A stretch of DNA of 64,000 nucleotides, from positions 316,594 through 380,593 of the forward strand of contig SCUL01000002.1 of NCBI GenBank assembly GCA_004297205.1. The letters run 5' to 3'. Within the stretch, counting starts at the first letter, position 1. The number at the start of each line of letters is the position of its first letter. Position numbers and translations under genes: made by a program. The notes under the pieces are model-generated. The model had not been told where the DNA came from and did not search any database. It saw only the letters and a program-made list of their open reading frames with translations. This stretch comes from Patescibacteria group bacterium (lineage in GTDB: Bacteria > Patescibacteriota > Patescibacteriia > 2-12-FULL-57-11). Below, piece after piece: positions 1 through 64,000 of the stretch.

Positions 1-1784
1 AACCACTGCCCGCTGCTCGTCTGCTGGATCTGAACCATGTACAGCCCGTCGCGGGAGCTGACGCTGGTCTCGATCGGCGCAGACGCGTCGTTGATCTCGC
101 GGTACTCACGGCTGCAGGTGCCCGCCTCCATGTTGTACGAGATGTCGTACGACGAGGAGCCGGGGCTGCCGACGCTGACGCGGACCGTGTCCGTCATCGT
201 GCAGCTCACGCCGCACGCAGTCATGTCGCCGCCGGAACAGTCGTTGTCGAGCCCGTCGGACGGGCAGACATCGGCCGCACCGGGGTGCACGCTCGCGTTC
301 GAGTCGTTGCAGTCGCCGGTGACCGTGACGTAGTCCGTCGCGGGCGTCGTGCGGGTCACGTCGTTGCGCCCGTACCCGTCGTGGTCGGCGTCGAGGTAGT
401 ACGTCGTGGTGACGCAGCCCTCGTTGACCGAGCCGTCGCAGTCGTCGTCACCGGACGTGGTGCAGACTTCCGCGATCGGACGGACTTCGCCGGCGCACGC
501 CCCCCAGACGTAGGAGCCGCCGCTCAGGATGCACGTCTCCGTGCCCGAGCGGCAGAGGCCGACGCCCGAGGTTCCCGCCGGACCGCCGTAACAGCTGCGA
601 GTGGCGCCCGAGGTGCACACGCCGGTGGGCGCGCACCCCTCGTTGACGGTGCCGTCGCAGTCGTCGTCGAACGACGTGCTGCAGGACTCGCTCGCACCGG
701 GATTGACCCCGCTACGCGCGTCGTCGCAGTCGCCGTCGCGGCTGACGTAGCCGGGCGGAGCGCTCATCGCGCTCACCGAGCCGGTCGGCGCGCCGTAGGT
801 GTCGCCGTCCGCGTCGCGGTAGAACCGCATGCACCCGTCGTCGACCACGCCGTCGCAGTCGTCGTCGTACAGGTTGCCGCAGTCCTCCTGCGGCGGCATG
901 CAGGCGCCCCAGCTCAGGCCGTCGTCCGCGCAGCGCTGGCTGCCGAACACGCCGCAGATGGCGGGGCAGAACTGCACCTCGCCGGGCGTGCAGCGCACGG
1001 GCACGGTGCAGTCCTCGTCGACCGCACCGTCGCAGTCGTCGTCGTGGCTGTTGCCGCAACGCTCGGCCGGAGCCGAGCACGCGGTCGGCCAGTGGCCGCC
1101 CACGCACGTCTGCGAGCCCGCGTCGCCGCTGCACGAGGTCGTGCAGCTGCGGACGGCGCCGCTCACGCACTCCGCGTCGACCGCGTGGTCGCAGCGGTCC
1201 GCCGACTCGTTGCACGAGTCGAGGGTGGTGCCGTCACCGTCGCTGCAGTCGCGGGGAACGCCCGTGAAGCAGCGGTGATCGGTGCAGTGCGCATCCACCA
1301 GGCAGAACGCCCCGGTGGCGCACTCGACGTCGCGGACGCACTCGCTCGCGGCCGGGTTGCAGTCCGGGTCGAGGGTGTCCGGGTCCGGACAGGAGCCGGG
1401 CGTCGCACAGGGCGACTCCCCGCAGTCCTCGTCCACCCCGTTGCCGCAGTTCCCCGACTCGGGGTTCTCTGCGGTTCCCGGGCTGATCGCCCGGGCGTCG
1501 TCGTTACAGTCGCCGGCGTTCGGGTCGAGCGCCTCGCCGCTGTCGCAGCAGTCCCCGTCGCTGTTGGCGTCGTGGCCTGCCGGGCAGTAGCTGTCGCCGT
1601 CCTGGTCCCGCGTCGCCGGCGCGCTCTCGCACGCCGTCGGCACGGGGCCGCCGTCGGACGTCGGCACGATGCCGGCGTCGTCCGCGGGACCCGAGCGCGG
1701 TCCCGTCTCCTCGGGGTCGTAGCACCCCGCGATGCTGATCACCGCGAGCGCCGCGGCCGCGAACGAGATGGAACGCTTCGTCAT
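1..1784 (-). CDS. Lipoprotein with multiple MopE-like Cys-rich repeats (DCDDxxxxVxPGAxExC...DDDCDG..DEGC). Partial: the C-terminus lies beyond the window start.
   Basis: Minus-strand reading frame open from position 1 to the ATG at 1782-1784, preceded by GGAGGA. N-terminus MTKRSISFAAAALAVISIAGC has a signal peptide plus lipobox. Repeated D-C-D-D / D-D-D-C-D-G motifs are read directly. The ORF is missing from the six-frame track because it is open at the window edge. Confidence 0.6.
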   Translation of the reverse strand, partial: MTKRSISFAAAALAVISIAGCYDPEETGPRSGPADDAGIVPTSDGGPVPTACESAPATRDQDGDSYCPAGHDANSDGDCCDSGEALDPNAGDCNDDARAISPGTAENPESGNCGNGVDEDCGESPCATPGSCPDPDTLDPDCNPAASECVRDVECATGAFCLVDAHCTDHRCFTGVPRDCSDGDGTTLDSCNESADRCDHAVDAECVSGAVRSCTTSCSGDAGSQTCVGGHWPTACSAPAERCGNSHDDDCDGAVDEDCTVPVRCTPGEVQFCPAICGVFGSQRCADDGLSWGACMPPQEDCGNLYDDDCDGVVDDGCMRFYRDADGDTYGAPTGSVSAMSAPPGYVSRDGDCDDARSGVNPGASESCSTSFDDDCDGTVNEGCAPTGVCTSGATRSCYGGPAGTSGVGLCRSGTETCILSGGSYVWGACAGEVRPIAEVCTTSGDDDCDGSVNEGCVTTTYYLDADHDGYGRNDVTRTTPATDYVTVTGDCNDSNASVHPGAADVCPSDGLDNDCSGGDMTACGVSCTMTDTVRVSVGSPGSSSYDISYNMEAGTCSREYREINDASAPIETSVSSRDGLYMVQIQQTSSGQW

Positions 1785-2003
1785 GGTCCGATCCTCCGTG
1801 CTGTAGTTCTTCGTCATTGTCGTGCCTTTCGTCGTACGGTCAGCGATTCGACATCCCGCACCTGCGGAACGCCAGGGTCGCTGCACCGTACGTGCACGCC
1901 CCGATCCGCGGACCAGTCATGATCCACGCGTCGGGACGTGCAGAGGCAGCATTCAAGGAACGCATGCGGGCACCTCGGGGAGATGCGCGCGTTGATTCAT
2001 TGA

Positions 2004-2057
2004 AGGAAAAAATGTGTCCTGAGCGGAGAGAGGTGGTTGTCCCTCTCTCCGCTCAGG
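2004..2057 (-). terminator. Rho-independent terminator (16-bp perfect stem, 2018-2033 / 2042-2057, followed by a T-run on the minus strand).
   Basis: Inverted repeat cctgagcggagagagg / cctctctccgctcagg, then ttttttcc on the minus strand, immediately downstream of the stop of the 2079..3674 gene. Confidence 0.6.
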
Positions 2058-2078
2058 CGTCAGCGTCCGCCGAGTCCG

Positions 2079-3674
2079 CTAGAACTCGAGCTGGGCGCCG
2101 AACATGATGCCGGGGGCCGCGTGCGGCTCGGACTGATCCGAGTCCGCGAACCCCGCCATCCCGCGGACGAAGATCCGGGCGCGTGCGGCGCTGTCGTCGT
2201 CCCCGAGGGACACCGCCAGGTCGCCGTACCCGCCGAATCCGGTGCTGACACCGACCGTGCCGTCGCGCAGATCGGTACCGTTCGTACCGAATGCGCCCAA
2301 CGTCAGGTCGAGGTCCGCGCCGTCCGTCTCGACGAGACGGAAGCTCATCCCGGTGCCGATGCTGATGTGCAGCTCGGGGCGCCGCGTCACGGTGACGCCC
2401 GCGTAGCCCCAGAGCGACCAGCCGATGCGCGGCTGGAACCACCAGGTGCCGTCCAGTGCCAGACCGACCGTAAAGGTCTCGTCGTTGTACTGGATGGCCG
2501 GTCCGACCGAGAGGTCGAACTCGCCCGGCAGCGCAGGCCGCGCCTCGCAACGATGCGTCTCCGTGTTGTAGGAAGCGTCGGTGTCGACGCACTCCTCGAG
2601 GCACACCATGCTGTCCGTACGGACAACGCGGAGCGTCTCCGTCTCGCCGGTCGGCGCGCGGGTTTCCTCGTGGGTCACCCGTCCGTACCGCCGCCCATTG
2701 GCGAGGCACTCGTCCGCGTCGTGGAGGACCGATACCTCCTCCCAGAGGTCGGCGATCTGCTCGCGCGCCCACTGGTCGATGAACTCCGGGGTCACCGGGG
2801 GCTCACCGCCCTCCACGAACTGACGGAGGGTGACGCAGCGGGGATCGCTTTCCCCGAGACGCGCGCAGAGCCGCTGCGTACGCGGCTCGTACTCGAGCCG
2901 CAACGCACCGAGGCTGTCGTCCTCGTCACAGGCGTCGCCCTCCGCGTCGGTGTCCCTGTCGGCCTGGTCCGGGTTCGGATTCAGCCTGCAGTTATCGTAC
3001 GGAAGGCAATCCCCGGAGAGGTCCGGCACGCCGTCGTTGTCGGCGTCGAGCAGGGTGTTGCACCGTGCATCGACGACGGTCGGCAGCGGAACCGGATCGG
3101 GCGTGCGGTCGGGGCGGGGCGTCCGAGGACGTACCACCACCGGACGCGGACGGCAGCGCTCGGCGATGCGGAACCCCGCTGCGGGGCTGCACCACGACGC
3201 CGTCGTCGACCGGGCGTTGCGGCAGTGCCGCCCCGCCGAGCCGCTCGCACACTGGCATGCCTCCCGGGTATCCCCGGGCGCACACCAGGTGCCGTGACCG
3301 CGCTGCGTACAGATGCCCTCGCACGCGAGGTCGGGCATGTCCGCGGTGCGACCGCACTCGCCGCTGGCGATGATGCTCACCGCGGCGGCGAGCGCCTCCT
3401 GCGTCAGACGCAGGTTGGCGGCGCAGGTCACGTTCCGCTCCTCGCAGGCCGTGAGGCCGCGAGAAGCCTCGGTGATGAGCTCCCGCGCACGCCGCTCGTG
3501 CTCGGGGTCGCCGGTACCGCAGATCGCGGTCATCCCCTCGGCGCGCCGCTGAATCTCCCACGCGTTGTGACACGCGGGGATCGCGGCGCACTCGGCCGTT
3601 TCCTGCGCCTCCGCGGGAGCGGCGGCGAGGACGGCGGCCGTCAGGACGAGACCGATCAGAATCTTCTCACGCAT
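2079..3674 (-). CDS. Secreted protein with thrombospondin-type-3-like Ca-binding repeats (DADNDGVPD, NPNPDQADRDTDAEGDACD) and a beta-rich C-terminal domain ending in ...FGAQLEF.
   Basis: The ORF track starts at 3710, but the likely start is the internal Met (MREKILIGLVLTAAVLAAAPAEA, a signal peptide), which is preceded by GGAGGAA. The C-terminus has an alternating hydrophobic pattern with a terminal Phe. Confidence 0.6.
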   Translation of the reverse strand: MREKILIGLVLTAAVLAAAPAEAQETAECAAIPACHNAWEIQRRAEGMTAICGTGDPEHERRARELITEASRGLTACEERNVTCAANLRLTQEALAAAVSIIASGECGRTADMPDLACEGICTQRGHGTWCAPGDTREACQCASGSAGRHCRNARSTTASWCSPAAGFRIAERCRPRPVVVRPRTPRPDRTPDPVPLPTVVDARCNTLLDADNDGVPDLSGDCLPYDNCRLNPNPDQADRDTDAEGDACDEDDSLGALRLEYEPRTQRLCARLGESDPRCVTLRQFVEGGEPPVTPEFIDQWAREQIADLWEEVSVLHDADECLANGRRYGRVTHEETRAPTGETETLRVVRTDSMVCLEECVDTDASYNTETHRCEARPALPGEFDLSVGPAIQYNDETFTVGLALDGTWWFQPRIGWSLWGYAGVTVTRRPELHISIGTGMSFRLVETDGADLDLTLGAFGTNGTDLRDGTVGVSTGFGGYGDLAVSLGDDDSAARARIFVRGMAGFADSDQSEPHAAPGIMFGAQLEF

Positions 3675-3719
3675 GGTCGTTCCTCCTTGCCTACGAGACG
3701 CGATGGTCACTGCAAACGT

Positions 3720-4000
3720 GCAGCAACCTGGAGCGCCTCATAGGCCGCGCTCCGAACCGAAGTTCAGTTTCCTCAACTCCGATGCGGAGCGAGGAGGGCG
3801 GCCATGCATGTCTTCGTCGTATATGTAAGGAACAGAACAGGGTTCCCCGCAATGGAGGAACCCTGTCGAAAACAGGCCCCTCCGTTACGCCTGCCTGACG
3901 GCAGGCAGGGAAGCCCTGGAGTGGTTTGGTGTGAGTCCTCGTGATGAGGAGGAGGCATCCCGGGCCTCGCACCAAACCGCCTCAAGGCTCCCAAAATCAA
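3720..4000 (-). ncRNA. Candidate structured RNA: a long 5' leader, riboswitch or sRNA containing several strong hairpins. Family not recognised.
   Basis: Between the consensus promoter and the start of the 2079..3674 gene. Hairpins seen: ggtttggtg..caccaaacc (long imperfect stem), cctgcctgacggcaggcagg, acagggttcc..ggaaccctgt. No convincing ORF in the region. Confidence 0.3.
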
Positions 4001-4006
4001 CGGCGG

Positions 4007-4035
4007 ACTATACCACGGTCGGCGGGTTTTGTCAA
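4007..4035 (-). promoter_or_regulatory. Near-consensus sigma70-type promoter on the minus strand: TTGACA, 17-nt spacer, TATAGT.
   Basis: Minus strand reads ttgacaaaacccgccgaccgtggtatagt. The -35 is at 4030-4035 and the -10 at 4007-4012. It drives a ~320-nt structured leader (or sRNA) upstream of the 2079..3674 gene. Confidence 0.55.
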
Positions 4036-4149
4036 CCCTTTCCCTGGCATAACCGGATTGCCGGGGGGCCATTCCCAGCAATCTCGCAAAAAAGACCGTA
4101 TTTTCAGCCTTTTCCGTCCGTTTTCAACGATGCGGGGACCCTAGCAAAC

Positions 4150-4178
4150 GAAAAAACAGGGGTCAAGGCCCCTGTTTT
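4150..4178 (-). terminator. Rho-independent terminator (aacaggggtcaaggcccctgtt hairpin flanked by A/T runs; bidirectional).
   Basis: GC hairpin with flanking aaaaaa / tttt, just downstream of the stop at 4192 of the minus-strand gene. Confidence 0.6.
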
Positions 4179-4191
4179 CCCTTGTGAATGA

Positions 4192-4650
4192 CTAGAGCGG
4201 CGGGTCCACCACCAACACTTGCGGGTTTCCCGCCAGGTATTCCCCGCCCCGACGGACCAGCACGTCGGCCACGGCCTGGGCGATCCGTCCGGCCTGCTCA
4301 CGGTCGCGGTGCAGCACGCTGAGGGTCAGCAGGCCGGTCTTTTCGTCGGTCTGAGAGCGAATGGTTTTCTGCCAGCGGGCCCGCCGGTCGGCGTCCTTGT
4401 CGCCGAAATCGGCCCAGGAAATCTGCGGGTCCTGGGCCGCCACTTTGGTGAAAAAATCGCTGCTCTCGACGACCGCGGCCAGCACCCGGACGCCGTGGGC
4501 GGCTTCGGCAACGTCGCTGCGCGGGACCACCAAAAGACGCACCGTCGCCCCAGAGCGCCGCGGCAGGAGAAACAGGCCGGCTGCCGCTATGGCCAGCCCG
4601 ACGAGAACAAAAAGCAGGACCGGCCGAAGCTGCGTGGGACGAAATGCCAT
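4192..4650 (-). CDS. Hypothetical N-terminally membrane-anchored protein (152 aa).
   Basis: ORF with N-terminal TM (LLFVLVGLAIAAAGLFLL). Its stop overlaps the next gene in a compact arrangement. Confidence 0.5.
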   Translation of the reverse strand: MAFRPTQLRPVLLFVLVGLAIAAAGLFLLPRRSGATVRLLVVPRSDVAEAAHGVRVLAAVVESSDFFTKVAAQDPQISWADFGDKDADRRARWQKTIRSQTDEKTGLLTLSVLHRDREQAGRIAQAVADVLVRRGGEYLAGNPQVLVVDPPL

Positions 4651-4651
4651 A

Positions 4652-5686
4652 TCAAGGCGCGAGCGTTACGGGGATGCGGAGTTCCTGCCCGTCGCGCAGC
4701 ACGAGCAATTCCGGCCGGGCGCCGGCGGCGTACTCGGCCAGGATTTCCCCCAGCGGGCGGGAAGCGGTCACCGCGTCGCTGCCGACGGAGCGGACCAGAT
4801 CGCCGACGCGCAGCCCCGCGTCCGTGCGGCGCACCTCGGTCACATACCAGCCGCCGCGGACGGCAAGCGCCGGATCAGGCACGGAGACGGAGGCCAGCGG
4901 CAGTCCGCGCACGCCGATGTCGGTGGCGGCCACGCTGCGCTCGGCCAGCACGCGGCCCAAAGCGATGCGCAGGACTTCGACCGGCAGCGCCTTCCCCTGC
5001 TCCCCGACCTTGCTCGGCAAGGCCATGCCGACCAATTCGCCGTTGCCGGTGAAGACGGGCGTGCCCGGCGGCGCCACGACGGCCGCGACTGCCAGACGGC
5101 GACGGAAGTCGGCGGTGGTTTCCGGGAGCGACGGCGCGCCGTCGCGCACGGCGGCGGACACGAACGGCACCGGTGCGAAGCCGCCGGCCGCCGGCGTGAA
5201 CAGGCCGTCTCCGGCTTCAAGGGTGCGACTGTCGCCGAACACGGCCACGGTCAGATCGCGGCCGTCGGTTTTGAGAAAGACGAGATTGAAGGCGGCTGCA
5301 TCGACGTTGCGCTGCACGGTCAGATCGCGGCCGTCGGCGGAAACAAGGGCGGCCTCGGCGCTCCACGTCGAACGTTCCACGGCCACCCAGCCGTCAGCGG
5401 TCAGAACCACGCCGGCGCCGCGCTGTTGGTCCGGCGCAAAGACCGTCCCGGCGGCGGTCGCGGTGCCGGCGCCGCCGTAGACGCGGACCATGGCGGCTGC
5501 GGACCGCGACAGCGCTTCGGCATCGACGGCATTTTGGACGCTGCGGCCGGCCCGCTGCGTGGCGGCGTCCGGCACGGTCGGCGGCAGAACGTAGGCGGCA
5601 ACGACGAGCGCCGCAGCCACGCCCGCGACCGAGGCAACGAGCGCGGTGACGATAATCAACGGGAGCAAGGAGGTGCGGGACGCCAT
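4652..5686 (-). CDS. Membrane-anchored PDZ-domain protein with a degenerate trypsin-like (HtrA-like) N-terminal region.
   Basis: Likely start at the internal Met MASRTSLLPLIIVTAL (TM helix). C-terminal PDZ-like segment GLRVGDLVRSVGSDAV...LVLRDGQELRIPVTL. No clear catalytic His/Asp/Ser triad visible. Confidence 0.5.
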   Translation of the reverse strand: MASRTSLLPLIIVTALVASVAGVAAALVVAAYVLPPTVPDAATQRAGRSVQNAVDAEALSRSAAAMVRVYGGAGTATAAGTVFAPDQQRGAGVVLTADGWVAVERSTWSAEAALVSADGRDLTVQRNVDAAAFNLVFLKTDGRDLTVAVFGDSRTLEAGDGLFTPAAGGFAPVPFVSAAVRDGAPSLPETTADFRRRLAVAAVVAPPGTPVFTGNGELVGMALPSKVGEQGKALPVEVLRIALGRVLAERSVAATDIGVRGLPLASVSVPDPALAVRGGWYVTEVRRTDAGLRVGDLVRSVGSDAVTASRPLGEILAEYAAGARPELLVLRDGQELRIPVTLAP

Positions 5687-5687
5687 A

Positions 5688-6452
5688 TCAGATCCAACGG
5701 GCCGTGCCGACAATGGCCACGGCGGCGAGCAGCGCCACGCCGGCGTAGCGCTGGATGACGCGCGTGTTGCAAGCCGCAAGCGCATGGGCGCGCAGCAGAC
5801 CGACCACGGCGTAGTAGGTCACGGCCAGCGCCGCCCCGGCCACCAGGAACGACACGGGCAGGAGCAGGAGCGCGGCCGCGGCTTCGGCCAGCAGCAACGA
5901 CCCGGCGAACACGAGGCCGGGCAGCCGATGCCCGCGCACTTTGCTCACCCAGAGCGTTTCCGCCACGAGCAGCCCGGCCACCCCGAGCACGGTCGAAGCG
6001 ACCACCCATTGCGGCAGGGACAGCAGCGATACGTACCCCAAGATGGAGGCGCCGATCAGAAAAAAGGCGGCGAGGTTGGCGGCCAGCGACAGCGATTCCA
6101 ACGCGTAGGGCTGATAGCGCGCGGGTTGGCGGACGAACAGGAAATGAGTGTACCCGAAGAGCGCCGTCAGAACGCTGGTGCCGACGGCGACGCCGATGCC
6201 GACCCCGCGGTTCTCGAGCAGGAACAGGAACGCGGTGGCGCCGAAGACCAGCGCCACCGGCGGCACCGCCAAAAACCAGAAGGCTCCGGAGCGCGCTTCT
6301 TTGCCGGAAATGACGATGAAGGAGACGAGGAAAACCGCGAGCCAGGCCGCGAAGAGCGGCGGCGCGCCGAGCGGCTCGCGGAGCGCGACCGTGAACAGCA
6401 GCGCGGCGGCGAGCCCCGGCACGAGCGACAAGATGTGCCGAAGCAGCGGCAT
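5688..6452 (-). CDS. Polytopic integral membrane protein (hypothetical).
   Basis: Multiple hydrophobic helices. Likely start at the internal Met MPLLRHILSLVPGL; the N-terminal extension in the ORF track is Arg-rich junk. Confidence 0.5.
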   Translation of the reverse strand: MPLLRHILSLVPGLAAALLFTVALREPLGAPPLFAAWLAVFLVSFIVISGKEARSGAFWFLAVPPVALVFGATAFLFLLENRGVGIGVAVGTSVLTALFGYTHFLFVRQPARYQPYALESLSLAANLAAFFLIGASILGYVSLLSLPQWVVASTVLGVAGLLVAETLWVSKVRGHRLPGLVFAGSLLLAEAAAALLLLPVSFLVAGAALAVTYYAVVGLLRAHALAACNTRVIQRYAGVALLAAVAIVGTARWI

Positions 6453-6456
6453 GGGC

Positions 6457-6862
6457 TTAGGAAGAAAACGCCTCGACGGCGGCAACCAAGGCGGCGCGCG
6501 CCTCCGGAGACGGGTCTTGTTCAAAGCGGGTCAGAGCCAGGATGAGGGCCAGATGCGCTTCGCGGGCGGCAGCAGGAACGGTCAGCCCCATCAGCGCGTT
6601 TTTGGCACGTACCGCCGCGGCGGGCAGGACGGCCTCATCGCCCGCGGCGAGCGACGCGGCAAGCGCGGCAACGGCGTCCTCCGAGGCCGGTTCGTACTCG
6701 GCCAGCGGACGGGCGGCAACCGGCGCCGCACCGGTCGCGGACGCGGACGGACCGCGGCGCAGGAGGCCGATGACGACGGCCCGGCCGGTCACGGCAAGCA
6801 GGGCGAACGCCGCCAGGCCGATGAGCAGCGCCAGGATGCGCACCGCGGCGGCCGGCATCTTC
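6457..6862 (-). CDS. Small signal-anchored protein (about 135 aa), Ala-rich.
   Basis: Start MKMPAAAVRILALLIGLAAFALLAV, in an ATGA overlap with the stop of the upstream AI-2E gene. The 451-aa ORF in the track is a read-through artefact. Confidence 0.45.
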
Positions 6863-7901
6863 ATAGCTCCGGCGCTTCGCCGCGGCGCAGCGCGAGGTAA
6901 TCCTTCACGAAGACGATGGCCGAGGTGGCGATGGGGATGGCCACGAGCGCGCCGATGACGCCGCCCAGCCGTGCGCCGATCATGACCGAGAAAATCGAGA
7001 TGAGCGGGTTGATGCCGACGGCCTTTTGCATGACCTTGGGAACGAGCACGTGGTTCTCCAGCTGCTGGATGATGATGACGAGGACGATCACGAGGCCCGC
7101 CTTCACCGGCGAATCGGACAGCGCCATGATGAAGGCCGGCACGAGCGCCAAGAGCGGCCCGACGTACGGGATGAACTCCATCAGCCCGGCAAAGAGGCCG
7201 AGCACCAGCGCATACTTCACGTCCAACAGCGCCAACCCGCCGTACATGACGAGCCCGATGATCAGCATCAGAATGAGCTGCCCGCGCAGCCACAGGCCCA
7301 TTTTCTCCTGGGCTTTGCCGAGCGCGACCGTGAGGATGGCGTAATGCTCGGCCGGGATGAGCGATTTGACCATCCGACGGATGGCCTCCTCCTCGACCAC
7401 CATGTAGAAGGAAATGACGAGGACCAGGACGAAGGTGATGACGTCGACGATGGCGCCGCGGATGCCGGAGAAGGCACCGAAGGCGGCGTCGGAGATGGTG
7501 TTGCCGATGTTCGGCAGCGAGCCCTGTGTCGAGCTGAAGCCGAGGAACGTTTTGCCGAAGTCGAGCCAGCTCGGCAGCCAGTCGCGCATCAGCACGGAGA
7601 CGCTCTTGAACAGTTCGCTCGATTCGGTGACGACCGGCGGAACAATCTGCGAGAGCACGGCCGAGACGATGGCGATGAGCACGATGTAGACCGCGCCGAC
7701 GGCCAGCGCGCGCGGGATGCGCCGTTTCTCCGCCCAGTGCGCCAGGGGCAGGATCAACGCGGCCAACACGATCGACATGAACAGGATGAAGACCACTCCC
7801 GAGAGGTACCACAACAGGAAGACGCCGGCGCCGACGGCCAGCGCGCGGAGGTAGGTCTTGGTGGAAATGTGGACGACGATCTCTTGCTTGTGTTCCGCCA
7901 T
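6861..7901 (-). CDS. AI-2E family transporter (PerM/YhhT, UPF0118-like) membrane protein.
   Basis: Multi-TM protein with the conserved EFIPYVGP motif region. Start at the internal Met MAEHKQEIVVH rather than at the ORF-track start. Confidence 0.6.
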   Translation of the reverse strand: MAEHKQEIVVHISTKTYLRALAVGAGVFLLWYLSGVVFILFMSIVLAALILPLAHWAEKRRIPRALAVGAVYIVLIAIVSAVLSQIVPPVVTESSELFKSVSVLMRDWLPSWLDFGKTFLGFSSTQGSLPNIGNTISDAAFGAFSGIRGAIVDVITFVLVLVISFYMVVEEEAIRRMVKSLIPAEHYAILTVALGKAQEKMGLWLRGQLILMLIIGLVMYGGLALLDVKYALVLGLFAGLMEFIPYVGPLLALVPAFIMALSDSPVKAGLVIVLVIIIQQLENHVLVPKVMQKAVGINPLISIFSVMIGARLGGVIGALVAIPIATSAIVFVKDYLALRRGEAPEL

Positions 7902-7977
7902 AGGACGTGGGAAGCGTACCAAAACAGCCCCAAGAACGCTATACTGGCCCGGGCGCGGAAACCGCGCCCCTACGCCT

Positions 7978-8433
7978 GTGCCCGACCTTCTTGCCGACAA
8001 CCGCCGGGCCCGCCGCGACTACGAGTTCCTCCAGGAGTTCGAAGCGGGCATCGTCCTGACCGGTCCGGAGACCAAATCCGCGAAGACCGGGGGTTTGCGC
8101 TTGTCCGGCGCCTTCGTGATCATCCGCGGCGGCGAGGCCTGGCTGATCGGCGCGCACCTGGCCCGCTACAAACCGGCCGGCGCAAGCGTGCCGCAAGACC
8201 CGGACCGCAGCCGCAAGGTCCTGCTCCACAAGAAAGAACTGCAGGAAATCTCCGGAAAAATCGACAAGTCCGGATTGACACTCGTGCCTGTTTCTGCCTA
8301 TAGTAAGGGCGGCCGCGTGAAGCTCCGCATCGCGCTGGCCCGCGGAAAACGGGAGTTTGAGAAACGGGACGCGCTTCGCAAGAAGGTCGTGGCCCGCGAA
8401 ACCCGCCGCGCCCTTCTTCGCCCCAAGAAGTGA
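7978..8433 (+). CDS. smpB: SsrA-binding protein SmpB.
   Basis: RRARRDYEF..EAGIVLTGPETKS..GAHLARY..LLHKKELQEI...VKLRIALARGK matches the SmpB family. Likely GTG start at 7978; the upstream ATG would overlap the divergent gene. tmRNA lies immediately downstream. Confidence 0.8.
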   Translation: MPDLLADNRRARRDYEFLQEFEAGIVLTGPETKSAKTGGLRLSGAFVIIRGGEAWLIGAHLARYKPAGASVPQDPDRSRKVLLHKKELQEISGKIDKSGLTLVPVSAYSKGGRVKLRIALARGKREFEKRDALRKKVVARETRRALLRPKK

Positions 8434-8446
8434 GCTCTTTCCATAC

Positions 8447-8826
8447 GGGGATGCCCGGCTTCGATAGGATGCATTCCGATGATGCGCGCGCCGCGATCCA
8501 CGGCACCCGCGTCCCAATCCGTGGAACCCTTTGAAGTGCCAACGCACTCACCAAGGTGAAGAACGCCCTGCGCGTTCCGAGCCTGGTTCCGTCGGTCGCC
8601 TAATAACGACCTGACCGTCCCCTGCTCCGCGCCTGCCGGAGCCGATCCGGACGTCATCTGCAGGCTCGCGTCTGCGCCGTGCCCCGGCGCTGCCGTCAGA
8701 TCCACGGGGCTTGCGGCGAGCGTTTTTTGAACGCTTTCACCGCTCGCCGGACTTCTAAGCGTCCTACGCGCGTAGAGCATCAGCGGTTCCGTATCTTACA
8801 CGTGGGTTCGACTCCCACCATCTCCA
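8447..8826 (+). ncRNA. ssrA: tmRNA (ssrA), about 380 nt.
   Basis: 5' end GGGGAUGCCCGGCUUCGAUAGG. 3' tRNA-like end with T-loop GGGUUCGACUCCCAC and acceptor strand CAUCUCC pairing with the 5' GGGGAUG. Internal tag ORF ends GUCGCC UAA UAA (double stop). Adjacent to smpB. Confidence 0.8.
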
Positions 8827-8951
8827 CTTGTGATCGACGTCCGTCGATCCCAGATGAAGATGAACACGTGCGTAGGGGCGACCCGATGTGGTCTCCCAGT
8901 CAGGGCAGACACACTGGTCTGCCCCTACACCGATTAATTACTTCGTACACA

Positions 8952-9506
8952 ATGCGCATTTCGCGTCACCGCCGGAAGTTCCAACAGCGCGTCGAGGAAC
9001 CCAAATTCCGGGTCAACGAAAAAATCACCAATCCGGAGGTGCGCATCATCGACGAGAACGGCGTCCACGTCGGGGTGCTGCCCATCGCCGAGGCCATCGC
9101 CCAGGCGCACGAACGCGGTCTCGACCTGGTGGAGATTTCGCCCAAGGACGTGCCGCCGATCTGCAAATACCTGAACTACGGCCAGTTCAAGTACGAACAG
9201 GAAAAGAAGGACCGCATCCAAAAGGCGCACGCCAAGAAAGTCGAAGTGAAGGGCGTCCGGCTTTCCCTGCGCATCGGCAACCACGACCTGGACATCCGCA
9301 AATCCCAGGCCATGGCCTTCCTCGAGGACGGCGACAAGGTCCAGGTGGAGTTGATCTTGCGCGGCCGCGAGAAGGCCCATGCGCCGCTGGCCGAGAAGGT
9401 CATGTACGACTTCGTGGAGCGCGTGAAGCAGGACGTACCGGTGCGCATCGAACAGCCGGTCTCCAAGCAGGGCGGCCGCATGACCCTGCTTATTGCCAAA
9501 ACCTGA
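8952..9506 (+). CDS. infC: Translation initiation factor IF-3.
   Basis: RIIDENGVHVGVLPIAEAIAQAHERGLDLVEISPKDVPPICKYLNYGQFKYEQEKK is a typical IF3 sequence. In-frame ATG at 8952. Confidence 0.85.
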   Translation: MRISRHRRKFQQRVEEPKFRVNEKITNPEVRIIDENGVHVGVLPIAEAIAQAHERGLDLVEISPKDVPPICKYLNYGQFKYEQEKKDRIQKAHAKKVEVKGVRLSLRIGNHDLDIRKSQAMAFLEDGDKVQVELILRGREKAHAPLAEKVMYDFVERVKQDVPVRIEQPVSKQGGRMTLLIAKT

Positions 9507-9543
9507 GGCCCCGGGTAGAATCCCGCCGTTCCCCTTTTTTCGT

Positions 9544-9741
9544 ATGTCGACCCGCAAAACCTACCAGGCCGGTGCCAAGCGCATGCGCGTCACCAAGAAC
9601 AAGAAGGTCGTGCACCGCGCGGCCGGCCAGGACCACTTCAATTCCCGCGAAAGCGGCAAGGTCACCAAAGGCAAGCGGCGCCACCGCGTGCTGTCGGGTT
9701 CCTACACCCGTTCGGTAAAGACCATGTTTACCCGCGTCTGA
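9544..9741 (+). CDS. rpmI: Ribosomal protein L35.
   Basis: 65-aa basic protein MSTRKTYQAGAKRMRVTKNKK... downstream of infC, in the canonical infC-rpmI-rplT order. Confidence 0.75.
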   Translation: MSTRKTYQAGAKRMRVTKNKKVVHRAAGQDHFNSRESGKVTKGKRRHRVLSGSYTRSVKTMFTRV

Positions 9742-9748
9742 TTTTCCT

Positions 9749-10096
9749 ATGCCTCGCGTCAAACGCGGTAAAACACATCTCAAGCGCCGCAAGAACATCC
9801 TCGCCCGCACCAAGGGGATGAAGTGGGGGCGCAAGTCGAAGCTCAAATTGGCCAAGACGGCCGCCGTCAAAGCCGGCGCCTACGCCTACCGCGACCGCCG
9901 CGTCAAAAAGCGCGAGTTCCGGGCGCTCTGGCAGATGCGCATCAACGCCGCTGCCCGCGAGCACGGCATGTCCTACTCGGCGCTCATGGGCAAGATCAAG
10001 AAGGCCAACATCGCGCTCGATCGCAAGGCCCTCTCGATGCTCGCCGCCGACCACCCCGCGGTCTTCGCGGCGGTGCTTAAAAAGGCCACGACCTAA
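9749..10096 (+). CDS. rplT: Ribosomal protein L20.
   Basis: MPRVKRGKTHLKRRKNILARTKG...RDRRVKKREFRALWQMRINAAAREHG is an L20 family signature. Confidence 0.9.
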   Translation: MPRVKRGKTHLKRRKNILARTKGMKWGRKSKLKLAKTAAVKAGAYAYRDRRVKKREFRALWQMRINAAAREHGMSYSALMGKIKKANIALDRKALSMLAADHPAVFAAVLKKATT

Positions 10097-10104
10097 GCAA
10101 AAAG

Positions 10105-10140
10105 AAAAAAGACGTCCCCTTGACCGGGGACGTCTTTTGT
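10105..10140 (+). terminator. Rho-independent terminator after rplT.
   Basis: aaaaagacgtcccc ttgacc ggggacgtcttttgtgg hairpin with a T-run. Confidence 0.65.
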
Positions 10141-10206
10141 GGTAGTGAAGCCGCACGGACGAGCGCGCAGTGCGCCGTCACCTGTCAAAGACAGAGGAGA
10201 GACACC

Positions 10207-10908
10207 ATGGCAGTCCCCCCGCCTCCGCCTCCGCCGCGGAGGACGACGACGCAGCAGTTCAAGGCGAAGTTCAGCAACAGGTGGTTCGTGATCGGCGTGA
10301 TCGCGCTCGGCTTCATCGGAGTCCTCTGCTGCGGCGGCGGACTCATGGCCCTGCTCGGGCACATGGGCTCGCCGACGGACCCCGCGGAGATCGCCGCGGC
10401 CACGCCCGACGCCGGCGCGGCCGAGGAGACGGCCGCCGTGGACCGCGCGGTCCCGCCGCCGTCCGCCGACGAGCCCGACCCGGACGATCCCGGGGAGAGC
10501 GACGTCGGCGACGAGGTCGCAGTCGCCGCAGCGGACCGGGACGCCGGTGCAGCGGACGCCGCCATCGTGGTAGCCGCAGCCGAGGGGGAGCCGTCCGCTC
10601 CCGATGGCAACTTCGAGACGGCAGACGGCGCAGTGGCAGTCGCAGCAGGCGAAGGTCCGGCCGGCGACGCCGCCGTTGCGGTGGCCGCAGTCGAGCCCCC
10701 GCCCGCGGAGCCGCCGCCGGCACTGCCCCCTCCCCCGCTTCCCGCGGGTCCGGTGGCCGAGCCCGTGGTCGTCGCCGCGGCCGACACGACGAGCCCCTGC
10801 GGCACCCCCGAGGGGCTCACGGACGAGGGGCACGCGCGGTGCATCGAGCACCTGCTCGGTCTGGCCCGCGCGCTGACCCCCGACTGGCATCCGCCCGCGT
10901 CGCCGTAG
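10207..10908 (+). CDS. Hypothetical single-pass membrane protein. Pro-rich N-terminus, acidic low-complexity ectodomain, C-terminal Cys/His motif.
   Basis: ATG at 10207 preceded by GGAGAG. TM helix WFVIGVIALGFIGVLCCGGGLMALLG. C-terminus ...SPCGTPEGLTDEGHARCIEHLLG. Confidence 0.5.
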   Translation: MAVPPPPPPPRRTTTQQFKAKFSNRWFVIGVIALGFIGVLCCGGGLMALLGHMGSPTDPAEIAAATPDAGAAEETAAVDRAVPPPSADEPDPDDPGESDVGDEVAVAAADRDAGAADAAIVVAAAEGEPSAPDGNFETADGAVAVAAGEGPAGDAAVAVAAVEPPPAEPPPALPPPPLPAGPVAEPVVVAAADTTSPCGTPEGLTDEGHARCIEHLLGLARALTPDWHPPASP

Positions 10909-10988
10909 ACGCAACGGAGCAGTCGCAGACGGTCATCTTCCACTTCGGTGGAAGGCGGCCGTCTCTTTTTATTTCCAGGAGGAACGCC

Positions 10989-11017
10989 TTGACACCCCCA
11001 CTTTTTCCCGGTATTCA
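10989..11017 (+). promoter_or_regulatory. Sigma70-like promoter: TTGACA, 17-nt spacer, TATTCA.
   Basis: ttgacacccccactttttcccggtattca, about 85 nt upstream of the ATG at 11102. Follows a terminator hairpin at about 10933-10985. Confidence 0.45.
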
Positions 11018-11101
11018 CAAAGCGTACCCGCCGGTTCGGAAACGATCCGCCGGGGAGTTCCATCCCGCCTCGCGGCGGGACAACAAAATGAAGGAGACAT
11101 C

Positions 11102-13330
11102 ATGAGGAAGATCGCTGCGGCCCTGGCCGCGTTGCTGGTACTGATCCTCGGCCTGGTCACGTCGACCGCGGCCGCCCAGGACGACCGGCGCGCCGAGGGC
11201 GCGTCGGTCCGAGCCTCGCTGGTGATCCGTCACGTCGTGCAGGAGGGGGAGAACCTCACCACCGACGACGGCCTCTACGGGCCGGGCGGCATCATGCAGC
11301 ACTACTTCGGCAGGCATCGCCGCGGCGATATCGCCCGGCTGCGCGCCTACGACGGCAACTTCCGCGCCATCCGGGTCGCGCGCTGCGACTGGCCGGACGA
11401 GATTCCGGTCGAGGAGCGGACCGCGCTCCAGGAGTGCCCGAACGCGTACGCCACGTACACGATCCGGCGCGCCGTCGGCCGCACCATCGAGATCCCGATG
11501 CGCTGGGTTCCCTCCCGACGCCTCGCGGAGCTGCTCGGCGTGACGCCGGGCGTGGCGCGCGACATGCGGCGGATCGCCGCGTCCATGGTCCTCCCTCCGG
11601 GGAGCGGCGCGGACGATGCGGACGACGACATGAACGGCGAGGATCCGCTCGTCGACGCGTCAACGGGCGCGGTGGCCGGGACCGAACCCGAAGGGGCTCC
11701 GGATGCCGGCACCGAACGCCTGGCAGAAGACAACCGTGACGCCGGTTCGCCCCTCGCGGGTGGTACCGGTGGCACGGGCGGCACCGACGGTCACGAGCAC
11801 GTCGGCGGCGGAGACGCCCCCAGCGGGAGCAACGGCTTCCTCGAGGGAGTCGCCGTGGTCGGCAGCATGTTCATGGCCTGCCTCTGCCTGTTCCTGCTCA
11901 TCGCCGTGTGGCGGATGCTCTGGGAGCTGGTGCCGATGCTGGCGAAGGACCTCTGGCGCATGTGGCGCGCCTTCCGGCGGCTGCTGCGCATCCGGGCCAA
12001 TCGGGCGCGGAAGCCCTACGATCCGGAGACGGATCCGCGGACGGGGAAGATCCGTCAGCAGCGCGATGCCTACCGCCAGGCCAACCACGATCTGGAGCTG
12101 GAGAAGGCCGCGGCCCTGACCCGGGCCGGTACCGCCGAAAACGAGCGGGAGACGGCGCGCCGGGAAAAGGACGCGGAGCAGCGCGACAAGAATATCGCGC
12201 AGGGCACGGTCCGCAAGATCGCCGAGGCGCTCGGCCTTTCGGTCGGGAACGGCAAGCTGCCGGTGAACATGATCGTCGATCACGTGCGGCAGGCGGCGGC
12301 CCTCCTCCAGAAGGTCGCCGAGTGGACGCAACCCGCCAATCCGTGGGAGTTCGCCCTGGCCGGTGACGCCTTCGATCTGAAGCTGCAGGAGACGTCCGAC
12401 ACGGAGAGGCGGGCGAGACGGGCCGTGGCCCGGGTGCGGAGCTGGGGCAAGCTGGCCCTGGACCGCAAGCGGGAGATCAATGGACTGAACGCCGGGTTCT
12501 CCGAGCACCTCGCGCAGTCGGCAGCGGGCTACCTGGCGCTGGTGGAGGAAAAGAACGGGCTGGTGCGGCGGGTCATCCAGACGGAGGACCAGCTGCGGGC
12601 GCACGACATCCAGCCGCTCGCCTGGCCGCCGGCCGCGACGGCACCTGCCGAGGAGCCGGCGCCCGGCTTGCCGGAGGCACCGCTCGAAAAGCCGCGGCGC
12701 GGTGACGAGAAGACCGAGGTGGTCTTCGGCCTCGACACCTTCGCCCGGGAAGCCGAGCGACTGGCACGGGACGCGGCGGCGTCGGAGGCGTTGGAAAACG
12801 CGCCGACGAGCGCCGGCTTCCGCATCGGGGACCTCGGCGGGGCTCCGGAGGCGGACGAACTGCCGGGCCCGGCAGCGCCGCCGGAGATCGCTCCGGACAA
12901 GACCTCGCCCGGTGTCGGACTGGCCGACGTCGAAGGCGCGCCGCAGGGCGTTCCTCCGCCCGCTCCCAAGCGGCCCACCGTCGGGTTCGAGGAGATGGGC
13001 AGGCGCGGCGACCAGACCGGCCCCATCGCGGTGCCGCCGACGGGCGCGCTGCCCGTCATCGATCCGGATGCGGACCCGGACGACGAAGACGTCGACGAAG
13101 ATCTGCAGGGCAACGGCTCGGGCAACGGCTCGAGTCCCCCCTCCCATACGCAACCCGTGATGTGCGGGTGCGGAAAGGAGGTCGCGTGGTACGACTGGGT
13201 GGCGCACCTGGCGATCTGTCCGGATGCGGACAAGATCCAGGCGCCCAACCCGCCGGACGTGCCTCCCGCAACGGAGGTCCGCCCGGCGCAAGAAAAGAGG
13301 CGCAGGCGCCGACGAAAGAATTCGCCGTAG
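11102..13330 (+). CDS. Large hypothetical membrane protein (742 aa). Signal peptide, central TM, coiled-coil and disordered regions, C-terminal CGCG...H...C motif.
   Basis: AAGGAGA RBS plus ATG at 11102. N-terminus MRKIAAALAALLVLILGLVTSTAAA. TM helix MFMACLCLFLLIAVW. C-terminus VMCGCGKEVAWYDWVAHLAICPD. Confidence 0.55.
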   Translation: MRKIAAALAALLVLILGLVTSTAAAQDDRRAEGASVRASLVIRHVVQEGENLTTDDGLYGPGGIMQHYFGRHRRGDIARLRAYDGNFRAIRVARCDWPDEIPVEERTALQECPNAYATYTIRRAVGRTIEIPMRWVPSRRLAELLGVTPGVARDMRRIAASMVLPPGSGADDADDDMNGEDPLVDASTGAVAGTEPEGAPDAGTERLAEDNRDAGSPLAGGTGGTGGTDGHEHVGGGDAPSGSNGFLEGVAVVGSMFMACLCLFLLIAVWRMLWELVPMLAKDLWRMWRAFRRLLRIRANRARKPYDPETDPRTGKIRQQRDAYRQANHDLELEKAAALTRAGTAENERETARREKDAEQRDKNIAQGTVRKIAEALGLSVGNGKLPVNMIVDHVRQAAALLQKVAEWTQPANPWEFALAGDAFDLKLQETSDTERRARRAVARVRSWGKLALDRKREINGLNAGFSEHLAQSAAGYLALVEEKNGLVRRVIQTEDQLRAHDIQPLAWPPAATAPAEEPAPGLPEAPLEKPRRGDEKTEVVFGLDTFAREAERLARDAAASEALENAPTSAGFRIGDLGGAPEADELPGPAAPPEIAPDKTSPGVGLADVEGAPQGVPPPAPKRPTVGFEEMGRRGDQTGPIAVPPTGALPVIDPDADPDDEDVDEDLQGNGSGNGSSPPSHTQPVMCGCGKEVAWYDWVAHLAICPDADKIQAPNPPDVPPATEVRPAQEKRRRRRRKNSP

Positions 13331-13339
13331 CCCCGCACC

Positions 13340-13385
13340 TCTCCCACGCCGCCGGTATCCGCAAGGACGCCGGCGCTCTTTTTTA
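13340..13385 (+). terminator. Rho-independent terminator (cgccggtatccgcaaggacgccggcg hairpin plus ctctttttt).
   Basis: Hairpin plus T-run between convergent genes. Confidence 0.55.
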
Positions 13386-13387
13386 TG

Positions 13388-15604
13388 CTAGAAGTTGCCG
13401 TCGATGGACGTCGTGGCCGCCGTGATCGAGGACGGACTGAAGGCCGAGGCCGAGGTGATGTCGACGCCGAACAGGAAATTGCCGAAGAGGGTGTCGTCGA
13501 CGTCGTCGATCTTGGCATTCCAGGCACTCCCATAGACGCCGGACGCCACCGACTCGCTCGTCACGGCGCGCAACACGCCGCCGCGGTCCACGGCGTAGAC
13601 GGTATGCACGGTGGGGAACTTCACGAGGCGCACGCCCGGACGCGGCAGGACGTTCTTGCCGACCGGCAGCGACGCCAGGAAGGCGGCGTCGACCACCTGG
13701 ACCTGCGTGAAGTCGTTGAACCAGGTGAAGTAGATGCGGGCGCTCGGGAAGGCGTGCCGCTTGCCGTCGCGGCCGTAGTAGTAGACGGCTTTGCAGGCAT
13801 GGAAGCTGTCGGCGCCTGCCGGGCAGGCCAGCTTGATGAGGCGTCCCGGCGCGGCCGAGGTGGTGGGCGCGCTGAGAAGGCCTGCGCCCAGCGGGTTGTA
13901 GCCGTTGCGGATTTCCGTGCCGTCACTGAAGCCGTCGCCGTCGGTGTCGCGGGTGGTCGGGCTGGTGCCGTAGAGGGTTTCGTCGGCGTCGGCCAGGTCG
14001 TCGCCGTCGGCGTCCGGATCGGAACCGGTCGAGATCGGCACCGGGGTGGGTGCGGGCGGCGGTGCAGAGGCAGCCACCGACACGGCGATCGTGCGGCCGA
14101 GGCCGACGCCGGTGTTGCCCGCGGCGTCCGTACAACGCACCTCCGCGGCGTAGGAACCGGCCACGGAGAACGTGTAGGAGCGCGAAGCGCTGCCGCCGGA
14201 CACGGCCATCGTCCCGGCGGCGCCGCCGGAGACGTAGAGCGTGCAGGAGGAAATGCCGATGTTGTCCGAGGCCGTGGCGGTGAGCGTGATGGCCGTGCCA
14301 GCAGTCGCCGCCGCCTGGACGATCTGCCCGACGCTCGGGACGGTGGTGTCCGCAGTGGCGGGCGGGGCGCTCACCGTGACCGTGGCGCTGCCGGTGCCGG
14401 CGTTCCCTGCCGCGTCGGTGCAGCGCACCTGCACGGCGAAACTCCCGGCGGCGGCTAAGGTATGGCTGCGGCTGGCCACGCCGGAAGAGACCGCCATGGC
14501 GCCCTGGGAGACGCCGCCGACGAAGAGCGTGCAGGAAGAAATGCCGACGTCATCGGCAACACTGGCCGTGATGGAGACGGCGCTGCCGCTCGTCGCCGTG
14601 GTCGGCCCGACGCCCGTGACCGTCGGCAGCGTGGTATCGGCCGCGGGCGCCACGGTCACGTTGATCGTACCGCTGACCGCGGCGCTGTTGGCCGGGCTCG
14701 CGGTGTCGGTGCAGCTGACGGAGACGCTGTGGCTGCCGACGGTCGTGAACGTCCGGGATTCGCTGTAGGTGCTGCCGCTTTGGCTCATGCTGGTGACCGT
14801 CACCACGCCGTCGATCGTGGAGGTGCACTTGTTGATGGCCACGTTGTCGGTGGCCGTGACGCTGATCGTCACCGCCACATCCTTGGTGGCCGTGGTCGGC
14901 TGCAGGTTGGAGACGACCGGCGGCGTACTGTCGGCCGCCGCGACCGTCACGGTGCGCGATGCAGAGCCGGAGTTTCCCGTCCTATCGATACAGTTGACCT
15001 GCACGGTGTGACTGCCCGCGGACGAAAACGTGACGCCGGACAGCGAGTACGTCGAACCCGAGGCGGTCATCAGGCCGGACTCCGCGCCATCGACAATCAC
15101 CCCGCAGGTGTTGATCCCGGAACCGAATTCGTCATCCATGGCAAACGCGCTGACCGTCGTGGCTGTGCCGGCCGTGGCCGTGGCCGGCTGGAGGTTGGAA
15201 ACCGACGGCGCCGTGTTGTCCGTGAAGATCGTGACCGCGACCGCGGCGCTGGTGCCTTCGTTGGGCGAGGCGGCCTCATCGGTGCAGCGCACCTTTACGC
15301 TGATCGAGCCGGCGGTGCCGGTGTAGGTGTAGGAGCGCGTGGCCGTGCCGGACAATCCGCCCGGATTCGACAAGGTCATCGTCCCCTGGTCCACGCTGTT
15401 GACGACGAGCGCGCACTGCGCGACCCCGGCGATGTCGTCGGTATAGTTCACGGAATACACCGTGGCCTGGTTCTTGTACGTCGAGGTCGGCACCGGCGAC
15501 GACACCGCGGGCGGCGTCCCGTCGGTGATGGCGGCCGCGGAGAGCGGCGCCAGGGCCGATACGGCCATGGCGGCCAGAGCGAGGCGGGAGACGAATGTGC
15601 GCAT
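13388..15604 (-). CDS. Secreted surface protein with about five tandem Ig-like repeats, a TSP3-like Ca-binding motif ([21 protein letters not shown]) and a C-terminal domain.
   Basis: Repeats of about 90 aa (TxPxVSNLQPxTAT...CT..IDG...). Likely start at the internal Met MRTFVSRLALAAMAVSALAPLSAAA (signal peptide), ATG at 15602-15604. Confidence 0.6.
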   Translation of the reverse strand: MRTFVSRLALAAMAVSALAPLSAAAITDGTPPAVSSPVPTSTYKNQATVYSVNYTDDIAGVAQCALVVNSVDQGTMTLSNPGGLSGTATRSYTYTGTAGSISVKVRCTDEAASPNEGTSAAVAVTIFTDNTAPSVSNLQPATATAGTATTVSAFAMDDEFGSGINTCGVIVDGAESGLMTASGSTYSLSGVTFSSAGSHTVQVNCIDRTGNSGSASRTVTVAAADSTPPVVSNLQPTTATKDVAVTISVTATDNVAINKCTSTIDGVVTVTSMSQSGSTYSESRTFTTVGSHSVSVSCTDTASPANSAAVSGTINVTVAPAADTTLPTVTGVGPTTATSGSAVSITASVADDVGISSCTLFVGGVSQGAMAVSSGVASRSHTLAAAGSFAVQVRCTDAAGNAGTGSATVTVSAPPATADTTVPSVGQIVQAAATAGTAITLTATASDNIGISSCTLYVSGGAAGTMAVSGGSASRSYTFSVAGSYAAEVRCTDAAGNTGVGLGRTIAVSVAASAPPPAPTPVPISTGSDPDADGDDLADADETLYGTSPTTRDTDGDGFSDGTEIRNGYNPLGAGLLSAPTTSAAPGRLIKLACPAGADSFHACKAVYYYGRDGKRHAFPSARIYFTWFNDFTQVQVVDAAFLASLPVGKNVLPRPGVRLVKFPTVHTVYAVDRGGVLRAVTSESVASGVYGSAWNAKIDDVDDTLFGNFLFGVDITSASAFSPSSITAATTSIDGNF

Positions 15605-15708
15605 AAGCGAAATAACGGGCCTGCGGCCCAGATCTTCACCAGTATACCCCCTCGGACGATTGACGTATCCCCAACCGCCCCGTAGGCTCGCCGGCAGGAG
15701 GTCGTTCC

Positions 15709-16452
15709 ATGACAAAAGATCCGGGGAGATCGCTGCTGACCCGGGGCAAAATCCTCGAGCACGCGGAGGCCGGTGACATCGTCATCCGGCCGTTCAACGA
15801 GAAGAACGTCAAGACGACGAGCTACGACGTGCGGCTCGGCAAGTGGCACTTCCGCAAGTCGCGCTCCGGGGAGAAGTCGCGCGACGGGTTGATGCCGATG
15901 TTCAACCCCTTCCGCAAGGAGGAGGTCGACCGCTACTGGGGCACGGCCATCGAAGCCGAGCCGGTGACCATGTGGCGCCAGCGCGGCTACGACATGGATC
16001 CCCTGCCCGACGCGGCGCGCGTCATCGTCCTCTACCCGCTGGAGACGATCCTCGCGCACACCGTCGAGTTCATCGGCGGCCGCACCTGCGTCTCCACGGA
16101 GATGCGGGCGCGCTCCACGATGGGCCGCATCGGCGTGACCATCTGCAAGTGCGCGGGCTGGGGCGATCTCGGGTACATCAATCGGTGGACCATGGAGATC
16201 ACCAACCACAACGAAGACGCCTGCGTGCCGCTCGTCGTGGGCATGCGCCTCGGGCAGATCATCTTCTACAAGGTCGATCCGCTCAAGGAAAGCTACGCCG
16301 CCGAGCACGGCAAGTACCAGACGAGCGACCAGATCGACGAGATCATGCGCTCCTGGCGACCGGAGGCCATGCTTCCCAAGCTCTACAAGGACGACGAGCT
16401 CGTCACCGGCTTCCCGGCCGATGACGTGGTGGACAAGGAGAAGGCGGCATGA
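15709..16452 (+). CDS. dcd: dCTP deaminase / dUTPase-superfamily protein.
   Basis: GGAGG RBS. ILAHTVEFIGG...GRIGVTICKCAGWGDLGYINRWTMEITNHNEDACVPLVVGMRLGQIIF resembles the Dcd family. Confidence 0.65.
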   Translation: MTKDPGRSLLTRGKILEHAEAGDIVIRPFNEKNVKTTSYDVRLGKWHFRKSRSGEKSRDGLMPMFNPFRKEEVDRYWGTAIEAEPVTMWRQRGYDMDPLPDAARVIVLYPLETILAHTVEFIGGRTCVSTEMRARSTMGRIGVTICKCAGWGDLGYINRWTMEITNHNEDACVPLVVGMRLGQIIFYKVDPLKESYAAEHGKYQTSDQIDEIMRSWRPEAMLPKLYKDDELVTGFPADDVVDKEKAA

Positions 16453-16691
16453 CGCAGAAGGACCGGCTCTGCCAGTTCGTGGATCCGGCCTCGCGACACG
16501 GCGAGGCCGACATCGCCGAGGCCATGGGCGCGCGCACCTGCCCGCAGCCGCAGGTCATGGACCCGCCCCACTCCGGGCAGAAGGACCGCATTTGCGTGGC
16601 CTGCCTGTACGACTGGGCGGAAGCCAACGAGCCGCCGAACAAGGGCGTCTGGGGTCCGGTGCGTACGCACCTGGAGATCCTGAGGCGCTGA
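16449..16691 (+). CDS. Small Cys-containing hypothetical protein (80 aa), translationally coupled to dcd.
   Basis: ATGA start/stop overlap with dcd. Cys residues in CPQP and CVACLYD contexts. Followed by the terminator gaccgcgaaagcggtc plus T7. Confidence 0.4.
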   Translation: MTQKDRLCQFVDPASRHGEADIAEAMGARTCPQPQVMDPPHSGQKDRICVACLYDWAEANEPPNKGVWGPVRTHLEILRR

Positions 16692-16743
16692 CCGCGAAAG
16701 CGGTCCTCTTTTTTTACATAAAAAAGAAGAGCGCCGAAGCGCC

Positions 16744-17220
16744 CTACTCGATCTCGCCGAGCTCGCGCAGCCGGGCGATACCGTCGCGCAGAATCTGCGC
16801 GTGGTCGAAGCCGATCTTCAGCGTGGCCATGTGGTCCGGGCGCGCGATCTCATCCGCGCGGAAGGCGCGCACCTCGGCGATGCGCTCTCCCGGCACCATG
16901 GCGCCGTCAACGACCCGGCACAGGAACGACAGGGCCACGTCGCCGTACTTCTCGACCCGTTCGGGGCTGTCGTAGATCCCCACGAGCGACCGCTGCATGG
17001 TGTCGCACAGCGGCGTCACGACGAGCCCGGTCTTCTGACGGACGCGATCGCACATCGCGACCTCCATGCTCTGGCCGATCCGGACGATCGTGCCGGGCGT
17101 ATGCCACGCGCCGGGCTCCGTCTCCGCGTCCGGTCCGCGCTTGGCCAGCACGATCAGCCGGCCGAAGACGACGATCGGATCCACGCCGAGGTAGGCGCAC
17201 TGTTGCTTCTGTCCGCTCAT
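16744..17220 (-). CDS. NUDIX-family hydrolase-like protein (degenerate Nudix box).
   Basis: G..WHTPGTIVRIGQSMEVAMCDRVRQKTGL resembles a Nudix fold motif. Terminator hairpin gggcgcttcggcgctc plus T-run downstream. Confidence 0.4.
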   Translation of the reverse strand: MSGQKQQCAYLGVDPIVVFGRLIVLAKRGPDAETEPGAWHTPGTIVRIGQSMEVAMCDRVRQKTGLVVTPLCDTMQRSLVGIYDSPERVEKYGDVALSFLCRVVDGAMVPGERIAEVRAFRADEIARPDHMATLKIGFDHAQILRDGIARLRELGEIE

Positions 17221-17310
17221 TCACTCCTCCCGGCGCCGAGCCTAACCGAACGGAGGAACCCTGTCAACGGAAACACGCTCCGGGGGGTGAGGCGGAGCGT
17301 GTCGTACGCG

Positions 17311-17781
17311 TTACTGTTCCATGCTTGCCTTGAACCGCTCGAAGTGGGGAGGCGGCGTGCCGTTGCCGTTGAAGCGATGCTTGATGAATTTCCGCAGCAT
17401 CATCTTCCCGGGCTTGGGGTGATTGGCCAACCGCTCCAGTATCTTGTCGGCCTGCTCCTGGGTGATCTTGCCGCTGGCCACGCGGGCGGCGATCTCCGCC
17501 TTGGCGCGGGCCTGCATCTTGGCCTGGATCTCTTCAGGCGTGATGCCCAGCTTTTTGGCGATCTCCCCCGGCTTCAGGCCGGCGTCGATCTTCGTTTTGA
17601 GTTCATCGACCGTGATCCCGAGGTCTTCGGCGATCATGGCCTGTATCTCCGTCTTGTCGATGCGCGGACGCTGCATCACCCCGGCACCGCCATCATGGGC
17701 GTATGCGAGCGATGCGGTGGCCAGCGTGCCGGCGAGCGCGATGCCCGCCGCTGCCGCAGGAATGACCCTTTTCATGCGCAT
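17311..17781 (-). CDS. Small secreted hypothetical protein with repeated GIT..E(L/I) helical motifs.
   Basis: Likely start MRMKRVIPAAAAGIALAGTLATASLAYA (signal peptide) rather than the ORF-track start. Confidence 0.4.
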   Translation of the reverse strand: MRMKRVIPAAAAGIALAGTLATASLAYAHDGGAGVMQRPRIDKTEIQAMIAEDLGITVDELKTKIDAGLKPGEIAKKLGITPEEIQAKMQARAKAEIAARVASGKITQEQADKILERLANHPKPGKMMLRKFIKHRFNGNGTPPPHFERFKASMEQ

Positions 17782-17922
17782 AGCGTTCTGAGGGTTACTG
17801 AGTGAACCGTCCTCTAGGTGCACCTATACCTGGAGATACACGGCTATGAGCTGAGGGGTTACAAAATATATCCTCCGCTCGTGACAGCCTAAATTGCTTC
17901 CGCTTAATCAATCTTTACCTGA

Positions 17923-18663
17923 TTAGCGCCATAGCCCGAACCAGTGTAGGCCGGTCTTCAGTCTATAGATGACTCCTGCTCGCCAAATTCTGAAGATATG
18001 CCAAACGTACGGAAGGGGGTTGCCATTCTTTAAATCATGGAACGTATTCTCGAGTGTCCAACGGAGATCAATTTCTTTCTTTGAATGCGAAGCTCCCTTC
18101 TCATCAAAAAAATTTCCATGTATATCCTCAAAAACAAGTTCATAAGTGTACTTCGATAATACAAAAGGAGAACCTGGGGCAACAGACCTGTACTCTCTTA
18201 GGAGTTTTGCGTCAGCCGTACCCTCTGTTTCGAGGTGGAAAACGACATCGATCCGTTTTGCTTCACAGCTGTCTAGCCTAAGCGGTATCGCAACGTTTTG
18301 ACCACTGTTTGGATCGATAACACTGTCGGGATTGAAGCCGAAACGCAAGGTTGCGTTTTTATACTTTGGGTGCCAAACAACCAAATATACGTTCACGATC
18401 GATGTTGGCCAGTCGCTCTTGTTTTTAATTGTTCCAGCAATAGCTATTCTGTATTTCCCGACACGGTCTCCATCTTTCACCATCGTGCCCGATCGTCCAC
18501 GCATGTCAAACCTTATGCTTGGGGTTTTCCGAATGGCCTGAAGAACAGAGTAGGGTAGCAAAAAGAGACCTGAAATTGACCCGACGTTCAATAGGAGGTT
18601 CGCCCAGTCAAACCCTGGAGGAATACCCAACGTACTAGAGGTCATGATATGTCTGATAGACAA
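17923..18663 (-). CDS. Hypothetical protein (246 aa) in the lower-GC region.
   Basis: Long ORF with AT-shifted codon usage relative to its flanks. No recognisable motifs. Confidence 0.4.
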   Translation of the reverse strand: MSIRHIMTSSTLGIPPGFDWANLLLNVGSISGLFLLPYSVLQAIRKTPSIRFDMRGRSGTMVKDGDRVGKYRIAIAGTIKNKSDWPTSIVNVYLVVWHPKYKNATLRFGFNPDSVIDPNSGQNVAIPLRLDSCEAKRIDVVFHLETEGTADAKLLREYRSVAPGSPFVLSKYTYELVFEDIHGNFFDEKGASHSKKEIDLRWTLENTFHDLKNGNPLPYVWHIFRIWRAGVIYRLKTGLHWFGLWR

Positions 18664-18781
18664 ATGTAGCTGGGAAAAATCCTAGCACCAGAGACCAGTC
18701 CTAACAATTTCTTACCCTAAACAGATGAATCTAAGCCATCTGGACAGCCCCGATTCTCCCTGCTACACTGTGGCCACATTT

Positions 18782-18859
18782 GGGGCCGTGGTGTAGCCCG
18801 GTTAACACGTCTCCCTGTCACGGAGAAGACCGAGGGTTCGAATCCCTTCGGCCCCGCCA
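18782..18859 (+). tRNA. tRNA-Asp (anticodon GTC), CCA encoded.
   Basis: Cloverleaf read directly. Acceptor GGGGCCG / CGGCCCC. Anticodon arm TCTCC-CTGTCAC-GGAGA. T-loop TTCGAAT. Terminator hairpin directly downstream (18861-18892). Confidence 0.85.
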
Positions 18860-18987
18860 GAAAAAACCTCGCATAGAGCGAGGTTTTTTCTGCGTAAACA
18901 AAACACTGACGTAGTACTCCTCTTGACGAAGGTATGGGGTGACGGCAGATCAGGTTAAGATGCAGGATCTGGGGAAATCCCTTATCA

Positions 18988-20091
18988 TTGGGAGGCTATA
19001 TGAGGAAAGGAGCGAACGAACTAAAAAGCGTTGAGCTATTCACCGGGGCCGGTGGGTTGGCCATGGGACTTGAGTTGGCCGGTTTCCAACACGAGGCGCT
19101 TATCGAATGGGACCATGACTCTTGCGAGACCATCAGAGAGAACCAGCGACGGGGCTTTGCCTTGGTAAGAGACTGGAAGATATACGAAGGGGACGCCCGC
19201 GCCTTCGATTATAAGAACATCTACTCCCCTGTTCACTTGGTTGCGGGTGGGCCGCCGTGCCAGCCCTTCTCTCTGGCAGGTAAACATGGTGGGTTCAATG
19301 ATTCGAGAGACATGTGGGGCGAGGCGGTTAGGGCGGTAAGAGAATTAAGACCCCAAGCCTTCATTTTTGAGAACGTCAAAGGTTTACTCAGATCGACGTT
19401 CAGCGACTACTTCAAGTATGTGCTCGCCCAATTAGCGAACCCTAGTTTAACAAAGGAACGGAAAAGCTCCTGGATCAAGCACTCCCTTCGGCTGCGGACC
19501 GAGGGCCAGCCCGAATACATTGTTCAGTACAAACTTCTGAACGCGGCTGACTATGGTGTTCCCCAAAAGCGTGAGCGCGTCTTCATTGTTGGATTCAGGG
19601 CAGACCTCGGTATCGATTGGAAGTTCCCCGAGCCGACGCATGTTGGGAAATGGGTCACGGTTCGGCAAGCGATCTCTGACCTACCCGCTGTTTCCCCAAA
19701 GAAACCTCGCAGCAATGTTTCGAACCATCTGTTCCAAGCAGGAGCGAAGTTTTATAAAGGACACACGGGAAGCAAGCTCGATCTACCAGCAAAGACCCTG
19801 AAGGCTGGAACGCACGGTGTGCCGGGCGGTGAAAACATGCTTGTGGACGATAAAGGTCATTGCAGATACTTTTCCGTTAGAGAAGCTGCTCGCCTTCAGT
19901 GTTTCCCTGATGGTTACGTATTTCCAGTATCCTGGTCTGAGAGCATGCGTCAGCTGGGCAACGCGGTTCCGGTACAACTGGGAAAAGTCGTTGGCCAAAG
20001 CGTTGCCGCCGTTCTTAAAAAGTCAGCCGCTACTGATCCACGGGTGATGAGCGAATTCTATGACGGAAGAAAAAAACTACAACCCGCTTGA
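18988..20091 (+). CDS. DNA cytosine-C5 methyltransferase (Dcm-like, Type II M subunit).
   Basis: Motif I LFTGAGG, motif IV GPPCQPFS, motif VI FENVKGL. Confidence 0.85.
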   Translation: MGGYMRKGANELKSVELFTGAGGLAMGLELAGFQHEALIEWDHDSCETIRENQRRGFALVRDWKIYEGDARAFDYKNIYSPVHLVAGGPPCQPFSLAGKHGGFNDSRDMWGEAVRAVRELRPQAFIFENVKGLLRSTFSDYFKYVLAQLANPSLTKERKSSWIKHSLRLRTEGQPEYIVQYKLLNAADYGVPQKRERVFIVGFRADLGIDWKFPEPTHVGKWVTVRQAISDLPAVSPKKPRSNVSNHLFQAGAKFYKGHTGSKLDLPAKTLKAGTHGVPGGENMLVDDKGHCRYFSVREAARLQCFPDGYVFPVSWSESMRQLGNAVPVQLGKVVGQSVAAVLKKSAATDPRVMSEFYDGRKKLQPA

Positions 20092-20665
20092 AAAGAAACA
20101 TATTGGTGAAAGCGTTGTTCGCGCCCTCATGGAGGAGCCGGTTCAATCCCTTGGATTAATTGAACCATTCGATGGGGTGGGTGTGTACGTAATCTACTAC
20201 GTTGGCGAGTTTCCTGCCTACAAGGCAGTCGCCGCCGCGAACTCCGACAAAGAATTCAAACAGCCTATCTACGTGGGCAAAGCTGTTCCGAAGGGGGCAC
20301 GTAAAGGTATTGAAACTCAGATAGATCAAGAACTCTATAAGAGACTGAGCGAACACGGCGAGTCGATCAAGCAGAGCGATAGCCTTGAGATAGCGGACTT
20401 CTTCTGCAGGTATCTTACGGTCGATGATATTTGGATTCCACTTGGTGAGAGCTTGTTGATCGAGATGTACAAACCCGTTTGGAATGTCTTGCTCGACGGG
20501 TTTGGCAACCACGACCCCGGAAGCGGCAGGTACAAACAGATGCGGTCGCGGTGGGACGTCTTGCACCCTGGACGTTCTTGGGCGAACAGGTGCAAGCCAA
20601 GGCAGGAAACTCAAAATGATCTAATCACGCTGACTCGTAAGTACTTGGCTGGTACCAACAAATGA
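20060..20665 (+). CDS. GIY-YIG-family Type II restriction endonuclease-like protein (Eco29kI/NgoMIII-like).
   Basis: GVYVIYYVGE ... PIYVGKA is a GIY-YIG pair with about 20-aa spacing. About 200 aa, located between the C5-MTase and vsr. Overlaps the MTase gene's 3' end. Confidence 0.55.
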   Translation: MTEEKNYNPLEKKHIGESVVRALMEEPVQSLGLIEPFDGVGVYVIYYVGEFPAYKAVAAANSDKEFKQPIYVGKAVPKGARKGIETQIDQELYKRLSEHGESIKQSDSLEIADFFCRYLTVDDIWIPLGESLLIEMYKPVWNVLLDGFGNHDPGSGRYKQMRSRWDVLHPGRSWANRCKPRQETQNDLITLTRKYLAGTNK

Positions 20666-21129
20666 AAGGCCAGCTCGCGAGGCTCGCAAAGAAGGGTAGA
20701 AAGAAGAGGGGCGTCGTTCGTCGTGATCTTCTTTCTCGCAAAGAGAGAAGTTTACGGATGTCCAAGATCCGCAGCAGGGACACCAACTTCGAGAAACTCG
20801 TCATCCCTGCGCTGCGAAAAGCTGGCGTGCGGTTCCGAACCCACTACCGGGGAATTATCGGCACACCAGATATTGTTAACACAAAAAAGAAAGTCGCGAT
20901 CTTCCTAGACAGCGACTTTTGGCACGGTTGGCGGTATCCCGCCTGGAAGAACAACCTCTCGAAATCCTGGAGTAAGAAGATTCTGCAGAACAGACTTAGA
21001 GACCGACGTGTAACTCGTCGTCTAAGGTCCAGCGGCTGGAAGGTGATCAGGGTATGGGAGCATCAACTCGCAACCGACTACGCTGAGACTCTAAGAGATC
21101 TGAAACGAATTCTTGGAACGATAAGCTGA
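20662..21129 (+). CDS. vsr: Very-short-patch repair endonuclease Vsr.
   Basis: MSKIRSRDTNFEKLVIPALRKAGVRFR...PDIV...KKVAIFLDSDFWHGW is a Vsr signature. The true start is probably the internal Met at about 20758. Confidence 0.8.
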   Translation: MKGQLARLAKKGRKKRGVVRRDLLSRKERSLRMSKIRSRDTNFEKLVIPALRKAGVRFRTHYRGIIGTPDIVNTKKKVAIFLDSDFWHGWRYPAWKNNLSKSWSKKILQNRLRDRRVTRRLRSSGWKVIRVWEHQLATDYAETLRDLKRILGTIS

Positions 21130-21153
21130 ACCCTTCCGGCCCCGCCAGAAAAA
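21128..21153 (+). repeat. Direct repeat (about 25 bp) of the tRNA-Asp 3' end (cccttc(c)ggccccgccagaaaaa). Candidate attR of an island integrated at tRNA-Asp.
   Basis: Matches 18839-18865 with 1 indel and 1 mismatch. Lies immediately after the vsr stop. Confidence 0.55.
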
Positions 21154-21274
21154 GCGCTCGTCCTTGCGACGGGCGCTTTTTCTTTTTTTGACCCTCTTCC
21201 GGCCGGCCGGATGTCCGTATTCGTATGATGCCGTTTCGTGGCATATACTTCAGCAGTCGCTGACTAATCAATAA

Positions 21275-21463
21275 TTGATGCTCATTATGAAACAATTTCT
21301 CCTGTACTTTGTTCTCGAATTCATCATCATTTTTGTCGTCGGGTCTGCGGGGTACCTGGTATTACAAGTCCCCTTGAATCTCCCTCAAATTCTTATCTCC
21401 TCTATTACTGCTGGCGCAGTTATCGCTTTTGCTCAGCAAAAGTTGCTGAAGCGCAATGGATAA
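21275..21463 (+). CDS. Possible small two-TM membrane protein (62 aa).
   Basis: AT-rich ORF with two hydrophobic helices, overlapping the tag start. Weak. Confidence 0.3.
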   Translation: MMLIMKQFLLYFVLEFIIIFVVGSAGYLVLQVPLNLPQILISSITAGAVIAFAQQKLLKRNG

Positions 21464-22016
21464 GCCCCGCTGCCCATGGCCTGCCACAGACCCGCTCATG
21501 ATCGCCTACCACGACACGGAGTGGGGCGTGCCGGTGCATGACGGTCAGAAGATCTACGAGTTCCTGGTGCTGGAAACGTTCCAGGCCGGGCTTTCTTGGC
21601 GCACCGTGCTCCACAAACGGGAAAACTTCCGGAAGGCCTTTCACGGCTTCGATGTGGCAAAGGTCGCCCGCATGGACGCCCGCGCCACGCAGAGCCTGCT
21701 CGGTGACGCCGGCATCATCCGCAACCGTCAAAAGATCGCCGCGGCGGTGAACAACGCCCAACGCTTCCTGGAAGTTCAAAAAGAGTTCGGCACGTTTTCC
21801 AAGTACATGTGGACCTGGGTCGGTGGCAAAGCCGTACGCCACGCCTTCAAAACACCCGGCGAGTGTCCGGTGACCACGGACGAGGCTGTTGTGTGGTCGA
21901 AGGATCTCAAGAAGCGCGGCTTCTCATTTCTCGGCCCGACCGTTGTCTACGCGCACATGCAAGCCGTGGGCATGGTGAATGATCACTTGGTGAGCTGCTT
22001 TCGATATGCGCGTTGA
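21456..22016 (+). CDS. tag: DNA-3-methyladenine glycosylase I.
   Basis: CPWPATDPLMIAYHDTEWGVPVHDGQKIYEFLVLETFQAGLSWRTVL...RNRQKI is the Tag family. Terminator ccgcatcagttggtgcgg plus ttttt downstream. Confidence 0.85.
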   Translation: MDKPRCPWPATDPLMIAYHDTEWGVPVHDGQKIYEFLVLETFQAGLSWRTVLHKRENFRKAFHGFDVAKVARMDARATQSLLGDAGIIRNRQKIAAAVNNAQRFLEVQKEFGTFSKYMWTWVGGKAVRHAFKTPGECPVTTDEAVVWSKDLKKRGFSFLGPTVVYAHMQAVGMVNDHLVSCFRYAR

Positions 22017-22456
22017 CCGAACTTTTAATCCGTACGACTCCGCCAAAAAACAGCTCCGCATCAGTTGGTGCGGTTTTTATAGTTATCAACAAACACCCGC
22101 GTTGACAGCTTCGCAAAAACGAGCGTAGCCTTGAAGATGATGAGGCCACGCCCCAACCGAACAACCGGCGGACTGAGGTCTCGATAGGCTGCACTAAGCA
22201 GTCGGTGGCGCTGTCGAACCATCTAAAGAATTTCGTTCGCTTTTATGGCAAAAACAAAGACTTCGACCTACGGAAAGCAACACCAGAAGATCGTTCCCGT
22301 CCGTGGGTACAAGAGGGACGGTAAGAGGATTAAACCTCACCGCCGTTCCACCCCTAACTAATAATTGTAGTTAGGACGTTGACTGCGACCTCCTGTGTAC
22401 GACAGACACACCGGGTCCAAAAAAGCCGCCTCACGCGAGGCGACTTTTTGGACACT

Positions 22457-23212
22457 CTACCTGTTTACACTAAGCTGACAGCCATTTGTTTCTTCTCCAG
22501 TTGTGGGATTCCAACATTTATAAGCAAGTGTGACATTCTCAACCAGCCCCCTTCTGTCCGTAGTCGATAGCGCGATATTGAATGTTACATGGCTGTTTAC
22601 ATTCAAAAGCTTTGACCAATCAGCGATCCTGTAATCCTTCGCTGAAGGATCGAACGGCAGTCCCGGTAGGTAGGAAATCGATTCAAGAGGCAGTAGCGCT
22701 TCCGTGTACTTATCATTGCTACTTGCAAGTATTCCTCTGCCCAGGAGGATGTGACCGCCAAACTCGTGAGGATTCACATAAACACTCTCGTATTTCTGAT
22801 CAAGGGGATGTCCGCTCCGGCTAGCCCGAATGTACAAATATCCGCAAGCCACATCATCCTTTCCTCCAATCTGTACCACCAACTTCACACTTCCAACAAA
22901 CTCGCCGCCTTCGCCGTGGCTAGCGAGATTGTCCGCGAGCTTGAGTGACTGTCCGCGTTTCACCAGATCCTCATATTCAGGAAAGGTCTTGTCGCAAGAG
23001 GGCGGTGCGACAACAACCCTCTCTTCCTTCACCACCTCTCTTACGACTTCTCTAATCTTCCCTTCTTCGGGCGTTGAGACAAACTTCAAAATTGAAGTTG
23101 AGACGACAACAAATAAAACACCAATTACAACGACTGCCAGTAACTGGCCCAACACTTTAAGGAATTTGTTGTCGTCTTTTCCCATAGGAAATGGTTGTAT
23201 ATACCACCACAA
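22457..23212 (-). CDS. Hypothetical membrane-anchored protein (low GC).
   Basis: ORF with N-terminal TM LLAVVVIGVLFVVV. Bidirectional terminator at 22411-22445. Confidence 0.4.
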   Translation of the reverse strand: MWWYIQPFPMGKDDNKFLKVLGQLLAVVVIGVLFVVVSTSILKFVSTPEEGKIREVVREVVKEERVVVAPPSCDKTFPEYEDLVKRGQSLKLADNLASHGEGGEFVGSVKLVVQIGGKDDVACGYLYIRASRSGHPLDQKYESVYVNPHEFGGHILLGRGILASSNDKYTEALLPLESISYLPGLPFDPSAKDYRIADWSKLLNVNSHVTFNIALSTTDRRGLVENVTLAYKCWNPTTGEETNGCQLSVNR

Positions 23213-23546
23213 TTATCAGCAGTAGGGCTGTCATCGAAATCACTAAATAATGTAAGAACGGGGGCCAACCAGCGAGATCATCGAGTAGACTTGCCTGAAC
23301 TTTCAAAATTGAAACGAAACCAGAAAGGATGATGAAGAAAAAAACCATCACTACACCGAAGACGACTGCAGTCAATCCCACATTTGATGAGGGGGAAAGA
23401 ACGGTCACAAGCATGCCAAACCAGCTAAGAAAGCAGGCAGCTGAGACAGCCGCCACAAGCTTTTTCTTCCCCACCCTCATCAACCTTACGTAAGTCGACG
23501 GGATGACCATCTTGAGAACTTTTCTGACCATCGTCAAGGAGTCCAC
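23157..23546 (-). CDS. Hypothetical small membrane protein (3-4 TM helices).
   Basis: Hydrophobic ORF. The start is uncertain because it overlaps the downstream gene. Confidence 0.35.
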   Translation of the reverse strand: MDSLTMVRKVLKMVIPSTYVRLMRVGKKKLVAAVSAACFLSWFGMLVTVLSPSSNVGLTAVVFGVVMVFFFIILSGFVSILKVQASLLDDLAGWPPFLHYLVISMTALLLIIVVVYTTISYGKRRQQIP

Positions 23547-23558
23547 TATTACTCAGTT

Positions 23559-23936
23559 TCACGAGTGCAACGCGATCCGATTCCCCTCCGTGTCCATGAC
23601 CACCGCCATAAACCCATGCTCCGGTGAAATCTGCTTTTTCGGCATCAGCACTTTGCCGCCGGCGGGTTCGACGCGGGCGATCGTGGCATCGATGTCGGGC
23701 GCCGTGAAGTAGATGAGGACGCCGTCCTGGGATGGCTTGTAGAAGTCGGGATGCCGGACGAGCGAACCCATCGCCCCGGTTGCATCCGGTTTGGACGACG
23801 AGAACCACGCCATCTCGAGCGGCCCCAGCTGCTGACGCTGCAATTTCATACCAAGCACCGCCTCGTAGAACACAGTGGCCCGATCCATGTCCGTGACCGG
23901 AATCTCGAACCACCCGACGGGATTGAAGTCAGCCAT
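23559..23936 (-). CDS. VOC/glyoxalase-family protein.
   Basis: GWFEIPVTDMDRATVFYEAVLG ... GGKVLMP...HGFMAVVMDTEGNRIALHS is a typical glyoxalase/bleomycin-resistance fold. Confidence 0.6.
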   Translation of the reverse strand: MADFNPVGWFEIPVTDMDRATVFYEAVLGMKLQRQQLGPLEMAWFSSSKPDATGAMGSLVRHPDFYKPSQDGVLIYFTAPDIDATIARVEPAGGKVLMPKKQISPEHGFMAVVMDTEGNRIALHS

Positions 23937-23943
23937 AGAGCTG

Positions 23944-25422
23944 TTAGCCGCGGAACAATTCCAGCGACAACCGCTTCGGCCCCATGGCGTCGCGCTCCAC
24001 CGAACCCATCACGAACAGCAGGTCGTTCCCCTTTTTGCAGAGTTTGCGCTTCACGGCTTCTTTCACCAGCTGCTTCTTGGCGCGCGTTGCGTCCTTAGTG
24101 GCCGTGAGCAAGATCGGCGTCACGCCCCAGGAGAGTGCGAGCTGCCGGGCAACGCGGGGGCTGAAGGCACCGACCGCGACCGGCACGTCCGGCCGAAAGC
24201 GGGAGAGGCGGCGGCCCATGCGGCCGGAGACGGAGACGGAGAGGATGGCACAGGCCGGCGTCATGCGGGCGAGGGCTGCCGCAGTTTTGGAAATGGCCAT
24301 GCGCGCTTCCGTGGGTTCGACGCCGACAATGTCGATGCGCACGTCGTCGTAGCGGGACTTTTCCGTTTCCTCGGCGGTCTGGGCCATGATCTTCACGGCC
24401 TGCAGCGGGAACGCGCCGGTGGCGGTCTCGCCGGAGAGCATCACGGCGTCGGTGTGGTCGATCACGGCATTAGCCACGTCCGAAACTTCGGCGCGGGTCG
24501 GACGCGGATTGCGGATCATGGAGTCGAGCATCTGCGTGGCCACGATCACCGGCTTGCCTGCCGTCAAGCACTTCTCGATCATGCGCTTCTGATGGACCGG
24601 CACGTCGGCAGCCGGCGTTTCCACGCCGAGGTCGCCGCGCGCCACCATGACGGCGTCGGAGGCGGCCAGGATCTCGTCGAAGTTGTCGAGCGCCTGGGGT
24701 TTTTCGATTTTGGAAATGATCATGATCGGCGCGTCGCGCTTGATGCGCGCCTTGCGCTCTTCGCTCGCGATCAAACGGCGCAACAGTTCGACGTCTTTTG
24801 CCGAGCGGACAAAGCTGAGCGCGATGTAGTCGACGCCGGCGCGCACCCCGAAGGCCACGTCGGCCTTGTCTTTGGGCGTCAGCGCGGGGATGGACAAGGT
24901 CGCCGTCGGGAAGTTCATGCCTTTATGCGACGTCAGCACACCACCGGTGACCACATGGCAGATGATGTCGCGCCCGCTGACCTTCTGGACCATGACTTCC
25001 AGCAAGCCATCGTCGAGCAGCAAACGGTCGCCAGGCTTCACGTCCTCATGCAGCTTTTTGTAGCCGACCGGAATCTTCCCCGCCCCGACGGTTCCCCTAA
25101 CCACTCTTGAGGGTTCGGCGGGGGTCTTCCCGGCCGCGCCCGTGGTGAAGGTCACGGTGCTGCCGTTCACGAGCCGCACACCTTCTTTCGGCAAATCGCC
25201 CACCCGGATCTTCGGCCCCTGGAGGTCCTGGAGAATGGCCACGGTCGTCCCGGCCTTCTTGGCGGCTTGGAGCACGCGGCGCATCAGGCGCGCATGGTCG
25301 GCATGGCTGCCATGGCTGAAGTTGAAGCGCGCCATGTTCATGCCCGCCTTGATCATCTTCTCGAGCATGACCGGCTTCTTCGAAGCCGGGCCGATGGTGC
25401 AGACGATTTTGGTGCGTTTCAT
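23944..25422 (-). CDS. pyk: Pyruvate kinase.
   Basis: MKRTKIVCTIGPAS...MARFNFSHG...KIENQEG-like and MVARGDLG motifs. Confidence 0.9.
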   Translation of the reverse strand: MKRTKIVCTIGPASKKPVMLEKMIKAGMNMARFNFSHGSHADHARLMRRVLQAAKKAGTTVAILQDLQGPKIRVGDLPKEGVRLVNGSTVTFTTGAAGKTPAEPSRVVRGTVGAGKIPVGYKKLHEDVKPGDRLLLDDGLLEVMVQKVSGRDIICHVVTGGVLTSHKGMNFPTATLSIPALTPKDKADVAFGVRAGVDYIALSFVRSAKDVELLRRLIASEERKARIKRDAPIMIISKIEKPQALDNFDEILAASDAVMVARGDLGVETPAADVPVHQKRMIEKCLTAGKPVIVATQMLDSMIRNPRPTRAEVSDVANAVIDHTDAVMLSGETATGAFPLQAVKIMAQTAEETEKSRYDDVRIDIVGVEPTEARMAISKTAAALARMTPACAILSVSVSGRMGRRLSRFRPDVPVAVGAFSPRVARQLALSWGVTPILLTATKDATRAKKQLVKEAVKRKLCKKGNDLLFVMGSVERDAMGPKRLSLELFRG

Positions 25423-25523
25423 AGTGTTGTCATTCTGAGCGGAGCGAAGAATCTCTCCAGGTCCTATTAGGGTTCTTGCAAGAACTGGCAGGATCCTTCA
25501 CTGCCGTTCAGGATGACACCTCC

Positions 25524-26765
25524 TTATTCTTGCGACTTAAGCTCGCTGAGAGTCAGAGTCACGTTGCGTTCCTTGCCTTGGGATTGGACGACGAGCGTGA
25601 TCTGGTCGCCCGACTTCTTGCCGCGGATGAGGGCGGCCAGCGAGCGCTCGGCCGTGACGTCGTTGCCGTCGACGGACAGGATGATGTCGTTCTCCTTGAT
25701 GCCCGCCGTGTCCGCCGGACTGCCGGGAATCACGGCCAATTCCGTCTGCGTTTCGCCGCGGACCACGAGCGCGCCGTGCGTGACGCTCAGGTTGTTGGCT
25801 TTGGCGAACTCCGGCGTGATCAGCACGTAGCGCACGCCGATCCAGGGGCGGACGATGCGGCCGTGTTCGCGCACCGAGGCGACGACGTCTTTGGCGGCAT
25901 TGATGGGGATGGCGAAGCCCACGCCCTGGGCCGAGCGGTTCACGGCGGCGTTGACCCCGACGACTTCTCCGGCCAGGTTCACGAGCGGCCCGCCGGAATT
26001 GCCGGGGTTGATGGCGGCGTCCGTCTGAATCGCTTCCTCGATCACTTCGCTCCCCCCGACCCCGCCGGCGACGATCCTGCGGTTGATGCCGGAGACGATG
26101 CCTTTGGTGACGGTGTTGGCGAGCTCAGAGAGCGCATTGCCGACCGCCACGACCGTCTGCCCGACCCTGAGCGCATCCGAGTCGCCGAGCGCGACCGTCG
26201 GGAAACCTTCACCCTCGATGTCCAAGAGCGCCAGGTCCAAGAGCGGATCGCGGGCCAGGACTTTGCCCTCGAACGTGCGGCCGTCGGAAAGCACCACTTC
26301 GTAGCTGTCGTCGTTGCCGTCCACCACATGCCGGTTGGTGACGATGAGCCCGTCCGCGGACACCAGGAAGCCGGAGCCGCCCCCGATGACGCGCAGCTCC
26401 CGCTCGCCGGTGTCCGGGACGTCCGTTTCCGGTTGCGGTGGGAGATCGCCGAAGAAGTCGTCGAACGGGAACGGCTGGAAGTCCGCGCCCGGCCGGGCCA
26501 TGCGCCGGCTGATGACGATGGAGACGACGGCCGGATTCACTTTTTCGACGACGGCGATGGTTTCCGACTCTTCGATGACGGTGAGCTTCGGTGCCGCGAC
26601 CGGCGCCGACAGTTTGCCGCCCAGACGCGCCAAAAGCGGCCCGGCCAGCAGGTCCGGACGCGAGGCCACGGCGGCCCCGGTGGCGCCGCCCATCACCCCG
26701 CCCACGAAAAAGGAGACGATGACGGCGGTGGCCACGGCGGCGCGGACAGGTCGGTCGGCGAGCAT
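25524..26765 (-). CDS. htrA: HtrA/DegP-family serine protease (trypsin domain plus PDZ).
   Basis: TNRHVVDGN (His), D in the LALLDIEG context, GNSGGPLVN (Ser), and a C-terminal PDZ. N-terminal TM. Confidence 0.8.
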   Translation of the reverse strand: MLADRPVRAAVATAVIVSFFVGGVMGGATGAAVASRPDLLAGPLLARLGGKLSAPVAAPKLTVIEESETIAVVEKVNPAVVSIVISRRMARPGADFQPFPFDDFFGDLPPQPETDVPDTGERELRVIGGGSGFLVSADGLIVTNRHVVDGNDDSYEVVLSDGRTFEGKVLARDPLLDLALLDIEGEGFPTVALGDSDALRVGQTVVAVGNALSELANTVTKGIVSGINRRIVAGGVGGSEVIEEAIQTDAAINPGNSGGPLVNLAGEVVGVNAAVNRSAQGVGFAIPINAAKDVVASVREHGRIVRPWIGVRYVLITPEFAKANNLSVTHGALVVRGETQTELAVIPGSPADTAGIKENDIILSVDGNDVTAERSLAALIRGKKSGDQITLVVQSQGKERNVTLTLSELKSQE

Positions 26766-26766
26766 A

Positions 26767-27069
26767 TTACGATTGCGGGAAATTCACGGAAACGTCGATC
26801 GGGATGCCTGCCTGTCCGGCAGGCAGGTTGATGTTGGAGATGTTGTCGGGAAGCTGCGCCGAAAGTTTTTTCACCTCGCGCAGGATGTACCAGCCGAAAA
26901 CGATGAGCGCGATCACGACGACGATCTGGAACACGATCCGCGTGTACCAGCCGATGTTCATCCAGAACAGGTAGCTGTTGGAGGACTCGGCGGCCTTTTG
27001 CGCGGCCTGGGAGCTCTTCAGGATCTCGTCGAGTTTTTCCTCAAGCGTTTGCTGCCGGTCGACGCGCAT
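26767..27069 (-). CDS. Small hypothetical membrane protein (100 aa).
   Basis: ORF with TM helices. Sits between nrdR and htrA with tight spacing. Confidence 0.4.
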   Translation of the reverse strand: MRVDRQQTLEEKLDEILKSSQAAQKAAESSNSYLFWMNIGWYTRIVFQIVVVIALIVFGWYILREVKKLSAQLPDNISNINLPAGQAGIPIDVSVNFPQS

Positions 27070-27070
27070 A

Positions 27071-27562
27071 CTAGCGTTTCTTTTTCACGGCTTTGGCCTT
27101 CGGCTTCCTGACCGGCGCCATCAGCCGCTTCAATTCGCGCTCGAAGGTTTTCACGTCTTCGAAGGAACGGTAGACCGAGGCGAACCGGATGTAGGCGATC
27201 TTGTCGAACTGCTGCAACCGGTGCATGACGATCTCGCCGATCTCCTTGCTCGTCACCTCGTCCGACTTCAGCTTCTGGACGTCGCGCTCGATCAGGTTCA
27301 CGAGCTTGCGGAAGTCGTCGGCGGTGATGGGCCGCTTCTCAAGCGCGCGGCGCAGTCCCGCTTCCATCTTCTCGCGGCTGTAGGGCTGGCGGCTGCCGTC
27401 GCGCTTCACCACGGCAAGCTCCAGGATTTCCAAGGACTCCAACGTCGAAAAACGGTGGCCGCAGCGCTCGCATTCGCGGCGGCGGCGGATGCTCATGCCG
27501 TCCCCGGACATGCGGGAATCGACGACTTTGGTTTCCGCGGAATTGCAGGCCGGACAGTGCAT
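27071..27562 (-). CDS. nrdR: Transcriptional repressor NrdR.
   Basis: MHCPACNSAETKVVDSRMS...CERCGHRFSTLE is a zinc ribbon, followed by an ATP-cone. Confidence 0.9.
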   Translation of the reverse strand: MHCPACNSAETKVVDSRMSGDGMSIRRRRECERCGHRFSTLESLEILELAVVKRDGSRQPYSREKMEAGLRRALEKRPITADDFRKLVNLIERDVQKLKSDEVTSKEIGEIVMHRLQQFDKIAYIRFASVYRSFEDVKTFERELKRLMAPVRKPKAKAVKKKR

Positions 27563-27667
27563 AACAGCGAAGTCCTTTCGGTTCTTGATTCCTTGCTTGA
27601 GGGTTCGAAAGGGCCCGTACAGTGTACCAAAAACGGGGCGGTCTGGTTACCCGCCCCGTTTGCATCC

Positions 27668-29005
27668 TTACATCATCTTCTTGCGAATGAACGCCGGGAT
27701 TTCCAAATCTTCTTCGTCCGAGGCGTCGGCACCCTTGCCGGTGAAGACGGTGCGCTCCTCGACCAGCTTCTTGGAGCTGAACTGGCGCTCTTCCTGCTGG
27801 GTCTCCGGTTCCGGTTCTCCGCCTGAGGCGGATCCGCCTCCGGCGGAGGGCTTGGGCGGCGGCGTAGGCGGCATCGGCTGGGGCTGCGGCGCCTGCTGCT
27901 GGAAACGGGCGGCTGCGGCCGTAAACATGCCGGAGGCGCGGGGTTCGACGCGCGGCGGCTCCGGGGCGATGTCTTTGGCCTTCATGAAGGTGGTCGGCGC
28001 GTAGGTGCCGCCGGCGATGCCGGCTTTGAGGCTCGGGGTGGGCGCCTTGGCCTTTTCTTCAAAACCGGTCGCGATGACCGTGATGCGCACGTCTTCTTTG
28101 AGCGAGTCGTCGATGACGGCGCCGAAAATGACTTTGGCGCCCGGATCGGCCGAGCCGGTGATGATCTTCGCGGCCTCGGAGACTTCGTGCATGCCCATGC
28201 TCGGGCCGCCGGTGATCATGAAGAGGATGCCGCGCGCACCCTCGATGGACACTTCAAGAAGCGGCGAGGCGACGGCGGCTTTGGCGGCGTCCACGGCGCG
28301 GTTCTCCCCGCTGCCGTGCCCGATGCCCATGAGCGCCGTGCCCTGGCTCGACATGATGGCTTTCACGTCGGCGAAGTCGACGTTGATGATGCCGGGAACC
28401 GTGATCAATTCGGAAATGCCCTGCACGCCCTGGCGCAGCACGTCATCGACGATCTGGAAGGCGTCCAAAAGCGACGTCTTCTTGTCGATGATCTGCAGCA
28501 CCCGGTCGTTGGGGATGGTGATGATGGTGTCGACGCGCTCGGCCAGGTCCGCGTAGGCCTGCTCCGCGATCTCCCTGCGCTGCGCGCCCTCGAAGGCGAA
28601 CGGCTTGGTGACGACGGCGACGGTCAACGCGCCCAGGTCGCGGGCGATCTCCGCCACGAACGGGCCGGCGCCGGAACCGGTACCGCCGCCCATGCCGCAG
28701 GTGATGAAGACCATGTCCGCGCCTTTGAGGAGCTCGCGGATTTCGTTCTGGCTTTCTTCGGCGGCCTTGCGCCCGAGTTCCGGATCCATGCCGGCGCCGA
28801 GCCCGCGCGTCACGGTTTTGCCGATGTGCAGCTTCACCGGCGCGTGGTTGTAGTGGAGCGCCTGCACGTCCGTGTTGATCGCCACAAATTCCACGCCTTT
28901 GATTTTGGAGGCGATCATGCGGTTGACCGCGCTGCCGCCGGAGCCGCCAACGCCAACCACTTTGATCTTGGCGAATGTTTCGATGTCCGGTTTCACTTCA
29001 GGCAT
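27668..29005 (-). CDS. ftsZ: Cell division GTPase FtsZ.
   Basis: KIKVVGVGGSGGSAVNRM, GGGTGSGAGP, NVDFADV. Start is probably MPEVKPD. Confidence 0.9.
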   Translation of the reverse strand: MPEVKPDIETFAKIKVVGVGGSGGSAVNRMIASKIKGVEFVAINTDVQALHYNHAPVKLHIGKTVTRGLGAGMDPELGRKAAEESQNEIRELLKGADMVFITCGMGGGTGSGAGPFVAEIARDLGALTVAVVTKPFAFEGAQRREIAEQAYADLAERVDTIITIPNDRVLQIIDKKTSLLDAFQIVDDVLRQGVQGISELITVPGIINVDFADVKAIMSSQGTALMGIGHGSGENRAVDAAKAAVASPLLEVSIEGARGILFMITGGPSMGMHEVSEAAKIITGSADPGAKVIFGAVIDDSLKEDVRITVIATGFEEKAKAPTPSLKAGIAGGTYAPTTFMKAKDIAPEPPRVEPRASGMFTAAAARFQQQAPQPQPMPPTPPPKPSAGGGSASGGEPEPETQQEERQFSSKKLVEERTVFTGKGADASDEEDLEIPAFIRKKMM

Positions 29006-29120
29006 ACCGCAGCGCACGATGATTGAACACGATTTGTGTTCGATTTTCGTCTCTTTTCAGCGGAATTTCCTCCCGACGCCCATACTGTACGAGCGTCGGC
29101 AAGACAACGTCAAGCGATGG

Positions 29121-30377
29121 TCAAGGCAGCAGATGCCCGAACCACTTTTTCATGGATTTGGTGAGCGTGGAAACGGCCGCGACATTGCCCATCATCTTCC
29201 CGAAGCCCTTTGTTTTCCGGCTTTCCTGGAAGTGCGACCCCCAGGAGACGAGGCCGATGGCCGTGGAGAAGGCCAGGTCGTTGACGCGGTCGGTGATGGA
29301 GGTGACGCCGATCGGCAGTCCCATCTGGATCGGCAACCGGAGCTTGCGCTTGGCGACTTCGACGACGCCCGGGAGCTTGGCTCCCCCGCCGGTCAGGATG
29401 ATGCCGGCCGGGAGCAGGCCGCTCCTGCCCACGCGCTTCAGTTCCTTGTCGACTTTCTCGAAAATTTCCTCGGCCCGGGCCTCGATGATCTCGGCCACGT
29501 ACTTGCGGCTGACGGTTTCACTCTCCGCGGCGCCGAATTCCTTGATGTCGACGTCGTCGCGCCGCCCGACTTCCTTGGGGACAGCCGTGCCGTAGCGGAT
29601 CTTAAGCGCTTCGGCGATGTCGATGGAGGTCCGCAGGCCGATGGCGATGTCCGAGGTGACGTGTTCCGAGCCGATCGGCAGCACGATGGTGTGCAGCACG
29701 TCGCCTTCTTCAAAGACGATGACGCTGGTGGTGGAGCCGCCGATGTTGACGACGGCCACGCCGAGCTCTTTCTGGCGCGGCGTGACGACGGCTTCGGCCG
29801 TGGCCAGCACGGACAGCACCAGGTCCTCGATTTCGAGGCCGGTGCGGTAGACGCACTTGGTGATGTTCTTGATCTGGCTCGTGAGCCCCTGGACGATCTC
29901 GGCGTCGACTTCGAGCCGGATGCCGCTCATGCCGACCGGATCCTTGATGCCGGTCTGGCCGTCGACCGTGAAACTCTTGGGAATGACGTGCAAAATCTCG
30001 TAATTGGCGGGGCTGGCCACGGTCCGGGCCGCTTCAATGGCGCGCTCGGCGTCTTCCTCCCGGATTTCGCCGTCCGGGCGGGACACGCCCACCACGCCCT
30101 TGGAGGTCTGGGACAGCACGTGGCTGCCGGAAATACCCACCCAGACGCGTTCAATTTCAAAACCGACCATCCGCTCGGCGCGCTCCAAACAGGCCGAAAC
30201 GGAAGAAACGGCGTCCTCGATGGACGTCACGACGCCTTTGTTGATGCCTTCGGCCGGCACTTCGGCGGCACCGATGATGTGCAGCCCGGCCTTGGCGCCC
30301 TCTGCGGCGCGCTGGCCGACCGCGATCCTGACCGCGGTGGAGCCGATATCGAGTCCGGTGATGAAGTTCTCGGCCAT
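29121..30377 (-). CDS. ftsA: Cell division protein FtsA.
   Basis: MAENFITGLDIGSTAVRIAV..., an actin-like ATPase, upstream of ftsZ. The N-terminal extension in the ORF track is Arg-rich junk. Confidence 0.85.
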   Translation of the reverse strand: MAENFITGLDIGSTAVRIAVGQRAAEGAKAGLHIIGAAEVPAEGINKGVVTSIEDAVSSVSACLERAERMVGFEIERVWVGISGSHVLSQTSKGVVGVSRPDGEIREEDAERAIEAARTVASPANYEILHVIPKSFTVDGQTGIKDPVGMSGIRLEVDAEIVQGLTSQIKNITKCVYRTGLEIEDLVLSVLATAEAVVTPRQKELGVAVVNIGGSTTSVIVFEEGDVLHTIVLPIGSEHVTSDIAIGLRTSIDIAEALKIRYGTAVPKEVGRRDDVDIKEFGAAESETVSRKYVAEIIEARAEEIFEKVDKELKRVGRSGLLPAGIILTGGGAKLPGVVEVAKRKLRLPIQMGLPIGVTSITDRVNDLAFSTAIGLVSWGSHFQESRKTKGFGKMMGNVAAVSTLTKSMKKWFGHLLP

Positions 30378-30382
30378 AGGGG

Positions 30383-30754
30383 CTACCCGCGGAGGGCGAT
30401 CTGCAGGTACGGCACGAAAATGATGAGTCCGACGGCGGCTGCGCCGAGCGCAGCCACGAGCACGGCGCCGGCCATGGCGTTCTTGACCACTTCGACCTGC
30501 GTCGAGAGGCGCGGCTTGAACAAATCGACCATGTGCTCCACGGCGCTGTTGAGCAATTCTAGCACGAGCACGAACGTCCCAACAAGCAGCACGACGACCA
30601 TTTCCTGGGTCCGAATCCTGAGCCACAGACCGAGGAGCACGGCCGCGACCGCGAGCGCGATCTGGATGCGGAAACTGTGCTCCGTCCGGGCCACGAAGGC
30701 AATCCCCCGGCCGGCATAGGACAGGCTTTTCCCCAACGTCTTCAGCGAGAACAT
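30383..30754 (-). CDS. dgkA: Diacylglycerol / undecaprenol kinase (DgkA family).
   Basis: 3-TM protein with the ELLNSAVEHMVD motif. Confidence 0.75.
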   Translation of the reverse strand: MFSLKTLGKSLSYAGRGIAFVARTEHSFRIQIALAVAAVLLGLWLRIRTQEMVVVLLVGTFVLVLELLNSAVEHMVDLFKPRLSTQVEVVKNAMAGAVLVAALGAAAVGLIIFVPYLQIALRG

Positions 30755-31185
30755 AGGCGGGAAACCAGGGATTCCTGAAGGCGGAACATGCGGCGCGCGT
30801 CCGCAGGCTTCACATGATCATGCCCGGCGCAATGCAGCAAGCCGTGCACGAGCACGTCGAACAATTCGTGTTGGAGCGTGATGTCGAGCTGTGCCGCGTC
30901 GCGCTTGGCGTAGGGCAACGAGATAACCACGTCGCCGAAAAAATGCGGCGCGCCCGGAGCAGGAAACGTCCCCTCCCCCGGGAAGGACAGCACATCCGTG
31001 GTCGCGTCCATTTTGCGCGTGCGCTTGTTCAGCGCGCGCATGGCGGCGTCGCCCACGAAGGTCACGGAGACGGCTTGCGGTGCGCGGCGCTTGAGCGCGC
31101 GCATCACCGCATCGACCGCACGGCGAACATCGCGGTCCGACAACCCTCCCCGCGCACGACGTACGATCTCCACCGCGTGCGGCAT
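30742..31185 (-). CDS. ybeY: Endoribonuclease YbeY.
   Basis: HGLLHCAGHDH metal-binding motif. Confidence 0.85.
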   Translation of the reverse strand: MPHAVEIVRRARGGLSDRDVRRAVDAVMRALKRRAPQAVSVTFVGDAAMRALNKRTRKMDATTDVLSFPGEGTFPAPGAPHFFGDVVISLPYAKRDAAQLDITLQHELFDVLVHGLLHCAGHDHVKPADARRMFRLQESLVSRLCSR

Positions 31186-31190
31186 ATCCG

Positions 31191-32300
31191 CTACGGGGTC
31201 GACGTCGCCGTCGAGGTCGGCGCGGTCGGAGCAGGCGCGGCGGGCGCGGCCACGGCGCGCAGCGAGTTCGCCATCATCTCGTAGGTGCGGCGGAAGGCGG
31301 CCTCAGAGCGGCCGCCGAGCGTGTACGCGAGCACCAGGACGCGGCCCGGCGCGATCGCCACATAGCTCGTGAAGCCGTCCGGGCTGCGCACGCCGGACAG
31401 GCCCGAGCGCGTCGTAAAGGGCTGGATTTGGGAGCGCGGAACGCCGGGCGAACGTTCCAGGTACCACTCGGTCAACGGCAGGTTGTCGACATTGTCCTCG
31501 AGCAGCACCTGCACGAACTCGCCGCTCGCGGCGATCCAAGCCACGGACTGGCTCTCGGGATCAATGACGTTGCGGCGCCAGGCCACGGGCGCGAGCAGGC
31601 TGTAGCCGGGTTCGGTGAACAGCATCACGGACGAGGTGGCCGCGATGAGTTCCGCCCGGGCGCCCGCCGCCGGATCGTACAGGTTGAAAACTTCGGCGCC
31701 GTCGAGGAAGCCGTCGTCGTCGGTGTCCGGACGGTTGGGGTTGGCGCGGTAGAGCAGCTCCTCGAGGTCGGTCAACCCGTCCACGTCGCTGTCGGCGGCC
31801 AGGCGCACCGGGCCGGTCGGCGCCGGGGCGTTGACGTTGGCGTTCTGGTTGGTGTTGGCCGGCGTGCTTGTGGTCACGGCCGGGGTGGAAGTCGTGACGG
31901 CCGGGGTTGAGGTGGCCGGCGCGTTCACGTTGGCGTTGGCATTGCGGTTGACGTTCACGTTCGCCGGACGGTTGGCGTTCACGTTGGCCGGACGGTTGAT
32001 GTTGGCATTGGCAAGCGGCGCGGGCGCGGACGGGGCGCGGCCAAAGAACCACCAGCCGGCAAAGCCGAGGCCTCCCAAGACGACCAGACCGACCACGATG
32101 AACAGCCAGAGCGGCGGCCGAGCGGCTCTGGCCGGGGCCTCGATCGGACTGCGCGGCACGGCGGCCTGCGCGGCGGGACTGAGCGGCGCTTCCTTCCCCG
32201 GCACATATGCCAAAGCCGCGCCGAGGTAGCGCTCGGGCATGGTGACGATCCGCTCTTCCGGATCGACGCTCGGCAGCGGGGGGAGCTTGGGCTCAGCCAT
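31191..32300 (-). CDS. Single-pass membrane protein. Asn/Val/Ala-rich low-complexity linker, TSP3-like Ca-binding repeats, C-terminal about 170-aa domain.
   Basis: TM LWLFIVVGLVVLGGLGFAGWWFF. Linker NANINRPANVNANRPANVNVNRNANANVNAP. Motif DSDVDGLTDLEE...DTDDDGFLDGAEVFNLYDPAAG. Confidence 0.55.
   Translation of the reverse strand: MAEPKLPPLPSVDPEERIVTMPERYLGAALAYVPGKEAPLSPAAQAAVPRSPIEAPARAARPPLWLFIVVGLVVLGGLGFAGWWFFGRAPSAPAPLANANINRPANVNANRPANVNVNRNANANVNAPATSTPAVTTSTPAVTTSTPANTNQNANVNAPAPTGPVRLAADSDVDGLTDLEELLYRANPNRPDTDDDGFLDGAEVFNLYDPAAGARAELIAATSSVMLFTEPGYSLLAPVAWRRNVIDPESQSVAWIAASGEFVQVLLEDNVDNLPLTEWYLERSPGVPRSQIQPFTTRSGLSGVRSPDGFTSYVAIAPGRVLVLAYTLGGRSEAAFRRTYEMMANSLRAVAAPAAPAPTAPTSTATSTP
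31814..32012. repeat. Low-complexity tandem DNA repeats (gttggcgttcacgtt-like units) encoding the (N-A/V-N) linker, plus a duplicated TSTPAVT unit.
   Basis: Read directly in the DNA. A similar tract occurs at 32564-32729 in the adjacent paralog. Confidence 0.5.
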
Positions 32301-32303
32301 GGA

Positions 32304-33044
32304 TCATGGAGAAACCGTCGTGGTCGACGAGCCCGGGGTGGGCGGCAGGAGACGGCCGGGACCGTTGGGGTCGTAGCCGTTCCTGACTTCGGCGCCGTCC
32401 AGGTAGGTGTCGCCGTCGGTGTCGGCGTTCAACGGATTGGTGCGATAGACGCGCACTTCATCCCAGTCGGACAGCTCGTCGCCGTCGGTGTCGGTCTTGG
32501 TGGGGTCGGTCCCGAGACTGCGCTCTTCTGCGTCGGTCAGCCCGTCGCCGTCCGAGTCGATGATGATCGGACCGTTGACGTTGGCATTGGCGTTGGCGTT
32601 GACGTTCGTGTCCGGCGCGTTGACGTTGGCGTTCTGGTTCGCGTTCAGGTTGGCGTTCACTGCCGGAACATTGGCATTCGCCGCCGGCGCGTTGACGTTG
32701 GCCGCCGGCACGTTGGTGTTTGCGACCGGCGTCGAGATGCGGCGCCAAGTCAGATACGCAGCGGTGCCGATCACGCCGACGATGACCACGCCGATGCCGA
32801 CGAACAGCAGGATGCGCTGGTAGCCCATGCCCGGTTCTTCAAGCGCAGCCAGATCCTGCGGCGCGGGAGGGACGGCCGGACGCTGCACGGGCTTGAGCGG
32901 CGAGGGACCTCTCGCCGGGCTCGGCGCGGACGCGTCGGCGCGAGGCGCGGACGGCCCCGTCCCCGGCGGTGCGGCCGACGGTTCGACCTTGTCGAAGATG
33001 TCGTCCACCGGAAGATTATCTGGCGTATTCTCGAACATAGGCAT
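32304..33044 (-). CDS. Single-pass membrane protein. Asn/Val/Ala-rich linker plus three TSP3-like repeats, ending ...NGYDPNGPGRL.
   Basis: TM ILLFVGIGVVIVGVIGTAAYL. Motifs DSDGDGLTDAEE, DTDGDELSDWDE, DTDGDTYLDGAE. Confidence 0.55.
   Translation of the reverse strand: MPMFENTPDNLPVDDIFDKVEPSAAPPGTGPSAPRADASAPSPARGPSPLKPVQRPAVPPAPQDLAALEEPGMGYQRILLFVGIGVVIVGVIGTAAYLTWRRISTPVANTNVPAANVNAPAANANVPAVNANLNANQNANVNAPDTNVNANANANVNGPIIIDSDGDGLTDAEERSLGTDPTKTDTDGDELSDWDEVRVYRTNPLNADTDGDTYLDGAEVRNGYDPNGPGRLLPPTPGSSTTTVSP
32564..32729. repeat. Low-complexity tandem DNA repeats encoding the NANVNAPAANANV... linker.
   Basis: Hexa- and nonanucleotide periodicity (gacgttggc / gttggcgtt) read directly. Confidence 0.5.
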
Positions 33045-33845
33045 TTAGGGAGTGGCCGTCTCGAGCCGGCCCGGACCGAGCGGATTGTAACCGTTCTTCA
33101 CCTCTTCGCCGTCGGAAAAGCCGTCGCCGTCGGTGTCCGCGTTGAGCGGATCCGTCCCCATCTCGATCTCCTGACCGTTGGTCAGGCCGTCGCCGTCCTC
33201 GTCGCCGGAAGCCGGCGGGATGGTCAGCGGTTGCGGCTCTGCCGGCGGGGCGATGTCCGCGAAGAAGGCGTTGCAGTTCACGGCCTGCTCCCCCGAGAGT
33301 TGGGTGCAGCGGTCGGCGCTGGGATATCCGGCGTACACGTCGCCTTCGCAGGCCGCCGCGGCTTCGGCGCCGAGCGCCGCGCAGACGGCCGGGTCTCCTT
33401 GGGCGCGCCCTTGCGCGGTAACGGCGCGCTCCGTGCAGCGGGTGCGGATGCCGTCTTCCCCGATTCTATCACATTGGCTTGGATCCGCCGCGGCTTCGGC
33501 CGCCGCGCCCACGCACAAATCACGCGCCTGAGCGTCGCCGATGTCGCCGCACCGCGCCGCGTCCTTGGCGGCCACGGCTTCGGCGTATCGTTCGGCATCG
33601 CTGCACGCTTCGGCGCTTTCCCGTTCGGCGCAGCCGCGGGACACGGGCACCGGCTCCTCCCCTTCCGGAGCGGGCGTTTCGCCCTCGGGAGCCGATCCGT
33701 TTGACGGTCGGTTCGAGGCGCTCTGGCCGCCCGGCTGTTCGGACGCGGGCGCCGTGGCGCGCATCCGCCAGACGAGCAACCCGCCCACGACAAGAGCCAG
33801 GACGAGCACGCCGGCACCGATGGCGATGATCATGCGTCGCGACAT
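33045..33845 (-). CDS. Single-pass membrane protein with a Cys-rich ectodomain and C-terminal TSP3-like repeats ending ...[11 protein letters not shown].
   Basis: N-terminal [24 protein letters not shown]. Motifs [24 protein letters not shown]. Confidence 0.55.
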
Positions 33846-33848
33846 AGG

Positions 33849-36800
33849 TCAGGGGAAGAATCCGCCGCCAAAACCGCCGCCCGGCACAGGGGAACTGCCC
33901 GACGGAATGCAGCTGTCAGCCACGCAGATGAACCCGGCGCGGCACGAGACCGAGCAGCGGATGAAGCCGCCGCCCGATGCGGACGTCCGGCAGGCAGGAT
34001 AACTGGGTTCAAGCCGGGCGCAGGTGCACGAGCCGCCGGAGACCACGACGTCTTCAAGGTCTGAGCACCCGCCGCCGCCGGTGTCGGGAATCGGACACGG
34101 GCGCGCGTCGAGGCGGCAGCGTCCGTCCACGCAGGTGCGCGCCGGATCGTCGCACGTTCCTCCGCCGGAGCCGCCCGGGGGCGACCCGCCCGGCGGAACA
34201 CCGACGGCACCGCCCTCTTCGTCGACGACGACGCCGTCGCCGTCCGTGGGGTCGGCGGGGGCTGCGGGGCTGCGCGACGGCACGCAGGCGAACCCTCCGG
34301 GAGGAGGAGGCGGCGGGTCGCCGTAGACGAGCGGGCAGGCGTTGAAGCGTACGGCGCTGACCCGGATCTGGACGCCCGCGCCGGCATCAATGCGCAGCGG
34401 CAGAAGCTGCGGCGTGCGGCTGCAAGTGATGCTGCCGAGGGGCACCGTGGCCGAGCGGCGGATCGTGATCGGACCCGTGCTGACGGGAGCCGTCGCGCCG
34501 ACGGGGGGGCCGACGGTGATCGTCCCCGCGACGACGGCGCTCGTGACTGCCGTGCCGATGGCGCTGCCGATGTCGACCGAGGCGTCGAGCGTGGTGGCCA
34601 CGAAACGGTTCGCGGACGGGGCGATCGACTCCATGGCGCGAATGCAGCCGTACCAGTCGTCGATCATCGAAAAACGACCGGCCGCGCACATCTCCTGGAC
34701 GGAGCCGAATTCGCTGAGATACGTCTCGTCTTCCGCCACGCGCAGCGTGAAATTCCGGTACCGGGGGCCGACGGCTCCGACGGGCGTGCTGTGGGTACGC
34801 TCGTGGTTTTCGCAGCCTTCCGGCGCGCAGCTGGAACCGCGGGAGAAGAAATGGTCGTCGGACTGCAAACCGTCGGACACCAGGATGACGATGCGCTGTT
34901 CCGCCCCGTCGGCATCGAGGATGGCCGTGGCGCGCTCCATCGCGGCCTTGCCCGGCGAGACGTCCCTACCGCTTCCCGACGTGATCATGCGCAGCCCCTG
35001 GACGGTGGTCTTCAACTCCTCACGGCCGATGGCGTTCAGAACGACCAATTCCGGTGCGCCGGTCAACGCGGTCAGGGTCCGAACGTTCCCCTCGTACCGG
35101 CTCCCCTGGTAGAGGATCGGTCCCGACGGGTTGGCGTTCAGGCCGCCGAAGGCCAGGATGCCCATCTTCAAGTCGGTCACCGACCCGGGGAACGAATTGT
35201 AAATCTGGTCGATCACGCCGTCGGCGCCGGCAACCACGTTCTTGGCGATGTCGAAGCGGGACGGCGTGCCGCCGGTGCCGTTCGGCAGGAGGCCCATGCT
35301 GCGCGAGACGTCGAACACCAACAGGACCGAGGTCCGGCGGCCGACGGTGCCCACCGGGGTCAGGTCGGCCACAATCTGCATGTCCGTGTCGATCGTCGAC
35401 GCGCCCGTCTGGCAGGCCGGAATCACCAGGTCGTGCGTCACCGCGCCGCTGTCGACGACGGCCTCGCCCAGCGTGCGGTCGGAGATGAAGCCGCCGGGGC
35501 TGTGCGGCTGGAGCCGGATTTCGAGCTGCGAGAACGTCGGCGGGCAGGCCTGGCGGCAGTCGCCGGAGCAGTGCGTGTCGCGCGTCGCTCCTTCCACGCA
35601 GGAGACGTCGTTCGGTTCGCACAGTTCGTACGGCCGTTCGACGACGCCGTTGCCGCAGTAACCGCCGGAGACCGAGATGCCGCGGCAGACGTTGGTGCAG
35701 AAGTTGCAGGAGCGGCCGTAGGCGCAGGAGGCGCGGGCCCGGGCGATCGACGAGGGGTTGGAGGCGTCGATGTTGTCGGCGCCGCTGTCGCACTCTTCGC
35801 CGGCCGGATTGACGATGCGGTCGCCGCAGACGTTGCGCACGCAGGTGTTCAGGCAGCCGTCGTTCTGGTTGCGGTTGCCGTCGTCGCACTCTTCGCCGGC
35901 CTCGCGCTGGACGACGCCGTCGCCGCAGCTCGAAACGACCGAGCAGGCGCTCCAGGCGCCGAAGCCGGTGCAGGCGGCCACGCAGGTGCGGGAGCGACGC
36001 ATTTCGCGGCCGTCCGGATCCGTGCCGCAGACTTCGCTTTCGGTCTGGCCCGGTTCGCAGATTTCCCCGTAAGAGATTTCACCGTCGCCGCAGTACGGAC
36101 CGAAGTTGCGGCAGTCAGGAGCGCAGCTCGCCGCCCGCGAGGCGTTGTAGCGGGTCGTGCCCAAGCAGGCGGACCCGTCGGCGCAGCCGCCGGCGCCGCC
36201 GAAGTTGCACGTCGCGCCGGAGCCTGCGCAGCGTCCGCCGAGATCACAGACTTCCCCGGCCTGGCGGTTGCCGTCGCCGCAGTGCGGGCCCAAGCCCGTG
36301 CAGAGTCCGTTGCAGCGGCCATAGGTGTTGTTCAGCGAGCCGTCGTCGCAGGCCTCGGGCGGCGAAAGAATCCCGTCGCCGCAGCGCGCCGGAGCGCAGC
36401 TGCCGTAGGTCTTGGTGCAGGTGTCGGAGCACGTCCAGCGCATGCCGCCGGCGCCGCCCGCAATCGTGCACGCCTCGACCCCGGTGTCGCCGATTTCGCA
36501 CTGCTCGCCCGGTCCGATCGAGCCGTCGCCGCAGACGCCGTCCGAGGCGCTGAGGAGCCCCTCGTCGGTGGCGCGCGCCTGGCAGACGTCCTGGAGGCGG
36601 AAGACGTTCAGGATGCCGGTTTCCGGATGGCTGACCGGTTCGACCGGATCGGCCCAGTTCAGGACACGGCAGGTGCCGCCCGTACAGTCGGCATCCTGGC
36701 TGCAGAGCCGGTTGGGATCGGTCGAGCAGAAACGCAGTTCGAACTCGGCGCCGAACTCGAAGCCCCGGCCGCGCTTGCGATACTCGTAGATGCGCGATCC

Positions 36801-39800
36801 GGCCGGGCACTGGTAGGTCTGGGCCGAGGCATTCCAGCAGGTTTCCGCCTCGTAGCCTTCGGCCGTCGAACAGGCCGCGCCCTCCGCGCTCGCCGTGTTG
36901 AAGGTATTGAGCGGATCCTGCGGCAGCGCGCCGCCCAGCACGTTGCCCAAACCCGACTGCCAGGACGGCCAGCGGCTCGTGGACAGGCCGCGGATGTAGG
37001 AGCCGGAGGCCAGGGTCGGGTAGCTGCCGATGCAGCGGTCGCCGGCGCCGCAGTCGGCGTCGCGGATGCAGGTCGTTTCCGGCCGGTCTTCGCAGACCGA
37101 GGCCAGACCGTAGGCCGTTTCCATCTTGGCGCCAACTTCGGCCAGGTCCTGGAGGCGCAGCACGTCGCGCGTGAACTTGTCCTTGGGCGCGCGGCAGGTG
37201 CCGCCGACGGCGCCGCACTCGGCGTCCTGCTGGCAGGACAGCGGGCCGCACGTGGCGCCCGTGCCGCAATCGCCGTCCGTGACGCAGGCGCGGCCGGCGT
37301 CGTCGCTGCACACGTTGACCGAGCAGGTGCGGGCGTTGTCCCCGGCCAGGTTGGTGTTGAAACGCAGGTTCTCCATCATCTGCCGGAAAATCGTCTGCGT
37401 CGTCTCGTTGGCGCCCTCGTTGTAGGACATCAAGTAGACGTTGGTGTAGAGCTGCGGATCGCCGAACTTGTTGCCGGCGTTGATGTAGACGCTGCGGCCG
37501 TCCTGCACGGCGTCGTAGCCGTCCACCTCGACCGGCACTGGAGAACCGGTGAAGCCCTGTTTGGCGTACCAACGGGCCGGCTCGTCATGTGCGCGGTTGC
37601 GGAGGATGCGGATGCCGAAGGCATCGCCCGGCTGGCAGAGGTCGGATGCGCCGGTGCACTGCAAGGGCAGGAGCTTGTCGCCAATGATGCCCAAGAGCGC
37701 GGAGCCGGGCGCGGCCCCTGCGCCGATCGAAACCGCTGCGTCGGCGGGCGACGGCAGGTCGTCATGCCGCCCCGCCTCGCCGGCATCGCGGCAGAAATAG
37801 GTCGAGAAGTTGAAATCGTCGTCCGTGAACGGCGTCCAGGTGCCGTCGGCGGCGCGGCTCGGCCAGGGATTCTCGCAGAGCAAAACCGTGGCCAGTGCGC
37901 TGCCCGAGGCGGTTTCTCCGTAGCAGTGGCCGGCCGTGGCCGAACCGGCGGCGGCGCAGCGCCGCCCGCGGCCGCATGCCAGCTCCTGCGCGGTGATGTC
38001 CCCCGTCGGATCGCAGGCCGCGCCGAAGATGTTGGCCGTGACCGTGGCCTGCGCGGTAATGGTGGCCTGGCCGTTCTGCGGCTGGCCGATGGTGCGCAGC
38101 GTCATGGCCTCGCTCGAGGAACTCGGATACGTGAAGTGGATCGGCGCCGGATCGCCGTCGCGGTCGCCGTCGGAGGAAGCCCAATCCCAGACCCAAGAGT
38201 ACGTGGCGACCGGCACGATCGGCACGACGCGGGCGCCGCGGCGCGAGACGCCCTGGGAGCGGAACACCTTGTCGCTGTCGTCGAGTGTGTCGAAGGAGGC
38301 GCCCGGCGCGTCGTCGCGCGGATCGTTTTGGGCGGTCGAGAAGAGCGACGACTGCGGGATCACGCGCACCTGGTCGAGACGGCAGATTTCCGTACCGGTG
38401 GTGAAACTCCAGGAGGCGTCGCCGGACATGGGCACGCCGTCGATCGAACGCACGCCGGTCTTTTCGGCGTCGGTCAGGTCCGGGTCACCCTTCACGAGCA
38501 CGCGGAATTCGGTGCTCGGTGCCAGCGCCTCGCGCGGCGAGACCTGAAGCTCGGTCACGAGTCCGCCGCCGGCCACCGTTTTCTGCAGGTCGGCGATCAG
38601 CACCGTGCTCGAGGAGACGCAGAACCCGGCCACTCCTGCGCCGCGTCCGGCGGCGCAGGGTCCGACCGTGCGCTCCAGGAGCAACACGTTGCCGATGAAG
38701 GAACCGGCGTCCATGCGCATGTTGAACGTCGCCGCCATCAGCGTGTTGCGGCAGACGTCGGCACCCTCCGGCGTGAACGGCGGAACGAGTTGCGGACGCG
38801 GCGCACAGCAGCCGCCGTTGCCGCAGCCGATCGAGCCGGCCCGGGCGCCCGGAGCGAGCGTGGCGCAGTCGTTGTCGACCGTACAGGAGCAGACCATCTG
38901 GAAGCCGGCCGTGCCGGTCACGGTGTCGCCCGCGGCGTTGCGCGTGGCGACGGTCAGGTCGGCGGTGCCGCCGGCCGCGCCGCGCACGTAGCTGTCCGGA
39001 TCCGGACGGCCGTCGGTGGGACCGCCGAATTCGCACTGTTCCCCGGTTTCCACCGGCACGTTCGTGCCGCAGTAGGCGGCCGAGGTGAAGCTGTAGCCGT
39101 AGCGCGGGTTGGAGCCCTCGAGCGTGCAGCGCTCGGAGCAGCCGTCGCCGGCGTCGGGGTTGCCGTCGTCGCAGGATTCGAAACGGGCAGGTTCGAGGAT
39201 GCCGTTGCCGCAGCAACCGGCGGCAGGGCCGCCCGCGCCCGGCGTGCAGGCCGTGCGGTTGCCTTCGGCCAGGCAGCGCTCGGAGCAGCCGTCGCCGCTG
39301 CGGACGTTGCCGTCGTCGCAGACTTCGCCGGATTCGAGCCGCCCGTTGCCGCAGACCGAGAACGGCCCGGGCAGGGTGCCTTCATTGATGCAGGAGGCCG
39401 AACAGCCGTCGCCGGAAGCGGTATTGCCATCGTCGCAATCCTCCCCTTCCCCGACGTCGCCGTTGCCGCAGGTGGCGCCGCCCCCGGCGGAGCCTTCGTG
39501 CGTGCAACGCTCGGTGCAGCCGTCGCCGTTCAGGACGTTGCCATCATCGCAATCCTCGCCGGCGGTACGCGTGCCGTTGCCGCAGGCCGGCGCCGAGGTT
39601 CCTTCGTTCAGACAGACGGCCGAGCAACTGTCGCCACCTGTCGTCCCGCCATCATCGCAATCCTCGCCGCGCTCGGTGCGCCCGTTGCCGCAGACTGAGA
39701 CGGAGCCGACGGAGCCGGTGAGCAAACAGGCGTTGGAGCAGGATTCGCCGCCGGCCAGCGGGAGCAGATCCTTGCCCTCCGTGCCGCTGCCCGGCGTGCT

Positions 39801-42800
39801 GCGGAAATCGACCGTGCCGACGGCGCCGCCGACCGCGGCCGAGACCGCGGCGTTGGCCGAGGTCCAATCCCACGAGTACCGTCCGCCGTCGAGCGGTTGG
39901 CCGCCGGCGTCGCAGTCGTCCGGCAAGCCGCGGGGGATGACGATGTAGTGGGCGACGTCGCCGATGATCTGGACCGAAGCGTTCGGCGGCGAGACGCTGA
40001 CGCTGGCCACGTCGCACAACGCGCTGTCGTCCTTGGTACGGAAGGTCCAGGAATAATCGTCGCCGTAGTTGCCGTCGGCCAGCGGCGCGCCGGAGCGCGA
40101 GCGCACGCCGTCGTCGCCGCCGGAGACGATGACGCGGTACCAGCTGCTGCGGGCGAGCTGCGCGGCGCCGGACGGACGGATCTGGAAACCCGTGGTGCGC
40201 CCGTCGGCGTCGACCGTGCCCTCCACGGAGAAGTCCGGCACGCCGCCCGCCTCGAGGAAGGCGCGGCACGATTCGTTGACGCAGGTGAACAGCCGGACCG
40301 TGCGGGCGTTGATCGTGGCCGGGTCCATGGCCACGTTGAAGGACGCCGCGACGCGGGCGTTGACGCAGGCTGCGGAACACATCGGCGTGTGTTCGCCCAC
40401 GCGCGGATCAAGGTAGTTGATGTCGAGCACGCCGACGTCCGACTTGCCGGCCGCCGGGATTTCCGCGCGGACGTGGACCGGATTGTCGGTTTCGGTTTCG
40501 TTGAGTGCGGTCGCCACGTAGCGGCAGGAATTCGGTTCCACGGGATCAGCCGCGTCGTCGGCCAGCGTGGCGCGCGTCGAGGCGTCGCTGCCATCGGCAA
40601 GTGCGTGGCTCCAGCGCCAGTCGTAGGCCGTGCACATCAGCAGGTTGCAGTTCGCCGCCGTCGGATCGGCGCGATAGTCGACGGCTTCGCCTTCGCCCGT
40701 GGCCGTGAAGACGGCCGGCGAGACTTCGACGTGATCGACGCCGCAGGCCTCGTCGTTCGGCCGGATGCGGTAGGGCCAGACGTAGTCGCCGCCAGGCGCG
40801 TCGTCGCGGTCGCCGTCGAGCGCGATGCCCTCGACGCTGCGGATGCCGACATCCCCCGCCGCGAGCGTGACCCGGTACCAGGTGCTCGAGGCGAAGGCCG
40901 CTTCCGGCGTGAACGTCATGCGGCTCGTGTAACGCGCGGTGGCGCCGACGACGACGGATTCGCGCAGCACTTCGACGCGGCCGCGCAGCGGCGTGCCGGT
41001 GCAGGCGCCGCTGTCGAAGCCGTCGCCCTGGCCGCAGGCCTCGACCGCGACGTTCGTCGGGAAACTGGCCGGGTCCATTTCGGCCGTGAAGCGCGCCGAG
41101 ATGATGGCATTGGCGCAGGCATCGCGGGAACCCCGGTAGGGCGACGGACTCTGCGTGTCGGTTTCACAGGTGGCTTGTTCCACGACGCGCGGCAGCACGG
41201 GGACGTCACCGGTCGAGAAGCGCCACACGAAAGCGCCGGTCGGCGTGCGCACCGTGCAGTCGGCGCGGCAGGAACCGTCCGCGCAGCAGGACGTGCCGGC
41301 GGTGCAGGAGGCGTCGTCGCGGCACTGGCCGACCGTAAACGGTAGGGAGTTGGAAATGACGCCGCCGAGCGCTTCGACCGAGACCGGACCGGTCGCGGCC
41401 GCAAACGGCACGCGGGCGTTCTGGATTTCGGTGTCGGCCCAGGGGCCGTCCACGGTGGAGGCCTGGCCGTCGAAGAAGGTCACCTCGCCCGAGGTGGAGC
41501 CGAAGCGTTCGCCCAGAAGTCGCACGCGGGTGTCGGCCGGACCGTTATCCGGATCGATGGCGCAGAGTCCCGGATGCGGCACGCCGTCGGTCACCGTAAA
41601 ATTCACGGTGTTGGATTGCGCGCCGTCGGCGCGTTCCAGGCGGATGTTGTGGGCGGCCAGGGAAATGGGGGTGCGGCCGCCGGCGTCGCCGCGGTAAAAC
41701 GCCGGCACTTTGACGGTCACGGCGGCGTCGGTCCAATAGCGTTCGGCGCAGATGGCCGGGAAATCGACGGCACCGTCGGCGGTGGTGCCGTCCGGCAGCT
41801 GGAAGAGCACGCGGCCGACGCGCGCGCCGAAGTTGCTGCCGCGCAGGGTCACGTATTCCGACACCGGACCGGAGCTCGGCTCAATGGCCGTGACGTTCGG
41901 CAGCGTCCCCGCCTCCGGCGACAGGGCGCGGAAACTCTTGCGGTTGGATTCGTTCGTGCCCACGCGCACCCGGACCGTCCCGTCCGTTTCCACGGTCACG
42001 GCGAGCGACGGCACGCGGCCGCGGATCTCCGTCGGGGACCAATCGGCGTCGCTGGTGCCGGCAGCCGAATCCCGCCCGCCGACCGCGAACAGCACGCTGC
42101 CATCCGTGCCCGGATCTTCGCCGAAACCGGCACCCGTCAACGTGAAGCCGTCGCCCGTCCGCCCGCTCGACGGCTCGATGCGGCAGATGCCGGGGCGCGT
42201 CGTAGCGTTGACGGTGAAGACGCCGAGCAGGTTGGGACCGCGGGCGTCGTCGGTGTCGTCCTGCTCCCCGCCCGCCGCGGAGACGCGGATCGGGCCGGTC
42301 ACGGCGCCGGCGGGAACCGTCACGGTGATTTCGCGGTCCGTCCGGGCGCCGCCGTCGCACAGCGCCGCGGTCACGTCGTCGTCCGCGCCGGGACCGCCCA
42401 GGAACGTCACCTGGCCGGAGCCGCCGAAGGCGCGGCCGGCGACGGACACCAGCGTGCCCGGGCCGCCGTCCGTGGGCGAGACGCTTTCAATCATCGGCAC
42501 GTCCACGCAGGTACCGCTGCGGCACACCCCGCCCGCGCAGTCTGCCGGGCCGCCGCAGGACCCGCCGCCGCAAGCGCCGCACGAACCGCCGCAGTCGACG
42601 CCGGTTTCGTCGCCGTCCTGGACGCCGCTGCCGCAATGCCGCGGCCGCACGGCCACGGAGACGCCGGATACCGAGACCGAGTTGTCGTCCAAATCAAAGG
42701 CCGTGCCGCCGATCGAGTGGGTGCCCACCGTCACGCCGGTCGTATCCCAATCCACGGTCCCCGTGAAATCCGGAGACAGCGCCGCCGGAACGGTGCGGCC

Positions 42801-43751
42801 GATGGAGCCGCCGTCGATGGTCACGTCGATCGAAGAAATGCCGGCGTCGTCCACGGCGTGGACCTGGACCGGAATCAAATCGCCTTCAATGACGGACTGC
42901 CCGTCGTCCGGGAAAACCACTTCGGCCAACGACGGCGCGGCCACGTCGACGATGCTGCCGGTACGGAAATCGGCGGAGCAGCCGGACGACGACAGTCCGG
43001 CGCAGGTCAGGTTACGGCCGGAAGAGGAACGCAGGCCGGTCGTGACTTCAATGTGATAATCGGCGTCCGCGTCGAAACAGCGGCGCGATTCGTTGGGCGG
43101 CGGACAAGCCGCGGCCGGCACGAATTCCACGGCGCTGCCGTTTGCCGCATAGGTGCCGTCCACTGGCGCGCCCGCGGCGGTGGTCACCCGGACGTTGCCG
43201 GCCACGCTCCCCGCGTCCACGTTCTGGTTGAAAATCGCGCGCGCCGTGACGTTTCTGATCGGCACGCTGCCGGTCGGGCTGAAGCCGCGCACCACGAAGC
43301 TGTCGGAGCTGGCGCCCCCGCCGCCGAAGCCGCCGCCTCCACCGCCCCCGCCGCCGCCCGCCCCGGGAGTGGCTCCCGTGGCGTCGAGCAGGCTGTTCAT
43401 GACGAACTGGGCGATGGCGTACGACGACAGAACGATGGCCAGGCCGATGACGGCGGAAATGATCACTTTGCGGGCCTTGTCGACCTGCTCTTCGTTGCCG
43501 GCCGCGGTCATCCACAGGAAACCGCCGTACAGAATGAGCAGCACGGCGACGATGCCGAGCAATCCCATGAAGTTGCGGATGATGCGGGCCACGGTGACGC
43601 GCACGTCCGTGGTCCCGAGACCGAGCGCACCTTCCACATCCGGGGTCAGGCCGGTGTTGACCTGTGCCAGGACCGGAGACGCGAACGCGGCGCCGAGCAG
43701 GAGGGCGCCGCAGAGGATCGCGGCCAATCCGAGGAGGCGTTGGCGTTTCAT
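33849..43751 (-). CDS. Giant (3300 aa) surface protein. N-terminal signal peptide plus a conjugative-pilin-like (TrbC/VirB2-type) two-helix module, a poly-Gly linker, IPT/Ig-like domains, at least six Cys-rich CGNG..GEDCDDGN..GDGCS..C repeats, a VWA domain (DVSRS MIDAS) and a Cys-rich C-terminus.
   Basis: Uninterrupted ORF with GC3-rich codon usage. N-terminal about 150 aa are paralogous to the upstream 613-aa protein. Motifs read from the translation. Confidence 0.75.
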   Translation of the reverse strand: MKRQRLLGLAAILCGALLLGAAFASPVLAQVNTGLTPDVEGALGLGTTDVRVTVARIIRNFMGLLGIVAVLLILYGGFLWMTAAGNEEQVDKARKVIISAVIGLAIVLSSYAIAQFVMNSLLDATGATPGAGGGGGGGGGGFGGGGASSDSFVVRGFSPTGSVPIRNVTARAIFNQNVDAGSVAGNVRVTTAAGAPVDGTYAANGSAVEFVPAAACPPPNESRRCFDADADYHIEVTTGLRSSSGRNLTCAGLSSSGCSADFRTGSIVDVAAPSLAEVVFPDDGQSVIEGDLIPVQVHAVDDAGISSIDVTIDGGSIGRTVPAALSPDFTGTVDWDTTGVTVGTHSIGGTAFDLDDNSVSVSGVSVAVRPRHCGSGVQDGDETGVDCGGSCGACGGGSCGGPADCAGGVCRSGTCVDVPMIESVSPTDGGPGTLVSVAGRAFGGSGQVTFLGGPGADDDVTAALCDGGARTDREITVTVPAGAVTGPIRVSAAGGEQDDTDDARGPNLLGVFTVNATTRPGICRIEPSSGRTGDGFTLTGAGFGEDPGTDGSVLFAVGGRDSAAGTSDADWSPTEIRGRVPSLAVTVETDGTVRVRVGTNESNRKSFRALSPEAGTLPNVTAIEPSSGPVSEYVTLRGSNFGARVGRVLFQLPDGTTADGAVDFPAICAERYWTDAAVTVKVPAFYRGDAGGRTPISLAAHNIRLERADGAQSNTVNFTVTDGVPHPGLCAIDPDNGPADTRVRLLGERFGSTSGEVTFFDGQASTVDGPWADTEIQNARVPFAAATGPVSVEALGGVISNSLPFTVGQCRDDASCTAGTSCCADGSCRADCTVRTPTGAFVWRFSTGDVPVLPRVVEQATCETDTQSPSPYRGSRDACANAIISARFTAEMDPASFPTNVAVEACGQGDGFDSGACTGTPLRGRVEVLRESVVVGATARYTSRMTFTPEAAFASSTWYRVTLAAGDVGIRSVEGIALDGDRDDAPGGDYVWPYRIRPNDEACGVDHVEVSPAVFTATGEGEAVDYRADPTAANCNLLMCTAYDWRWSHALADGSDASTRATLADDAADPVEPNSCRYVATALNETETDNPVHVRAEIPAAGKSDVGVLDINYLDPRVGEHTPMCSAACVNARVAASFNVAMDPATINARTVRLFTCVNESCRAFLEAGGVPDFSVEGTVDADGRTTGFQIRPSGAAQLARSSWYRVIVSGGDDGVRSRSGAPLADGNYGDDYSWTFRTKDDSALCDVASVSVSPPNASVQIIGDVAHYIVIPRGLPDDCDAGGQPLDGGRYSWDWTSANAAVSAAVGGAVGTVDFRSTPGSGTEGKDLLPLAGGESCSNACLLTGSVGSVSVCGNGRTERGEDCDDGGTTGGDSCSAVCLNEGTSAPACGNGTRTAGEDCDDGNVLNGDGCTERCTHEGSAGGGATCGNGDVGEGEDCDDGNTASGDGCSASCINEGTLPGPFSVCGNGRLESGEVCDDGNVRSGDGCSERCLAEGNRTACTPGAGGPAAGCCGNGILEPARFESCDDGNPDAGDGCSERCTLEGSNPRYGYSFTSAAYCGTNVPVETGEQCEFGGPTDGRPDPDSYVRGAAGGTADLTVATRNAAGDTVTGTAGFQMVCSCTVDNDCATLAPGARAGSIGCGNGGCCAPRPQLVPPFTPEGADVCRNTLMAATFNMRMDAGSFIGNVLLLERTVGPCAAGRGAGVAGFCVSSSTVLIADLQKTVAGGGLVTELQVSPREALAPSTEFRVLVKGDPDLTDAEKTGVRSIDGVPMSGDASWSFTTGTEICRLDQVRVIPQSSLFSTAQNDPRDDAPGASFDTLDDSDKVFRSQGVSRRGARVVPIVPVATYSWVWDWASSDGDRDGDPAPIHFTYPSSSSEAMTLRTIGQPQNGQATITAQATVTANIFGAACDPTGDITAQELACGRGRRCAAAGSATAGHCYGETASGSALATVLLCENPWPSRAADGTWTPFTDDDFNFSTYFCRDAGEAGRHDDLPSPADAAVSIGAGAAPGSALLGIIGDKLLPLQCTGASDLCQPGDAFGIRILRNRAHDEPARWYAKQGFTGSPVPVEVDGYDAVQDGRSVYINAGNKFGDPQLYTNVYLMSYNEGANETTQTIFRQMMENLRFNTNLAGDNARTCSVNVCSDDAGRACVTDGDCGTGATCGPLSCQQDAECGAVGGTCRAPKDKFTRDVLRLQDLAEVGAKMETAYGLASVCEDRPETTCIRDADCGAGDRCIGSYPTLASGSYIRGLSTSRWPSWQSGLGNVLGGALPQDPLNTFNTASAEGAACSTAEGYEAETCWNASAQTYQCPAGSRIYEYRKRGRGFEFGAEFELRFCSTDPNRLCSQDADCTGGTCRVLNWADPVEPVSHPETGILNVFRLQDVCQARATDEGLLSASDGVCGDGSIGPGEQCEIGDTGVEACTIAGGAGGMRWTCSDTCTKTYGSCAPARCGDGILSPPEACDDGSLNNTYGRCNGLCTGLGPHCGDGNRQAGEVCDLGGRCAGSGATCNFGGAGGCADGSACLGTTRYNASRAASCAPDCRNFGPYCGDGEISYGEICEPGQTESEVCGTDPDGREMRRSRTCVAACTGFGAWSACSVVSSCGDGVVQREAGEECDDGNRNQNDGCLNTCVRNVCGDRIVNPAGEECDSGADNIDASNPSSIARARASCAYGRSCNFCTNVCRGISVSGGYCGNGVVERPYELCEPNDVSCVEGATRDTHCSGDCRQACPPTFSQLEIRLQPHSPGGFISDRTLGEAVVDSGAVTHDLVIPACQTGASTIDTDMQIVADLTPVGTVGRRTSVLLVFDVSRSMGLLPNGTGGTPSRFDIAKNVVAGADGVIDQIYNSFPGSVTDLKMGILAFGGLNANPSGPILYQGSRYEGNVRTLTALTGAPELVVLNAIGREELKTTVQGLRMITSGSGRDVSPGKAAMERATAILDADGAEQRIVILVSDGLQSDDHFFSRGSSCAPEGCENHERTHSTPVGAVGPRYRNFTLRVAEDETYLSEFGSVQEMCAAGRFSMIDDWYGCIRAMESIAPSANRFVATTLDASVDIGSAIGTAVTSAVVAGTITVGPPVGATAPVSTGPITIRRSATVPLGSITCSRTPQLLPLRIDAGAGVQIRVSAVRFNACPLVYGDPPPPPPGGFACVPSRSPAAPADPTDGDGVVVDEEGGAVGVPPGGSPPGGSGGGTCDDPARTCVDGRCRLDARPCPIPDTGGGGCSDLEDVVVSGGSCTCARLEPSYPACRTSASGGGFIRCSVSCRAGFICVADSCIPSGSSPVPGGGFGGGFFP

Positions 43752-43752
43752 A

Positions 43753-45594
43753 TCAGCGGCCGGGCGTGACGGCGCCGGTCACGGGGTTCACGACGCAGGC
43801 GGAGGCCGAAGGCGTACCGTTGCAGCAGTAGGCGTCGCCCGGCCGGCAGCGGCCCACGGCGGGGGTCGCGGCTGCCGGGTAATAACAGTTCTGCCGGGTG
43901 TCCTGCACGGCCGAGCCGATCGACGGCACGTAGTTCGTCTCCTGCAAAAACAGGCAGTGCTGGAGCACGGCGGCGCTCTTGGTGGGCTGGGTGCTGGTGG
44001 CCGAGCCACCGGCGTCGTCGACGTGTTCGCCGTACCAGGCGTAGCAGGTCGGCTCCTCGGGCGGCAACGGCTGTGGGGCCTGCGTCACCGGCATGGCTTC
44101 GCTCGAGAACGTCAGCAGACGCATCAGCTTGGAGAAACGGATGCGGACCGGCGCGTCGAAGGCCACGCGTCCTTCATCGAAGTTCGGGCTGATGGCGTCG
44201 ACCGCCGGCGGCACCAGGTCGATTTCGTCCGTGGTGCGGAAATTCCACGCATGGTCGTCGGCGCCCGGGCCTTCGGCCGTGCCGTTGCCGTTGCCGTCGA
44301 GCGAGTTGCCGGAGACGTCGGTGGCGCCGTCCGACGGATACCGCGTCGGATCGGCCACAGGCGGCGTGTCGGAGAGCGTCGCGGCGCGGATGGTGGCGGC
44401 GATATTGGAGGAGCCCGGCAGGCAATAGACGTTGCCGCCGCAGGAGTTTGTCCCGCACAAGTCGTTGGTCACGAATTCGATCGTCCGGTAGCGATTGCCG
44501 ATGGCGACCGATCCGGGAACGATGGCGCCGCCCGCTTCGATGCGGACGTTGGTGAAGGCCGGCAGGTCGCCGGTGAGCGACGTCGGATCCATCGCCTCGT
44601 TGAACGTCACCTGGACCACGGTGTTGCGCGGATTGGTGGAATCACGGAACGGCACGACGCTTTCGACGACCGGCGGCGTCAGGTCGATGAACGTACCGAC
44701 CGTGAAGTCCCAGAGGTAGCCGCCGGCGAAAATGCCGGCAAAAGCGGCCTCGCCGTCGGCTTTGCGGATGGCAGAGCCGAGCTTCACCTGATAGGCCGTG
44801 TCGGCCGAAGGCGAGCCCAGGAGCGGCGGGATGAACACGAAGGTCTGGCGGTCCGGCGTGAAGGCCACGCGCACGTCGGCGCTCGCGAGCGCCGAGCCTT
44901 CTCCGGCCGAGGCCGCGAAAATCTTGACGTTGGCGTCTTCCAGCGCAGTCGGCGCGCCGCCGCCCGGATAGTCGTCGGACAGGTCGTCCGGCGTGCCCTG
45001 GTCGTCGTAGCCGCGCACGAACGAGGCGATCTGCATCGGCTCCTTGAAGGTCACGATGATGCGGACGTTGCGCGGCACGTCGGTCTGGCCGCGGCCCGGG
45101 TAATGGCTTTCGATGATGCCGTTGCCGAGCGCGCCGGAGAGCGGGATGGATCCGCCGATGCCTCCCCCGCCACCTCCGCCGCCTCCGCCACCGCCGGCTC
45201 CCGTGGCTTCAAGCAGACGGCTCAAAACGAATTGGGTGATGGCGACGGATGACAAAATGATGGCCAGCCCGATCACGGCCTGGGTGATGACACGGCGCGC
45301 CTTGTCGACCTGCTCTTCGTTGCCAGCCGCGGTCATCCACAGGAAACCGCCGTACAAGATGAGGACGACGGCGATGATGCCGAGCAGGCTCAGGAACGTC
45401 CGGATGATGCGGGCCACGGTGATGCGGATGTCGGTGGTGCCCAATCCCAGCGCGCCTTCCACTCCGGGAGTGAGTCCCAAATTCACGGTGGCGGCGTGCG
45501 TCACCTCCGGAACGCACAAAAGGACCGTCCCGGCGATCATCATCGCGAGGAGCAGTCCGGTGGTTGCGGTTGTGCGATCGAAGATGCGATGCAT
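43753..45594 (-). CDS. Surface protein (613 aa) with the same pilin-like N-terminal module and poly-Gly linker, followed by an Ig-like ectodomain.
   Basis: N-terminus aligns with that of the giant protein (GLTP.VEGALGLGTTD.R.TVARIIR.F..LLGI.AV.LILYGGFLWMTAAGNEEQVDKAR.VI..AVIGLAI.LSS.AI.QFV). Its stop is separated by 1 nt from the giant gene's start. Confidence 0.7.
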   Translation of the reverse strand: MHRIFDRTTATTGLLLAMMIAGTVLLCVPEVTHAATVNLGLTPGVEGALGLGTTDIRITVARIIRTFLSLLGIIAVVLILYGGFLWMTAAGNEEQVDKARRVITQAVIGLAIILSSVAITQFVLSRLLEATGAGGGGGGGGGGGGIGGSIPLSGALGNGIIESHYPGRGQTDVPRNVRIIVTFKEPMQIASFVRGYDDQGTPDDLSDDYPGGGAPTALEDANVKIFAASAGEGSALASADVRVAFTPDRQTFVFIPPLLGSPSADTAYQVKLGSAIRKADGEAAFAGIFAGGYLWDFTVGTFIDLTPPVVESVVPFRDSTNPRNTVVQVTFNEAMDPTSLTGDLPAFTNVRIEAGGAIVPGSVAIGNRYRTIEFVTNDLCGTNSCGGNVYCLPGSSNIAATIRAATLSDTPPVADPTRYPSDGATDVSGNSLDGNGNGTAEGPGADDHAWNFRTTDEIDLVPPAVDAISPNFDEGRVAFDAPVRIRFSKLMRLLTFSSEAMPVTQAPQPLPPEEPTCYAWYGEHVDDAGGSATSTQPTKSAAVLQHCLFLQETNYVPSIGSAVQDTRQNCYYPAAATPAVGRCRPGDAYCCNGTPSASACVVNPVTGAVTPGR

Positions 45595-45629
45595 GGTCTC
45601 GCTTCGATCTCAGGTCCTCCTGAGGTGTG

Positions 45630-46073
45630 TCAGGTACCGAGCGCTTTTTTGACGGCCGCCTGGACGGCGGCGCCGTCGGCGCGTCCGGCGACTTCTTTGA
45701 CGACCGCCCCCATGATCTTGCCGAAGGCTTTGGGGTCGGCGCCGATCTCGGCCGCCTTGGCGGCCACGATCTTCTCGAGCTCCTCGGCCGGCATGGCCGG
45801 CGGCAGGTAGCGGGAGAGGATGGCCATCTCGGCGTCGGTCTTCTCCACCAGGTCGACCCGGCCGCCCGTGGCGAACTGCGCCTTGGTGTCGGCCAGCTGC
45901 TTCATGGTGGTGCGCAGGAGGCCAAGCACGTCCTCGTCCGTCAGGGGACGCTGCTTGTCGATCTGCACGTTCTTCATTGTAGCACGAAGCATCCGGAGTG
46001 TTTCCACTACGGATGTATCGTGCGCCTTCATCGCGAGCTTCAGATCGTTGTCGACGGTCTCGATGAGGCCCAT
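45630..46073 (-). CDS. GatB/YqeY-domain protein.
   Basis: 147-aa helical protein resembling the GatB_Yqey family. Confidence 0.6.
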   Translation of the reverse strand: MGLIETVDNDLKLAMKAHDTSVVETLRMLRATMKNVQIDKQRPLTDEDVLGLLRTTMKQLADTKAQFATGGRVDLVEKTDAEMAILSRYLPPAMPAEELEKIVAAKAAEIGADPKAFGKIMGAVVKEVAGRADGAAVQAAVKKALGT

Positions 46074-46082
46074 GTCAGCAGA

Positions 46083-46346
46083 TTAACGGCGGGAGCGCTT
46101 CTTGCGCACCAAGAGGTCTTCTTCCTTGATCTTGCCTGCGCGGAGCATGTATTCGAGCTTCTCGCGGGCGACGATGCGGTGCAACGCGCTCTGGCGCTGC
46201 TCCAGTTTGCTCTTTGGCGGCGTGTAGAAACGGATCTTCTTGGCCTGCAGCACCTTGCCGCTCTGCTGGACACGCCGGCTGAAACGGCGCATCAAGGCTT
46301 CGAAGCTTTCACCCTTTTTACGGCGGACTTCAACCAGAGGAATCAC
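46083..46346 (-). CDS. rpsU: Ribosomal protein S21 (with terminal extensions).
   Basis: IPLVEVRRKKGESFEALMRRFSRRVQQSG...FYTPPKSKLEQRQ matches the S21 core. Probable GTG start at about 46346; the ORF-track start at 46382 would overlap hisS by 52 nt. Confidence 0.6.
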   Translation of the reverse strand: MIPLVEVRRKKGESFEALMRRFSRRVQQSGKVLQAKKIRFYTPPKSKLEQRQSALHRIVAREKLEYMLRAGKIKEEDLLVRKKRSRR

Positions 46347-47793
46347 CTTCCTTTCTTGAGGATTCTTCGGAAACGCTATCACGCGGGGCCGGGGCGGTCA
46401 ACGGCGCGAGCGGCGCGGTCACCAGTTTCTTGGCGATTTCGCCGGTCACCTTGTTGGCATCCACCATTTCCTGGATGCCGGCCTCCATGTCCCGGATGAT
46501 GATGGTGCCGTCCAAGACCTCCTTCTGGCCGATCAGGAGGGTGTACTTGACCCCCATCCGATTGGCCACTTCCATCTGCGCCTTGAGCGCGTCCTTGGAG
46601 AACGCCACGGCGGCCGGAATGCCCGCCCGGCGCAGATCGTCGAAAATCTTGAAGGCCTTGCGCTTGGCCGGCTCCCCGAGCTGGGCCAGGAAGACGACCG
46701 GTTTGGACTCGTCGAGCGGGATGATCTGGCGCTCCTTCATCTCCAGGATGGTGCGCTCCAGCCCGATGGCAAAACCCGCGCCCGGGGTGGGACGCCCGCC
46801 CAAGAGCTCGATCAGACCGTCATAGCGCCCGCCGGCGGCCGCGGCGCTCTTTGACCCGCCCTCGCGGGCCGGGAAGACCGCCTCAAAGACCGTATGAGAG
46901 TAGTAGTCCAGTCCGCGGACCAGATACGGGTTCAGTTCGAACGGCACTTCCGCGTCCTCCAGATATTCGAGGACCTTCATGAAGTGGTTCTTGCTGTCCT
47001 CGGACAACACGTCGACGATCTGCGGCGCCCCCTGCTTCAGGGGTTCGCAGCCCGGTTCCTTGCAGTCCAGAACGCGCAGCGGGTTCTTGCTCAGGCGCAC
47101 TTTGCAGTTTTCGCACAACACGTTGCGGTGCTGGCGGTAGTAGGCCACGAGCTTCTCGCGGTACTGCTCGCGGTCGGCGGCCGTGCCGATGGAGTTCACT
47201 TCGACCTTCACCTGCAGGCCGAGGTCGAGGAAGAAACGATGGACGCAGATGATGAGCTCGGCGTCGACGACCGGTTTCTGTTCGCCGATCGTTTCGAATC
47301 CGAACTGGTGGAACTGGCGGTAGCGACCGGCCTGCGGCCGCTCGTGGCGGAACATCGGGCCGTGATAGAACAGCTTCACCGGCTGCGGCATGTTGAGCAT
47401 GCCGTGGTTGATGTAGGCGCGGGCGATGGCCGCCGTGGCTTCCGGACGCAGGGCCAACTCGTCGCCGCCCTGGTCGACGAAGGTGAACATCTCCTTCTCC
47501 ACGATGTCGGTCTGCTTGCCGACGCCGCGCACGAAGAGCGCCGTCTCCTCGACGATCGGGGTTTCGATCCATTCAAAGCCGTAGGCCGCGGCCAGCCGTT
47601 CGCCGGCGGTGCGCACGGCGCGCCAGTATTTTGCCTCGGACGGTAAAATGTCTTTCATGCCGCGCGGCGTCTGCGGGGTCGCCACGGTGCGTTTTTTGAC
47701 CGGCGCGGCGGCCGCAGCGGCAGGGGCCGTCGCGGCTTTGACGGCTTTGACGGGCTTCGATGCCGGTTTCTTCATGGGTTTCTTGCCGCTCAT
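46330..47793 (-). CDS. hisS: Histidyl-tRNA synthetase (with a Lys/Ala-rich N-terminal extension, or a later start at MKDILP).
   Basis: RGMKDILP..., class II aaRS motifs, C-terminal anticodon-binding domain. Confidence 0.85.
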   Translation of the reverse strand: MSGKKPMKKPASKPVKAVKAATAPAAAAAAPVKKRTVATPQTPRGMKDILPSEAKYWRAVRTAGERLAAAYGFEWIETPIVEETALFVRGVGKQTDIVEKEMFTFVDQGGDELALRPEATAAIARAYINHGMLNMPQPVKLFYHGPMFRHERPQAGRYRQFHQFGFETIGEQKPVVDAELIICVHRFFLDLGLQVKVEVNSIGTAADREQYREKLVAYYRQHRNVLCENCKVRLSKNPLRVLDCKEPGCEPLKQGAPQIVDVLSEDSKNHFMKVLEYLEDAEVPFELNPYLVRGLDYYSHTVFEAVFPAREGGSKSAAAAGGRYDGLIELLGGRPTPGAGFAIGLERTILEMKERQIIPLDESKPVVFLAQLGEPAKRKAFKIFDDLRRAGIPAAVAFSKDALKAQMEVANRMGVKYTLLIGQKEVLDGTIIIRDMEAGIQEMVDANKVTGEIAKKLVTAPLAPLTAPAPRDSVSEESSRKEGDSSG

Positions 47794-47801
47794 AGCGGGA
47801 A

Positions 47802-48395
47802 CTATTCGGAGTAAGACGGCGTCTCAAAACTGGTGATCTTGTCGATGGGGAGCCCGCGCAGCCAGACACGGCCGGTGATCTGGTTCTTGTGTACCGGACC
47901 GAAGCTGCGCGAGTCGAGCGAGGACGGACGGTTGTCGCCCATCACGAAATATTCTTCGGCGCCGAGCGTGACGCGCTTGTCGCCCGGGGTGGGCACGGTG
48001 CCGAGGTAGGCGTACTCATCCAGGAGCTGCGGTTCGCTGTCACCGGCCATCTGCACGAACACCTGCCCGCCTTTGACGACGACCGTCTCCCCCGGCAGGC
48101 CGATGACGCGCTTGATGAAGAACTGCCGCGGGTCGTTGGGGTAGCGGAAAACGACGATCTCGCCGCGCTCCGGTTCCCGCAGGCGGTAGGAGAGCTCGTC
48201 GATGATCAGGTACTCGTGGTCGTAGAAGTTCGGCTCCATCGAGGCCCCGCGCACCGAGAACGGCTGGATCAAGAAGTAGCGAACCAAAAAGACGATCGCC
48301 CCGGCAATGATGACCACGCGGGCGATCTCAGCGACGTACCCGAAGAAAACGGCCGCTCCGGTCTTCGCGACCGGAAGCTGCGGAGTGTCGGACAT
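47802..48395 (-). CDS. lepB: Signal peptidase I.
   Basis: GASMEPNF (Ser box), KRVIGLPGE (Lys box), GDNRPSSLDSR. Confidence 0.85.
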   Translation of the reverse strand: MSDTPQLPVAKTGAAVFFGYVAEIARVVIIAGAIVFLVRYFLIQPFSVRGASMEPNFYDHEYLIIDELSYRLREPERGEIVVFRYPNDPRQFFIKRVIGLPGETVVVKGGQVFVQMAGDSEPQLLDEYAYLGTVPTPGDKRVTLGAEEYFVMGDNRPSSLDSRSFGPVHKNQITGRVWLRGLPIDKITSFETPSYSE

Positions 48396-48426
48396 GGGCC
48401 TATATTGCTCTAAAAAATGAGCTTTG

Positions 48427-49426
48427 TCAAACGCCCCTCTCGATCACCTTTTTCGAGAGATTCCAGGCATTGGCGTGCTGGAGCATCCCCAGATACGACT
48501 CCGTCCGGGCATAACTACCCGGATCCACAGTCCGCAGTTTCTTGAACATCCTCCGCCGTGTTTTTGTTCGCAAGACACGGTGATGCGGCAACGTGACATA
48601 CCCGAGAAAGTCGATGCCTTGCCCAAGCTTCCGCAGGATGACTTTTCGCGGATGGAGTTCCAATCGGAGCTGATTCCGAAGAAAAGCGCGCATCGGCGGC
48701 AGAAGTGAAACAAGCTCCACCGGATCGTCATGCAGCAGGATGAAATCGTCGGTGTAGCGGAGATAGCGCTTCACGCCCAGCCGTTCTTTCACGAAATGGT
48801 CGAAGGAATCGAGATAGACGTTCGCAAAAAGTTGCGATGTGAGATTGCCGATCGGGACGCCAATTAGCTCTCTCTCTCTCTCCGTTATTATCAACAGGAG
48901 GATAGCTTTCGATGGTCCGACGCAGGAGCTCCAACGTTTGCGGATCGCTGACCCGACGACCGAGCAGTCGGAGCAGCACGTCGTGGGAGATGCTGTCGAA
49001 ATACTTGCGAATGTCGCACTTGAGCGCCCAGCACGGACCGGTGAAGTTGCCGCTCACGCTGCGGGCGAACGTCTCGATCCTCCGAACGGCGGCGTGCGTC
49101 CCCTTTCCGATCCGGCAAGAGTAGGAATCGAAGATGAACGACTGTTCGCACAGAGGCGCAACGACGCGGGAAACGGCATGGTGGACGACGCGGTCGCGGA
49201 CCGTCGCCTTATGGATAATGCGATGTTTTGGGTCGAAGATGTGGAACTTCTTGTACGGACCGTGACGATATCGGGCGGACGCAAGATCTTCGGCGAGTGC
49301 AAAAAGATTGTCCTCAAGATGACGTTCGAACCGCTGCACGTCCGGCTTGGCGCGCTTGCCGCGCCGAAACTCGCGCCAGGCGCAAAAAAGATTTTCCGGA
49401 GAAACGATCTGTTCGAATATGCTCAT
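48427..49426 (-). pseudogene. DGR reverse transcriptase, split into two overlapping frames (49426-48728 and 48894-48427) by a frameshift at a (GA)7.5 tract.
   Basis: RT motifs 1-3 in the upstream frame. IGVPIGNLTSQLFANVYLD (the DGR-type IGxxxSQ motif), YLRYTDDFILL (YxDD) and a FLGY thumb in the downstream frame. The frames are offset by 1 nt across ctctctctctctctc (48868-48882). Confidence 0.75.
48868..48882. repeat. Dinucleotide repeat (CT)7.5 (minus-strand (GA)n, coding ERERE), at the RT frameshift.
   Basis: Read directly. Adding one GA unit would restore a single RT reading frame. Confidence 0.7.
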
Positions 49427-49760
49427 ACATGAATCCTCCGTCTTCCAGGCGACTTACGACGTGCTCAAGGACCTGCACGTCGCGCGGCGGTCGTTCGCCA
49501 AGTCGGAAAAGTACGCGCTGGGTGAACGAATGGAGGAGACGCTGCTGAACGTTCTGCTCGGCATCATCGACGCGGGACAGGCCAAACAGGAGTGGAAACT
49601 GACGGGCATCGACGCAGCGCTTCGGGAGTTGGAAAAAACGAAGATACTCCTTCGCCTGGCCAGCGACCTCGGACAGATCCAGGAACGACGGCTGATTTCG
49701 TATCAAGAATCGCTCCAGAAAATCGGACGGATGCTCGGCGGCTGGCGCAGGGCGATATAG
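49419..49760 (+). CDS. avd: Avd-like accessory variability determinant (four-helix-bundle, 23S rRNA IVS protein family).
   Basis: 113 aa. FAKSEKYALGERMEETLLNVLLGIIDAG ... IGRMLGGWRRAI resembles Bordetella-phage bAvd (..VGRILGSWIARV). Transcribed divergently from the RT, with overlapping start codons. Confidence 0.6.
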   Translation: MLIHESSVFQATYDVLKDLHVARRSFAKSEKYALGERMEETLLNVLLGIIDAGQAKQEWKLTGIDAALRELEKTKILLRLASDLGQIQERRLISYQESLQKIGRMLGGWRRAI

Positions 49761-49798
49761 CAACGCTCCGATTGCGCGGAGCATTGCAGGCGAGACAG

Positions 49799-49920
49799 TC
49801 CCGCGGAACCGGACCCGTAGTTGTCGTTCGGCTTGTCGTCCCAGTTCCAGTTGAGCTTCGGCCTCCTGTTCCAGTTGCCGAGGTTGGTCACGTTCCGGGC
49901 GTCGTCGGCGTGGACGGAGC
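49799..49920 (-). repeat. DGR template repeat (TR), 122 bp.
   Basis: Matches 50239-50360 at 101 of 122 positions. All 21 mismatches are T on the plus strand (A on the minus strand) in this copy versus C/A/G in the other. In the VR frame it encodes many AAC (Asn) codons. Confidence 0.85.
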
Positions 49921-50138
49921 GAAATATTGCCGGACCCCATCCGATGCACTGCGCCTTCCGTTCATGCGGTCGGCGCTGTATTTCATGCCGGGGCATGTCC
50001 CCGTCAGGATCCGGCAAGGAGTGTCTCGTTGGAATCGCACGCTTCCGCCGCGATGCGACGGAACTCTGGCGATGACTCTTTCGAGGATTTCGGGGACGGC
50101 AAGAAATACTCCGACCGTACATGACCCTACTCTCCACG

Positions 50139-50178
50139 GTAGTATAAAAAACGCGCCGGAATGTTTCCATTCCGGCGC
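50139..50178 (-). terminator. Hairpin (11-bp perfect stem gcgccggaatg / cattccggcgc) plus T-run, downstream of the DGR target stop and between the VR and TR.
   Basis: Read directly. On the minus strand it is followed by gttttttatac. Confidence 0.6.
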
Positions 50179-50211
50179 CGGCCGAAGCCGAGGGCTGATC
50201 GCCGAGAAGCG

Positions 50212-50982
50212 TCAAGACCCGAGGGTCGAGCGCTCCACTCCCGCGGAACCGGACCCGCAGTAGTCGTACGGCTTGCCGACCCAGCGCCAGAGGAGCTCCG
50301 GCCCCCCGTGCCAGACGCCGAGGCCGGCCACGCTCCGGGCGCCGCCGGCGTGGACGGAGCCGACCAGGTCAACGTAGTGACCGCTGATGACCTTCGGGAC
50401 GTGGACGTAGAGGGCGACGCCCTCGATCGCGGTCAGCCCACGCTCGTCCTCGGGGAAGGCATCGCGGCAGGCAAACGGCGCCTTGCCGCGGTTGCGGCGA
50501 CCATCCTGGCAGTTCAGCCAGTAGACCGCCGGACGCGTCGGGATCGACTCGTGATCCACAAAGGTCGCGTCCGAGCCATCGAACTTCAGCCCCGCGAGCG
50601 CGCAGCACTTCGTGAGCGGCAGGCGCTGGTCGACCAGGATCACCCGGTCGAAGCGCTCCTTCCAGGCCTCGGGCCAGACCGGGAGCTCCGGGATGGTCGC
50701 GAGGTAGGCCTCGAACGAGTCGATGCCAAGCTCACGTCCCCAGCCCTTGTCCCAGAACGCCTTGGCCCGCGTCGCACGCAGGTCGGTGGGGTCGATCACG
50801 ACCTCCGACACATCCGGCGCGGGCGCATCGCGGTAGGGGCCGCCGCCCGAGGGCAGCCGCATCCGGACCACGCTCGGGTCCTTGAGGAACGCGGCGAGAT
50901 CCTTGGCGAACTGCTTGGGATCATCGCCCCGCTGAAGCCGGACCGTGACTTCCTCGATCAGAGACACCTGCTTGCTGCTCAT
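50212..50982 (-). CDS. DGR target (variable) protein, about 256 aa, with a C-terminal CLec/FGE-like variable region. No signal peptide.
   Basis: Start MSSKQV, preceded by GGAGGG. C-terminus ...GSVHAGGARSVAGLGVWHGGPELLWRWVGKPYDYCGSGSAG is encoded by the VR. Confidence 0.75.
   Translation of the reverse strand: MSSKQVSLIEEVTVRLQRGDDPKQFAKDLAAFLKDPSVVRMRLPSGGGPYRDAPAPDVSEVVIDPTDLRATRAKAFWDKGWGRELGIDSFEAYLATIPELPVWPEAWKERFDRVILVDQRLPLTKCCALAGLKFDGSDATFVDHESIPTRPAVYWLNCQDGRRNRGKAPFACRDAFPEDERGLTAIEGVALYVHVPKVISGHYVDLVGSVHAGGARSVAGLGVWHGGPELLWRWVGKPYDYCGSGSAGVERSTLGS
50239..50360 (-). repeat. DGR variable repeat (VR) at the 3' end of the target gene.
   Basis: The counterpart of the TR. Ends 27 nt before the target stop codon. 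Changes are N->S/G/V/H/L/R/Y, D->G/V, T->A, R->G, K->E, Y->C relative to the TR translation. Confidence 0.85.
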
Positions 50983-51137
50983 GACACCCTCCGAATGGAT
51001 CAGGCATCGGACAGTCCCGATTGGACCGTACCGAAAGCTGTTTTTCCCGTTCAAAGGCCATTCCCGTCACCGGACGGGCACGCTGCGTTCGGTCCATACC
51101 AAACGACCCGGCATACTAGCCGGATTCCCAAGAAAGG

Positions 51138-51542
51138 TCAAGTCAGCCCGGTCTTCTGTTCCAGACGCTCGAAACGGGCATTGGCGAAGACCCGCTCCTG
51201 ATCCAACCGCAGCAGAATGACCATCACCTGGTCGTGGTGGCTGAGCATCTCTTGACGCAAAAGCTTCACTTCGTCTTTCGTGGCCAATGTTTCAATCTTT
51301 TTGTTGTGCTCGAGAACGAGGTTCAACAAACCATCGAAACGCTTAGCGTTTTCATCAAACCGCCGGTCGATGCTGTCAAACTTAAGGTCGTGCGCATCAA
51401 AGCGCCGATCATGTTCCTCGAGTTTTTTCCCGATGCGGGCAAACTCAAGGTCGTGCGATTCCAGTTTTTTGAGGATGCGGCCCCCCTGGTCCATATCGAC
51501 CACATCGTACCAACCCATCCCGGGAAACCCAACGCGCGACAC
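51138..51542 (-). CDS. Hypothetical coiled-coil protein with repeated HD..F / RFD motifs (134 aa), upstream of the DGR target.
   Basis: ESHDLEFARIGKKLEEHDRRFDAHDLKFDSIDRRFDENAKRFDGL has an 11-residue periodicity. Confidence 0.4.
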   Translation of the reverse strand: MSRVGFPGMGWYDVVDMDQGGRILKKLESHDLEFARIGKKLEEHDRRFDAHDLKFDSIDRRFDENAKRFDGLLNLVLEHNKKIETLATKDEVKLLRQEMLSHHDQVMVILLRLDQERVFANARFERLEQKTGLT

Positions 51543-51583
51543 TTGTCAAGACCCCTTCCTCGTGCTACATTTTCCGCGGTTTC

Positions 51584-51660
51584 GGACGTTTAGCTCAGCT
51601 GGTTAGAGCGCACCGTTCACATCGGTGAGGTCGCTGGTTCGATCCCAGCAACGTCCACCA
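51584..51660 (+). tRNA. tRNA-Val (anticodon CAC), CCA encoded.
   Basis: Acceptor GGACGTT / AACGTCC. Anticodon arm CACCG-TTCACAT-CGGTG. T-arm GCTGG-TTCGATC-CCAGC. Confidence 0.85.
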
Positions 51661-51759
51661 GCGCAAGCCGCCGAGGAGACTCGGCGGTTTACGCTTCATG
51701 GACGCCCGCGCCGCAAAGACATCGATGGGAGAATTCGATATACTGCAGTGGATTCACGT

Positions 51760-53223
51760 ATGGACGCAGCGCCGAAAGTGAACCTCCTCGAACCGTTCGT
51801 CACCGACCCGCGCCGCGCCGGCCGCCGGCGGCTCTTGCGCAACGTCTTCATCGCCTTCTTCGTCTCCGCCGCGCTCACCCTGACCGCGGCCTCGGGCGTC
51901 GGCGCGCCGACCGAGACGATGGCCGAGTTCGACCTGCCCGGCCCGCTCCAGCTGCTCTCGCGCGTCGGCCGGCTCGTAGCCAGCGCCGAGCGGCCGCTCC
52001 AGGGAGAACAGGATGACCGCGTCAACATCCTCTTGCTCGGCATGGGCGGCTGGGGACACGACGGTCCGCTCCTGACCGACACCATGATCGTGCTTTCGGT
52101 GAAGCCCTCGACCGGCCAGGCGGCGTTGATCTCCGTGCCGCGCGACCTGCTCGTGGAAATCCCCGGGTACGGCTGGCGCAAGGTCAACCACGCCCACGCC
52201 CTGCCTGAAAACGAAAAGGCCGGCACGGGATCGGCCGTGGCCGCCGAGACGATCGGGAAGACCTTGGGCATGAAGATCGCCTATTACGTCCGCGTCGACT
52301 TCCGCGGCTTCGTGAAGCTGATCGACCAGCTGGGCGGACTGACCGTGACCGTCGACCGTTCCTTCACGGACGCCCAATACCCCGCGGGCAATGACGAAGT
52401 GCAGACCGTGTCCTTCGCCAAAGGCACGCAGAAGATGAACGGTGAAACGGCGCTGATCTACGCCCGCAGCCGCCACGGCGGCAACGGCGAGGGTTCAGAC
52501 TTCGCCCGCAGCGCCCGGCAGCAAAAGATCCTGCTGGCGCTCAAGGATCAGGTGCTGTCCGCCGACACCCTGTCCAACCCCAAAAAAGTCGCCGCCATCT
52601 TCGACGTCGCGCGCAGCTACGTGCAGACCAACGTCCAGGCCTGGGAACTGCTGCGGTTGGCCGACGTGGCCCAAAAGGTGAACCCCGGCGAGCTGACCCA
52701 CCTGGTCATCGACGACCGGGCGGGCGGACTCCTCGTCCCGGCCAACGTCGAAGGCTCCTACGTCCTCGTCCCGCGCGGCAACGACTACAAAATCCTGGCC
52801 GCCGCCGTCAACGACATCTTCGCCGCGCAGGATGCGGCCGGCGACGCCGCGCCCAAAACCAACGGCCTGGCCGTGGCCGAGCCGATCCGGATCGACCTGC
52901 AGAACGGCACCAAGGTCGCAGGGCTGGCCGCCCGGGCATCCAACCTGCTCGTGGAGCGCGGCTATGCCGTGGCCGCGGTCGGCAACGCCGCCAAACAGAA
53001 TTACGAACGCACCGTCATCTACGACCTGTCCGGCGGCCGCTACCCTGAAGCGCTCACCGCCCTCAAACAAAGCCTCAACGCCGAAGTCTCGGTCACGCTC
53101 CCCGGCTGGATCGCCTCCGCGGACGTCCCCTCCGGCATCACGCTCTCCGCGCCCGCCACGCACGGCACGAACGTCGACTTTCTCATCATTCTCGGCACCA
53201 GCTCTGTCGCAACCCTCCCTTAA
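51760..53223 (+). CDS. LytR-CpsA-Psr (LCP) family cell-envelope phosphotransferase.
   Basis: N-terminal TM. NILLLGMGGWGHDGPLLTDTMIVLSVKPSTGQAALISVPRDL is the LCP core. The ORF-track N-terminus overlaps tRNA-Val and is rejected. Confidence 0.75.
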   Translation: MDAAPKVNLLEPFVTDPRRAGRRRLLRNVFIAFFVSAALTLTAASGVGAPTETMAEFDLPGPLQLLSRVGRLVASAERPLQGEQDDRVNILLLGMGGWGHDGPLLTDTMIVLSVKPSTGQAALISVPRDLLVEIPGYGWRKVNHAHALPENEKAGTGSAVAAETIGKTLGMKIAYYVRVDFRGFVKLIDQLGGLTVTVDRSFTDAQYPAGNDEVQTVSFAKGTQKMNGETALIYARSRHGGNGEGSDFARSARQQKILLALKDQVLSADTLSNPKKVAAIFDVARSYVQTNVQAWELLRLADVAQKVNPGELTHLVIDDRAGGLLVPANVEGSYVLVPRGNDYKILAAAVNDIFAAQDAAGDAAPKTNGLAVAEPIRIDLQNGTKVAGLAARASNLLVERGYAVAAVGNAAKQNYERTVIYDLSGGRYPEALTALKQSLNAEVSVTLPGWIASADVPSGITLSAPATHGTNVDFLIILGTSSVATLP

Positions 53224-53260
53224 GAAAACCGGCCGCCGCCAACCCATCCGCCCGCCCGTC

Positions 53261-54583
53261 GTGGCGCTGGTCGGCCGCGCCAACGTCGGCAAATCGACCC
53301 TCTTCAACCGCATGATCGAAGAGGACCGCTCGATCGTCTCGCCGATCGCCGGCACGACGCGCGACCGCGCCTACGGCACCTGCCGCTGGGCCGGACGACT
53401 GCTCACCCTGGTCGACACCGGGGGCTTGGACGTACGCAGCGGCGGTGAAATGGAGCGCAACGTGGTCCGCCAGGCCGAGCGCGCCATGAAAGAGGCCGAC
53501 CTGATCGTCTTCGTGGTCGACGCCGAGACCGGCCCCTTGGCCGACGACCGGGCGCTTTCCAAAGAATTGTTCGCTTCCAAAAAACCGGTCATCCTCGTCG
53601 CCAACAAGGCGGACAACCCGCGCGACCGCCGCTTCCTGGCGCAGACGCGCTGGGGCACGCTCGCCCGCGGCAACCCGCTCCCAGTGTCCGGCACCAACGG
53701 CTCCGGTATCGGCGACCTCCTGGACAAGGCGCTCTTGGCGCTCGGCGAAAAGCCCGCCGAAACCTGGGCCGACCCGGTGAAGATCGCCATCGTCGGACGC
53801 CCCAACGTCGGCAAATCCACGCTCACGAACGCTTTGATCGGCGACGAGCGCATGATCGTCTCCCCCATCGCCGGGACGACGCGCGAACCGCAGGACACCA
53901 TGGTCGTCTACCGCGACCAACCGTTTTTGCTGATCGACACCGCCGGCATCCGCAAGCGGGCGCGTATCGAGCCGGGCATCGAAAAGCAGGGCGTGCGCAA
54001 ATCCCTGGCCGCCATCGAGCGGGCCGACGTGGTCTTCCTCGTGCTCGACCTGTCTGCCGGCGTCGGCGGACAGGACCATCACCTGGCCGGACTGATCGCC
54101 GAATCCGGCAAAGCCGTGGTCATCGTCGGCAACAAATGGGACCTGGTGACCGGAAAAACGGCCCAGCGCATCTTTGAGCTGGAAAAAGAGATCCGCGGGC
54201 ACGACCTGCGCGAATTGGACTACGCGCTCATCCGCATCATCTCGGCCGAGCGCAACGACAAGGTCGAGAACCTCTTCGACGACGCGGTCACGGCGCGCGA
54301 GCACTGGCGCCACCGCCTCCCGGAAAAGGCGCTCGACGGCTTCCTGCGCAAGATGATCGCCCATGAAAAGAAATTCGGCGGCGTGCGCCATCCCTACATC
54401 TATCGCATGGCCCAGCGCGGCGCGGAACCGCCGACGTTTACGCTAGCCATCAAAGCCAAGCGCAAGGAAAACATGGTGCCGGAGGCCTATCTGCGTTTCG
54501 TCGAGCGGCAGCTGCGCGAGAAATGGGATTTTTCCGGCACGCCGGTGCGTATCGTGGCCCGCGCCGTCGATTTGACTCCCTGA
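53261..54583 (+). CDS. der: Ribosome-associated GTPase Der (EngA), with tandem GTPase domains.
   Basis: VALVGRANVGKSTLFN ... IAIVGRPNVGKSTLTN plus a KH-like C-terminus. The start is inferred as GTG at 53261; there is no in-frame ATG before the first P-loop. Confidence 0.8.
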   Translation: MALVGRANVGKSTLFNRMIEEDRSIVSPIAGTTRDRAYGTCRWAGRLLTLVDTGGLDVRSGGEMERNVVRQAERAMKEADLIVFVVDAETGPLADDRALSKELFASKKPVILVANKADNPRDRRFLAQTRWGTLARGNPLPVSGTNGSGIGDLLDKALLALGEKPAETWADPVKIAIVGRPNVGKSTLTNALIGDERMIVSPIAGTTREPQDTMVVYRDQPFLLIDTAGIRKRARIEPGIEKQGVRKSLAAIERADVVFLVLDLSAGVGGQDHHLAGLIAESGKAVVIVGNKWDLVTGKTAQRIFELEKEIRGHDLRELDYALIRIISAERNDKVENLFDDAVTAREHWRHRLPEKALDGFLRKMIAHEKKFGGVRHPYIYRMAQRGAEPPTFTLAIKAKRKENMVPEAYLRFVERQLREKWDFSGTPVRIVARAVDLTP

Positions 54584-54585
54584 CC

Positions 54586-55170
54586 ATGCGTCTCGTCGCC
54601 GCACTCGGAAATCCGGGCAAGGAATTCACGGAGACCCGCCACAACGCCGGATGGCGTGCCCTTGACAGGTTCTGCACACTGTGGCCGGGGGGCGAGGTTT
54701 CCTGGACGATGGACAAGAAGAGGAAGGCCGCCGTGGCGCGCGTCAGCGACGACCGCGGCGACGTGCTCCTCGCCAAGCCCCAGACGTTCATGAACCTCTC
54801 GGGCGAGGCGGTCGGCGCCTTGGCTTCCTTCTATAAAATCTCCCCGCACGACGTCATCCTCGTCCACGACGACATCGACATCCTGCTCGGCACGGCGCGC
54901 CTGTCCGTGGATTCCGGTCCGGCCGGCCACCACGGCGTGGAGTCCGTGATCGCCCATCTCGGCACCAAAAAATTCCCGCGCATCCGCATCGGCATCAAGC
55001 CGCCGCCGGAGGTGCCGCTGGGCCCCGGCGCCGCATTCGTCGTCGGCCGTTTCCGGCAGGAAGAAGAAGCGCTGCTGGCGCCGGTCATCGATCGCGTCGC
55101 CAAAGCGCTCGTCCCGCTGCTCCTGGGCCGCATCGAGGAAACAAGGAAGACGCTCGCCGGGGAGGGATGA
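54586..55170 (+). CDS. pth: Peptidyl-tRNA hydrolase.
   Basis: MRLVAALGNPGKEFTETRHNAGW... is the Pth family. Confidence 0.85.
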   Translation: MRLVAALGNPGKEFTETRHNAGWRALDRFCTLWPGGEVSWTMDKKRKAAVARVSDDRGDVLLAKPQTFMNLSGEAVGALASFYKISPHDVILVHDDIDILLGTARLSVDSGPAGHHGVESVIAHLGTKKFPRIRIGIKPPPEVPLGPGAAFVVGRFRQEEEALLAPVIDRVAKALVPLLLGRIEETRKTLAGEG

Positions 55171-55177
55171 CCCTTCC

Positions 55178-56053
55178 ATGGCCGATACCGGCATCCGCGC
55201 CGTCCCTGCGGCGGACGCGGACTACCCCCACCTTCTCCTCCAAATCAAGGATCCGCCGCGGACGCTCTACGTCCGCGGCGATCTTTCGTGTCTGCACGCG
55301 CCCAGTCTCGCCGTCGTCGGCACGCGCAAGATGACGCCCTATGGCAAGGCCGTACTCGGGGAGCTGATCCCGCCGCTGGCCGCGGCCGGCATCACCATTG
55401 TCTCGGGGCTGGCGCTCGGCGTCGACGGCGAAGCGCATCGCCAGACGTTGCTTGCGGGCGGGCGCACCGCGGCCGTGCTCGGCTCCGGCATCCGGCCGCA
55501 GGACGTCACGCCGGTCTGCCACAGTCGGCTGGCCGAGGAAATCATCCTGCGGGGCGGCGCACTCGTCTCCGAGTATCCGCAGGGCACGCCGTCCCTCCCC
55601 TACCATTTCCCGACCCGCAACCGGATCCTGTCGGGACTCTGTCGGGCCACGCTCGTCATCGAGGCCGGCATCAAGTCGGGAACGCTCATCACCGCACGCC
55701 ACGCTCTCGACCAGGGCCGCGACGTGCTGGCCGTGCCCGGCGACATCCTGCGCGAGAGCGCCGGCGGGCCGAATCTCCTGATCGGCGACGGCGCCCGGCC
55801 GGTCACGACGGCCGCCGACATTCTTGACGCGCTCGGAGTCGGCGCGCAGCATGATCCCGACGCGGCGCGTCCGCAGACGCCGCTTTCCGACGCCGCCCGC
55901 GCGCTCCTGCCGCATCTCTCGCGCGAACCGCTGCACATCGACGCGCTAGCCCGCGCCGCCAAGCTCCCGGCCGCCGTCGTCTCCGAAACATTGCTCGTCA
56001 TGGAACTGCGCGGCCAGGTGCGCCACTTGGGCGGCCAGCTCTACCGCTTGTGA
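55178..56053 (+). CDS. dprA: DNA-processing protein DprA.
   Basis: LAVVGTRKMTPYGK...GLALGVDGEAHR..., a Rossmann-like DprA core. Confidence 0.8.
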   Translation: MADTGIRAVPAADADYPHLLLQIKDPPRTLYVRGDLSCLHAPSLAVVGTRKMTPYGKAVLGELIPPLAAAGITIVSGLALGVDGEAHRQTLLAGGRTAAVLGSGIRPQDVTPVCHSRLAEEIILRGGALVSEYPQGTPSLPYHFPTRNRILSGLCRATLVIEAGIKSGTLITARHALDQGRDVLAVPGDILRESAGGPNLLIGDGARPVTTAADILDALGVGAQHDPDAARPQTPLSDAARALLPHLSREPLHIDALARAAKLPAAVVSETLLVMELRGQVRHLGGQLYRL

Positions 56054-56922
56054 AGATTCTCCTGATCGGAAAAACCGCGGGCTACGAAACCGCCCGCCTC
56101 AGCGACGCCGCGGCCGGTCGCGGGCACGCGCTGACTGCGCTGTCCTGGAGCGACATCCGCCTGCGCTCGGGCATCGACGCCATGATCGACATCGGCGGGC
56201 GATGCGTCGCGGATTTCGACCTGCTCTACGTGCGCCGGTTCTGGCCGCACGTCTCCGAAGTGCTGATTCTGGCGCGGGCCTTTGCCGCGGCCGGCACACC
56301 GGTCGTCGACGCGGCCCTGCTCACCGAACCGTTCGTGATGAGCAAGATGGGCGATCTGCAGACGCTCGCCGCAGCCGGCATCCCGGTCCCCCGGACCGTG
56401 CAATGCTTTTCCCATGCTGATGCCGAGGCCGCGCTTCAGGCCTTCCGCTTCCCGGTCGTTGTCAAAGGCGTCTATGGCCGGGCCGGGACGCGGGTCTTCC
56501 TGGCCGAGGACGCCGCGCGCGTCAGCCATGTCCTGCGCAGCGCGCCGCACGCCGGCTTCTTTTCGCTCCAGGAATACCTGCCGACGGACCATGACCTGCG
56601 CGTCATCACCATCGGCCATCGCGCGCTCGGCGCCATGCGCCGGACCATTCCGCACGGCGACTTCCGGGCCAACCTGGCGGTCGGCGGCATTGCCGACGCC
56701 GTGGCCCTTCCGGACGATTTGGCGCGGCTCGCGGAGCAGGCCAGTCGGGCGCTCGGCCGGGAGTTCGCCGGAGTCGATATCCTGGTCTCCGACGGCAAGC
56801 CGTACGTCCTTGAAGTGAACCGCGCGCCGGGCTTCAAAGGCTTTGAATCCGCGACCGGCATCGACGTCGCCGAGGCCTTTCTGACCCATTGCGAACGGCG
56901 TCTGGCGGAAGCCGCGGATTGA
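56050..56922 (+). CDS. ATP-grasp enzyme (RimK / glutathione-synthetase-like ligase).
   Basis: VVKGVYGRAGTRVFLAE...EYLP..HDLRVITIG..., an ATP-grasp fold. GTG start overlapping the dprA stop. Confidence 0.6.
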   Translation: MKILLIGKTAGYETARLSDAAAGRGHALTALSWSDIRLRSGIDAMIDIGGRCVADFDLLYVRRFWPHVSEVLILARAFAAAGTPVVDAALLTEPFVMSKMGDLQTLAAAGIPVPRTVQCFSHADAEAALQAFRFPVVVKGVYGRAGTRVFLAEDAARVSHVLRSAPHAGFFSLQEYLPTDHDLRVITIGHRALGAMRRTIPHGDFRANLAVGGIADAVALPDDLARLAEQASRALGREFAGVDILVSDGKPYVLEVNRAPGFKGFESATGIDVAEAFLTHCERRLAEAAD

Positions 56923-56947
56923 CACGCTCTTCTTCTATATGTAGTAT
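56919..56947 (+). promoter_or_regulatory. Sigma70-like promoter for topA: TTGACA, 17-nt spacer, TAGTAT. The -35 box overlaps the upstream stop codon.
   Basis: ttgacacgctcttcttctatatgtagtat, about 23 nt before the topA ATG. Confidence 0.5.
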
Positions 56948-56969
56948 CTGCGGACGTATCATCCATCCC

Positions 56970-59237
56970 ATGCCGAAGAAAGCCGCAGCCAGCAAGAAAA
57001 ACGCCGGGACGCTCGTCATCGTCGAGTCCCCGACCAAAGCCAAAACCATCGGCCGCTTCCTTGGGAGCGGCTATACCGTTTTGTCTTCTTTCGGCCATAT
57101 CCGCGACCTGCCCAAATCGGAGCTCGGCATCGACGTCGAGCACGCCTACGCACCGCGCTACGTGATCCCCACCGACAAACGTAAACGCGTCTCGGAGCTC
57201 AAAAAAGCGGCGGCCGCGGCCGGCAAAGTCTGGTTCGCCACTGACGAAGACCGCGAAGGCGAGGCCATCTCCTGGCACCTCGCCGAGATCTTCGGTCTGC
57301 CGGACGACAAGGTCGAACGCATCACCTTCCACGAAATCACCGAGACGGCCATCAAGAACGCGCTCGAACATCCGCGGAAAATCGACCGCAACCTGGTGAA
57401 CGCACAGCAGGCCCGGCGCATCCTGGACCGCCTGGTGGGCTACACGCTCTCCCCCTTCCTCTGGAAGAAGGTGGCCAAGGGCCTGTCCGCCGGCCGCGTA
57501 CAGTCGGTCGCGGTGCGCCTCATCGTGGAGCGCGAGCGGGAAATTCTGGCCTTCGTACCGCGCGAATACTGGACCGTGGAAGCGCAGCTCAAAACGCCGC
57601 GCGACGAATCCTTCCCGGCCCGCCTTTTTGCCAAGAACGGCGAGACGCTCGACAAGTTCGCGCTGGCCACCCAGGCCGACGCCGAGGCGGCCGTGACCGC
57701 GGTGCGCGCCGCGACGCTTTCCGTGTCCTCCGTCGAACGCAAGCAGGTCAAAAAGTCACCGAGCGCGCCGTACACGACCTCGACCCTGCAGCAGGATGCC
57801 AACCGCAAACTGGGTTTTTCCGCCAAGCAGACCATGCTGCTTGCCCAGCAACTTTATGAAGGCGTGAAGCTCGGCGACGGCGGCGAAGTCGGTTTGATCA
57901 CCTACATGCGTACCGACTCGACGTCCTTGGCCCAGTCCTTCACGGACGCCGCAGCCGCCTACATCGAGAAGACCTTCGGCAAAAAGTACCGCCCCGAACA
58001 GCCGCGCACCTATGTCACGAAGAGCAAGGGCGCGCAGGAAGCGCATGAATCGGTCCGCCCGACCGACGCGGCGCGCACCCCGGAATCGGTGGAGGCGCAT
58101 CTCTCCGACCAGCAGGCCAAACTCTACGACCTGATCTGGCGACGCGCCGTGGCCTCCCAGATGCCGGACGCCCAGCTCGAAGCGACGACGGTCGACATCG
58201 CTGCCGGCGAGTACACCCTGCGCTCGACCGGTTCCGTCGTTGCTTTTGACGGTTTCCTGGCGCTGACGCCGGAAAGCCAAAAGGACACGCTCCTTCCCGT
58301 TCTCACGGAGAAGGAACCGCTCGCGGCCGAGAGCATCGAACCCAAACAGCATTTCACCGAGCCGCCGGCCCGCTATTCGGACGCCTCGCTCGTCAAAGTG
58401 CTCGAAGAACACGGCATCGGCCGTCCGTCGACCTACGCGCCGACGATCGCCACCATCACCGAGCGCGGCTACGTGGAGCGCATCGAGAACCGCCGGCTGA
58501 AGCCGACTGACATCGCCTTCGCGGTCACGGACCTGCTCGTCGCCCATTTCCCGCAGATCGTGGACACCGAGTTCACGGCCAAGATGGAAGAGGAATTCGA
58601 CACCATCGCCGAAGGCGGCAAGGAGTGGGCACCGGTCATCGACGCCTTCTACAAGCCCTACGCGGAAAACCTGGCCGCGAAAGAGAAGGAGATCATCAAA
58701 AAGGTGGTCGAAGACGTGCCGACCGACATGGTCTGCGAGAAGTGCGGCAAGCCGATGGTCATCAAGACCGGCCGCTTCGGGAAGTTCTACGCCTGCACCG
58801 GATTCCCGGAGTGCCGCAACACCAAACCCTACGACAAGGACGAGGCCGGCAACGAGCTGCCGCCGGAAACCACGGACGAAAAGTGCCAGCTCTGCGGCAA
58901 GCCGATGGAAATCCGCGAGGGCCGCTTCGGCAAATATCTGCGCTGCACCGGTTACCCGGAATGCGAGGGCAAGAAGCCGCTGCACAAAGGCACCGGCGTG
59001 ACCTGTCCCAAGTGCGGCGAAGGCGAGATCGTCGAGAAGCGCTCCAAGCGCGGCAAGATCTTCTACGCCTGCAACCGCTACCCCAAGTGCGACCAGGCCT
59101 ACTGGCAGAAACCCACGGGCGAGAAGTGTCCGAAGTGCGGATCGCTGCTGACCTTCGCCGCCAAAGGAGAAATCCGCTGTTCCAACAAGGAGTGCGGCTA
59201 CGTCAAACCGTCTGAGACAGGACCGCAGACACCTTGA
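56970..59237 (+). CDS. topA: DNA topoisomerase I with four C-terminal C4 zinc ribbons.
   Basis: TOPRIM VIVESPTKAKTI. Catalytic region. Repeated C..C...C..C zinc-ribbon motifs (CEKCGKPM, CQLCGKPM, CPKCGEG, CPKCGSL). Confidence 0.9.
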   Translation: MPKKAAASKKNAGTLVIVESPTKAKTIGRFLGSGYTVLSSFGHIRDLPKSELGIDVEHAYAPRYVIPTDKRKRVSELKKAAAAAGKVWFATDEDREGEAISWHLAEIFGLPDDKVERITFHEITETAIKNALEHPRKIDRNLVNAQQARRILDRLVGYTLSPFLWKKVAKGLSAGRVQSVAVRLIVEREREILAFVPREYWTVEAQLKTPRDESFPARLFAKNGETLDKFALATQADAEAAVTAVRAATLSVSSVERKQVKKSPSAPYTTSTLQQDANRKLGFSAKQTMLLAQQLYEGVKLGDGGEVGLITYMRTDSTSLAQSFTDAAAAYIEKTFGKKYRPEQPRTYVTKSKGAQEAHESVRPTDAARTPESVEAHLSDQQAKLYDLIWRRAVASQMPDAQLEATTVDIAAGEYTLRSTGSVVAFDGFLALTPESQKDTLLPVLTEKEPLAAESIEPKQHFTEPPARYSDASLVKVLEEHGIGRPSTYAPTIATITERGYVERIENRRLKPTDIAFAVTDLLVAHFPQIVDTEFTAKMEEEFDTIAEGGKEWAPVIDAFYKPYAENLAAKEKEIIKKVVEDVPTDMVCEKCGKPMVIKTGRFGKFYACTGFPECRNTKPYDKDEAGNELPPETTDEKCQLCGKPMEIREGRFGKYLRCTGYPECEGKKPLHKGTGVTCPKCGEGEIVEKRSKRGKIFYACNRYPKCDQAYWQKPTGEKCPKCGSLLTFAAKGEIRCSNKECGYVKPSETGPQTP

Positions 59238-59310
59238 CAAACAGGGTGCCTGTTCGTATTGTCAGGCCACGTTCCTTTGGAAAAAGGACGCAAAACCGGA
59301 GGAATAAACC

Positions 59311-60567
59311 GTGAGTGACTCGGATCGCCCATTCGCGCCGGAGCAGCAGTCGCTGCCGGGCGTGATGGCGCCCGAGCAGCAACGGTCTCCGGTGCCGAGG
59401 CTTCCCCGCCTCGTGCACGACCTGATCGACGATGTCTCGTCCGTCCAGCGGCCCGGCGAAGCGCGCGAGCGCCTCGCCCAGTGGCTGAGGAGCCGGCACG
59501 CCGTCGGCGGCTTCCAGCCGGAGACGGTCTACGCCCGCTACGCGTTCGAGCTGACGCGGGTGCGGCACGAACTCCTGCCGTCGAACGTCGAACGCTTCGT
59601 CCCGCCCGAACTGCGGCTCCGGCTCGGCGTCGAGCCCCGGCCGCGGCGGAAGGACCTTGCCGAAGATCCGCTCGCCCTCATGCGGGACGCGCTGATCGAC
59701 CCCCAGAATGCGGACGAGAAACGCCGGCAGTTCGAGATCCAGCGCGACCTCGCGCTGGCCTACCTCGCACTCTGGCTCGTCACGGACGCCGAACTGACCG
59801 GCAAGCTCGACCGGGCGCGCTGGGACCAGGAACGGAAGACGGAACGCGACCGGACGCTCTTCTTGATCCACCTGCGTAAGCGGGGCGTGATCACGGGCGA
59901 CGTCCGGACGGTGCGTCTGCGCGTCCACCTGGACGCCGAGCCGCCGCACCGCTGCATGCGCATCGACCTCCCCGGTGAACGCGAACCGTTCTACCAGGGC
60001 AAGGCCGGCGTCGCACAAAAGAGGAAGACGAGGAGCCTGGACGTGGTGCGTCTCGGTCTGCCGGATCTGCCGACGGTGCTGCTCATGCCGCGCCGGAAGG
60101 GCGTCCTGCAGACCATCGCCAAGATGCTCCTGCAGCGCTTGGACAGTCCGCTCAACGTGCCGGACCGGCGCGGCGTGCGGTTCATCTACCGCAACGAGCG
60201 CGAGCTCGAAGCGGGAAGTGACTTCATCGGCAGGAAGATCTGTCTGGGTCTCGCCCACAAGTCCCACCTCGCCACCAGAGACCTGCCGGTCAACCCGTAC
60301 GCGGCGCCGAACTTGCGCATTGTCAAGGACAGCGCGGCGTTCTACGACCGGACGATGGAAGTCCAGCACGTGCTGGGCAACCAGCATGTCGACATCCTGT
60401 ACAGCTTGGGGCTGGAACAGTTCCTGCTCTACCACGGGCGGCAGTACACCGCGCCGGACGGGCTGTTCATGGAGTTGTTCCCACCGACCATCTACGGAGT
60501 CGACTGGGAGCACCCCCAGGTGCAGCTTCGGGTGTACGAACACATCCGAGCGTCGCTCGCGCCCTAG
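59311..60567 (+). CDS. Hypothetical protein (418 aa). The C-terminal half is weakly reminiscent of a RelA/SpoT-type nucleotidyltransferase core.
   Basis: DRRGVRFIY and EVQ segments. The assignment is speculative. Directly upstream of rel. Confidence 0.4.
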   Translation: MSDSDRPFAPEQQSLPGVMAPEQQRSPVPRLPRLVHDLIDDVSSVQRPGEARERLAQWLRSRHAVGGFQPETVYARYAFELTRVRHELLPSNVERFVPPELRLRLGVEPRPRRKDLAEDPLALMRDALIDPQNADEKRRQFEIQRDLALAYLALWLVTDAELTGKLDRARWDQERKTERDRTLFLIHLRKRGVITGDVRTVRLRVHLDAEPPHRCMRIDLPGEREPFYQGKAGVAQKRKTRSLDVVRLGLPDLPTVLLMPRRKGVLQTIAKMLLQRLDSPLNVPDRRGVRFIYRNERELEAGSDFIGRKICLGLAHKSHLATRDLPVNPYAAPNLRIVKDSAAFYDRTMEVQHVLGNQHVDILYSLGLEQFLLYHGRQYTAPDGLFMELFPPTIYGVDWEHPQVQLRVYEHIRASLAP

Positions 60568-60628
60568 CGCGCAGCGGCGTTTTTTTATTGCCGATTGACG
60601 GCGGTGCAGATGATGCTACGCTGGCGGT

Positions 60629-62152
60629 ATGGAGCCAAAGAACCCGTTGAAACCCACCGCCGACGAATTGTTCGCGATCGCCCGGAAGCAGTACCCGGGC
60701 GCGGACTTGTCGCTCCTCGAACGTGCCTACTCCTTTGCCGCCGTCGCGCACGACGGCCGTAAGCGCTACTCCGGCGATCCGTACATCATCCATCCGATTG
60801 CGGTGGCCATCTCGCTCGCCCAGATGCGTCTGGCGCTCCCCGTGGTCGTCGCGGGCATGCTGCATGACGTGCTCGAAGATTCCCCGACCTCCGTGGAAGA
60901 GCTGCGGGCCGGTTTCGGCGGCGACGTGACCCAGATGGTGGAGAGCGTGACCAAACTCGGCACGGTCAAATACCGCGGCGTGGAACGGTACGCCGAAAAC
61001 CTGCGGCGCATGTTCCTGGCCATGGCCCAGGACGTGCGCGTGGTGTTCATCAAGTTCGCCGACCGCATCCACAACCTTCGGACCCTCGACGCCGTGCCAG
61101 AAAACAAACGGCGCCGCATCGCCCTTGAGTCCCTTGAGTTGTACGCGCCCATCGCCAACCGGCTCTCGATGGGTGAAATCCGCGGCACCATCGAAGACCT
61201 CTCCTTCCGCTACATCTTCCCGAAAGAGTACGAGTGGGTCGCCGGCCTGGTTCGCGGCCAGCTCGACCAGAAACAGCTCTACTTGGAAAGACTGAAAACC
61301 GTCGTCGGCAAAGAACTGGCGCGGGCCGGAGTCCCGGTGGACTCCATGAGCGGGCGCACCAAGCACCTCTACTCCCTCTATAAGAAACTGCTCCGTCACG
61401 ACCGCGACATCACGAAGATCCATGACCTCGTGGCGTTGCGCATCCTGGTGCCGACCGTGAGCGACTGTTATGCCACGCTCGGTGTGATCCACCAGCGCTG
61501 GAAGCCGCTCAAGGGGCGCATCAAGGACTACATCGCGCAACCGAAACCCAACGGATACCAGTCCCTCCACACCACGGTCTTCGCCGAAGACGGTGAAATC
61601 ATTGAAGTGCAAATCCGCACGGTGGAGATGCACGAGATGAACGAATACGGCGCCGCCGCCCATTGGCAGTACACGGAAACGGGCAAACGGTCGCGGCGGC
61701 CGGACAAGACGCTGCCCTGGATGAATGAAATCGCCAAAATCCAAAAGGAGGTCGGCGACCACAAAGAGTTCCTGGAGAAGCTCGAGACGCTCAAACTCGA
61801 CGTCTTCACCAATCGCATCTTCGTGTTTACGCCGCAAGGCGACGTCATCGACCTTCCCGAAGACGCGACGCCGGTGGACTTCGCCTACGCCATCCACACC
61901 GAGGTCGGCAACCACTGTGCCGGCGCGCGCATCAACGACGAAATCGCCGCGCTCCACCGCCCCCTGAAGAACGGCGACGTGGTGGAAATCATGACCGACA
62001 AAAAACGCAGCCGCCCCTCGGGCGACTGGTTGAAGTTCGTGAAGACCCACAACGCCAGGAGCAAGATCAGGGACAAAGTGAAATCGCCGGCCGATTGGCT
62101 GCTCTCGCTCTTGCCGCCCGCGCCCAAACGGCCGAGCAGAAAGGACGGCTAA
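60629..62152 (+). CDS. rel: Bifunctional (p)ppGpp synthetase/hydrolase RSH (HD, synthetase and TGS domains; no ACT domain).
   Basis: HD motif HDVLED. Synthetase motifs GRTKHLYSLYKKL, NGYQSLHTTV, EVQIRT. TGS region VFTPQGDVIDLP. Confidence 0.85.
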   Translation: MEPKNPLKPTADELFAIARKQYPGADLSLLERAYSFAAVAHDGRKRYSGDPYIIHPIAVAISLAQMRLALPVVVAGMLHDVLEDSPTSVEELRAGFGGDVTQMVESVTKLGTVKYRGVERYAENLRRMFLAMAQDVRVVFIKFADRIHNLRTLDAVPENKRRRIALESLELYAPIANRLSMGEIRGTIEDLSFRYIFPKEYEWVAGLVRGQLDQKQLYLERLKTVVGKELARAGVPVDSMSGRTKHLYSLYKKLLRHDRDITKIHDLVALRILVPTVSDCYATLGVIHQRWKPLKGRIKDYIAQPKPNGYQSLHTTVFAEDGEIIEVQIRTVEMHEMNEYGAAAHWQYTETGKRSRRPDKTLPWMNEIAKIQKEVGDHKEFLEKLETLKLDVFTNRIFVFTPQGDVIDLPEDATPVDFAYAIHTEVGNHCAGARINDEIAALHRPLKNGDVVEIMTDKKRSRPSGDWLKFVKTHNARSKIRDKVKSPADWLLSLLPPAPKRPSRKDG

Positions 62153-63015
62153 CCCGCGGCGAGCCGGCGGACGAGCGCATCGAGCTCCTCATCCGAGAAA
62201 AAAGCGATGGCGATGCGGCCCGACGGGCCGCGTTTGTGTATGTCCACCTTGGTGCCCAGCGCGGCGCGCAGCTGTTCTTCCGCGGCGGCGAGATTCGGAT
62301 CGGTGCGTGCGGGCAGGCCTTTGGCGGCCCGGACTCCGCGCTCCACGTCGCGCACGGTCATGTCGCCCTGCGTCAGCCTCTTCCACCAGGCGAGCTGCTG
62401 TTCCGGGCCCTCCAGCGCCAAGAGGGCGCGGGCGGCGGTCACGGGAACGCGCCCTTCGCGCACCGCGCTCTGCACTTCCTCCGGCAGGTCCAAAAGGCGC
62501 AGCGTGTTGGCCACCTGCGGACGGCTCTTGCCGAGCCGCTCGGCCACGATTTCCTGCGTCAGGTCGTAGTCGTCGATGAGTTTGCGGTAGGCGCGCGCTT
62601 CTTCGATCGGATTCAGGTCGGCGCGCTGGATGTTTTCCACAAGCGCGAGCTCGAGCTTGTCCTGCTCCTCGGCCGAACGGACGATCACCGGTACGTCGGT
62701 CAACCCCGCCATGCGCGCGGCGCGCAGGCGGCGTTCGCCGGCGATCAGTTCGTAGCCGTCCGCCGTCTTCGTCACCACGAGCGGCTGCAAAATGCCGTGG
62801 CGCTTGATGGACGCGATCAGGTCGTCGAGGTCGCGGTGGGCGAAGTGCTCGCGCGGCTGCTGCGGGTTCGGCCGGATCTGGTCGATGTCCACGCGCAAAA
62901 CGCCGGCGGACGCGGCGGCGGACGGCGAAGCTGCCGGCTGCGGTGGGGGCGCCGAGGGCGGCCCGGACGGAATGAGTGAACCGAGGCCGCGGCCGAGTCC
63001 GCGAGGCATGGCCAT
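62149..63015 (-). CDS. parB: Chromosome partitioning protein ParB.
   Basis: [11 protein letters not shown] ... [15 protein letters not shown] plus an HTH. Confidence 0.85.
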
Positions 63016-63021
63016 AGGAAG

Positions 63022-63786
63022 CTAGGCGGGAAGACCGGCGATCTCGCGGGCCAGGCGCTCGTAGGCCTTGGCGCCGGTCGATGCCGGATCGTATTCAAGG
63101 ATGGTGCGGCCATGGCTGGGCGCCTCGGCCAGACGGACGTTGCGGGGAATGGTGGTGCGGAAGATGTGGTTCGGGAAAAACTGGTAGAGGTCGCGCATCA
63201 CGGCGTCGGACAGCGCGTTGCGCTTGTCATACATGGTCAGCACCGCACCCATGACTTCGAGTTCCGGCCGCAGGTGCTGTTTCACGAGGCCGACGGTTTC
63301 GAGCAGCTGGCCCAAACCCTCGAGCGCGAAGTATTCGGCCTGGACCGGGATGAGCACCGTGTCCCCCGCCACCAGGCCGTTCACGGTGAGCAGTCCCAAG
63401 GACGGCGGACAGTCGATCAGGATGTAGTCGTACTCGCCGCGCACTTCAAGCAATGCGTCGTAGAGGCGCCATTCGCGCCGCTCCGTGCCCACAAGCTCGA
63501 CGTTGGCGCCGGCGAGCGCCGTCGTCGCAGGCACGAGCTTGTACCCCGGCACGCGCGTTTCGAGGATGACCTCGCGCATGCGGACCGATCCGGCGATGGC
63601 TTCGTAGACGCCCTGAGTGAGCTGGCGGTGGTCGAATCCAAGGTTTGAGGTGGCATTCGCCTGCGGGTCCAAATCGACGAGCAGGACGAACTTCCCGAGC
63701 GACGCCAAGTAGGCGCCGAGATTAACGGCCGTGGTCGTCTTGCCGACCCCGCCTTTCTGGTTCACCACGGAGAAAACCTGCGCCAT
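63022..63786 (-). CDS. parA: Chromosome partitioning ATPase ParA.
   Basis: Start MAQVFSVVNQKGGVGKTTTAVNLG (deviant Walker A). The ORF-track N-terminal extension overlaps tRNA-Leu and is rejected. Confidence 0.85.
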   Translation of the reverse strand: MAQVFSVVNQKGGVGKTTTAVNLGAYLASLGKFVLLVDLDPQANATSNLGFDHRQLTQGVYEAIAGSVRMREVILETRVPGYKLVPATTALAGANVELVGTERREWRLYDALLEVRGEYDYILIDCPPSLGLLTVNGLVAGDTVLIPVQAEYFALEGLGQLLETVGLVKQHLRPELEVMGAVLTMYDKRNALSDAVMRDLYQFFPNHIFRTTIPRNVRLAEAPSHGRTILEYDPASTGAKAYERLAREIAGLPA

Positions 63787-63875
63787 AACGCGCACAGCAT
63801 ACCGCAGCGCGGGACGCTTTACAATCGTGGAAAACCTGCGTATATTCTCCGTGCTTTGCCTGCGGCACGGCGCGG

Positions 63876-63962
63876 GCCGGGATGGCGGAACTGGCAGACG
63901 CACGGGACTCAAAATCCCGCGGGGGCAACCCCATGAGGGTTCGACTCCCTCTCCCGGCACCA
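63876..63962 (+). tRNA. tRNA-Leu (anticodon CAA), type II with a long variable arm, CCA encoded.
   Basis: Acceptor GCCGGGA / TCCCGGC. Anticodon arm CGGGA-CTCAAAA-TCCCG. Variable arm GGGGCAACCCC. T-loop TTCGACT. Confidence 0.8.
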
Positions 63963-64000
63963 GGCAAAACAACAATCAGCCCTTGCAGACCGTGAAAAAA

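Follow-up and report, generated by a model that had tools for sequence, protein, structure and literature searches.

Gene content and composition of the locus

The locus described here belongs to a high-GC, Uhrbacteria-like Patescibacteria bacterium and lies within the 64-kb stretch of DNA that was analysed as a whole (the window). At its center is a compact 2.26-kb operon, consisting of genes for a DNA methyltransferase (M), a restriction endonuclease (R) and a Vsr-type endonuclease, which is placed exactly at the 3′ end of a resident tRNA-Asp gene. The features of the region are the following.

17923–18663, minus strand: 246-aa ORFan (NCBI hypothetical protein EPO33_02940, called as 240 aa)
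18741–18769, plus strand: promoter-like site of tRNA-Asp (consensus scan: TGGACA, 17-nt spacer, TG-TACACT)
18782–18859, plus strand: tRNA-Asp (GTC), the resident target gene (ARAGORN; Rfam RF00005, 67.7 bits)
18840–18865, plus strand: proximal repeat copy (attL-like), tRNA T-loop to CCA plus 6 nt; GAATCCCTTCGGCCCCGCCAGAAAAA
18858–18892, plus strand: terminator hairpin 1 (inverted repeat; 15-bp perfect stem between an A-run and a T-run)
19000–20091, plus strand: C5 cytosine DNA methyltransferase (M), 363 aa (DNA_methylase PF00145, 1.1e-59)
20060–20665, plus strand: Eco29kI-family GIY-YIG Type II restriction endonuclease (R), 201 aa (RE_Eco29kI PF09517, 8.1e-69)
20662–21129, plus strand: Vsr-type very-short-patch mismatch endonuclease, 155 aa (PF03852, 1.5e-18)
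21128–21153, plus strand: distal repeat copy (attR-like), a slightly degenerate tRNA-Asp 3′-end fragment; GAACCCTTCCGGCCCCGCCAGAAAAA
21147–21183, plus strand: terminator hairpin 2 (terminator scan and inverted repeat; 16-bp stem and T-run)
21275–21463, plus strand: 62-aa hydrophobic ORF, overlapping the tag start codon (GC 0.457, GC3 0.51)
21456–22016, plus strand: tag, DNA-3-methyladenine glycosylase I (Adenine_glyco PF03352, 1.9e-77)
22026–22073, plus strand: third, weak tRNA 3′-end copy (22026–22051, 19/26) and terminator hairpin (22056–22073, terminator scan)
22457–23185, minus strand: 242-aa membrane-anchored beta-sandwich protein (251 aa from the first TTG; GC3 0.49)
23157–23546, minus strand: 129-aa hydrophobic ORF with about 3 TM segments, upstream of the 242-aa gene in a common low-GC insert (GC3 0.52)
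23559–23936, minus strand: VOC/glyoxalase-family protein (Glyoxalase PF00903, 2.3e-12)

In 500-nt windows the GC content falls from 0.64–0.74 to 0.45–0.55 over positions ~17,800–23,600, which bears out the sharp drop across ~6 kb claimed in an earlier, sequence-only reading of this DNA. The dip is uneven. Per-segment GC is 0.68 and 0.64 in the flanks, 0.451 at 17824–18740, 0.515 in the cassette (18866–21127), 0.457 at 21191–21455 and 0.480 at 22017–23558, while tag (0.601) and the VOC gene (0.608) climb back toward host values. M, R and Vsr have GC3 values of 0.56–0.59 (M, 0.56), versus 0.77 for tag and 0.80 for VOC, which are at the host mean (z = −0.2 and +0.1 relative to host genes). On the basis of this contrast the cassette is read as foreign, and M, R and Vsr constitute a Type II R-M module with Vsr that was acquired horizontally, as had been proposed. 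The 17.8–23.9 kb region is a mosaic, in which three or four separate low-GC inserts (the 246-aa ORFan, the M-R-Vsr cassette, the 62-aa ORF, and the 242/129-aa membrane-protein pair) alternate with resident genes. The blocks at 17.8–18.7, 21.2–21.45 and 22.0–23.55 kb are separate, lineage-specific inserts.

The M-R-Vsr cassette

ARAGORN and Rfam agree on the tRNA-Asp gene, and Pfam on the C5 methyltransferase, GIY-YIG nuclease and vsr genes, at the positions first assigned to them. M, whose longest ORF begins at 18988, is also matched by PADLOC MTase_II (2.2e-110) and TIGR00675 (dcm, 166 bits), and the motifs FTGAGG, PPCQPFS, ENV, QKRER and GNAVP can be read from its translation. It is ~48% identical to DNA of an E. 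coli plasmid bearing an Eco29kI-family endonuclease gene. R overlaps M by 32 nt, matches the Eco29kI structures (PDB 3mx4, 3nic and 3mx1) at ~3e-42, and is named Eco29kI family restriction endonuclease by NCBI. Six active-site residues of Eco29kI have been defined by mutagenesis (PMC1952068), and all six (Y49, Y76, R104, H108, E142 and N154) are present on alignment in R, as Y43, Y71, R95, H99, E130 and N142, and are invariant among 12 homologues; the Eco29kI-like assignment of this middle ORF therefore holds. The Vsr start and the R stop codon overlap in 4 nt (ATGA). Vsr scores 98.8 bits against TIGR00632 (cut-off 97.85) and 4.8e-14 against PDB 1cw0, and is a variant without the zinc site, with catalytic Asp and His retained but D, W, Y and H in place of the four zinc ligands.

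Judging from the enzyme families, M would methylate cytosine within its recognition site, probably CCGCGG by analogy with Eco29kI, R would cleave incoming DNA lacking that methylation, and Vsr would nick T:G mismatches arising from deamination of 5-methylcytosine. Such nicking could lessen C-to-T decay in a host genome that has ~1.8 CCGCGG sites per kb. Avoidance of CCGCGG in the host was not found (106 sites observed vs 108 expected).

The same trio is found at 65% nucleotide identity in L029, in a low-GC patch of an unrelated contig of 60–65% GC whose flanks have no homology to the window; its Vsr has the same D, W, Y and H in place of the zinc ligands. Among IMG/VR viral contigs, 31 likewise bear an Eco29kI-family M-R cassette, with Vsr present on 9 of these, and in Burkholderia phage Milagro a Vsr-M-R cluster lies ~2 kb from a tyrosine integrase.

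Direct repeats and terminators

The tRNA-Asp gene is 78 nt long, with CCA encoded. The repeat of its 3′ end noted in the sequence-only reading withstands alignment and shuffling: the two copies agree at 23/26 positions ungapped, or at 25 positions with two 1-nt indels, and share an exact core of 16 nt spanning the acceptor 3′ strand and CCA. They lie 2,288 nt apart, start to start, and enclose solely the terminator, M, R and Vsr (~2.26 kb). The distal copy starts 2 nt into the stop codon of Vsr, and its left edge is ragged, with the T-loop T missing and GAA common with the Vsr stop region. No other match to the tRNA end with ≤3 mismatches is found in the whole window, no comparable match arose in 100 dinucleotide shuffles, and none of 300 block shuffles gave a match of at least 21/26. 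The direct repeat is exactly placed, and its similarity lies far beyond chance.

Hairpin 1 provides insulation between tRNA and cassette and probably came in with the latter, since BLAST detects no homology to relatives past 18864. Hairpin 2 ends the M-R-Vsr operon. It may originally have terminated tRNA-Asp: the tRNA-Asp terminator of the related genome L117 has an identical 5′ arm (CGCTCGTC), and the distal repeat copy has CCCTTCCGGCCC in common with the L117 tRNA-Asp. In overall likeness to L117, hairpin 2 is just slightly above hairpin 1, and the distal copy with its terminator is only marginally closer than the proximal copy, so that either copy may be the host-derived one. The third, weak copy sits where tag meets the following low-GC block and may be a tRNA-end fragment displaced at an earlier time; matches expected at ≥19/26 number 0.0025 in the 6-kb region (plus strand) and 0.043 in the whole window.

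Resident genes, neighboring inserts and related genomes

In three related MAGs (L002, L116 and L117), all without the cassette, tag adjoins tRNA-Asp, with 89–91% identity of tag itself and the linkage preserved at 86–87% nucleotide identity; homologues at 70–76% identity are widespread in Uhrbacteria/Patescibacteria. Host-like GC3 and this synteny indicate that tag is a resident core gene. VOC is likewise resident, given its host-like GC3 and an internally deleted VOC remnant at the matching position in L002. The proposal that tag and VOC were acquired cargo does not survive these observations.

The 246-aa ORFan (GC 0.451, GC3 0.47) is a low-GC insert of its own, upstream of the tRNA-Asp promoter. 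It has no match in Pfam, PADLOC, PHROGs or NCBIfam and no homologue but itself among 5.8 billion proteins, and its AlphaFold model is poor (pLDDT 36.7). The 62-aa ORF, which separates tag from the displaced tRNA end, is a low-GC insert specific to this lineage; the interval from the tRNA unit to tag has no BLAST homology in L002, L116 or L117. Neither this ORF nor the 129-aa ORF, whose TM character was judged from reading its translation, has a family match in the same four databases. The 242-aa gene is part of a separate low-GC insert. Its product belongs to an uncharacterised family (none of its 113 representative clusters at E ≤ 1e-3 is annotated) and is modeled by AlphaFold (pLDDT 91) as an all-beta domain with a helix at the N terminus; the best PDB match is not significant (E 0.03).

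The comparison of four genomes (the window and the three MAGs) places these inserts in context. The tRNA-Asp unit is 95% identical in L117, where it likewise precedes tag and has the same orientation, and the promoter-like motif is kept in all three MAGs. In both L116 and L117 the homology of this unit breaks off at 18864, where the proximal repeat also ends. L117 offers the comparison with an insert-lacking genome suggested by the earlier reading: it has no cassette at tRNA-Asp, but a truly empty site was not recovered, as L117 has other lineage-specific DNA after the tRNA. Corresponding slots hold the Type II R-M system in the window, a Type III R-M system and SocA in L002, a Type ISP R-M system in L117, and a zeta toxin and NERD in L116; the Type ISP gene of L117 stands where the window has the 246-aa ORFan. 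The tRNA unit is inverted between genomes, and the hotspot extends to both sides of the tRNA gene. Because the three MAGs hold other genes in corresponding slots, the locus is a variable hotspot, with independent low-GC inserts among resident tRNA-Asp, tag and VOC.

Relation to known systems

R is a clear member of the family of Eco29kI (E. coli plasmid pECO29; 3MX1, 3MX4, 3NIC) and its isoschizomer Cfr42I, with the active site retained and with a C5 methyltransferase partner whose coding sequence overlaps its own. The systems differ in that M precedes R here, whereas R precedes M in Eco29kI (PMC3039593), in the attached Vsr gene, and in location, chromosomal at a tRNA gene rather than on a small plasmid. 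Morons on temperate phages (such as phage Milagro) and on plasmids (such as Rhizobium leguminosarum pR132502) combine the same three families in one operon on mobile DNA. However, their order is Vsr-M-R rather than the M-R-Vsr of the window and L029, all four zinc ligands are intact in their Vsr proteins, and no phage genes or integrase lie beside the cassette here. As in E. coli dcm-vsr, a C5 methyltransferase gene is linked to a vsr that passes TIGR00632 and keeps the equivalents of catalytic Asp51 and His69; in contrast, the pair here lies within a complete R-M system, vsr is downstream of R without overlapping the methyltransferase gene, and the zinc site is missing.

Islander-type islands (PMC4383910) likewise end in an intact tRNA on one side and, in direct orientation, a displaced 3′ fragment on the other, and R-M cargo of foreign composition is also found in the units with integrases at tRNA genes of Furuta et al. 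(PMC2853133). Unlike these islands, the cassette has no integrase gene, is only 2.3 kb long, and has a short displaced fragment (26 nt) with two 1-nt indels. Genomic islands carrying R-M systems are known in Patescibacteria (PMC12455944), and the four genomes compared here resemble such defence-island hotspots in their varied defence and toxin genes per slot.

Origin of the cassette

The M-R-Vsr operon probably reached tRNA-Asp as an R-M moron, borne by a phage or island, whose insertion was targeted to the tRNA. The insert supplied its own last ~20 nt of the tRNA and a terminator, so that the tRNA stays intact and a degenerate tRNA 3′ fragment and second terminator now lie just after Vsr. A regenerated target with a displaced fragment is a described signature (PMC4383910), R-M units are found at tRNA genes with direct repeats (PMC2853133), and the arrangement here would be a tyrosine-integrase footprint within the T-loop-to-3′-end segment of the tRNA. 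The cassette was probably carried in by a phage or island as a moron, with the integrase acting in trans or being deleted later. Counting against this explanation, no recombinase-family match is found among all ORFs of the region and ~45 ORFs across the window, in agreement with the sequence-only reading, three scans of viral contigs turned up no attP-bearing element, and two 1-nt indels separate the repeat copies. Both insert ends are tight, which is not the usual residue of a decayed larger element. The classic attL/attR footprint claimed earlier stands insofar as the repeats bound the cassette; they do not enclose the 6 kb, and the footprint has an integrase-free rival.

That rival, which we regard as possible but unlikely, would duplicate the tRNA 3′ end without a site-specific recombinase by either of two routes. 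DNA with tRNA-Asp, terminator and M-R-Vsr could have been taken up by transformation and joined by homologous recombination in the conserved tRNA body and illegitimate microhomology joining in the T-loop (homology-facilitated illegitimate recombination), or the R-M unit could have inserted with target duplication, as described for R-M systems. The missing integrase, the tight bounds of an insert with R-M-related genes only, the ragged left edge of the distal copy, and the transformation protein DprA encoded in the window are consistent with such insertion, and R-M insertions with target duplication and without mobility genes are documented (PMC2853133). However, the 26-nt duplication is shorter than the >30-bp class of Furuta et al. 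and coincides exactly with the T-loop-to-3′-end segment typical of integrase att sites, and the insert provides a functional tRNA-end replacement and its own terminator, like attP-bearing elements.

A single acquired island of ~6 kb (17,850–23,940) at tRNA-Asp, with M, R, Vsr, tag and VOC as cargo, is very improbable. At coarse resolution the low GC runs unbroken through the zone, the five genes all have DNA or small electrophiles as their targets, and the weak third tRNA-end-like sequence follows tag, but the island is contradicted by synteny: the cassette-less relatives keep tag linked to tRNA-Asp, and L002 retains the VOC remnant. In addition, both genes have host GC3, the strong repeat puts the end of the insert at 21,153, ahead of tag, and low-GC DNA also lies upstream of the tRNA, unreachable by 3′-end integration. 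The other low-GC blocks are separate from the cassette. Hardly credible is a distal repeat that is a decayed second tandem tRNA gene or a chance terminator likeness, for although A-run, hairpin and T-run terminators follow all three tRNA-end-like sequences, which makes part of the likeness (GAAAAA) structural, the 16-nt core and the shuffles speak against it, the sequence upstream of the fragment is not tRNA-like but Vsr coding sequence conserved in L029, and the fragment lies exactly at the foreign cassette's end.

Once in place, the R-M genes may persist through the lethality of their loss, that is, post-segregational killing. The element is a known, ordinary kind of genomic islet, the genes of which are already annotated by NCBI.

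Insertion of a restriction-modification cassette at tRNA-Asp

The tRNA-Asp(GTC) gene was found by both ARAGORN and Rfam, and the Rfam scan returned tRNA only, with nothing further. It is followed by three ORFs that match the Pfam families DNA_methylase, RE_Eco29kI and Vsr, as the sequence-only reading had placed them. The features of the locus are as follows.

Features at the tRNA-Asp locus
18782-18859, + strand: tRNA-Asp(GTC)
18840-18865: proximal repeat, at the end of tRNA-Asp
18858-18892: perfect 15-bp hairpin, terminator
19000-20091, + strand: C5 methyltransferase (M)
20060-20665, + strand: Eco29kI-type nuclease (R)
20662-21129, + strand: Vsr
21128-21153: distal repeat, at the end of the Vsr gene
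21147-21183: strong second terminator
21456-22016, + strand: tag
23559-23936, - strand: VOC gene

The direct repeat that had been noted at the two ends of the module stands up to alignment, with 23 of 26 positions identical between the proximal and distal copies. It spans the tRNA-Asp T-loop through CCA plus six bases; when two single-base indels are allowed the copies share 25 matches, with an exact core of 16 nt. A comparable match arose in none of 100 dinucleotide-preserving shuffles and none of 300 block shuffles. At this locus tRNA-Asp is intact, and a directly oriented, displaced piece of its 3′ end lies at the opposite end of the insert. Integrase-mediated tRNA islands are mapped by just such a pairing of a regenerated tRNA end and a displaced fragment (PMC4383910).

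The homology of the tRNA unit to two related genomes, L116 and L117, stops at 18864, where the proximal repeat ends. In L117, a tRNA-Asp with 95% identity and like orientation lies upstream of tag without the cassette, and the insert consequently extends from the first hairpin through Vsr. L117 is not a strictly empty site, since other lineage-specific DNA comes after its tRNA-Asp terminator. The insert contains the perfect hairpin, a leader of about 100 nt, M, R and Vsr. Two nucleotides of the Vsr stop codon fall within the distal repeat, and the second terminator comes next. The att-like repeats flank the cassette only. CCCTTCCGGCCC and the stem arm CGCTCGTC are common to the distal fragment with its terminator and to the tRNA end and terminator of L117. 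Overall, the similarity to L117 is only slightly above that of the proximal copy, too small a difference to identify the native copy securely.

A third, weaker sequence resembling the tRNA-Asp end (19/26, 22026-22051) sits immediately past the tag stop codon, precisely where tag gives way to the following low-GC block, and leads into a terminator hairpin, the two together covering 22026-22073. About 0.0025 such matches would be expected by chance in the region, and the sequence may be an older displaced fragment.

Resident genes within a low-GC mosaic

The drop in GC content was reproduced: from about 17.8 to 23.6 kb, 500-nt windows have values of 0.45-0.55, down from 0.64-0.74. However, the single 6-kb island that had been read into this drop dissolves into separate low-GC blocks, between which lie the resident tRNA-Asp, tag and VOC genes.

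Low-GC blocks
17824-18740: 246-aa ORFan, upstream of the tRNA promoter
18866-21127: M-R-Vsr cassette
21191-21455: 62-aa hydrophobic ORF
22017-23558: 242-aa membrane-anchored beta-sandwich protein and 129-aa membrane protein

The genes of the region had also been taken together as acquired DNA-modification and repair cargo. This holds for M, R and Vsr, which with four unannotated ORFs have GC3 values 2.1-3.3 sd under the host mean, but not for tag (GC3 0.77, z = -0.2) or VOC (GC3 0.80, z = +0.1), which lie at that mean. The Tag proteins of the related genomes L002, L116 and L117 are 89-91% identical to that of the window, and in all three tag lies at most 1.4 kb from tRNA-Asp; more distant Tag homologues, with 70-76% identity, occur widely across Uhrbacteria/Patescibacteria. 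In L002, the closest relative, VOC persists at the same position as in the window as an in-frame, internally deleted remnant (9981-10066) in which the first ~16 codons are joined to the last ~11, giving MDSNPVGWFEIPVTDM fused to EGNRVALHS. Because of their host-like GC3 and synteny, tag and VOC are resident genes rather than cargo. In L002 the low-GC SocA/Panacea pair directly follows the VOC remnant, and an LD-carboxypeptidase gene, which the window lacks, is located between that remnant and the pyruvate kinase gene.

No functional lead was obtained for the four unannotated ORFs of the window. A search of 5.8 billion proteins gave no homologue of the 246-aa ORFan, whose structural model is poor. 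The 242-aa protein is a member of a small family without annotation and has a confident model; comparison of this protein with the PDB gave no significant match. The 440 nt that separate tag from the 242-aa gene hold a very basic small ORF of 38 aa (22245-22361; MAKTKTSTYGKQHQKIVPVRGYKRDGKRIKPHRRSTPN), which is absent from the Logan gene set; a terminator-like hairpin comes after it (22427-22442).

The encoded enzymes

R matches PF09517 with 231 bits (cut-off 30.8, E 8.1e-69) over profile positions 1-158 of 164, and also the PADLOC REase_II model (1.7e-66). The crystallised R.Eco29kI (3MX1, 3MX4, 3NIC) aligns to R with E of about 3e-42. The active site of R.Eco29kI consists of six positions, as established by mutagenesis (PMC1952068). 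With the catalytic columns set by the PDB mutant entries Y49F and E142Q, residues Y43, Y71, R95, H99, E130 and N142 of R correspond to Eco29kI Y49, Y76, R104, H108, E142 and N154 (3mx4/3nic alignment), and all six are invariant in an alignment of 12 sequences, R and eleven homologues. Since all six are kept in R, the objection that the sequence-only reading had raised against itself, loss of the GIY-YIG residues, fails, and the middle ORF retains its GIY-YIG identity.

The adjoining cognate methyltransferase M matches PF00145 (202.9 bits, 1.1e-59) and TIGR00675 (166 bits, cut-off 100.65), and its translation shows motifs I (FxGxG), IV (PCQ), VI (ENV), VIII (QxRxR) and X (GNAVP). The coding regions of M and R overlap by 32 nt and those of R and Vsr by 4 nt, as genes of a single operon would be expected to do. 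In Eco29kI itself R precedes M (PMC3039593), whereas in the window M precedes R; the latter order is the usual one in the family (30 of 31 viral loci).

Vsr matches PF03852 (66.8 bits, cut-off 27, 1.5e-18) and narrowly passes TIGR00632 (98.8 bits versus 97.85). Its catalytic residues correspond to Asp51 and His69 of E. coli Vsr, and the PD and FWH motifs are invariant in a five-sequence alignment. In the E. coli enzyme, a structural zinc is bound by Cys66, His71, Cys73 and Cys117 (1VSR/1CW0 structures). This zinc site is absent from the window Vsr (20662-21129) and from that of L029 (8608-9087), an unrelated contig with the closest M-R-Vsr trio, where all four aligned ligand positions are occupied by D, W, Y and H. 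In contrast, the Vsr proteins of Burkholderia phage Milagro and of a Rhizobium plasmid keep the ligands (H-G-C...C...WEC).

As predicted from these families, the module would methylate its own site and cut unmethylated DNA, and Vsr would repair the T:G mismatches arising from 5mC deamination. Eco29kI acts at CCGC/GG. In the host, CCGCGG occurs about as often as expected, with 106 sites in 58 kb versus 108 expected, and thus shows neither depletion nor enrichment. If this is the site recognized, the 5mC load would be heavy, given so many sites without avoidance, and Vsr plausibly useful, the specificity and activity both being predicted.

Distribution of the cassette type

An M-R-Vsr trio with 65% nucleotide identity is found on L029, a contig of 60-65% GC, in a different low-GC patch and without homology in the flanks. 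Candidate repeats flanking the L029 cassette were rejected, their 14/15 match being at chance level by our own estimate. In IMG/VR, 31 contigs carry M-R pairs of the Eco29kI family, and on nine of these Vsr is present as well. In Burkholderia phage Milagro, the genes are arranged Vsr-M-R about 2 kb from a tyrosine integrase, and the Rhizobium plasmid bears the M, R and Vsr trio. The cassette type is clearly mobile.

A related M-R pair of the Eco29kI family (R with 64% amino acid identity) is also found beside SMODS- and SAVED-domain genes on a 5.3-kb metagenomic contig (L031, 550-5265). The pairing of SMODS and SAVED is typical of CBASS systems, and this contig is another small defence-gene cluster.

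The tRNA-Asp locus in related genomes

A Logan contig from SRR8426588 is identical to the window over 18800-24648, and R and Tag are identical to NCBI proteins from a Patescibacteria group bacterium MAG with a contig of 855,898 bp. Exact-match searches with pyruvate kinase and with protein P0242 gave no hit. The nearest genomes are L002 (JBBUJK010000025; pyruvate kinase 89% identical in amino acids and core DNA 82-87% in nucleotides to the window), L116 (Logan SRR22388055) and L117 (GCA_041643055.1). In each of these, the DNA near tRNA-Asp differs.

Contents of the locus in the nearest genomes
L002: tRNA-Asp at 11862-11936; beside it (after or before), Type III res/mod; between tag and pyruvate kinase, SocA/Panacea pair
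L116: tRNA-Asp at 3988-4062; around it, NERD gene and 195-aa ORF; between tag and pyruvate kinase, zeta toxin
L117: tRNA-Asp at 6146-6223; beside it (after or before), Type ISP R-M and unknown ORFs; between tag and pyruvate kinase, none, tag abutting pyruvate kinase

The locus is thus a variable defence and toxin hotspot. In L116, a terminator-like 29-mer (1010-1038 and 3349-3377) and a sequence upstream of a NUDIX gene (1516-1536 and 3453-3503) each occur twice, flanking the 195-aa ORF and the NERD gene; these duplicates may reflect an insertion with target duplication near tRNA-Asp.

The tRNA-Asp gene itself evolves unusually fast in this clade, in which tag has ~85% nucleotide identity across the four genomes. 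The acceptor, anticodon and T stems of the four tRNA-Asp genes differ by compensated pairs, and the tRNA units of the window and L002 (gene plus flanks) align with only ~70% identity. Relative to tag, the promoter-tRNA-terminator unit of L002 and L116 has the opposite orientation to that of the window and L117; the promoters are alike. The identities of tag and pyruvate kinase are star-like with conflicting signal and do not polarise the orientation of tRNA-Asp. No tRNA-Asp was found near the more distant tag loci (L119, L123-L128), and these loci therefore do not polarise the ancestral arrangement. In JGI metagenome contigs scanned with the tag alignment, the best identity was 65%, with no linkage to tRNA-Asp.

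In at least two different distant Patescibacteria genomes, a gene for a methyl-directed restriction endonuclease of the DpnI family lies directly upstream of tag, and in one case a HEPN gene is present beside them (L119, 1465-2510; L125, 5050-6570; L126, 4477-5997).

Mode of insertion

The regenerated-end signature and the mobile cassette type together favour tRNA-targeted insertion, in which an R-M moron from a phage or island would have inserted site-specifically at the tRNA, the integrase having acted in trans or been lost later. Retention of the cassette may be due to the addictive nature of R-M systems. A precedent exists in the R-M units described by Furuta et al. at tRNA genes, which are flanked by direct repeats and have an integrase present (PMC2853133). 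Here, as the sequence-only reading had remarked, the integrase is missing: among the ORFs of the region and ~45 tested ORFs of the window, there was no recombinase family match, either between the repeats or in the full 64 kb. Likewise, no attP-like source emerged from IMG/VR, which was scanned three times for exact patterns of the proximal and distal repeats. The proposed mechanism is weakened by both absences, by the tightness of both insert ends together with the ragged 5′ edge of the distal copy, and by the lack of a strictly empty site in the relatives.

An integrase-free route is a serious, though less likely, rival. The DNA would have entered by transformation, anchored on the homologous tRNA and joined illegitimately within the T-loop, or the R-M unit would have inserted while duplicating its target. 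A DprA encoded in the window speaks for transformation. The insert consists of M, R and Vsr only, as in Furuta-type R-M insertion, whereas the duplication is 26 nt versus the >30 bp of that type (PMC2853133). It seems improbable that the tRNA-Asp flanks in this high-GC Patescibacteria genus are a hotspot of defence-gene exchange with no resident recombinase, in which minimal cassettes like the 2.3-kb M-R-Vsr unit carry their own tRNA 3′ end and terminator and are swapped by an integrase in trans or by tRNA-anchored transformation; if true, repeated replacement of the tRNA 3′ half would explain the compensated stem changes and the orientation differences among genomes ~85% identical elsewhere.

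Other features of the window

The window also contains a diversity-generating retroelement (48427-51054). Its 125-nt template repeat (49796-49920) and variable repeat (50236-50360) are 82% identical, and 21 of the 22 mismatches fall at template adenines on the - strand. The variable repeat lies at the C-terminus of a 280-aa ORF (50212-51054, - strand). Two overlapping ORFs (48728-49426 and 48427-48894, both - strand) make up a split reverse transcriptase, with an RVT_1 match on the latter, the ORF scanned; a bAvd-like ORF lies at 49347-49760 (+ strand). Elsewhere, a giant 3,300-aa ORF (33849-43751, - strand) is flanked by TSP3-repeat, Ig-like-domain and T4SS-pilin-like proteins.

Significance

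An R-M islet at a tRNA gene is of a well-known kind, and the NCBI annotation already names the genes. R-M-carrying genomic islands have also been reported in Patescibacteria (PMC12455944). The present analysis corrects the cargo list by removing tag and VOC from it. It shows a tiny Patescibacteria genome keeping a variable defence slot round one tRNA gene, in which an addictive R-M-Vsr unit can persist without any mobility gene, and provides a concrete case in which the movement of such minimal cassettes in CPR bacteria could be studied.

Follow-up and report, generated by a model that had tools for sequence, protein, structure and literature searches.

Why does a patescibacterial genome carry three genes for small membrane proteins with thrombospondin type 3 (TSP3) repeats between the gene for a giant surface protein and the genes for cell division, and which of these neighbours do the proteins work with? 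Patescibacteria account for much of the diversity of bacteria, yet very little is firmly known of how their envelope is built or how they divide. The window analysed here, a stretch of 64,000 nucleotides from a high-GC member of the Patescibacteria (CPR) that is a relative of Uhrbacteria, holds the three genes, here called A, B and C, on the minus strand, as are the other genes given with coordinates below. B and C define two large protein families that lack informative names in the source databases; they have a fixed architecture, conserved putative docking motifs and a near-invariant site between the giant gene and ftsA-ftsZ. They are well-defined candidates for factors of envelope or division that are particular to the lineage, and their short peptides and domains are open to direct testing, even without culture.

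The three reading frames run in one direction over 31191-33845, exactly as the first-pass annotation of this DNA had it: A (266 aa) at 33045-33845, B (246 aa by its longest frame) at 32304-33044 and C (369 aa) at 31191-32300. For B, the family consensus and the L001 gene call suggest that the true start is M3, at 33038. A single hydrophobic transmembrane segment is found in each protein, again as annotated; the short cytoplasmic N-terminus ascribed to all three is seen in A, with 5 residues before the membrane segment, and not in B (about 77 residues) or C (about 63). Similarly, the Asn/Val/Ala linker encoded by tandem DNA repeats belongs to B and C, its place in A being taken by a Cys-rich helical domain.

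Protein A begins with a signal-anchor transmembrane segment (33768-33830), continues through a Pro/Glu/Gly-rich segment into the Cys-rich domain (about 33207-33641) and closes with two TSP3 repeats and their terminal motif (33063-33203). An Asn-rich or tandem-repeat linker was looked for in this protein and none was seen. The all-helical Cys-rich domain has 11 cysteines that are invariant among 8 homologues and no match in Pfam or the PDB; a single-sequence AF2 model gave helices only, at a pLDDT of 50. In B, the cytoplasmic tail carries the motif PVDDIF (32985-33011) and is followed by the transmembrane segment (32745-32813), a low-complexity Asn/Ala/Val stalk (32571-32720) and three TSP3 repeats that end in ...NGYDPNGPGRL (32349-32558), with tandem repeats of period 21, 12 and 6 in the linker DNA at 32573-32730. 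Across the family alignment the B motif takes the form [PV][ED]D[IM]F, its D being conserved in 46/49 sequences, I/M in 46/50 and F in 41/50, and the motif is present in 62 of the 74 proteins of B architecture found in a wide database.

The description of the three as tandem paralogues proved misleading. They belong to distinct families with only the TSP3 module in common: BLASTP aligns 57 residues between A and B, 124 between B and C and 81 between A and C, all within the TSP3 and linker region, and found in none of the pairs the similarity along most of the length that marks tandem copies of one gene. The likeness of B to C takes in the TSP3 module plus the low-complexity linker; A shares the TSP3 module only. 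B and C make up an orthologous pair of ancient origin, not recent duplicates, and A is a lineage-restricted third member.

Protein C differs from B in what stands at its far end. Its cytoplasmic tail has the motif IVTMPERY (32220-32252), which is followed by the transmembrane segment (32043-32111), an Asn/Thr/Pro-rich stalk (31827-32012, with a tandem repeat of period 24 in the DNA at 31923-32003), two TSP3 repeats (31647-31793) and a C-terminal domain of about 135 residues (31251-31652). The family form of the motif, [IV]xxMPxx[FY], is strongly conserved, with I/V in 58/58 sequences, M in 55/59, P in 59/59 and F/Y in 52/59. The C-terminal domain matches 1,255 clusters (50% identity) at E≤1e-10, every source name retrieved for them being uninformative; among the 150 matches listed it is almost always C-terminal or nearly so, and exactly one transmembrane segment is present in 138/138 of the full-length-looking proteins among these.

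On the evidence of its AF2 model (pLDDT 83.5 overall, 89-96 for the blocks of the domain), this C-terminal domain adopts a PsbP-like fold. Foldseek matches the domain to PsbP chains at E=1.5e-5 to 8.7e-4 with probability 1.0, the 15 PDB matches at E≤1e-3 being 14 PsbP or PsbP-like chains and one BT_1490, and the alpha-beta-alpha sandwich can be superposed on PsbP with a target-normalised TM-score of up to 0.57. Tsi3 and the Eag chaperone SciW are matched as well. The C domain of the window matched no Pfam family on its own at E≤1; among 64 family members, 36 match PsbP (best E=3.6e-6) and 14 match PsbP_2, and the profile of the C family matches CyanoP (2xb3) at E=8e-4. The fold is shared with the superfamily of PsbP, CyanoP, PsbP_2 and DUF1795-type proteins such as Eag and Tsi3 (PF01789, PF18933, DUF1795), from which the C domain differs in having only 10-16% identity and in being tethered through a transmembrane segment, a stalk and TSP3 repeats. 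No photosystem gene is among the annotated genes of the window, which comes from a Patescibacteria genome of the MAG type, and the photosystem II setting of PsbP proper is therefore not found here. No description of the combination of transmembrane segment, stalk, TSP3 repeats and PsbP-like domain was found in the literature searched. The PsbP-like fold is functionally promiscuous and names no ligand.

Calcium-binding TSP3 motifs had been annotated in each protein, and a scan of the six-frame translation of the window with the pattern D-x-D-x-D-x-hydrophobic-x-[DN]-x-x-[EDK] finds two in A, three in B and two in C. All 9 matches in the window fall in these proteins and in one further frame, at 13388-15604, and none occurs in 200 block shuffles. 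The concern that the motif might be generic low complexity can be set aside, given its conservation across relatives. TSP3_bac (PF18884), the only Pfam domain matched in A, B and C, scores 54.6 bits in A (E=9.5e-15) and 50.1 bits in B (E=2.4e-13), both above the gathering cut-off of 25 bits; C stays below it (16.3 bits, E=0.0089), although the acidic positions D2, D4, D6, E13, D24, D32 and E35 are invariant in the 62 sequences of the C-family ectodomain alignment. This conservation of motif suggests that A, B and C bind Ca2+. Near-identical C-terminal motifs, NLYDPAAGARAEL among them, are present as reported, with the correction that in C the motif is internal and followed by the globular domain; it belongs to the final TSP3 repeat, as its tail, and is no separate element.

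The same terminal motif does recur, as had been noticed, in the Ig-repeat protein at 13388-15604, which has Ig-like (Big_7) repeats, two TSP3 repeats that end in ...NGYNPLGAGLL and, beyond these, another domain, of about 170 residues, at the C-terminus. This fourth TSP3 protein lies outside the cluster, and its BLASTP similarity to A, B and C spans only 30-38 residues of the TSP3 module. The best NCBIfam matches of the trio are the TSP3 regions of CglD and MtsD, TSP3_bac proteins of Myxococcus with which A, B and C have the acidic repeats D-x-D-x-D-G-x-x-D-x-x-E in common; these matches span the TSP3 stretch only and lie far under the family cut-offs (46 against 400 bits). Unlike CglD and MtsD, A, B and C are small type II membrane proteins with an N-terminal cytoplasmic motif.

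Which side of the membrane do these repeats occupy? In the C family, the 15 residues before the transmembrane segment contain on average 3.6 Lys and Arg, compared with 1.7 in the 15 residues after it, with 103 members having more before and 5 more after; for the B family the values are 2.8 and 1.4, with 39 members having more before and 3 more after. By the positive-inside rule, A, B and C would be single-pass proteins with the N-terminus inside and the C-terminus outside, which would make the TSP3 repeats extracytoplasmic. The stalks of B and C are variable in composition, rich in E, T, S, A, P and N, and have a median length of 56 aa in B and 85 aa in C (range 36-244 residues over the two families). 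A module with four cysteines occurs in seven members of the C family, and in L007 and L034 it lies within the stalk.

The giant gene (33849-43751) ends 3 nt upstream of A. It encodes 3300 aa in which Pfam and NCBIfam recognise an N-terminal membrane domain of the T4SS-pilin (VirB2-like) type, with a pilin-like NCBIfam match, followed by a Gly-rich linker and Ig-like, TIG and Big_5 domains, together with many Cys-rich repeats (DUF4215 in 3 stretches, myxo_disulf_rpt, and TIGR02232 in 7 stretches at E=1.2e-44). One nucleotide further upstream is the gene for a second protein with a T4SS-pilin anchor and a Big_5 domain (613 aa, 43753-45594), and the block probably opens with this gene, after yqeY; a homologue precedes the giant gene in L039, L049, L055-L061, L082, L085, L086 and L089. 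Wherever a locus has enough sequence, (A)-B-C is nearly always preceded by a Cys-rich giant frame or a pilin-like protein, also in the subclade that has C apart from ftsA. The giant gene and B are not adjacent throughout: one subclade has genes for a further large protein (960-1660 aa) and a small one (103-111 aa) between them.

Tandem arrays of VirB2-like pilins have been described in Patescibacteria (Quinonero-Coronel et al. 2025, PMC12102498). The 613-aa and 3300-aa proteins resemble these pilins in their N-terminal T4SS_pilin domain (PF18895) and tandem arrangement, and differ from them in that the domain is joined to extracellular Ig-like and Cys-rich domains of 500-3200 residues and that the genes adjoin ftsA, not virB4. 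That paper, searched by term, mentions neither ftsA nor thrombospondin nor giant proteins.

On its other side the trio is followed by ybeY (30742-31185; Pfam YbeY, E=9.7e-30), 5 nt after the C stop by longest frame, then by dgkA (30383-30754; DAGK_prokar, E=6.8e-27), which overlaps ybeY by 13 nt, by ftsA (29121-30374; 418 aa from MAENF..., in agreement with the L001 gene call; Pfam FtsA and SHS2_FTSA), 8 nt after the dgkA stop, and by ftsZ (27668-29017), 103 nt after ftsA, with nrdR also among the downstream genes recognised by Pfam. The trio had been placed inside the ybeY-dgkA-ftsA-ftsZ string; its actual site is upstream, between that string and the 3300-aa gene. That it is co-directional with the division genes and upstream of them stands, and this order (giant gene, (A), B, C, ybeY, dgkA, ftsA, ftsZ) is conserved in 51 of 62 loci from related species, with a median gap of 3 nt from C to ybeY. 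Within the window, the gaps from the 613-aa gene through ftsA are 1, 3, 0, 3, 5, -13 and 8 nt, and such tiny intergenic gaps suggest that the block is co-transcribed. No promoter-like site was seen within the block, the sole sigma-70-like match in 26.5-46 kb being in the ftsA-ftsZ gap (29084-29113), and terminator-like matches were no commoner than in shuffles. The links to the giant protein and to ftsA are both near-universal in the loci examined, and adjacency alone cannot separate the working partner from the neighbour.

The reading we favour, and hold tentatively, is that B and C, with A where it is present, form a calcium-stiffened envelope scaffold, N-terminus in and C-terminus out, that acts together with the giant protein and is expressed jointly with the division genes. 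In such a scaffold the disordered stalk would hold the Ca2+-binding TSP3 module outside the cytoplasmic membrane, C would carry a PsbP-like, protein-binding domain at the stalk end as well, and A would have its Cys-rich helical domain in place of a stalk. B and C would be the obligate, anciently conserved pair and A a lineage-specific extra member. The extracytoplasmic part, possibly as a complex of B, C and the giant protein, would anchor, space or organise the VirB2-anchored, Cys-rich surface protein, and the scaffold would be attached to a conserved partner in the cytoplasm through [PV][ED]D[IM]F of B and [IV]xxMPxx[FY] of C. Co-transcription of the block with ybeY-dgkA-ftsA(-ftsZ), as proposed, would couple production of the scaffold to division.

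A comparable partnership exists in Myxococcus, where TraA, a receptor with a Cys-rich stalk, forms a 1:1 complex with its operonic TSP3 partner TraB (PMC12045341). There, as here, a surface protein with a long TIGR02232 Cys-rich stalk is encoded beside a TSP3 partner. TraB belongs to a diderm and is a beta-barrel of the outer membrane that includes an OmpA domain, whereas B and C are single-pass proteins of the cytoplasmic membrane of a monoderm, and no OmpA or barrel match was found in A, B or C with Pfam; TraA is anchored by a MYXO-CTERM tag and the giant protein by its VirB2-like T4SS_pilin domain. No homology between the two systems was found outside the repeats, and the parallel is compositional only.

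Could the division genes be the working partners instead? The first-pass annotation had suggested a Ca-dependent envelope or septum-associated surface layer, of which the septal part is conjectural. B and C would in this case be lineage-specific components of the divisome, with N-terminal peptides that bind FtsA or FtsZ and with stalks and ectodomains that extend to the wall or surface layer and couple the Z-ring to remodelling of the septal envelope, which we consider somewhat unlikely, if credible. The position of C directly upstream of ybeY-dgkA-ftsA-ftsZ in the 51 loci speaks for it, as do two loci that lack ybeY and dgkA (L011 and L088), in which C abuts ftsA directly, and the presence of ftsA within 10 kb downstream on the same strand in all 9 informative contexts that were retrieved through B or C, not through FtsA. 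The conserved N-terminal motifs would also fit, and the layout of a short conserved peptide, a transmembrane segment, a long disordered linker and a globular end, in proteins encoded beside ftsA, is like that of FtsN, ZipA and PilN. FtsA is an actin-like ATPase related to PilM, and the I-x-x-M-P motif of C recalls, as a likeness of sequence, the INLLP peptide with which PilN binds PilM. Against this, searches of Pfam and NCBIfam at E≤0.01 found no SPOR, POTRA/FtsQ or ZipA domain in any of the three proteins; a PilN-type ferredoxin-like domain was likewise absent from the Pfam and NCBIfam matches. Other genes separate C from ftsA in some 10 GTDB loci and in 5 contigs besides, namely clpP, secD, secF, a Wzy_C/TPR protein, glycosyltransferases and prepilin peptidase, and ybeY and dgkA, which intervene elsewhere, are themselves unrelated housekeeping genes. 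Moreover, the end of the window FtsA, ...TKSMKKWFGHLLP, presumably resembles the amphipathic membrane-targeting helix of other FtsA proteins, and with such a helix FtsA may not require a separate tether. The block also lies between yqeY and ybeY, members of one old housekeeping gene string in Firmicutes, so that its adjacency to the division genes may be partly a matter of inherited gene order.

A further explanation takes A, B and C to be proteins of general use in the envelope or at the surface, such as wall or S-layer spacers or adhesins, with no specific tie to the giant protein or to division, and the gene order to be frozen ancestral synteny. The block is indeed embedded in a housekeeping string (hisS, rpsU, yqeY, the block, ybeY, dgkA, ftsA, ftsZ, nrdR, htrA, pyk) with the same flanks in L019, L091 and L092, TSP3 repeats occur on unrelated proteins such as that at 13388-15604 and on many others in Patescibacteria, and these small genomes presumably rearrange slowly. 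We nevertheless judge this unlikely. The order persists down to about 52% FtsA identity with reading frames that overlap or nearly abut, B and C are adjacent in every locus examined except L072, which has two tandem C genes, and the conserved cytoplasmic motifs of B and C argue for a specific intracellular partner.

More doubtful still is a combination of the scaffold with the division machinery, in which B and C would be branch-specific proteins coupling divisome and envelope, their peptides docking to FtsA in the manner of PilN and PilM, or to FtsZ, and their stalks tying the Z-ring to the giant protein. Were such coupling real, a mechanical link would join division to the positioning of the host-contact or surface apparatus of these ultra-small cells.

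Finally, that A, B and C arose recently through tandem duplication of a single low-complexity, fast-evolving gene without conserved function, as their common TSP3 module and the similar repeat-encoded, Asn-rich linkers of B and C might suggest, is highly improbable, being contradicted by a BLASTP similarity confined to 57-124 aligned residues of the TSP3 and linker region and by the separate orthologues, family-specific domains and motifs that each of the three has over dozens of species.

The membrane proteins B (246 aa) and C (369 aa) are an ancient obligate pair, and two linkages of their genes are near-universal: a giant surface protein lies upstream and ftsA-ftsZ downstream. In the window the genes concerned are all read from the minus strand, in DNA of 63-71% GC, in the order hisS (46330-47793), rpsU (encoding S21; 46083-46382), yqeY (45630-46073), a gene for a 613-aa protein (43753-45594), the giant (3300 aa; 33849-43751), A (33045-33845), B (32304-33044), C (31191-32300), ybeY, dgkA, ftsA, ftsZ and nrdR, followed by genes for an HtrA-like protease and then pyruvate kinase. 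Intergenic gaps from the 613-aa gene to ftsA are 1, 3, 0, 3, 5, -13 and 8 nt. A scan of 26.5-46 kb gave a single sigma-70-like match, inside the 103 nt between ftsA and ftsZ, while terminator-like matches did not exceed their frequency in shuffled sequence. The 613-aa protein and the giant both have an N-terminal T4SS_pilin (VirB2-like) membrane domain, and the giant also carries Ig-like domains and TIGR02232/DUF4215 Cys-rich repeats. Near its C-terminal third, at residues 2850-3000 or so, the stretch VLLVFDVSRSMG... resembles by eye a von Willebrand A/MIDAS motif; Pfam reports no VWA domain in the giant at E≤0.001.

The first-pass annotation described A, B and C as three tandem paralogs. The three ORFs were all found, with their transmembrane (TM) segments, thrombospondin-type-3 (TSP3) repeats and terminal ...GY(N/D)PxGPGRL motifs. 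The TSP3 pattern has nine matches in the six-frame translation (none in 200 shuffles), every one of them in A, B, C or the Ig-repeat protein encoded by 13388-15604. BLASTP similarity is, however, confined to the TSP3 module, together with the linker for B versus C. The three are not duplicates of a single gene but distinct single-pass membrane proteins with a predicted Ca-binding module in common. The Asn-rich linkers are encoded by tandem DNA repeats, as proposed, in B and C, but no part of A (266 aa) is repeat-encoded, and a Cys-rich helical domain occupies the place of its supposed low-complexity linker. The short N-terminus holds for A only. C does not end at its TSP3 repeats but continues for about 150 residues, and what was called the C-terminal motif is no more than the end of the last repeat.

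An FtsA probe against one genome per GTDB species retrieved 80 loci (lowest FtsA identity 52%), which were annotated by phmmer and motif scans, with gene starts as longest-ORF estimates; their lineages, read solely from record titles, are Uhr-, Falkow-, Kuenen-, Magasanik- and Buchananbacteria or 'Patescibacteria group'. FtsA of the window shares 97% identity with its counterpart in a Patescibacteria MAG and 73% with the one in a Candidatus Uhrbacteria MAG, which assigns the window to a CPR bacterium of high GC. A C-type gene is present in 62 loci; upstream DNA is too short to judge in ten, and none is found in eight with at least 4 kb of upstream sequence. In 51 of the 62, ybeY follows C directly (median gap 3 nt; ≤20 nt in 46), and then come dgkA, ftsA and ftsZ. 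C adjoins ftsA directly in locus L011, and in about 10 loci ftsA lies 7-8 kb downstream of C, beyond clpP (opposite strand), secD, secF, a Wzy_C/TPR protein gene, in some loci glycosyltransferase genes, and a prepilin peptidase gene. A B-type gene (TM helix and three TSP3 repeats) lies directly 5' of C in 56 loci, and nearly all loci with sequence there have a giant Cys-rich ORF, usually cut by the end of the locus, immediately 5' of (A)-B-C. Since loci picked through FtsA cannot tell whether B and C occur apart from ftsA, contexts were also sought through the B or C proteins. In these, ftsA lies on the same strand ≤10 kb downstream in nine of nine informative contigs, with pilin-anchored or giant proteins upstream in at least six of the nine. 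Variants without dgkA (contigs L089 and L090), or without both ybeY and dgkA, where C adjoins ftsA (L088), also occur. A literature search found no description of this conserved giant-(A)-B-C-(ybeY-dgkA)-ftsA-ftsZ string, nor of the C family with its combination of TM, stalk, TSP3 and PsbP-like domain or the motif-bearing B family; TSP3_bac repeats, the PsbP-like fold and Patescibacteria VirB2-like pilins (PMC12102498) are already known.

Five of the eight C-less loci were inspected, and their N-terminal sequences point to type IV pilus genes upstream of ftsA. In L025, L028, L044 and L081, from related lineages that have no B-C near ftsA, the N-termini suggest PilT-/PilC-like proteins, pilins and prepilin peptidase encoded directly upstream of ftsA, and prepilin peptidase is also the last gene before ftsA in Falkowbacteria-type loci; ftsA thus repeatedly adjoins surface-filament genes in this group. 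In a Falkowbacteria-type subclade (L082-L086 and L063) B is preceded by a small conserved protein (103-117 aa), which has a TM helix in the single copy inspected (L063, 924-1277), and a 63-66-aa ORF separates B from C (for example 9627-9938 and 10752-10952 in L083); neither has a Pfam match or a window equivalent. The Uhrbacteria locus L072 (6658-9199) carries a tandem pair of C-type genes (399 and 444 aa), the B-type gene being absent from its usual place.

Members of the C family have five conserved parts: a cytoplasmic tail, one TM helix, a stalk rich in E/T/S/A/P/N (median 85 residues, range 45-244), two TSP3 repeats with invariant acidic positions, and a C-terminal domain of about 135 residues. 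The otherwise variable tail carries the motif [IV]-x-x-M-P-x-x-[FY] (I/V in 58 of 58, M in 55 of 59, P in 59 of 59, F/Y in 52 of 59), and the stalks of the L007 and L034 orthologues contain a 4-Cys module. Several lines of sequence and modelling evidence identify the predicted C-terminal domain as PsbP-like. Pfam matches PsbP in 36 and PsbP_2 in 14 of 64 members, and the family profile matches cyanobacterial PsbP 2xb3 with E=8e-4. An AF2 model of C from 14 sequences has a pLDDT of 83.5 (domain blocks 89-96), and Foldseek places PsbP structures first for the domain (E=1.5e-5, probability 1.0), followed by BT_1490, Tsi3 and the Eag chaperone SciW. In a search of 1.84 billion representative proteins, the domain profile gave 1,591 matches at E≤1e-3, of which 1,255 reach E≤1e-10. 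Among 150 listed matches, lengths are mostly 290-460 aa (with a few fragments and one of 602 aa), the domain is at or near the C-terminus in nearly all, and exactly one TM is present in all 138 that appear full-length. Where source names are given they read 'hypothetical protein', and once 'EF-hand domain-containing'.

B-family proteins begin MF-x-D..., with [PV]-[ED]-D-[IM]-F-A inside the first 20-45 residues (D in 46 of 49, F in 41 of 50). The rest comprises a Pro-rich tail, a single TM, a stalk whose median length is 56 residues, and a set of three TSP3 repeats that closes with GYNPxGxG(K/R)L. Of 107 TSP3 matches from a wide database, 74 show this architecture, 62 of them with the motif. 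In both families basic residues favour the N-terminal side of the TM (103 members against 5 for C, 39 against 3 for B), implying an N-in/C-out topology.

What might such a pair do? The reading we favour, though we put it at somewhat under even, is that these membrane proteins would build an extracytoplasmic, Ca-stiffened scaffold serving the giant surface protein, with their cytoplasmic tails docking on a putative conserved partner and their genes predicted to be co-expressed with the division genes. Myxococcus TraA/TraB offer the closest functional precedent: there a stalk protein rich in Cys pairs with a TSP3-bearing partner in a 1:1 complex (PMC12045341); the likeness to the window block is compositional, not homologous. 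A serious rival, rather improbable in our estimate, would make B and C true divisome proteins akin to FtsN, ZipA or PilN, and for it we count their layout and the I-x-x-M-P motif, which we take to be reminiscent of FtsA- or PilM-docking peptides. Slightly less probable again is frozen synteny, with which the position of the block is consistent: in L019, as in the window, a hisS-rpsU-yqeY flank has rpsU and yqeY (1566-2292 in L019) directly upstream of pilin-like and giant genes, placing the block between yqeY and ybeY. In Firmicutes both of these genes are part of a single conserved housekeeping string (rpsU-yqeY...phoH...ybeY-dgkA...era), which suggests that the surface-protein block is an ancient insertion into it.

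A is less constant than the B-C pair. Its Cys-rich helical domain, with 11 Cys invariant across eight homologues, has no match in Pfam or PDB; an A-type gene is present in only about seven of the 80 FtsA-probed loci, and its position is sometimes taken by other TSP3 proteins. In the fourth TSP3 protein of the window (13388-15604, minus strand), some five Ig-like (Big_7) repeats are followed by a pair of TSP3 repeats and finally by a C-terminal domain of roughly 170 aa (LIKLACPAGADSFHACKAVYYYGRDGKRHAFPS...) that matches nothing in Pfam, an order implying that the TSP3 pair joins extracellular domains unrelated to each other.

Elsewhere in the window, ARAGORN did not report the tmRNA gene at 8447-8829 (plus strand), which matches Rfam RF00023 over its full length (94.9 bits). 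Directly after tRNA-Asp (18782-18859), GC falls to 0.50-0.53 (0.63-0.71 elsewhere) across 18782-23913. Two minus-strand ORFs of this segment have no Pfam match; its other genes encode a C5 DNA methylase, an Eco29kI-type restriction endonuclease, a Vsr mismatch endonuclease and a methyladenine glycosylase, and the segment has the appearance of a type II restriction-modification island, gained by horizontal transfer and inserted at the tRNA gene.

Follow-up and report, generated by a model that had tools for sequence, protein, structure and literature searches.

The question raised by this locus is what a conjugative-pilin-like module does at the N-termini of two neighbouring genes whose 613-aa and 3300-aa products otherwise resemble adhesins. 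We addressed it by analysing the whole 64,000-nucleotide stretch of DNA that contains the pair (the window) and its homologous loci.

Two tandem genes with a common N-terminal module

Both ORFs proposed in a sequence-only reading of the window are present on the minus strand, and their GC3 values of 0.86-0.88 are similar to those of neighbouring real genes. The gene 1 stop codon is separated from the gene 2 ATG by a 1-nt gap (TGA-T-ATG). The two products had been proposed to share about 150 N-terminal residues at about 80% DNA identity. This level of identity is observed across 300 nt, but the signal peptides are not alike, and the highly similar part therefore spans ~105-115 residues and the poly-Gly linker behind them. 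Protein identity between the mature modules is 79% when measured across the pilin profile columns. The features of the locus are as follows.

31191..33845, minus: three downstream genes (266, 246 and 369 aa), packed 0-3 nt apart (translations)
33849..43751, minus: gene 2, 3300-aa pilin-giant fusion (ORF and translation)
33852..34304, minus: Gly/Pro- and Cys-rich tail, residues ~3150-3300, lineage-specific (11 Cys in last 100 residues)
34857..35339, minus: VWA-like domain, residues ~2805-2965 (VWA_2, E=0.0028, 18.7 bits against a cut-off of 27; motifs)
35532..36533, minus: Cys-rich block 2, residues 2407-2740, six CG[DN]G-type units (DUF4215, motif positions)
36552..39101, minus: central conserved region, residues 1551-2400 (conservation profile)
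39102..39692, minus: Cys-rich acidic block 1, residues 1354-1550, five CGNG..DCDDGN..GDGCS..C units (TIGR02232, DUF4215, motifs)
39732..43304, minus: Ig-like stalk, residues ~150-1340 (Big_7, three TIG, Big_5, Cys-rich knots; Pfam on sub-segments)
43305..43373, minus: gene 2 poly-Gly linker, residues 127-149 (sequence)
43329..43628, no strand: DNA repeat family D3, copy A, gene 2 pilin module (300 nt, 79% identity, ungapped)
43374..43664, minus: gene 2 pilin module, mature residues 30-126 (PF18895, 38 bits; AlphaFold hairpin H50-82/H87-124)
43753..45594, minus: gene 1, 613-aa pilin-Ig fusion (ORF and translation)
45148-45201, minus: gene 1 Gly linker, counterpart of the gene 2 poly-Gly linker
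45154-45453: DNA repeat family D3, copy B, gene 1 (pairs with copy A)
45202..45492, minus: gene 1 pilin module, mature residues ~35-131 (custom pilin HMM, 147.5 bits; PF18895 at 66-123)
47802..48395, minus: signal peptidase I, LepB, S26 (Peptidase_S26, E=7.9e-44)

The proposed succession of a signal peptide, two hydrophobic helices and a poly-Gly linker is borne out by hydrophobicity and by the AlphaFold hairpins. Gene 1 encodes a signal peptide (~1-34), the pilin hairpin (~35-131), the Gly linker (~132-149) and approximately four Ig-like beta domains (150-613). The hydrophobic segments of its module lie at 56-92 and 101-128, and its AlphaFold model (mean pLDDT 86.9) has a hairpin of H55-87/H92-129 and beta domains above 90, with poly-Gly linker regions modelled as disordered (pLDDT <50). 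Each protein carries three hydrophobic segments only (signal peptide, helix 1 and helix 2), all within the first ~130 residues, and no further membrane anchor was found by hydrophobicity along the whole length of either protein. The 30 residues after the module have a mean Gly fraction of 0.33-0.34 among 88 mid-size and 73 giant ORFs, and the Gly-rich linker is a family-wide feature.

Beyond the linker, the two cargoes differ greatly in size. The gene 1 protein scores 28.4 bits for PF18895 and 55.6 bits for Big_5, its Foldseek matches are generic Ig arrays that include the S-layer protein SbsC (4uic), and its full-length homologues measure 575-660 aa. In the giant, Pfam detects PF18895, Big_7, three TIG stretches, three Big_5 stretches and DUF4215, in agreement with the Ig/IPT-like domains proposed for it. 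At least six Cys repeats had been expected; TIGR02232 matches seven stretches (E=1.2e-44), alongside DUF4215, and 11 distinct CG[DN]G-type units fall in two blocks. The protein has 161 Cys in total, and the Cys-rich tail that had been described is present. Block 1 overlaps DNA repeat families D1 and D2, and D1 copies also occupy the block 2 area (35877-36541). The central region has conserved islands at residues 1951-2000 and 2051-2150 and only weak Big_5 and DUF4215 matches, and residues 1940-2400 gave no significant Pfam or PDB sequence match.

The proposed VWA/MIDAS domain is sub-threshold in the window itself, but a MIDAS-type DxSxS motif occurs at residue 2814, IVILVSDG follows ~140 residues on (~2954), and three orthologues (L011, L021 and L023) have confident VWA domains near their C-terminal ends (E down to 1.9e-14). 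BLAST covers the Ig-like stalk in 81-98% of 47 complete orthologues. Residues 1-2700 are conserved, the C-terminal ~600 residues are too divergent for BLAST alignment, and the tail aligns in just 2-6% of complete orthologues. Because Ig-like, TIG and Cys-rich acidic repeats, 161 Cys and a VWA domain in orthologues occur together, the cargo is probably extracytoplasmic and of the adhesin type, and this domain content suggests an attachment function for the fusion proteins.

Family assignment and free-standing relatives

In profile searches, the modules of both proteins fall into PF18895 (T4SS_pilin), at 28.4-38.4 bits against a gathering score of 26.6, and not into an unrelated family. All 55 aligned modules and free pilins match PF18895, and 29 of the 55 match the TrbC/VirB2 family PF04956 over the full profile length (best E=3.1e-6). 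The proposed likeness to TrbC/VirB2 pilins thus stands at the level of PF18895, but the window modules reach only 17.4 bits with PF04956 itself (cut-off 27.9) and no fold match was obtained. The NCBIfam model NF045849 (pilin-like conjugal transfer protein) matches below its cut-off. An hhalign comparison with authentic VirB2 is collinear from the end of the signal peptide to helix 2, with a probability of 10.6%. A PDB profile search with the module returned no match, and Foldseek gave no significant match and no conjugative pilin in its top 50. Homology to structurally characterised conjugative pilins is weakly supported. Solved conjugative pilins have one architecture in common although their sequences are hardly similar at all (PMC9905601), so a negative result from a sequence search says little.

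The module shares with TrbC/VirB2/TraA pilins (PF04956 and relatives) a leader that signal peptidase is predicted to remove, two hydrophobic helices with a short polar, positively charged loop between them, and a W-M-(F/T)-(G/A) turn ending helix 1. Classical conjugative pilins, however, are ~70-120 residues long when mature, often C-terminally trimmed or cyclised, and encoded beside virB3/virB4. We know of none with a fused folded domain.

The module also has free-standing relatives among Patescibacteria pilins. Both modules are 70-78% identical to one such type (123-124 aa), and other members of the same arrays are just 30-65% identical to them. In a joint alignment, every invariant column is common to the modules and 53 free pilins, and the start of the linker in the fusions matches the exact end point of the free pilins. 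A free pilin gene lies between both fusion genes in three genomes (L004, L052 and L053). Other array pilins carry Cys-rich extensions between signal peptide and module or after the module (L086 and L087), and the pilin appears to tolerate extracellular-type additions at both termini. The VirB2-like arrays of Southlakia epibionticum (SEML1 T4SS cluster) and Nanosynbacter (TM7x) belong to the same phylum and to PF18895, with the same signal peptide and helical hairpin and the same tandem paralogue layout. Described Patescibacteria pilins are small and free-standing, in arrays of 2-11 genes with an average identity of 25% (PMC12102498). Here, in contrast, proteins of 613 and 3300 aa carry the pilin as their N-terminal ~100 residues, the modules match each other at 79% identity, and the locus is a housekeeping one rather than beside virB4. 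The arrays with the closest free pilins likewise do not adjoin VirB4 in two loci inspected.

A conserved locus in Patescibacteria

The gene order LepB-HisRS-S21-YqeY-[~600-aa pilin-Ig]-[2000-3600-aa pilin-giant] is conserved in at least 548 species genomes of Uhrbacteria, Falkowbacteria, Komeilibacteria and Magasanikbacteria. Among the matches listed, PF18895 is present in all but three of 120 ~600-aa homologues. A module-initiated giant ORF directly follows the ~600-aa gene in 73 of the first 85 loci retrieved, giant orthologues of 2000-3600 aa hold the same position in other genomes, and the tandem pair is found in nearly all loci with enough sequence. The module is therefore kept in essentially every homologue examined. 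The earlier guess of an episymbiotic (CPR) organism fits, since the relatives are Patescibacteria; the bacterium is uncultured and ultra-small. The combination of pilin-like anchor and adhesin cargo had been called unusual, which holds relative to classical T4SS only; within this bacterial class it is a conserved core feature. In the literature that we found, the pilin-adhesin fusion pair is undescribed.

Each of the three genes downstream encodes a protein that crosses the membrane once and combines a low-complexity spacer with TSP3 repeats of the bacterial, Ca-binding type; the first two have TSP3_bac matches. In 18 of the 29 loci whose downstream DNA is long enough, the giant is followed on its own strand, mostly directly, by a TSP3-like ORF. 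The three genes in the window are probable operon partners of the pair. YbeY-FtsA-FtsZ follow the TSP3 genes. LepB is upstream on the same strand in 65 loci, which is also the number of loci with at least 4 kb of upstream DNA, and likely processes both signal peptides. The neighbourhood consists of housekeeping genes with no T4SS cluster; genes for VirB4, VirB6, VirB3, the coupling protein and other VirB/Trb machinery were not found within the 64-kb window.

Possible roles of the fused pilin

Genes 1 and 2 are best read as a co-expressed pair of cell-surface adhesin-type proteins on PF18895 pilins. We tentatively favour, with a probability of roughly 0.45, a functional VirB2-like pilin base that interplays with free pilins or their machinery. 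The N-terminus would be exported by Sec and its leader removed by signal peptidase I. The two long hydrophobic helices would then insert as a hairpin with the short charged loop (TAAGNEEQVDKAR) in the cytoplasm and both ends outward, an orientation suggested by where hydrophobic and charged residues fall and by known VirB2 topology. In conjugative pili of solved structure, it is the lumen towards which the loop between the helices points (PMC11722321). The flexible Gly-rich linker would exit the membrane bearing an ectodomain of ~460 residues (Ig-like) or ~3150 residues, the larger of which contains an Ig/TIG stalk, Cys-rich acidic repeats and a VWA-like domain that would be distal.

The module may be more than a passive anchor, contacting free pilins or the machinery that handles them. 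It is the best-conserved part of the giant (mean identity 0.54 for residues 51-100, versus 0.2-0.45 elsewhere, in 42 orthologues). Among 74 genomes, the two modules of one genome have a mean identity of 0.60, compared with 0.48-0.50 between genomes, whether orthologous or cross-paired, which points to gene conversion or a shared partner. Because of these two properties, the module looks like an active pilin unit rather than a drifting anchor. The 1-nt gap, the tandem arrangement and the free pilin genes inserted between the pair suggest physical and genetic coupling of the two proteins.

VirB2-like pilins occur widely among Patescibacteria, and in Southlakia they are essential (PMC12102498, PMC10633639, PMC12857230). 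The fusion proteins probably engage the same assembly as free pilins. Both proteins could be rare cargo-bearing subunits at the base or tip of a pilin assembly, or be docked beside it in the membrane. Several points speak against this reading. To our knowledge, a ~3150-residue cargo on a pilin has no precedent, and for steric reasons such subunits could not be packed densely into a VirB2-type helical polymer. The lack of VirB genes in the window, the housekeeping neighbourhood, the position of the closest free-pilin arrays away from VirB4 and the weak link to structurally characterised conjugative pilins count against it as well. Any filament in this lineage is hypothetical.

A possible, though rather doubtful, alternative is that the hairpin descends from a pilin ancestor and now serves as a plain membrane anchor with no link to a T4SS or filament. 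Both proteins and the TSP3-repeat proteins would then be static core envelope parts, such as a surface layer or wall-spanning scaffold. The strictly conserved housekeeping order (LepB-HisRS-S21-YqeY; YbeY-FtsA-FtsZ) is what a core envelope function predicts, and the spread of the pair, the absence of T4SS genes nearby and the SbsC match are compatible with it, as is the conservation of ~2700 giant residues, unlike fast-evolving host-range adhesins. However, a mere anchor is unlikely to be the most conserved part of a protein, or to retain 70-78% identity, polar loop included, to one particular free pilin. That the modules resemble each other within a genome suggests a specific partner common to both, and the occasional free pilin gene between the pair also argues against this alternative.

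It is unlikely that the Gly-rich linker is a processing site at which the cargo would be cleaved, then released or passed to the wall, with the pilin joining the ordinary pilin pool, much as TrbC and TrhA are trimmed at their C-termini. Such processing is documented for VirB2-type pilins: TrhA is shortened by five residues at its C-terminus before cyclisation, and TrbC becomes cyclic in a similar way (PMC11722321). The low-complexity linker directly follows the module family-wide and coincides with the end of the free pilins, but its sequence and length vary and it shows no conserved cleavage motif. A conserved gene nearby encodes an S26 peptidase, and TraF, the RP4 TrbC maturation peptidase, is an S26 relative; the neighbouring protein nevertheless resembles ordinary housekeeping LepB, and neither fusion has a second anchor or wall-binding motif to retain a released ectodomain.

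Least probable is a generic two-helix family, nominally a 'T4SS pilin', whose VirB2 likeness is convergent hydrophobic patterning: the missing match to any solved conjugative pilin, the low hhalign probability and weak cross-matches to the unrelated membrane families FixQ and cytochrome bd subunit II, which imply that such helices are unspecific, are countered by consistent Pfam and NCBIfam pilin matches, the full-length TrbC/VirB2 matches, the collinear VirB2 alignment, the published occurrence of PF18895 genes close to virB4 across 1135 Patescibacteria assemblies (PMC12102498) and the negligible sequence similarity among solved conjugative pilins themselves (PMC9905601).

The favoured pilin-base reading has counterparts in design elsewhere. 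Two-domain or tip adhesins such as FimH/PapG (chaperone-usher), RrgA, GBS104 and SpaC (VWA, sortase pili) and PilY1/bulky minor pilins (type IV) covalently join a pilin-type unit that enters the polymer to a receptor-binding part, the same design logic as here, and a distal VWA/MIDAS domain is a recurrent choice among pilus adhesins. Their pilin folds and assembly machines are unrelated, whereas the cargo here is far larger (up to ~3150 residues) and its incorporation into a filament is putative. The giant Ig-repeat adhesins SiiE and LapA/Bap-type are likewise multi-thousand-residue extracellular proteins with Ig-like repeats and Ca-binding-type modules. Type I secretion exports them, or an N-terminal plug retains them; the window protein is equipped with a Sec leader and anchored by a pilin hairpin, and its repeats are heterogeneous with no long single-unit array. 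PrgB of pCF10, a Gram-positive conjugation adhesin, is attached to the wall via LPXTG and lacks a pilin module. The window proteins resemble it as large Ig-like surface proteins that might provide cell contact for a monoderm-type T4SS, but have no sequence relationship to it. No PrgB-type adhesin or homologue was detected in the phylum Patescibacteria (PMC12102498, PMC10633639, PMC12857230).

Judged from sequence, the pair is a fusion form of the VirB2-like pilins already known from Patescibacteria, kept by hundreds of related species, and the variable distal end of the giant may be the part that touches another cell or surface.

A coupled gene pair with a shared N-terminal module

Two adjacent genes in the window encode proteins of 613 and 3300 amino acids, the latter referred to here as the giant. 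Both proteins begin with a pilin-like module, in which a leader is followed by a hydrophobic two-helix hairpin, and continue through a Gly-rich linker into the domains that we term cargo.

The gene pair (ORF calls and translation)
43753-45594, minus strand: ORF of the 613-aa protein
33849-43751, minus strand: ORF of the giant, 3300 aa

The stop codon of the first gene is separated by one base from the ATG of the second, and the pair is translationally coupled. Third-position GC in both ORFs is 0.86-0.88, similar to neighbouring genes of clear identity, and total GC is ~0.69-0.71 across the pair and 0.50-0.71 over the whole window. Outside a low-GC island, the GC content of the window is ~62-71%, and values this high are unusual for Patescibacteria. 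A scan of 29-48.5 kb for promoters and terminators yielded the same counts as shuffled sequence.

A repeat search of the window aligned nucleotides 43329-43628 with 45154-45453 as an ungapped 300-nt repeat of 79% identity. The mature modules are also 79% identical in protein, whereas their signal peptides show no sequence relationship. Hydropathy analysis reveals exactly three hydrophobic segments per protein, all inside the first ~130 residues, and the AlphaFold hairpins of both modules exhibit pLDDT values of 90-96. These data bear out the sequence-only reading, which had described two ORFs with shared N-termini, each comprising a signal peptide and two hydrophobic helices. A custom pilin HMM run over the window detected modules in the two fusion genes and none further.

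After a disordered Gly linker, the AlphaFold model of the 613-aa protein (mean pLDDT 86.9) consists of some four beta-sandwich domains, for which pLDDT exceeds 90. Foldseek searches with this model returned generic Ig arrays only (L,D-transpeptidase Ig domains, SbsC and titin) and gave no functional lead.

Layout of the giant
After the linker: Big_7, three TIG stretches and Big_5 domains (Pfam)
Residues 1354-1550: Cys-rich acidic repeat block 1, five repeats
Between the repeat blocks: central region of ~850 residues with conserved islands and no family assignment
Residues 2407-2740: Cys-rich block 2, six units
C-terminal end: VWA-like segment, then a Gly/Pro/Cys-rich tail

The five and six units in the two blocks agree with the earlier description of six or more cysteine repeats. 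TIGR02232, the Cys-rich acidic repeat, matches the giant in 7 stretches with 149.8 bits (cut-off 20.8), and DUF4215 matches with 86 bits (cut-off 27). A VWA/MIDAS domain, covered in Pfam by PF00092 and PF13519, had also been proposed. The sequence DVSRS, of the MIDAS DxSxS type, is present at residue 2814 with IVILVSDG ~140 residues farther on, and a VWA domain near the C-terminus is confident in three of the ten orthologous giants tested (from related loci L011, L021 and L023) and weak in a fourth, but VWA_2 scores 18.7 bits in the window giant, under its cut-off of 27. Residues 1940-2400 and 2700-3300 yielded no match when compared with PDB sequences. The giant carries 161 cysteines, which fits an extracytoplasmic location.

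Relationship of the module to conjugative pilins

It is established that the module belongs to the Pfam family PF18895 (T4SS_pilin). Against a gathering score of 26.6 bits, the 613-aa protein scores 28.4 bits at full length and 31.7 bits for residues 1-150 alone, and the giant scores 32.9 bits at full length and 38.0-38.4 bits for the module alone. Its layout of a leader and two long hydrophobic helices with a short polar loop is the one that PF18895 requires. NCBIfam NF045849 (pilin-like conjugal transfer protein) matches both N-termini under its cut-off.

When residues 1-150 of the giant were used as a query, 368 proteins were found. Among the best 120 of these, nearly all are free-standing Patescibacteria PF18895 proteins of 115-147 aa (hereafter free pilins), with identities of up to 78% over the mature part. 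The free relatives are 123-127 aa long, and the C-terminus of the free pilins coincides with the start of the Gly linker in the fusions. When the two window modules are aligned together with 53 free pilins, 16 columns are invariant and hence present in both modules, and PF18895 is matched by all 55 sequences.

A likeness to TrbC/VirB2 pilins had been suggested in the sequence-only reading. The gathering score of the TrbC/VirB2 family itself (PF04956) is 27.9 bits, and the giant module falls short of it with 17.4 bits (E=0.0054) in a match that runs from position 2 to 97 of the 98-position profile. PF04956 is matched at E<0.01 by 29 of the 55 aligned sequences (best E=3.1e-6). An hhalign profile comparison of the module with four annotated VirB2/TrbC genes from plasmid records is collinear over 69 columns, from the leader end through helix 2, with 29% identity and E=0.0029, at a probability of only 10.6%. 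Foldseek searches of the PDB with the module model had no match at E<=0.001, and the top 50 were free of conjugative pilins (TraA, VirB2, TraM, TrwL and CedA1 were the solved pilins considered), although helical hairpins carry little signal. When a profile of the module alignment was run against PDB sequences, it gave chance-level matches only. These negative results weigh little because conjugative pilins retain a common architecture with negligible sequence similarity (PMC9905601). Homology of the module with classical VirB2 is no more than plausible on these comparisons.

At 613 and 3300 residues, the fusions are outside the size range of small free-standing TrbC/VirB2 subunits (roughly 70-120 mature residues). 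Their leaders, as read from the sequences, are Sec-type and end VLA|Q and THA|A, and cleavage there would leave mature proteins that start at Q30 in the giant and at A35 in the 613-aa protein. The cleavage sites follow the -3/-1 rule; they and the membrane orientation come from rule-based reading rather than from a dedicated predictor. Two other identities were rejected. A type IV (T4P) pilin would carry the G|F/M-x-x-x-E class III leader motif, which is absent, and one helix, not two. For a sortase/LPXTG anchor, no C-terminal sorting signal was read, and no hydrophobic segment occurs beyond residue 140.

Distribution and genomic neighbourhood

Homologues of the 613-aa protein are full-length, at 552-660 aa. 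The 120 listed are 40-93% identical at 82-100% coverage, and all but three carry both PF18895 and Big_5; the three nearest relatives (93%, 86% and 80% identical) are on metagenome contigs, and an exact search for the 613-aa protein itself gave no record. When 1.84 billion cluster representatives were searched with a profile, 2425 (50% clusters) matched at E<=1e-30, the best 150 of which are all <1e-147. Scanning one genome per species revealed a relative in at least 548 genomes, with Uhrbacteria, Falkowbacteria, Komeilibacteria and Magasanikbacteria among the records that bear names. These lineages belong to GTDB class ABY1, which is not known to have a cultivated member. Complete genomes with the pair include OZ246408.1, OY970357.1 and JAVHLR010000001.1. 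Many bulk-submitted metagenome-assembled records with this Patescibacteria-type locus (L006, L011-L015 and many others) bear the plainly wrong title 'uncultured Gammaproteobacteria bacterium'. Kapaibacterium and Udaeobacter occur in a few titles, and Methylomirabilis, Binatia and Eisenbacteria in protein names. Such off-phylum names seem to be placeholders or to stem from mis-binning, and do not appear to denote the true hosts.

A longer ORF that opens with a pilin module is located directly 3' of the ~600-aa gene in 73 of the first 85 loci, that is, wherever the downstream DNA suffices. Complete giants, as called ORFs, range from 901 to 3577 residues, with most at 2000-3600. The same-strand upstream genes are YqeY (68 loci), HisRS (68), LepB (65) and S21 (59), counts that are to be read against only 65 loci with at least 4 kb of upstream DNA. 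In 18 of the 29 loci with room, a same-strand gene 3' of the giant encodes a TSP3-repeat membrane protein, immediately adjacent in most, and the window has three such genes, spaced by 0-3 nt. These TSP3 genes (31191-33845) have ~100-nt DNA repeats in common with each other and with the Big_7 gene at 13388-15715 (repeat families D4 and D7), where one such site outside the TSP3 genes spans 13860-14015. The three proteins also contain NANVNA-type low-complexity spacers (family D5).

Other features of the window
2-1886, minus strand: probable surface protein with MopE-type putative metal-binding repeats, running off the window start; no pilin module
8447-8829: tmRNA gene, immediately before, and overlapping, the IF3 ORF call
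13388-15715, minus strand: probable surface protein, 775 aa, Big_7; no pilin module
18782-23500: low-GC island (about 50% vs 64-70% on its flanks), directly after tRNA-Asp
18988-20091: C5 DNA methylase, in the low-GC island
20060-20665: Eco29kI-type restriction endonuclease, in the low-GC island
20662-21129: Vsr mismatch endonuclease, in the low-GC island
21456-22016: methyladenine glycosylase, in the low-GC island
48427-51054, minus strand: diversity-generating retroelement (DGR), between LepB and tRNA-Val
49796-49920: DGR template repeat
50212-51054, minus strand: DGR target gene, 280 aa, no Pfam match
50236-50360: DGR variable repeat, at the C-terminus of the target gene
53371-53901, minus strand: ORF without Pfam match, within 53224-54520
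62149-63975: ParB and ParA genes, at the window end

The two probable surface proteins are of a Cys-rich or Ig-like type. The low-GC island is probably a horizontally acquired restriction-modification island. In the DGR, 21 of 22 mismatches are at template adenines. Its reverse transcriptase is either frameshifted or mis-sequenced, since the coding sequence is divided between two ORFs that overlap (48728-49426 and 48427-48894). A second DGR variable repeat is absent from the window, and no reverse-transcriptase gene is called at the matching position of the close relative L001. By synteny with related loci L001, L002 and L005, a plus-strand gene for the double-GTPase Der should occupy 53224-54520, and an internal 95-nt repeat (D13, at 53270 and 53792) fits the two GTPase domains of Der.

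Possible roles of the fusion proteins

We tentatively favour, with a probability of roughly 45%, the reading that the module acts as a functional pilin unit, interacting with the partners of free pilins. The proteins would be exported by Sec, with leader cleavage at VLA|Q and THA|A, and the hairpin would insert with its KAR-containing loop inside. The ectodomain would then be displayed on the flexible linker, and the two proteins may be rare cargo-bearing subunits, or docked neighbours, of a pilin assembly. Ig-like domains totalling 3000 residues could reach a length on the order of 100 nm. The inter-helix loop faces the lumen in solved conjugative pili (PMC11722321), and thus a C-terminal extension would point outward. 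The structural interpretation made in the sequence-only reading holds, and we infer that the function of the pair is adhesive.

It is a real possibility, albeit on the less probable side, that the hairpin is an exapted anchor that only holds static envelope proteins. This would suit the housekeeping gene context of the pair and the lack of T4SS genes nearby: no sizeable ORF in the 64-kb window has a Pfam match to VirB4, VirB6, VirB3 or the coupling protein, and the Pfam families of virB3, virB4 and virB6 are absent within ±10 kb of four related loci. Evidence that the module is more than an anchor comes from its conservation, from the comparison of modules within and between genomes, and from the free and array pilins. 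In a 43-sequence alignment of giants it is the best-conserved stretch, with a mean identity to the window giant of 0.54 at residues 51-100 versus 0.2-0.45 over most of the remainder. Of 47 complete orthologues, 73-98% align by BLAST over residues 1-2700, and only 2-27% over the last 600; provided that the N-terminal hairpin serves as the anchor, this divergent C-terminal part lies distally.

Among 74 genomes with both modules, the two within one genome are 60% identical on average, whereas between genomes orthologous modules are 49-50% and cross-pairs 48% identical. The higher within-genome identity indicates that the module kinds are not separate lineages; either gene conversion homogenises the modules of one genome, or they co-evolve with a single partner. 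The window modules are 70-78% identical to one free pilin type and 30-65% to the other pilins of its arrays, and in three genomes a free pilin gene is located between the two fusion genes.

PF18895 arrays of 4-7 pilin genes, with the free pilins closest to the window modules
Related locus L086: 8134-9901
Related locus L087: 8232-9903

These two arrays adjoin genes for a solute-binding protein and polysaccharide synthesis, not virB4. Array pilins of 206 and 292 aa carry a Cys-rich addition between leader and hairpin, and one of 271 aa carries it after the hairpin. Additions at either end fit a topology with both termini outside the membrane.

A broader proposal, which we consider doubtful, extends the working-pilin reading to a VirB2-type pilin polymer that serves as a host-attachment organelle in this large class, with covalent pilin-fusion adhesins of ~600 and ~3000 aa at its tip or base and modules matched by gene conversion. 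It is unlikely that the products are pro-proteins whose cargo is cut off at the linker, as might be argued by analogy with the C-terminal trimming known in classical pilins. We find it very improbable that PF18895 is a pilin family in name only.

Published work covers the VirB2-like pilins of Patescibacteria, the tandem arrays that they form and the finding that they are essential in Southlakia (PMC12102498, PMC10633639, PMC12857230). The phylum-wide survey used PF18895, did not discuss long fusion proteins and did not find a PrgB-type adhesin (PMC12102498). A metatranscriptome study includes two sizes of PF18895 gene in Paceibacterales, 1230 and 1458 bp, on which it does not remark; extended pilins therefore occur outside this class as well. 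PGAP annotates the ~600-aa family as 'Ig-like domain-containing protein', and JGI uses 'type IV secretion system pilin/Big-like domain-containing protein'. No description of pilin-adhesin fusions in Patescibacteria was found in the literature searched, and absence there is no proof of their being undescribed. The architecture is visible to automatic annotation, yet unanalysed as far as that literature shows, and the pair, a real feature, represents a conserved version of a kind of protein that has come to light only recently. Two-domain adhesins are present in other pilus systems, such as FimH, the VWA-bearing tip adhesins of sortase pili and PilY1; the fusions are alike in design, but differ in pilin fold and machinery.

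Patescibacteria rely on host-cell contact. The T4SS and VirB2-like pilins are essential in the sole species tested. The fusion pair, conserved throughout one major class, yields specific candidates for the machinery with which this large and uncultured group makes cell contact. It also serves as a natural experiment on the cargo that VirB2-type pilins can bear, fused adhesins among the possibilities. If the attachment-organelle proposal is true, this would be the first conjugative-type pilin bearing its own adhesin, and the 'missing adhesin' of the Patescibacteria T4SS would be accounted for. Among the many CPR genes that carry the label 'Ig-like domain-containing protein' there is a coherent family, syntenic and built on a pilin base, which matters for annotation and for the choice of targets in proteomics and cryo-ET of uncultured cells.
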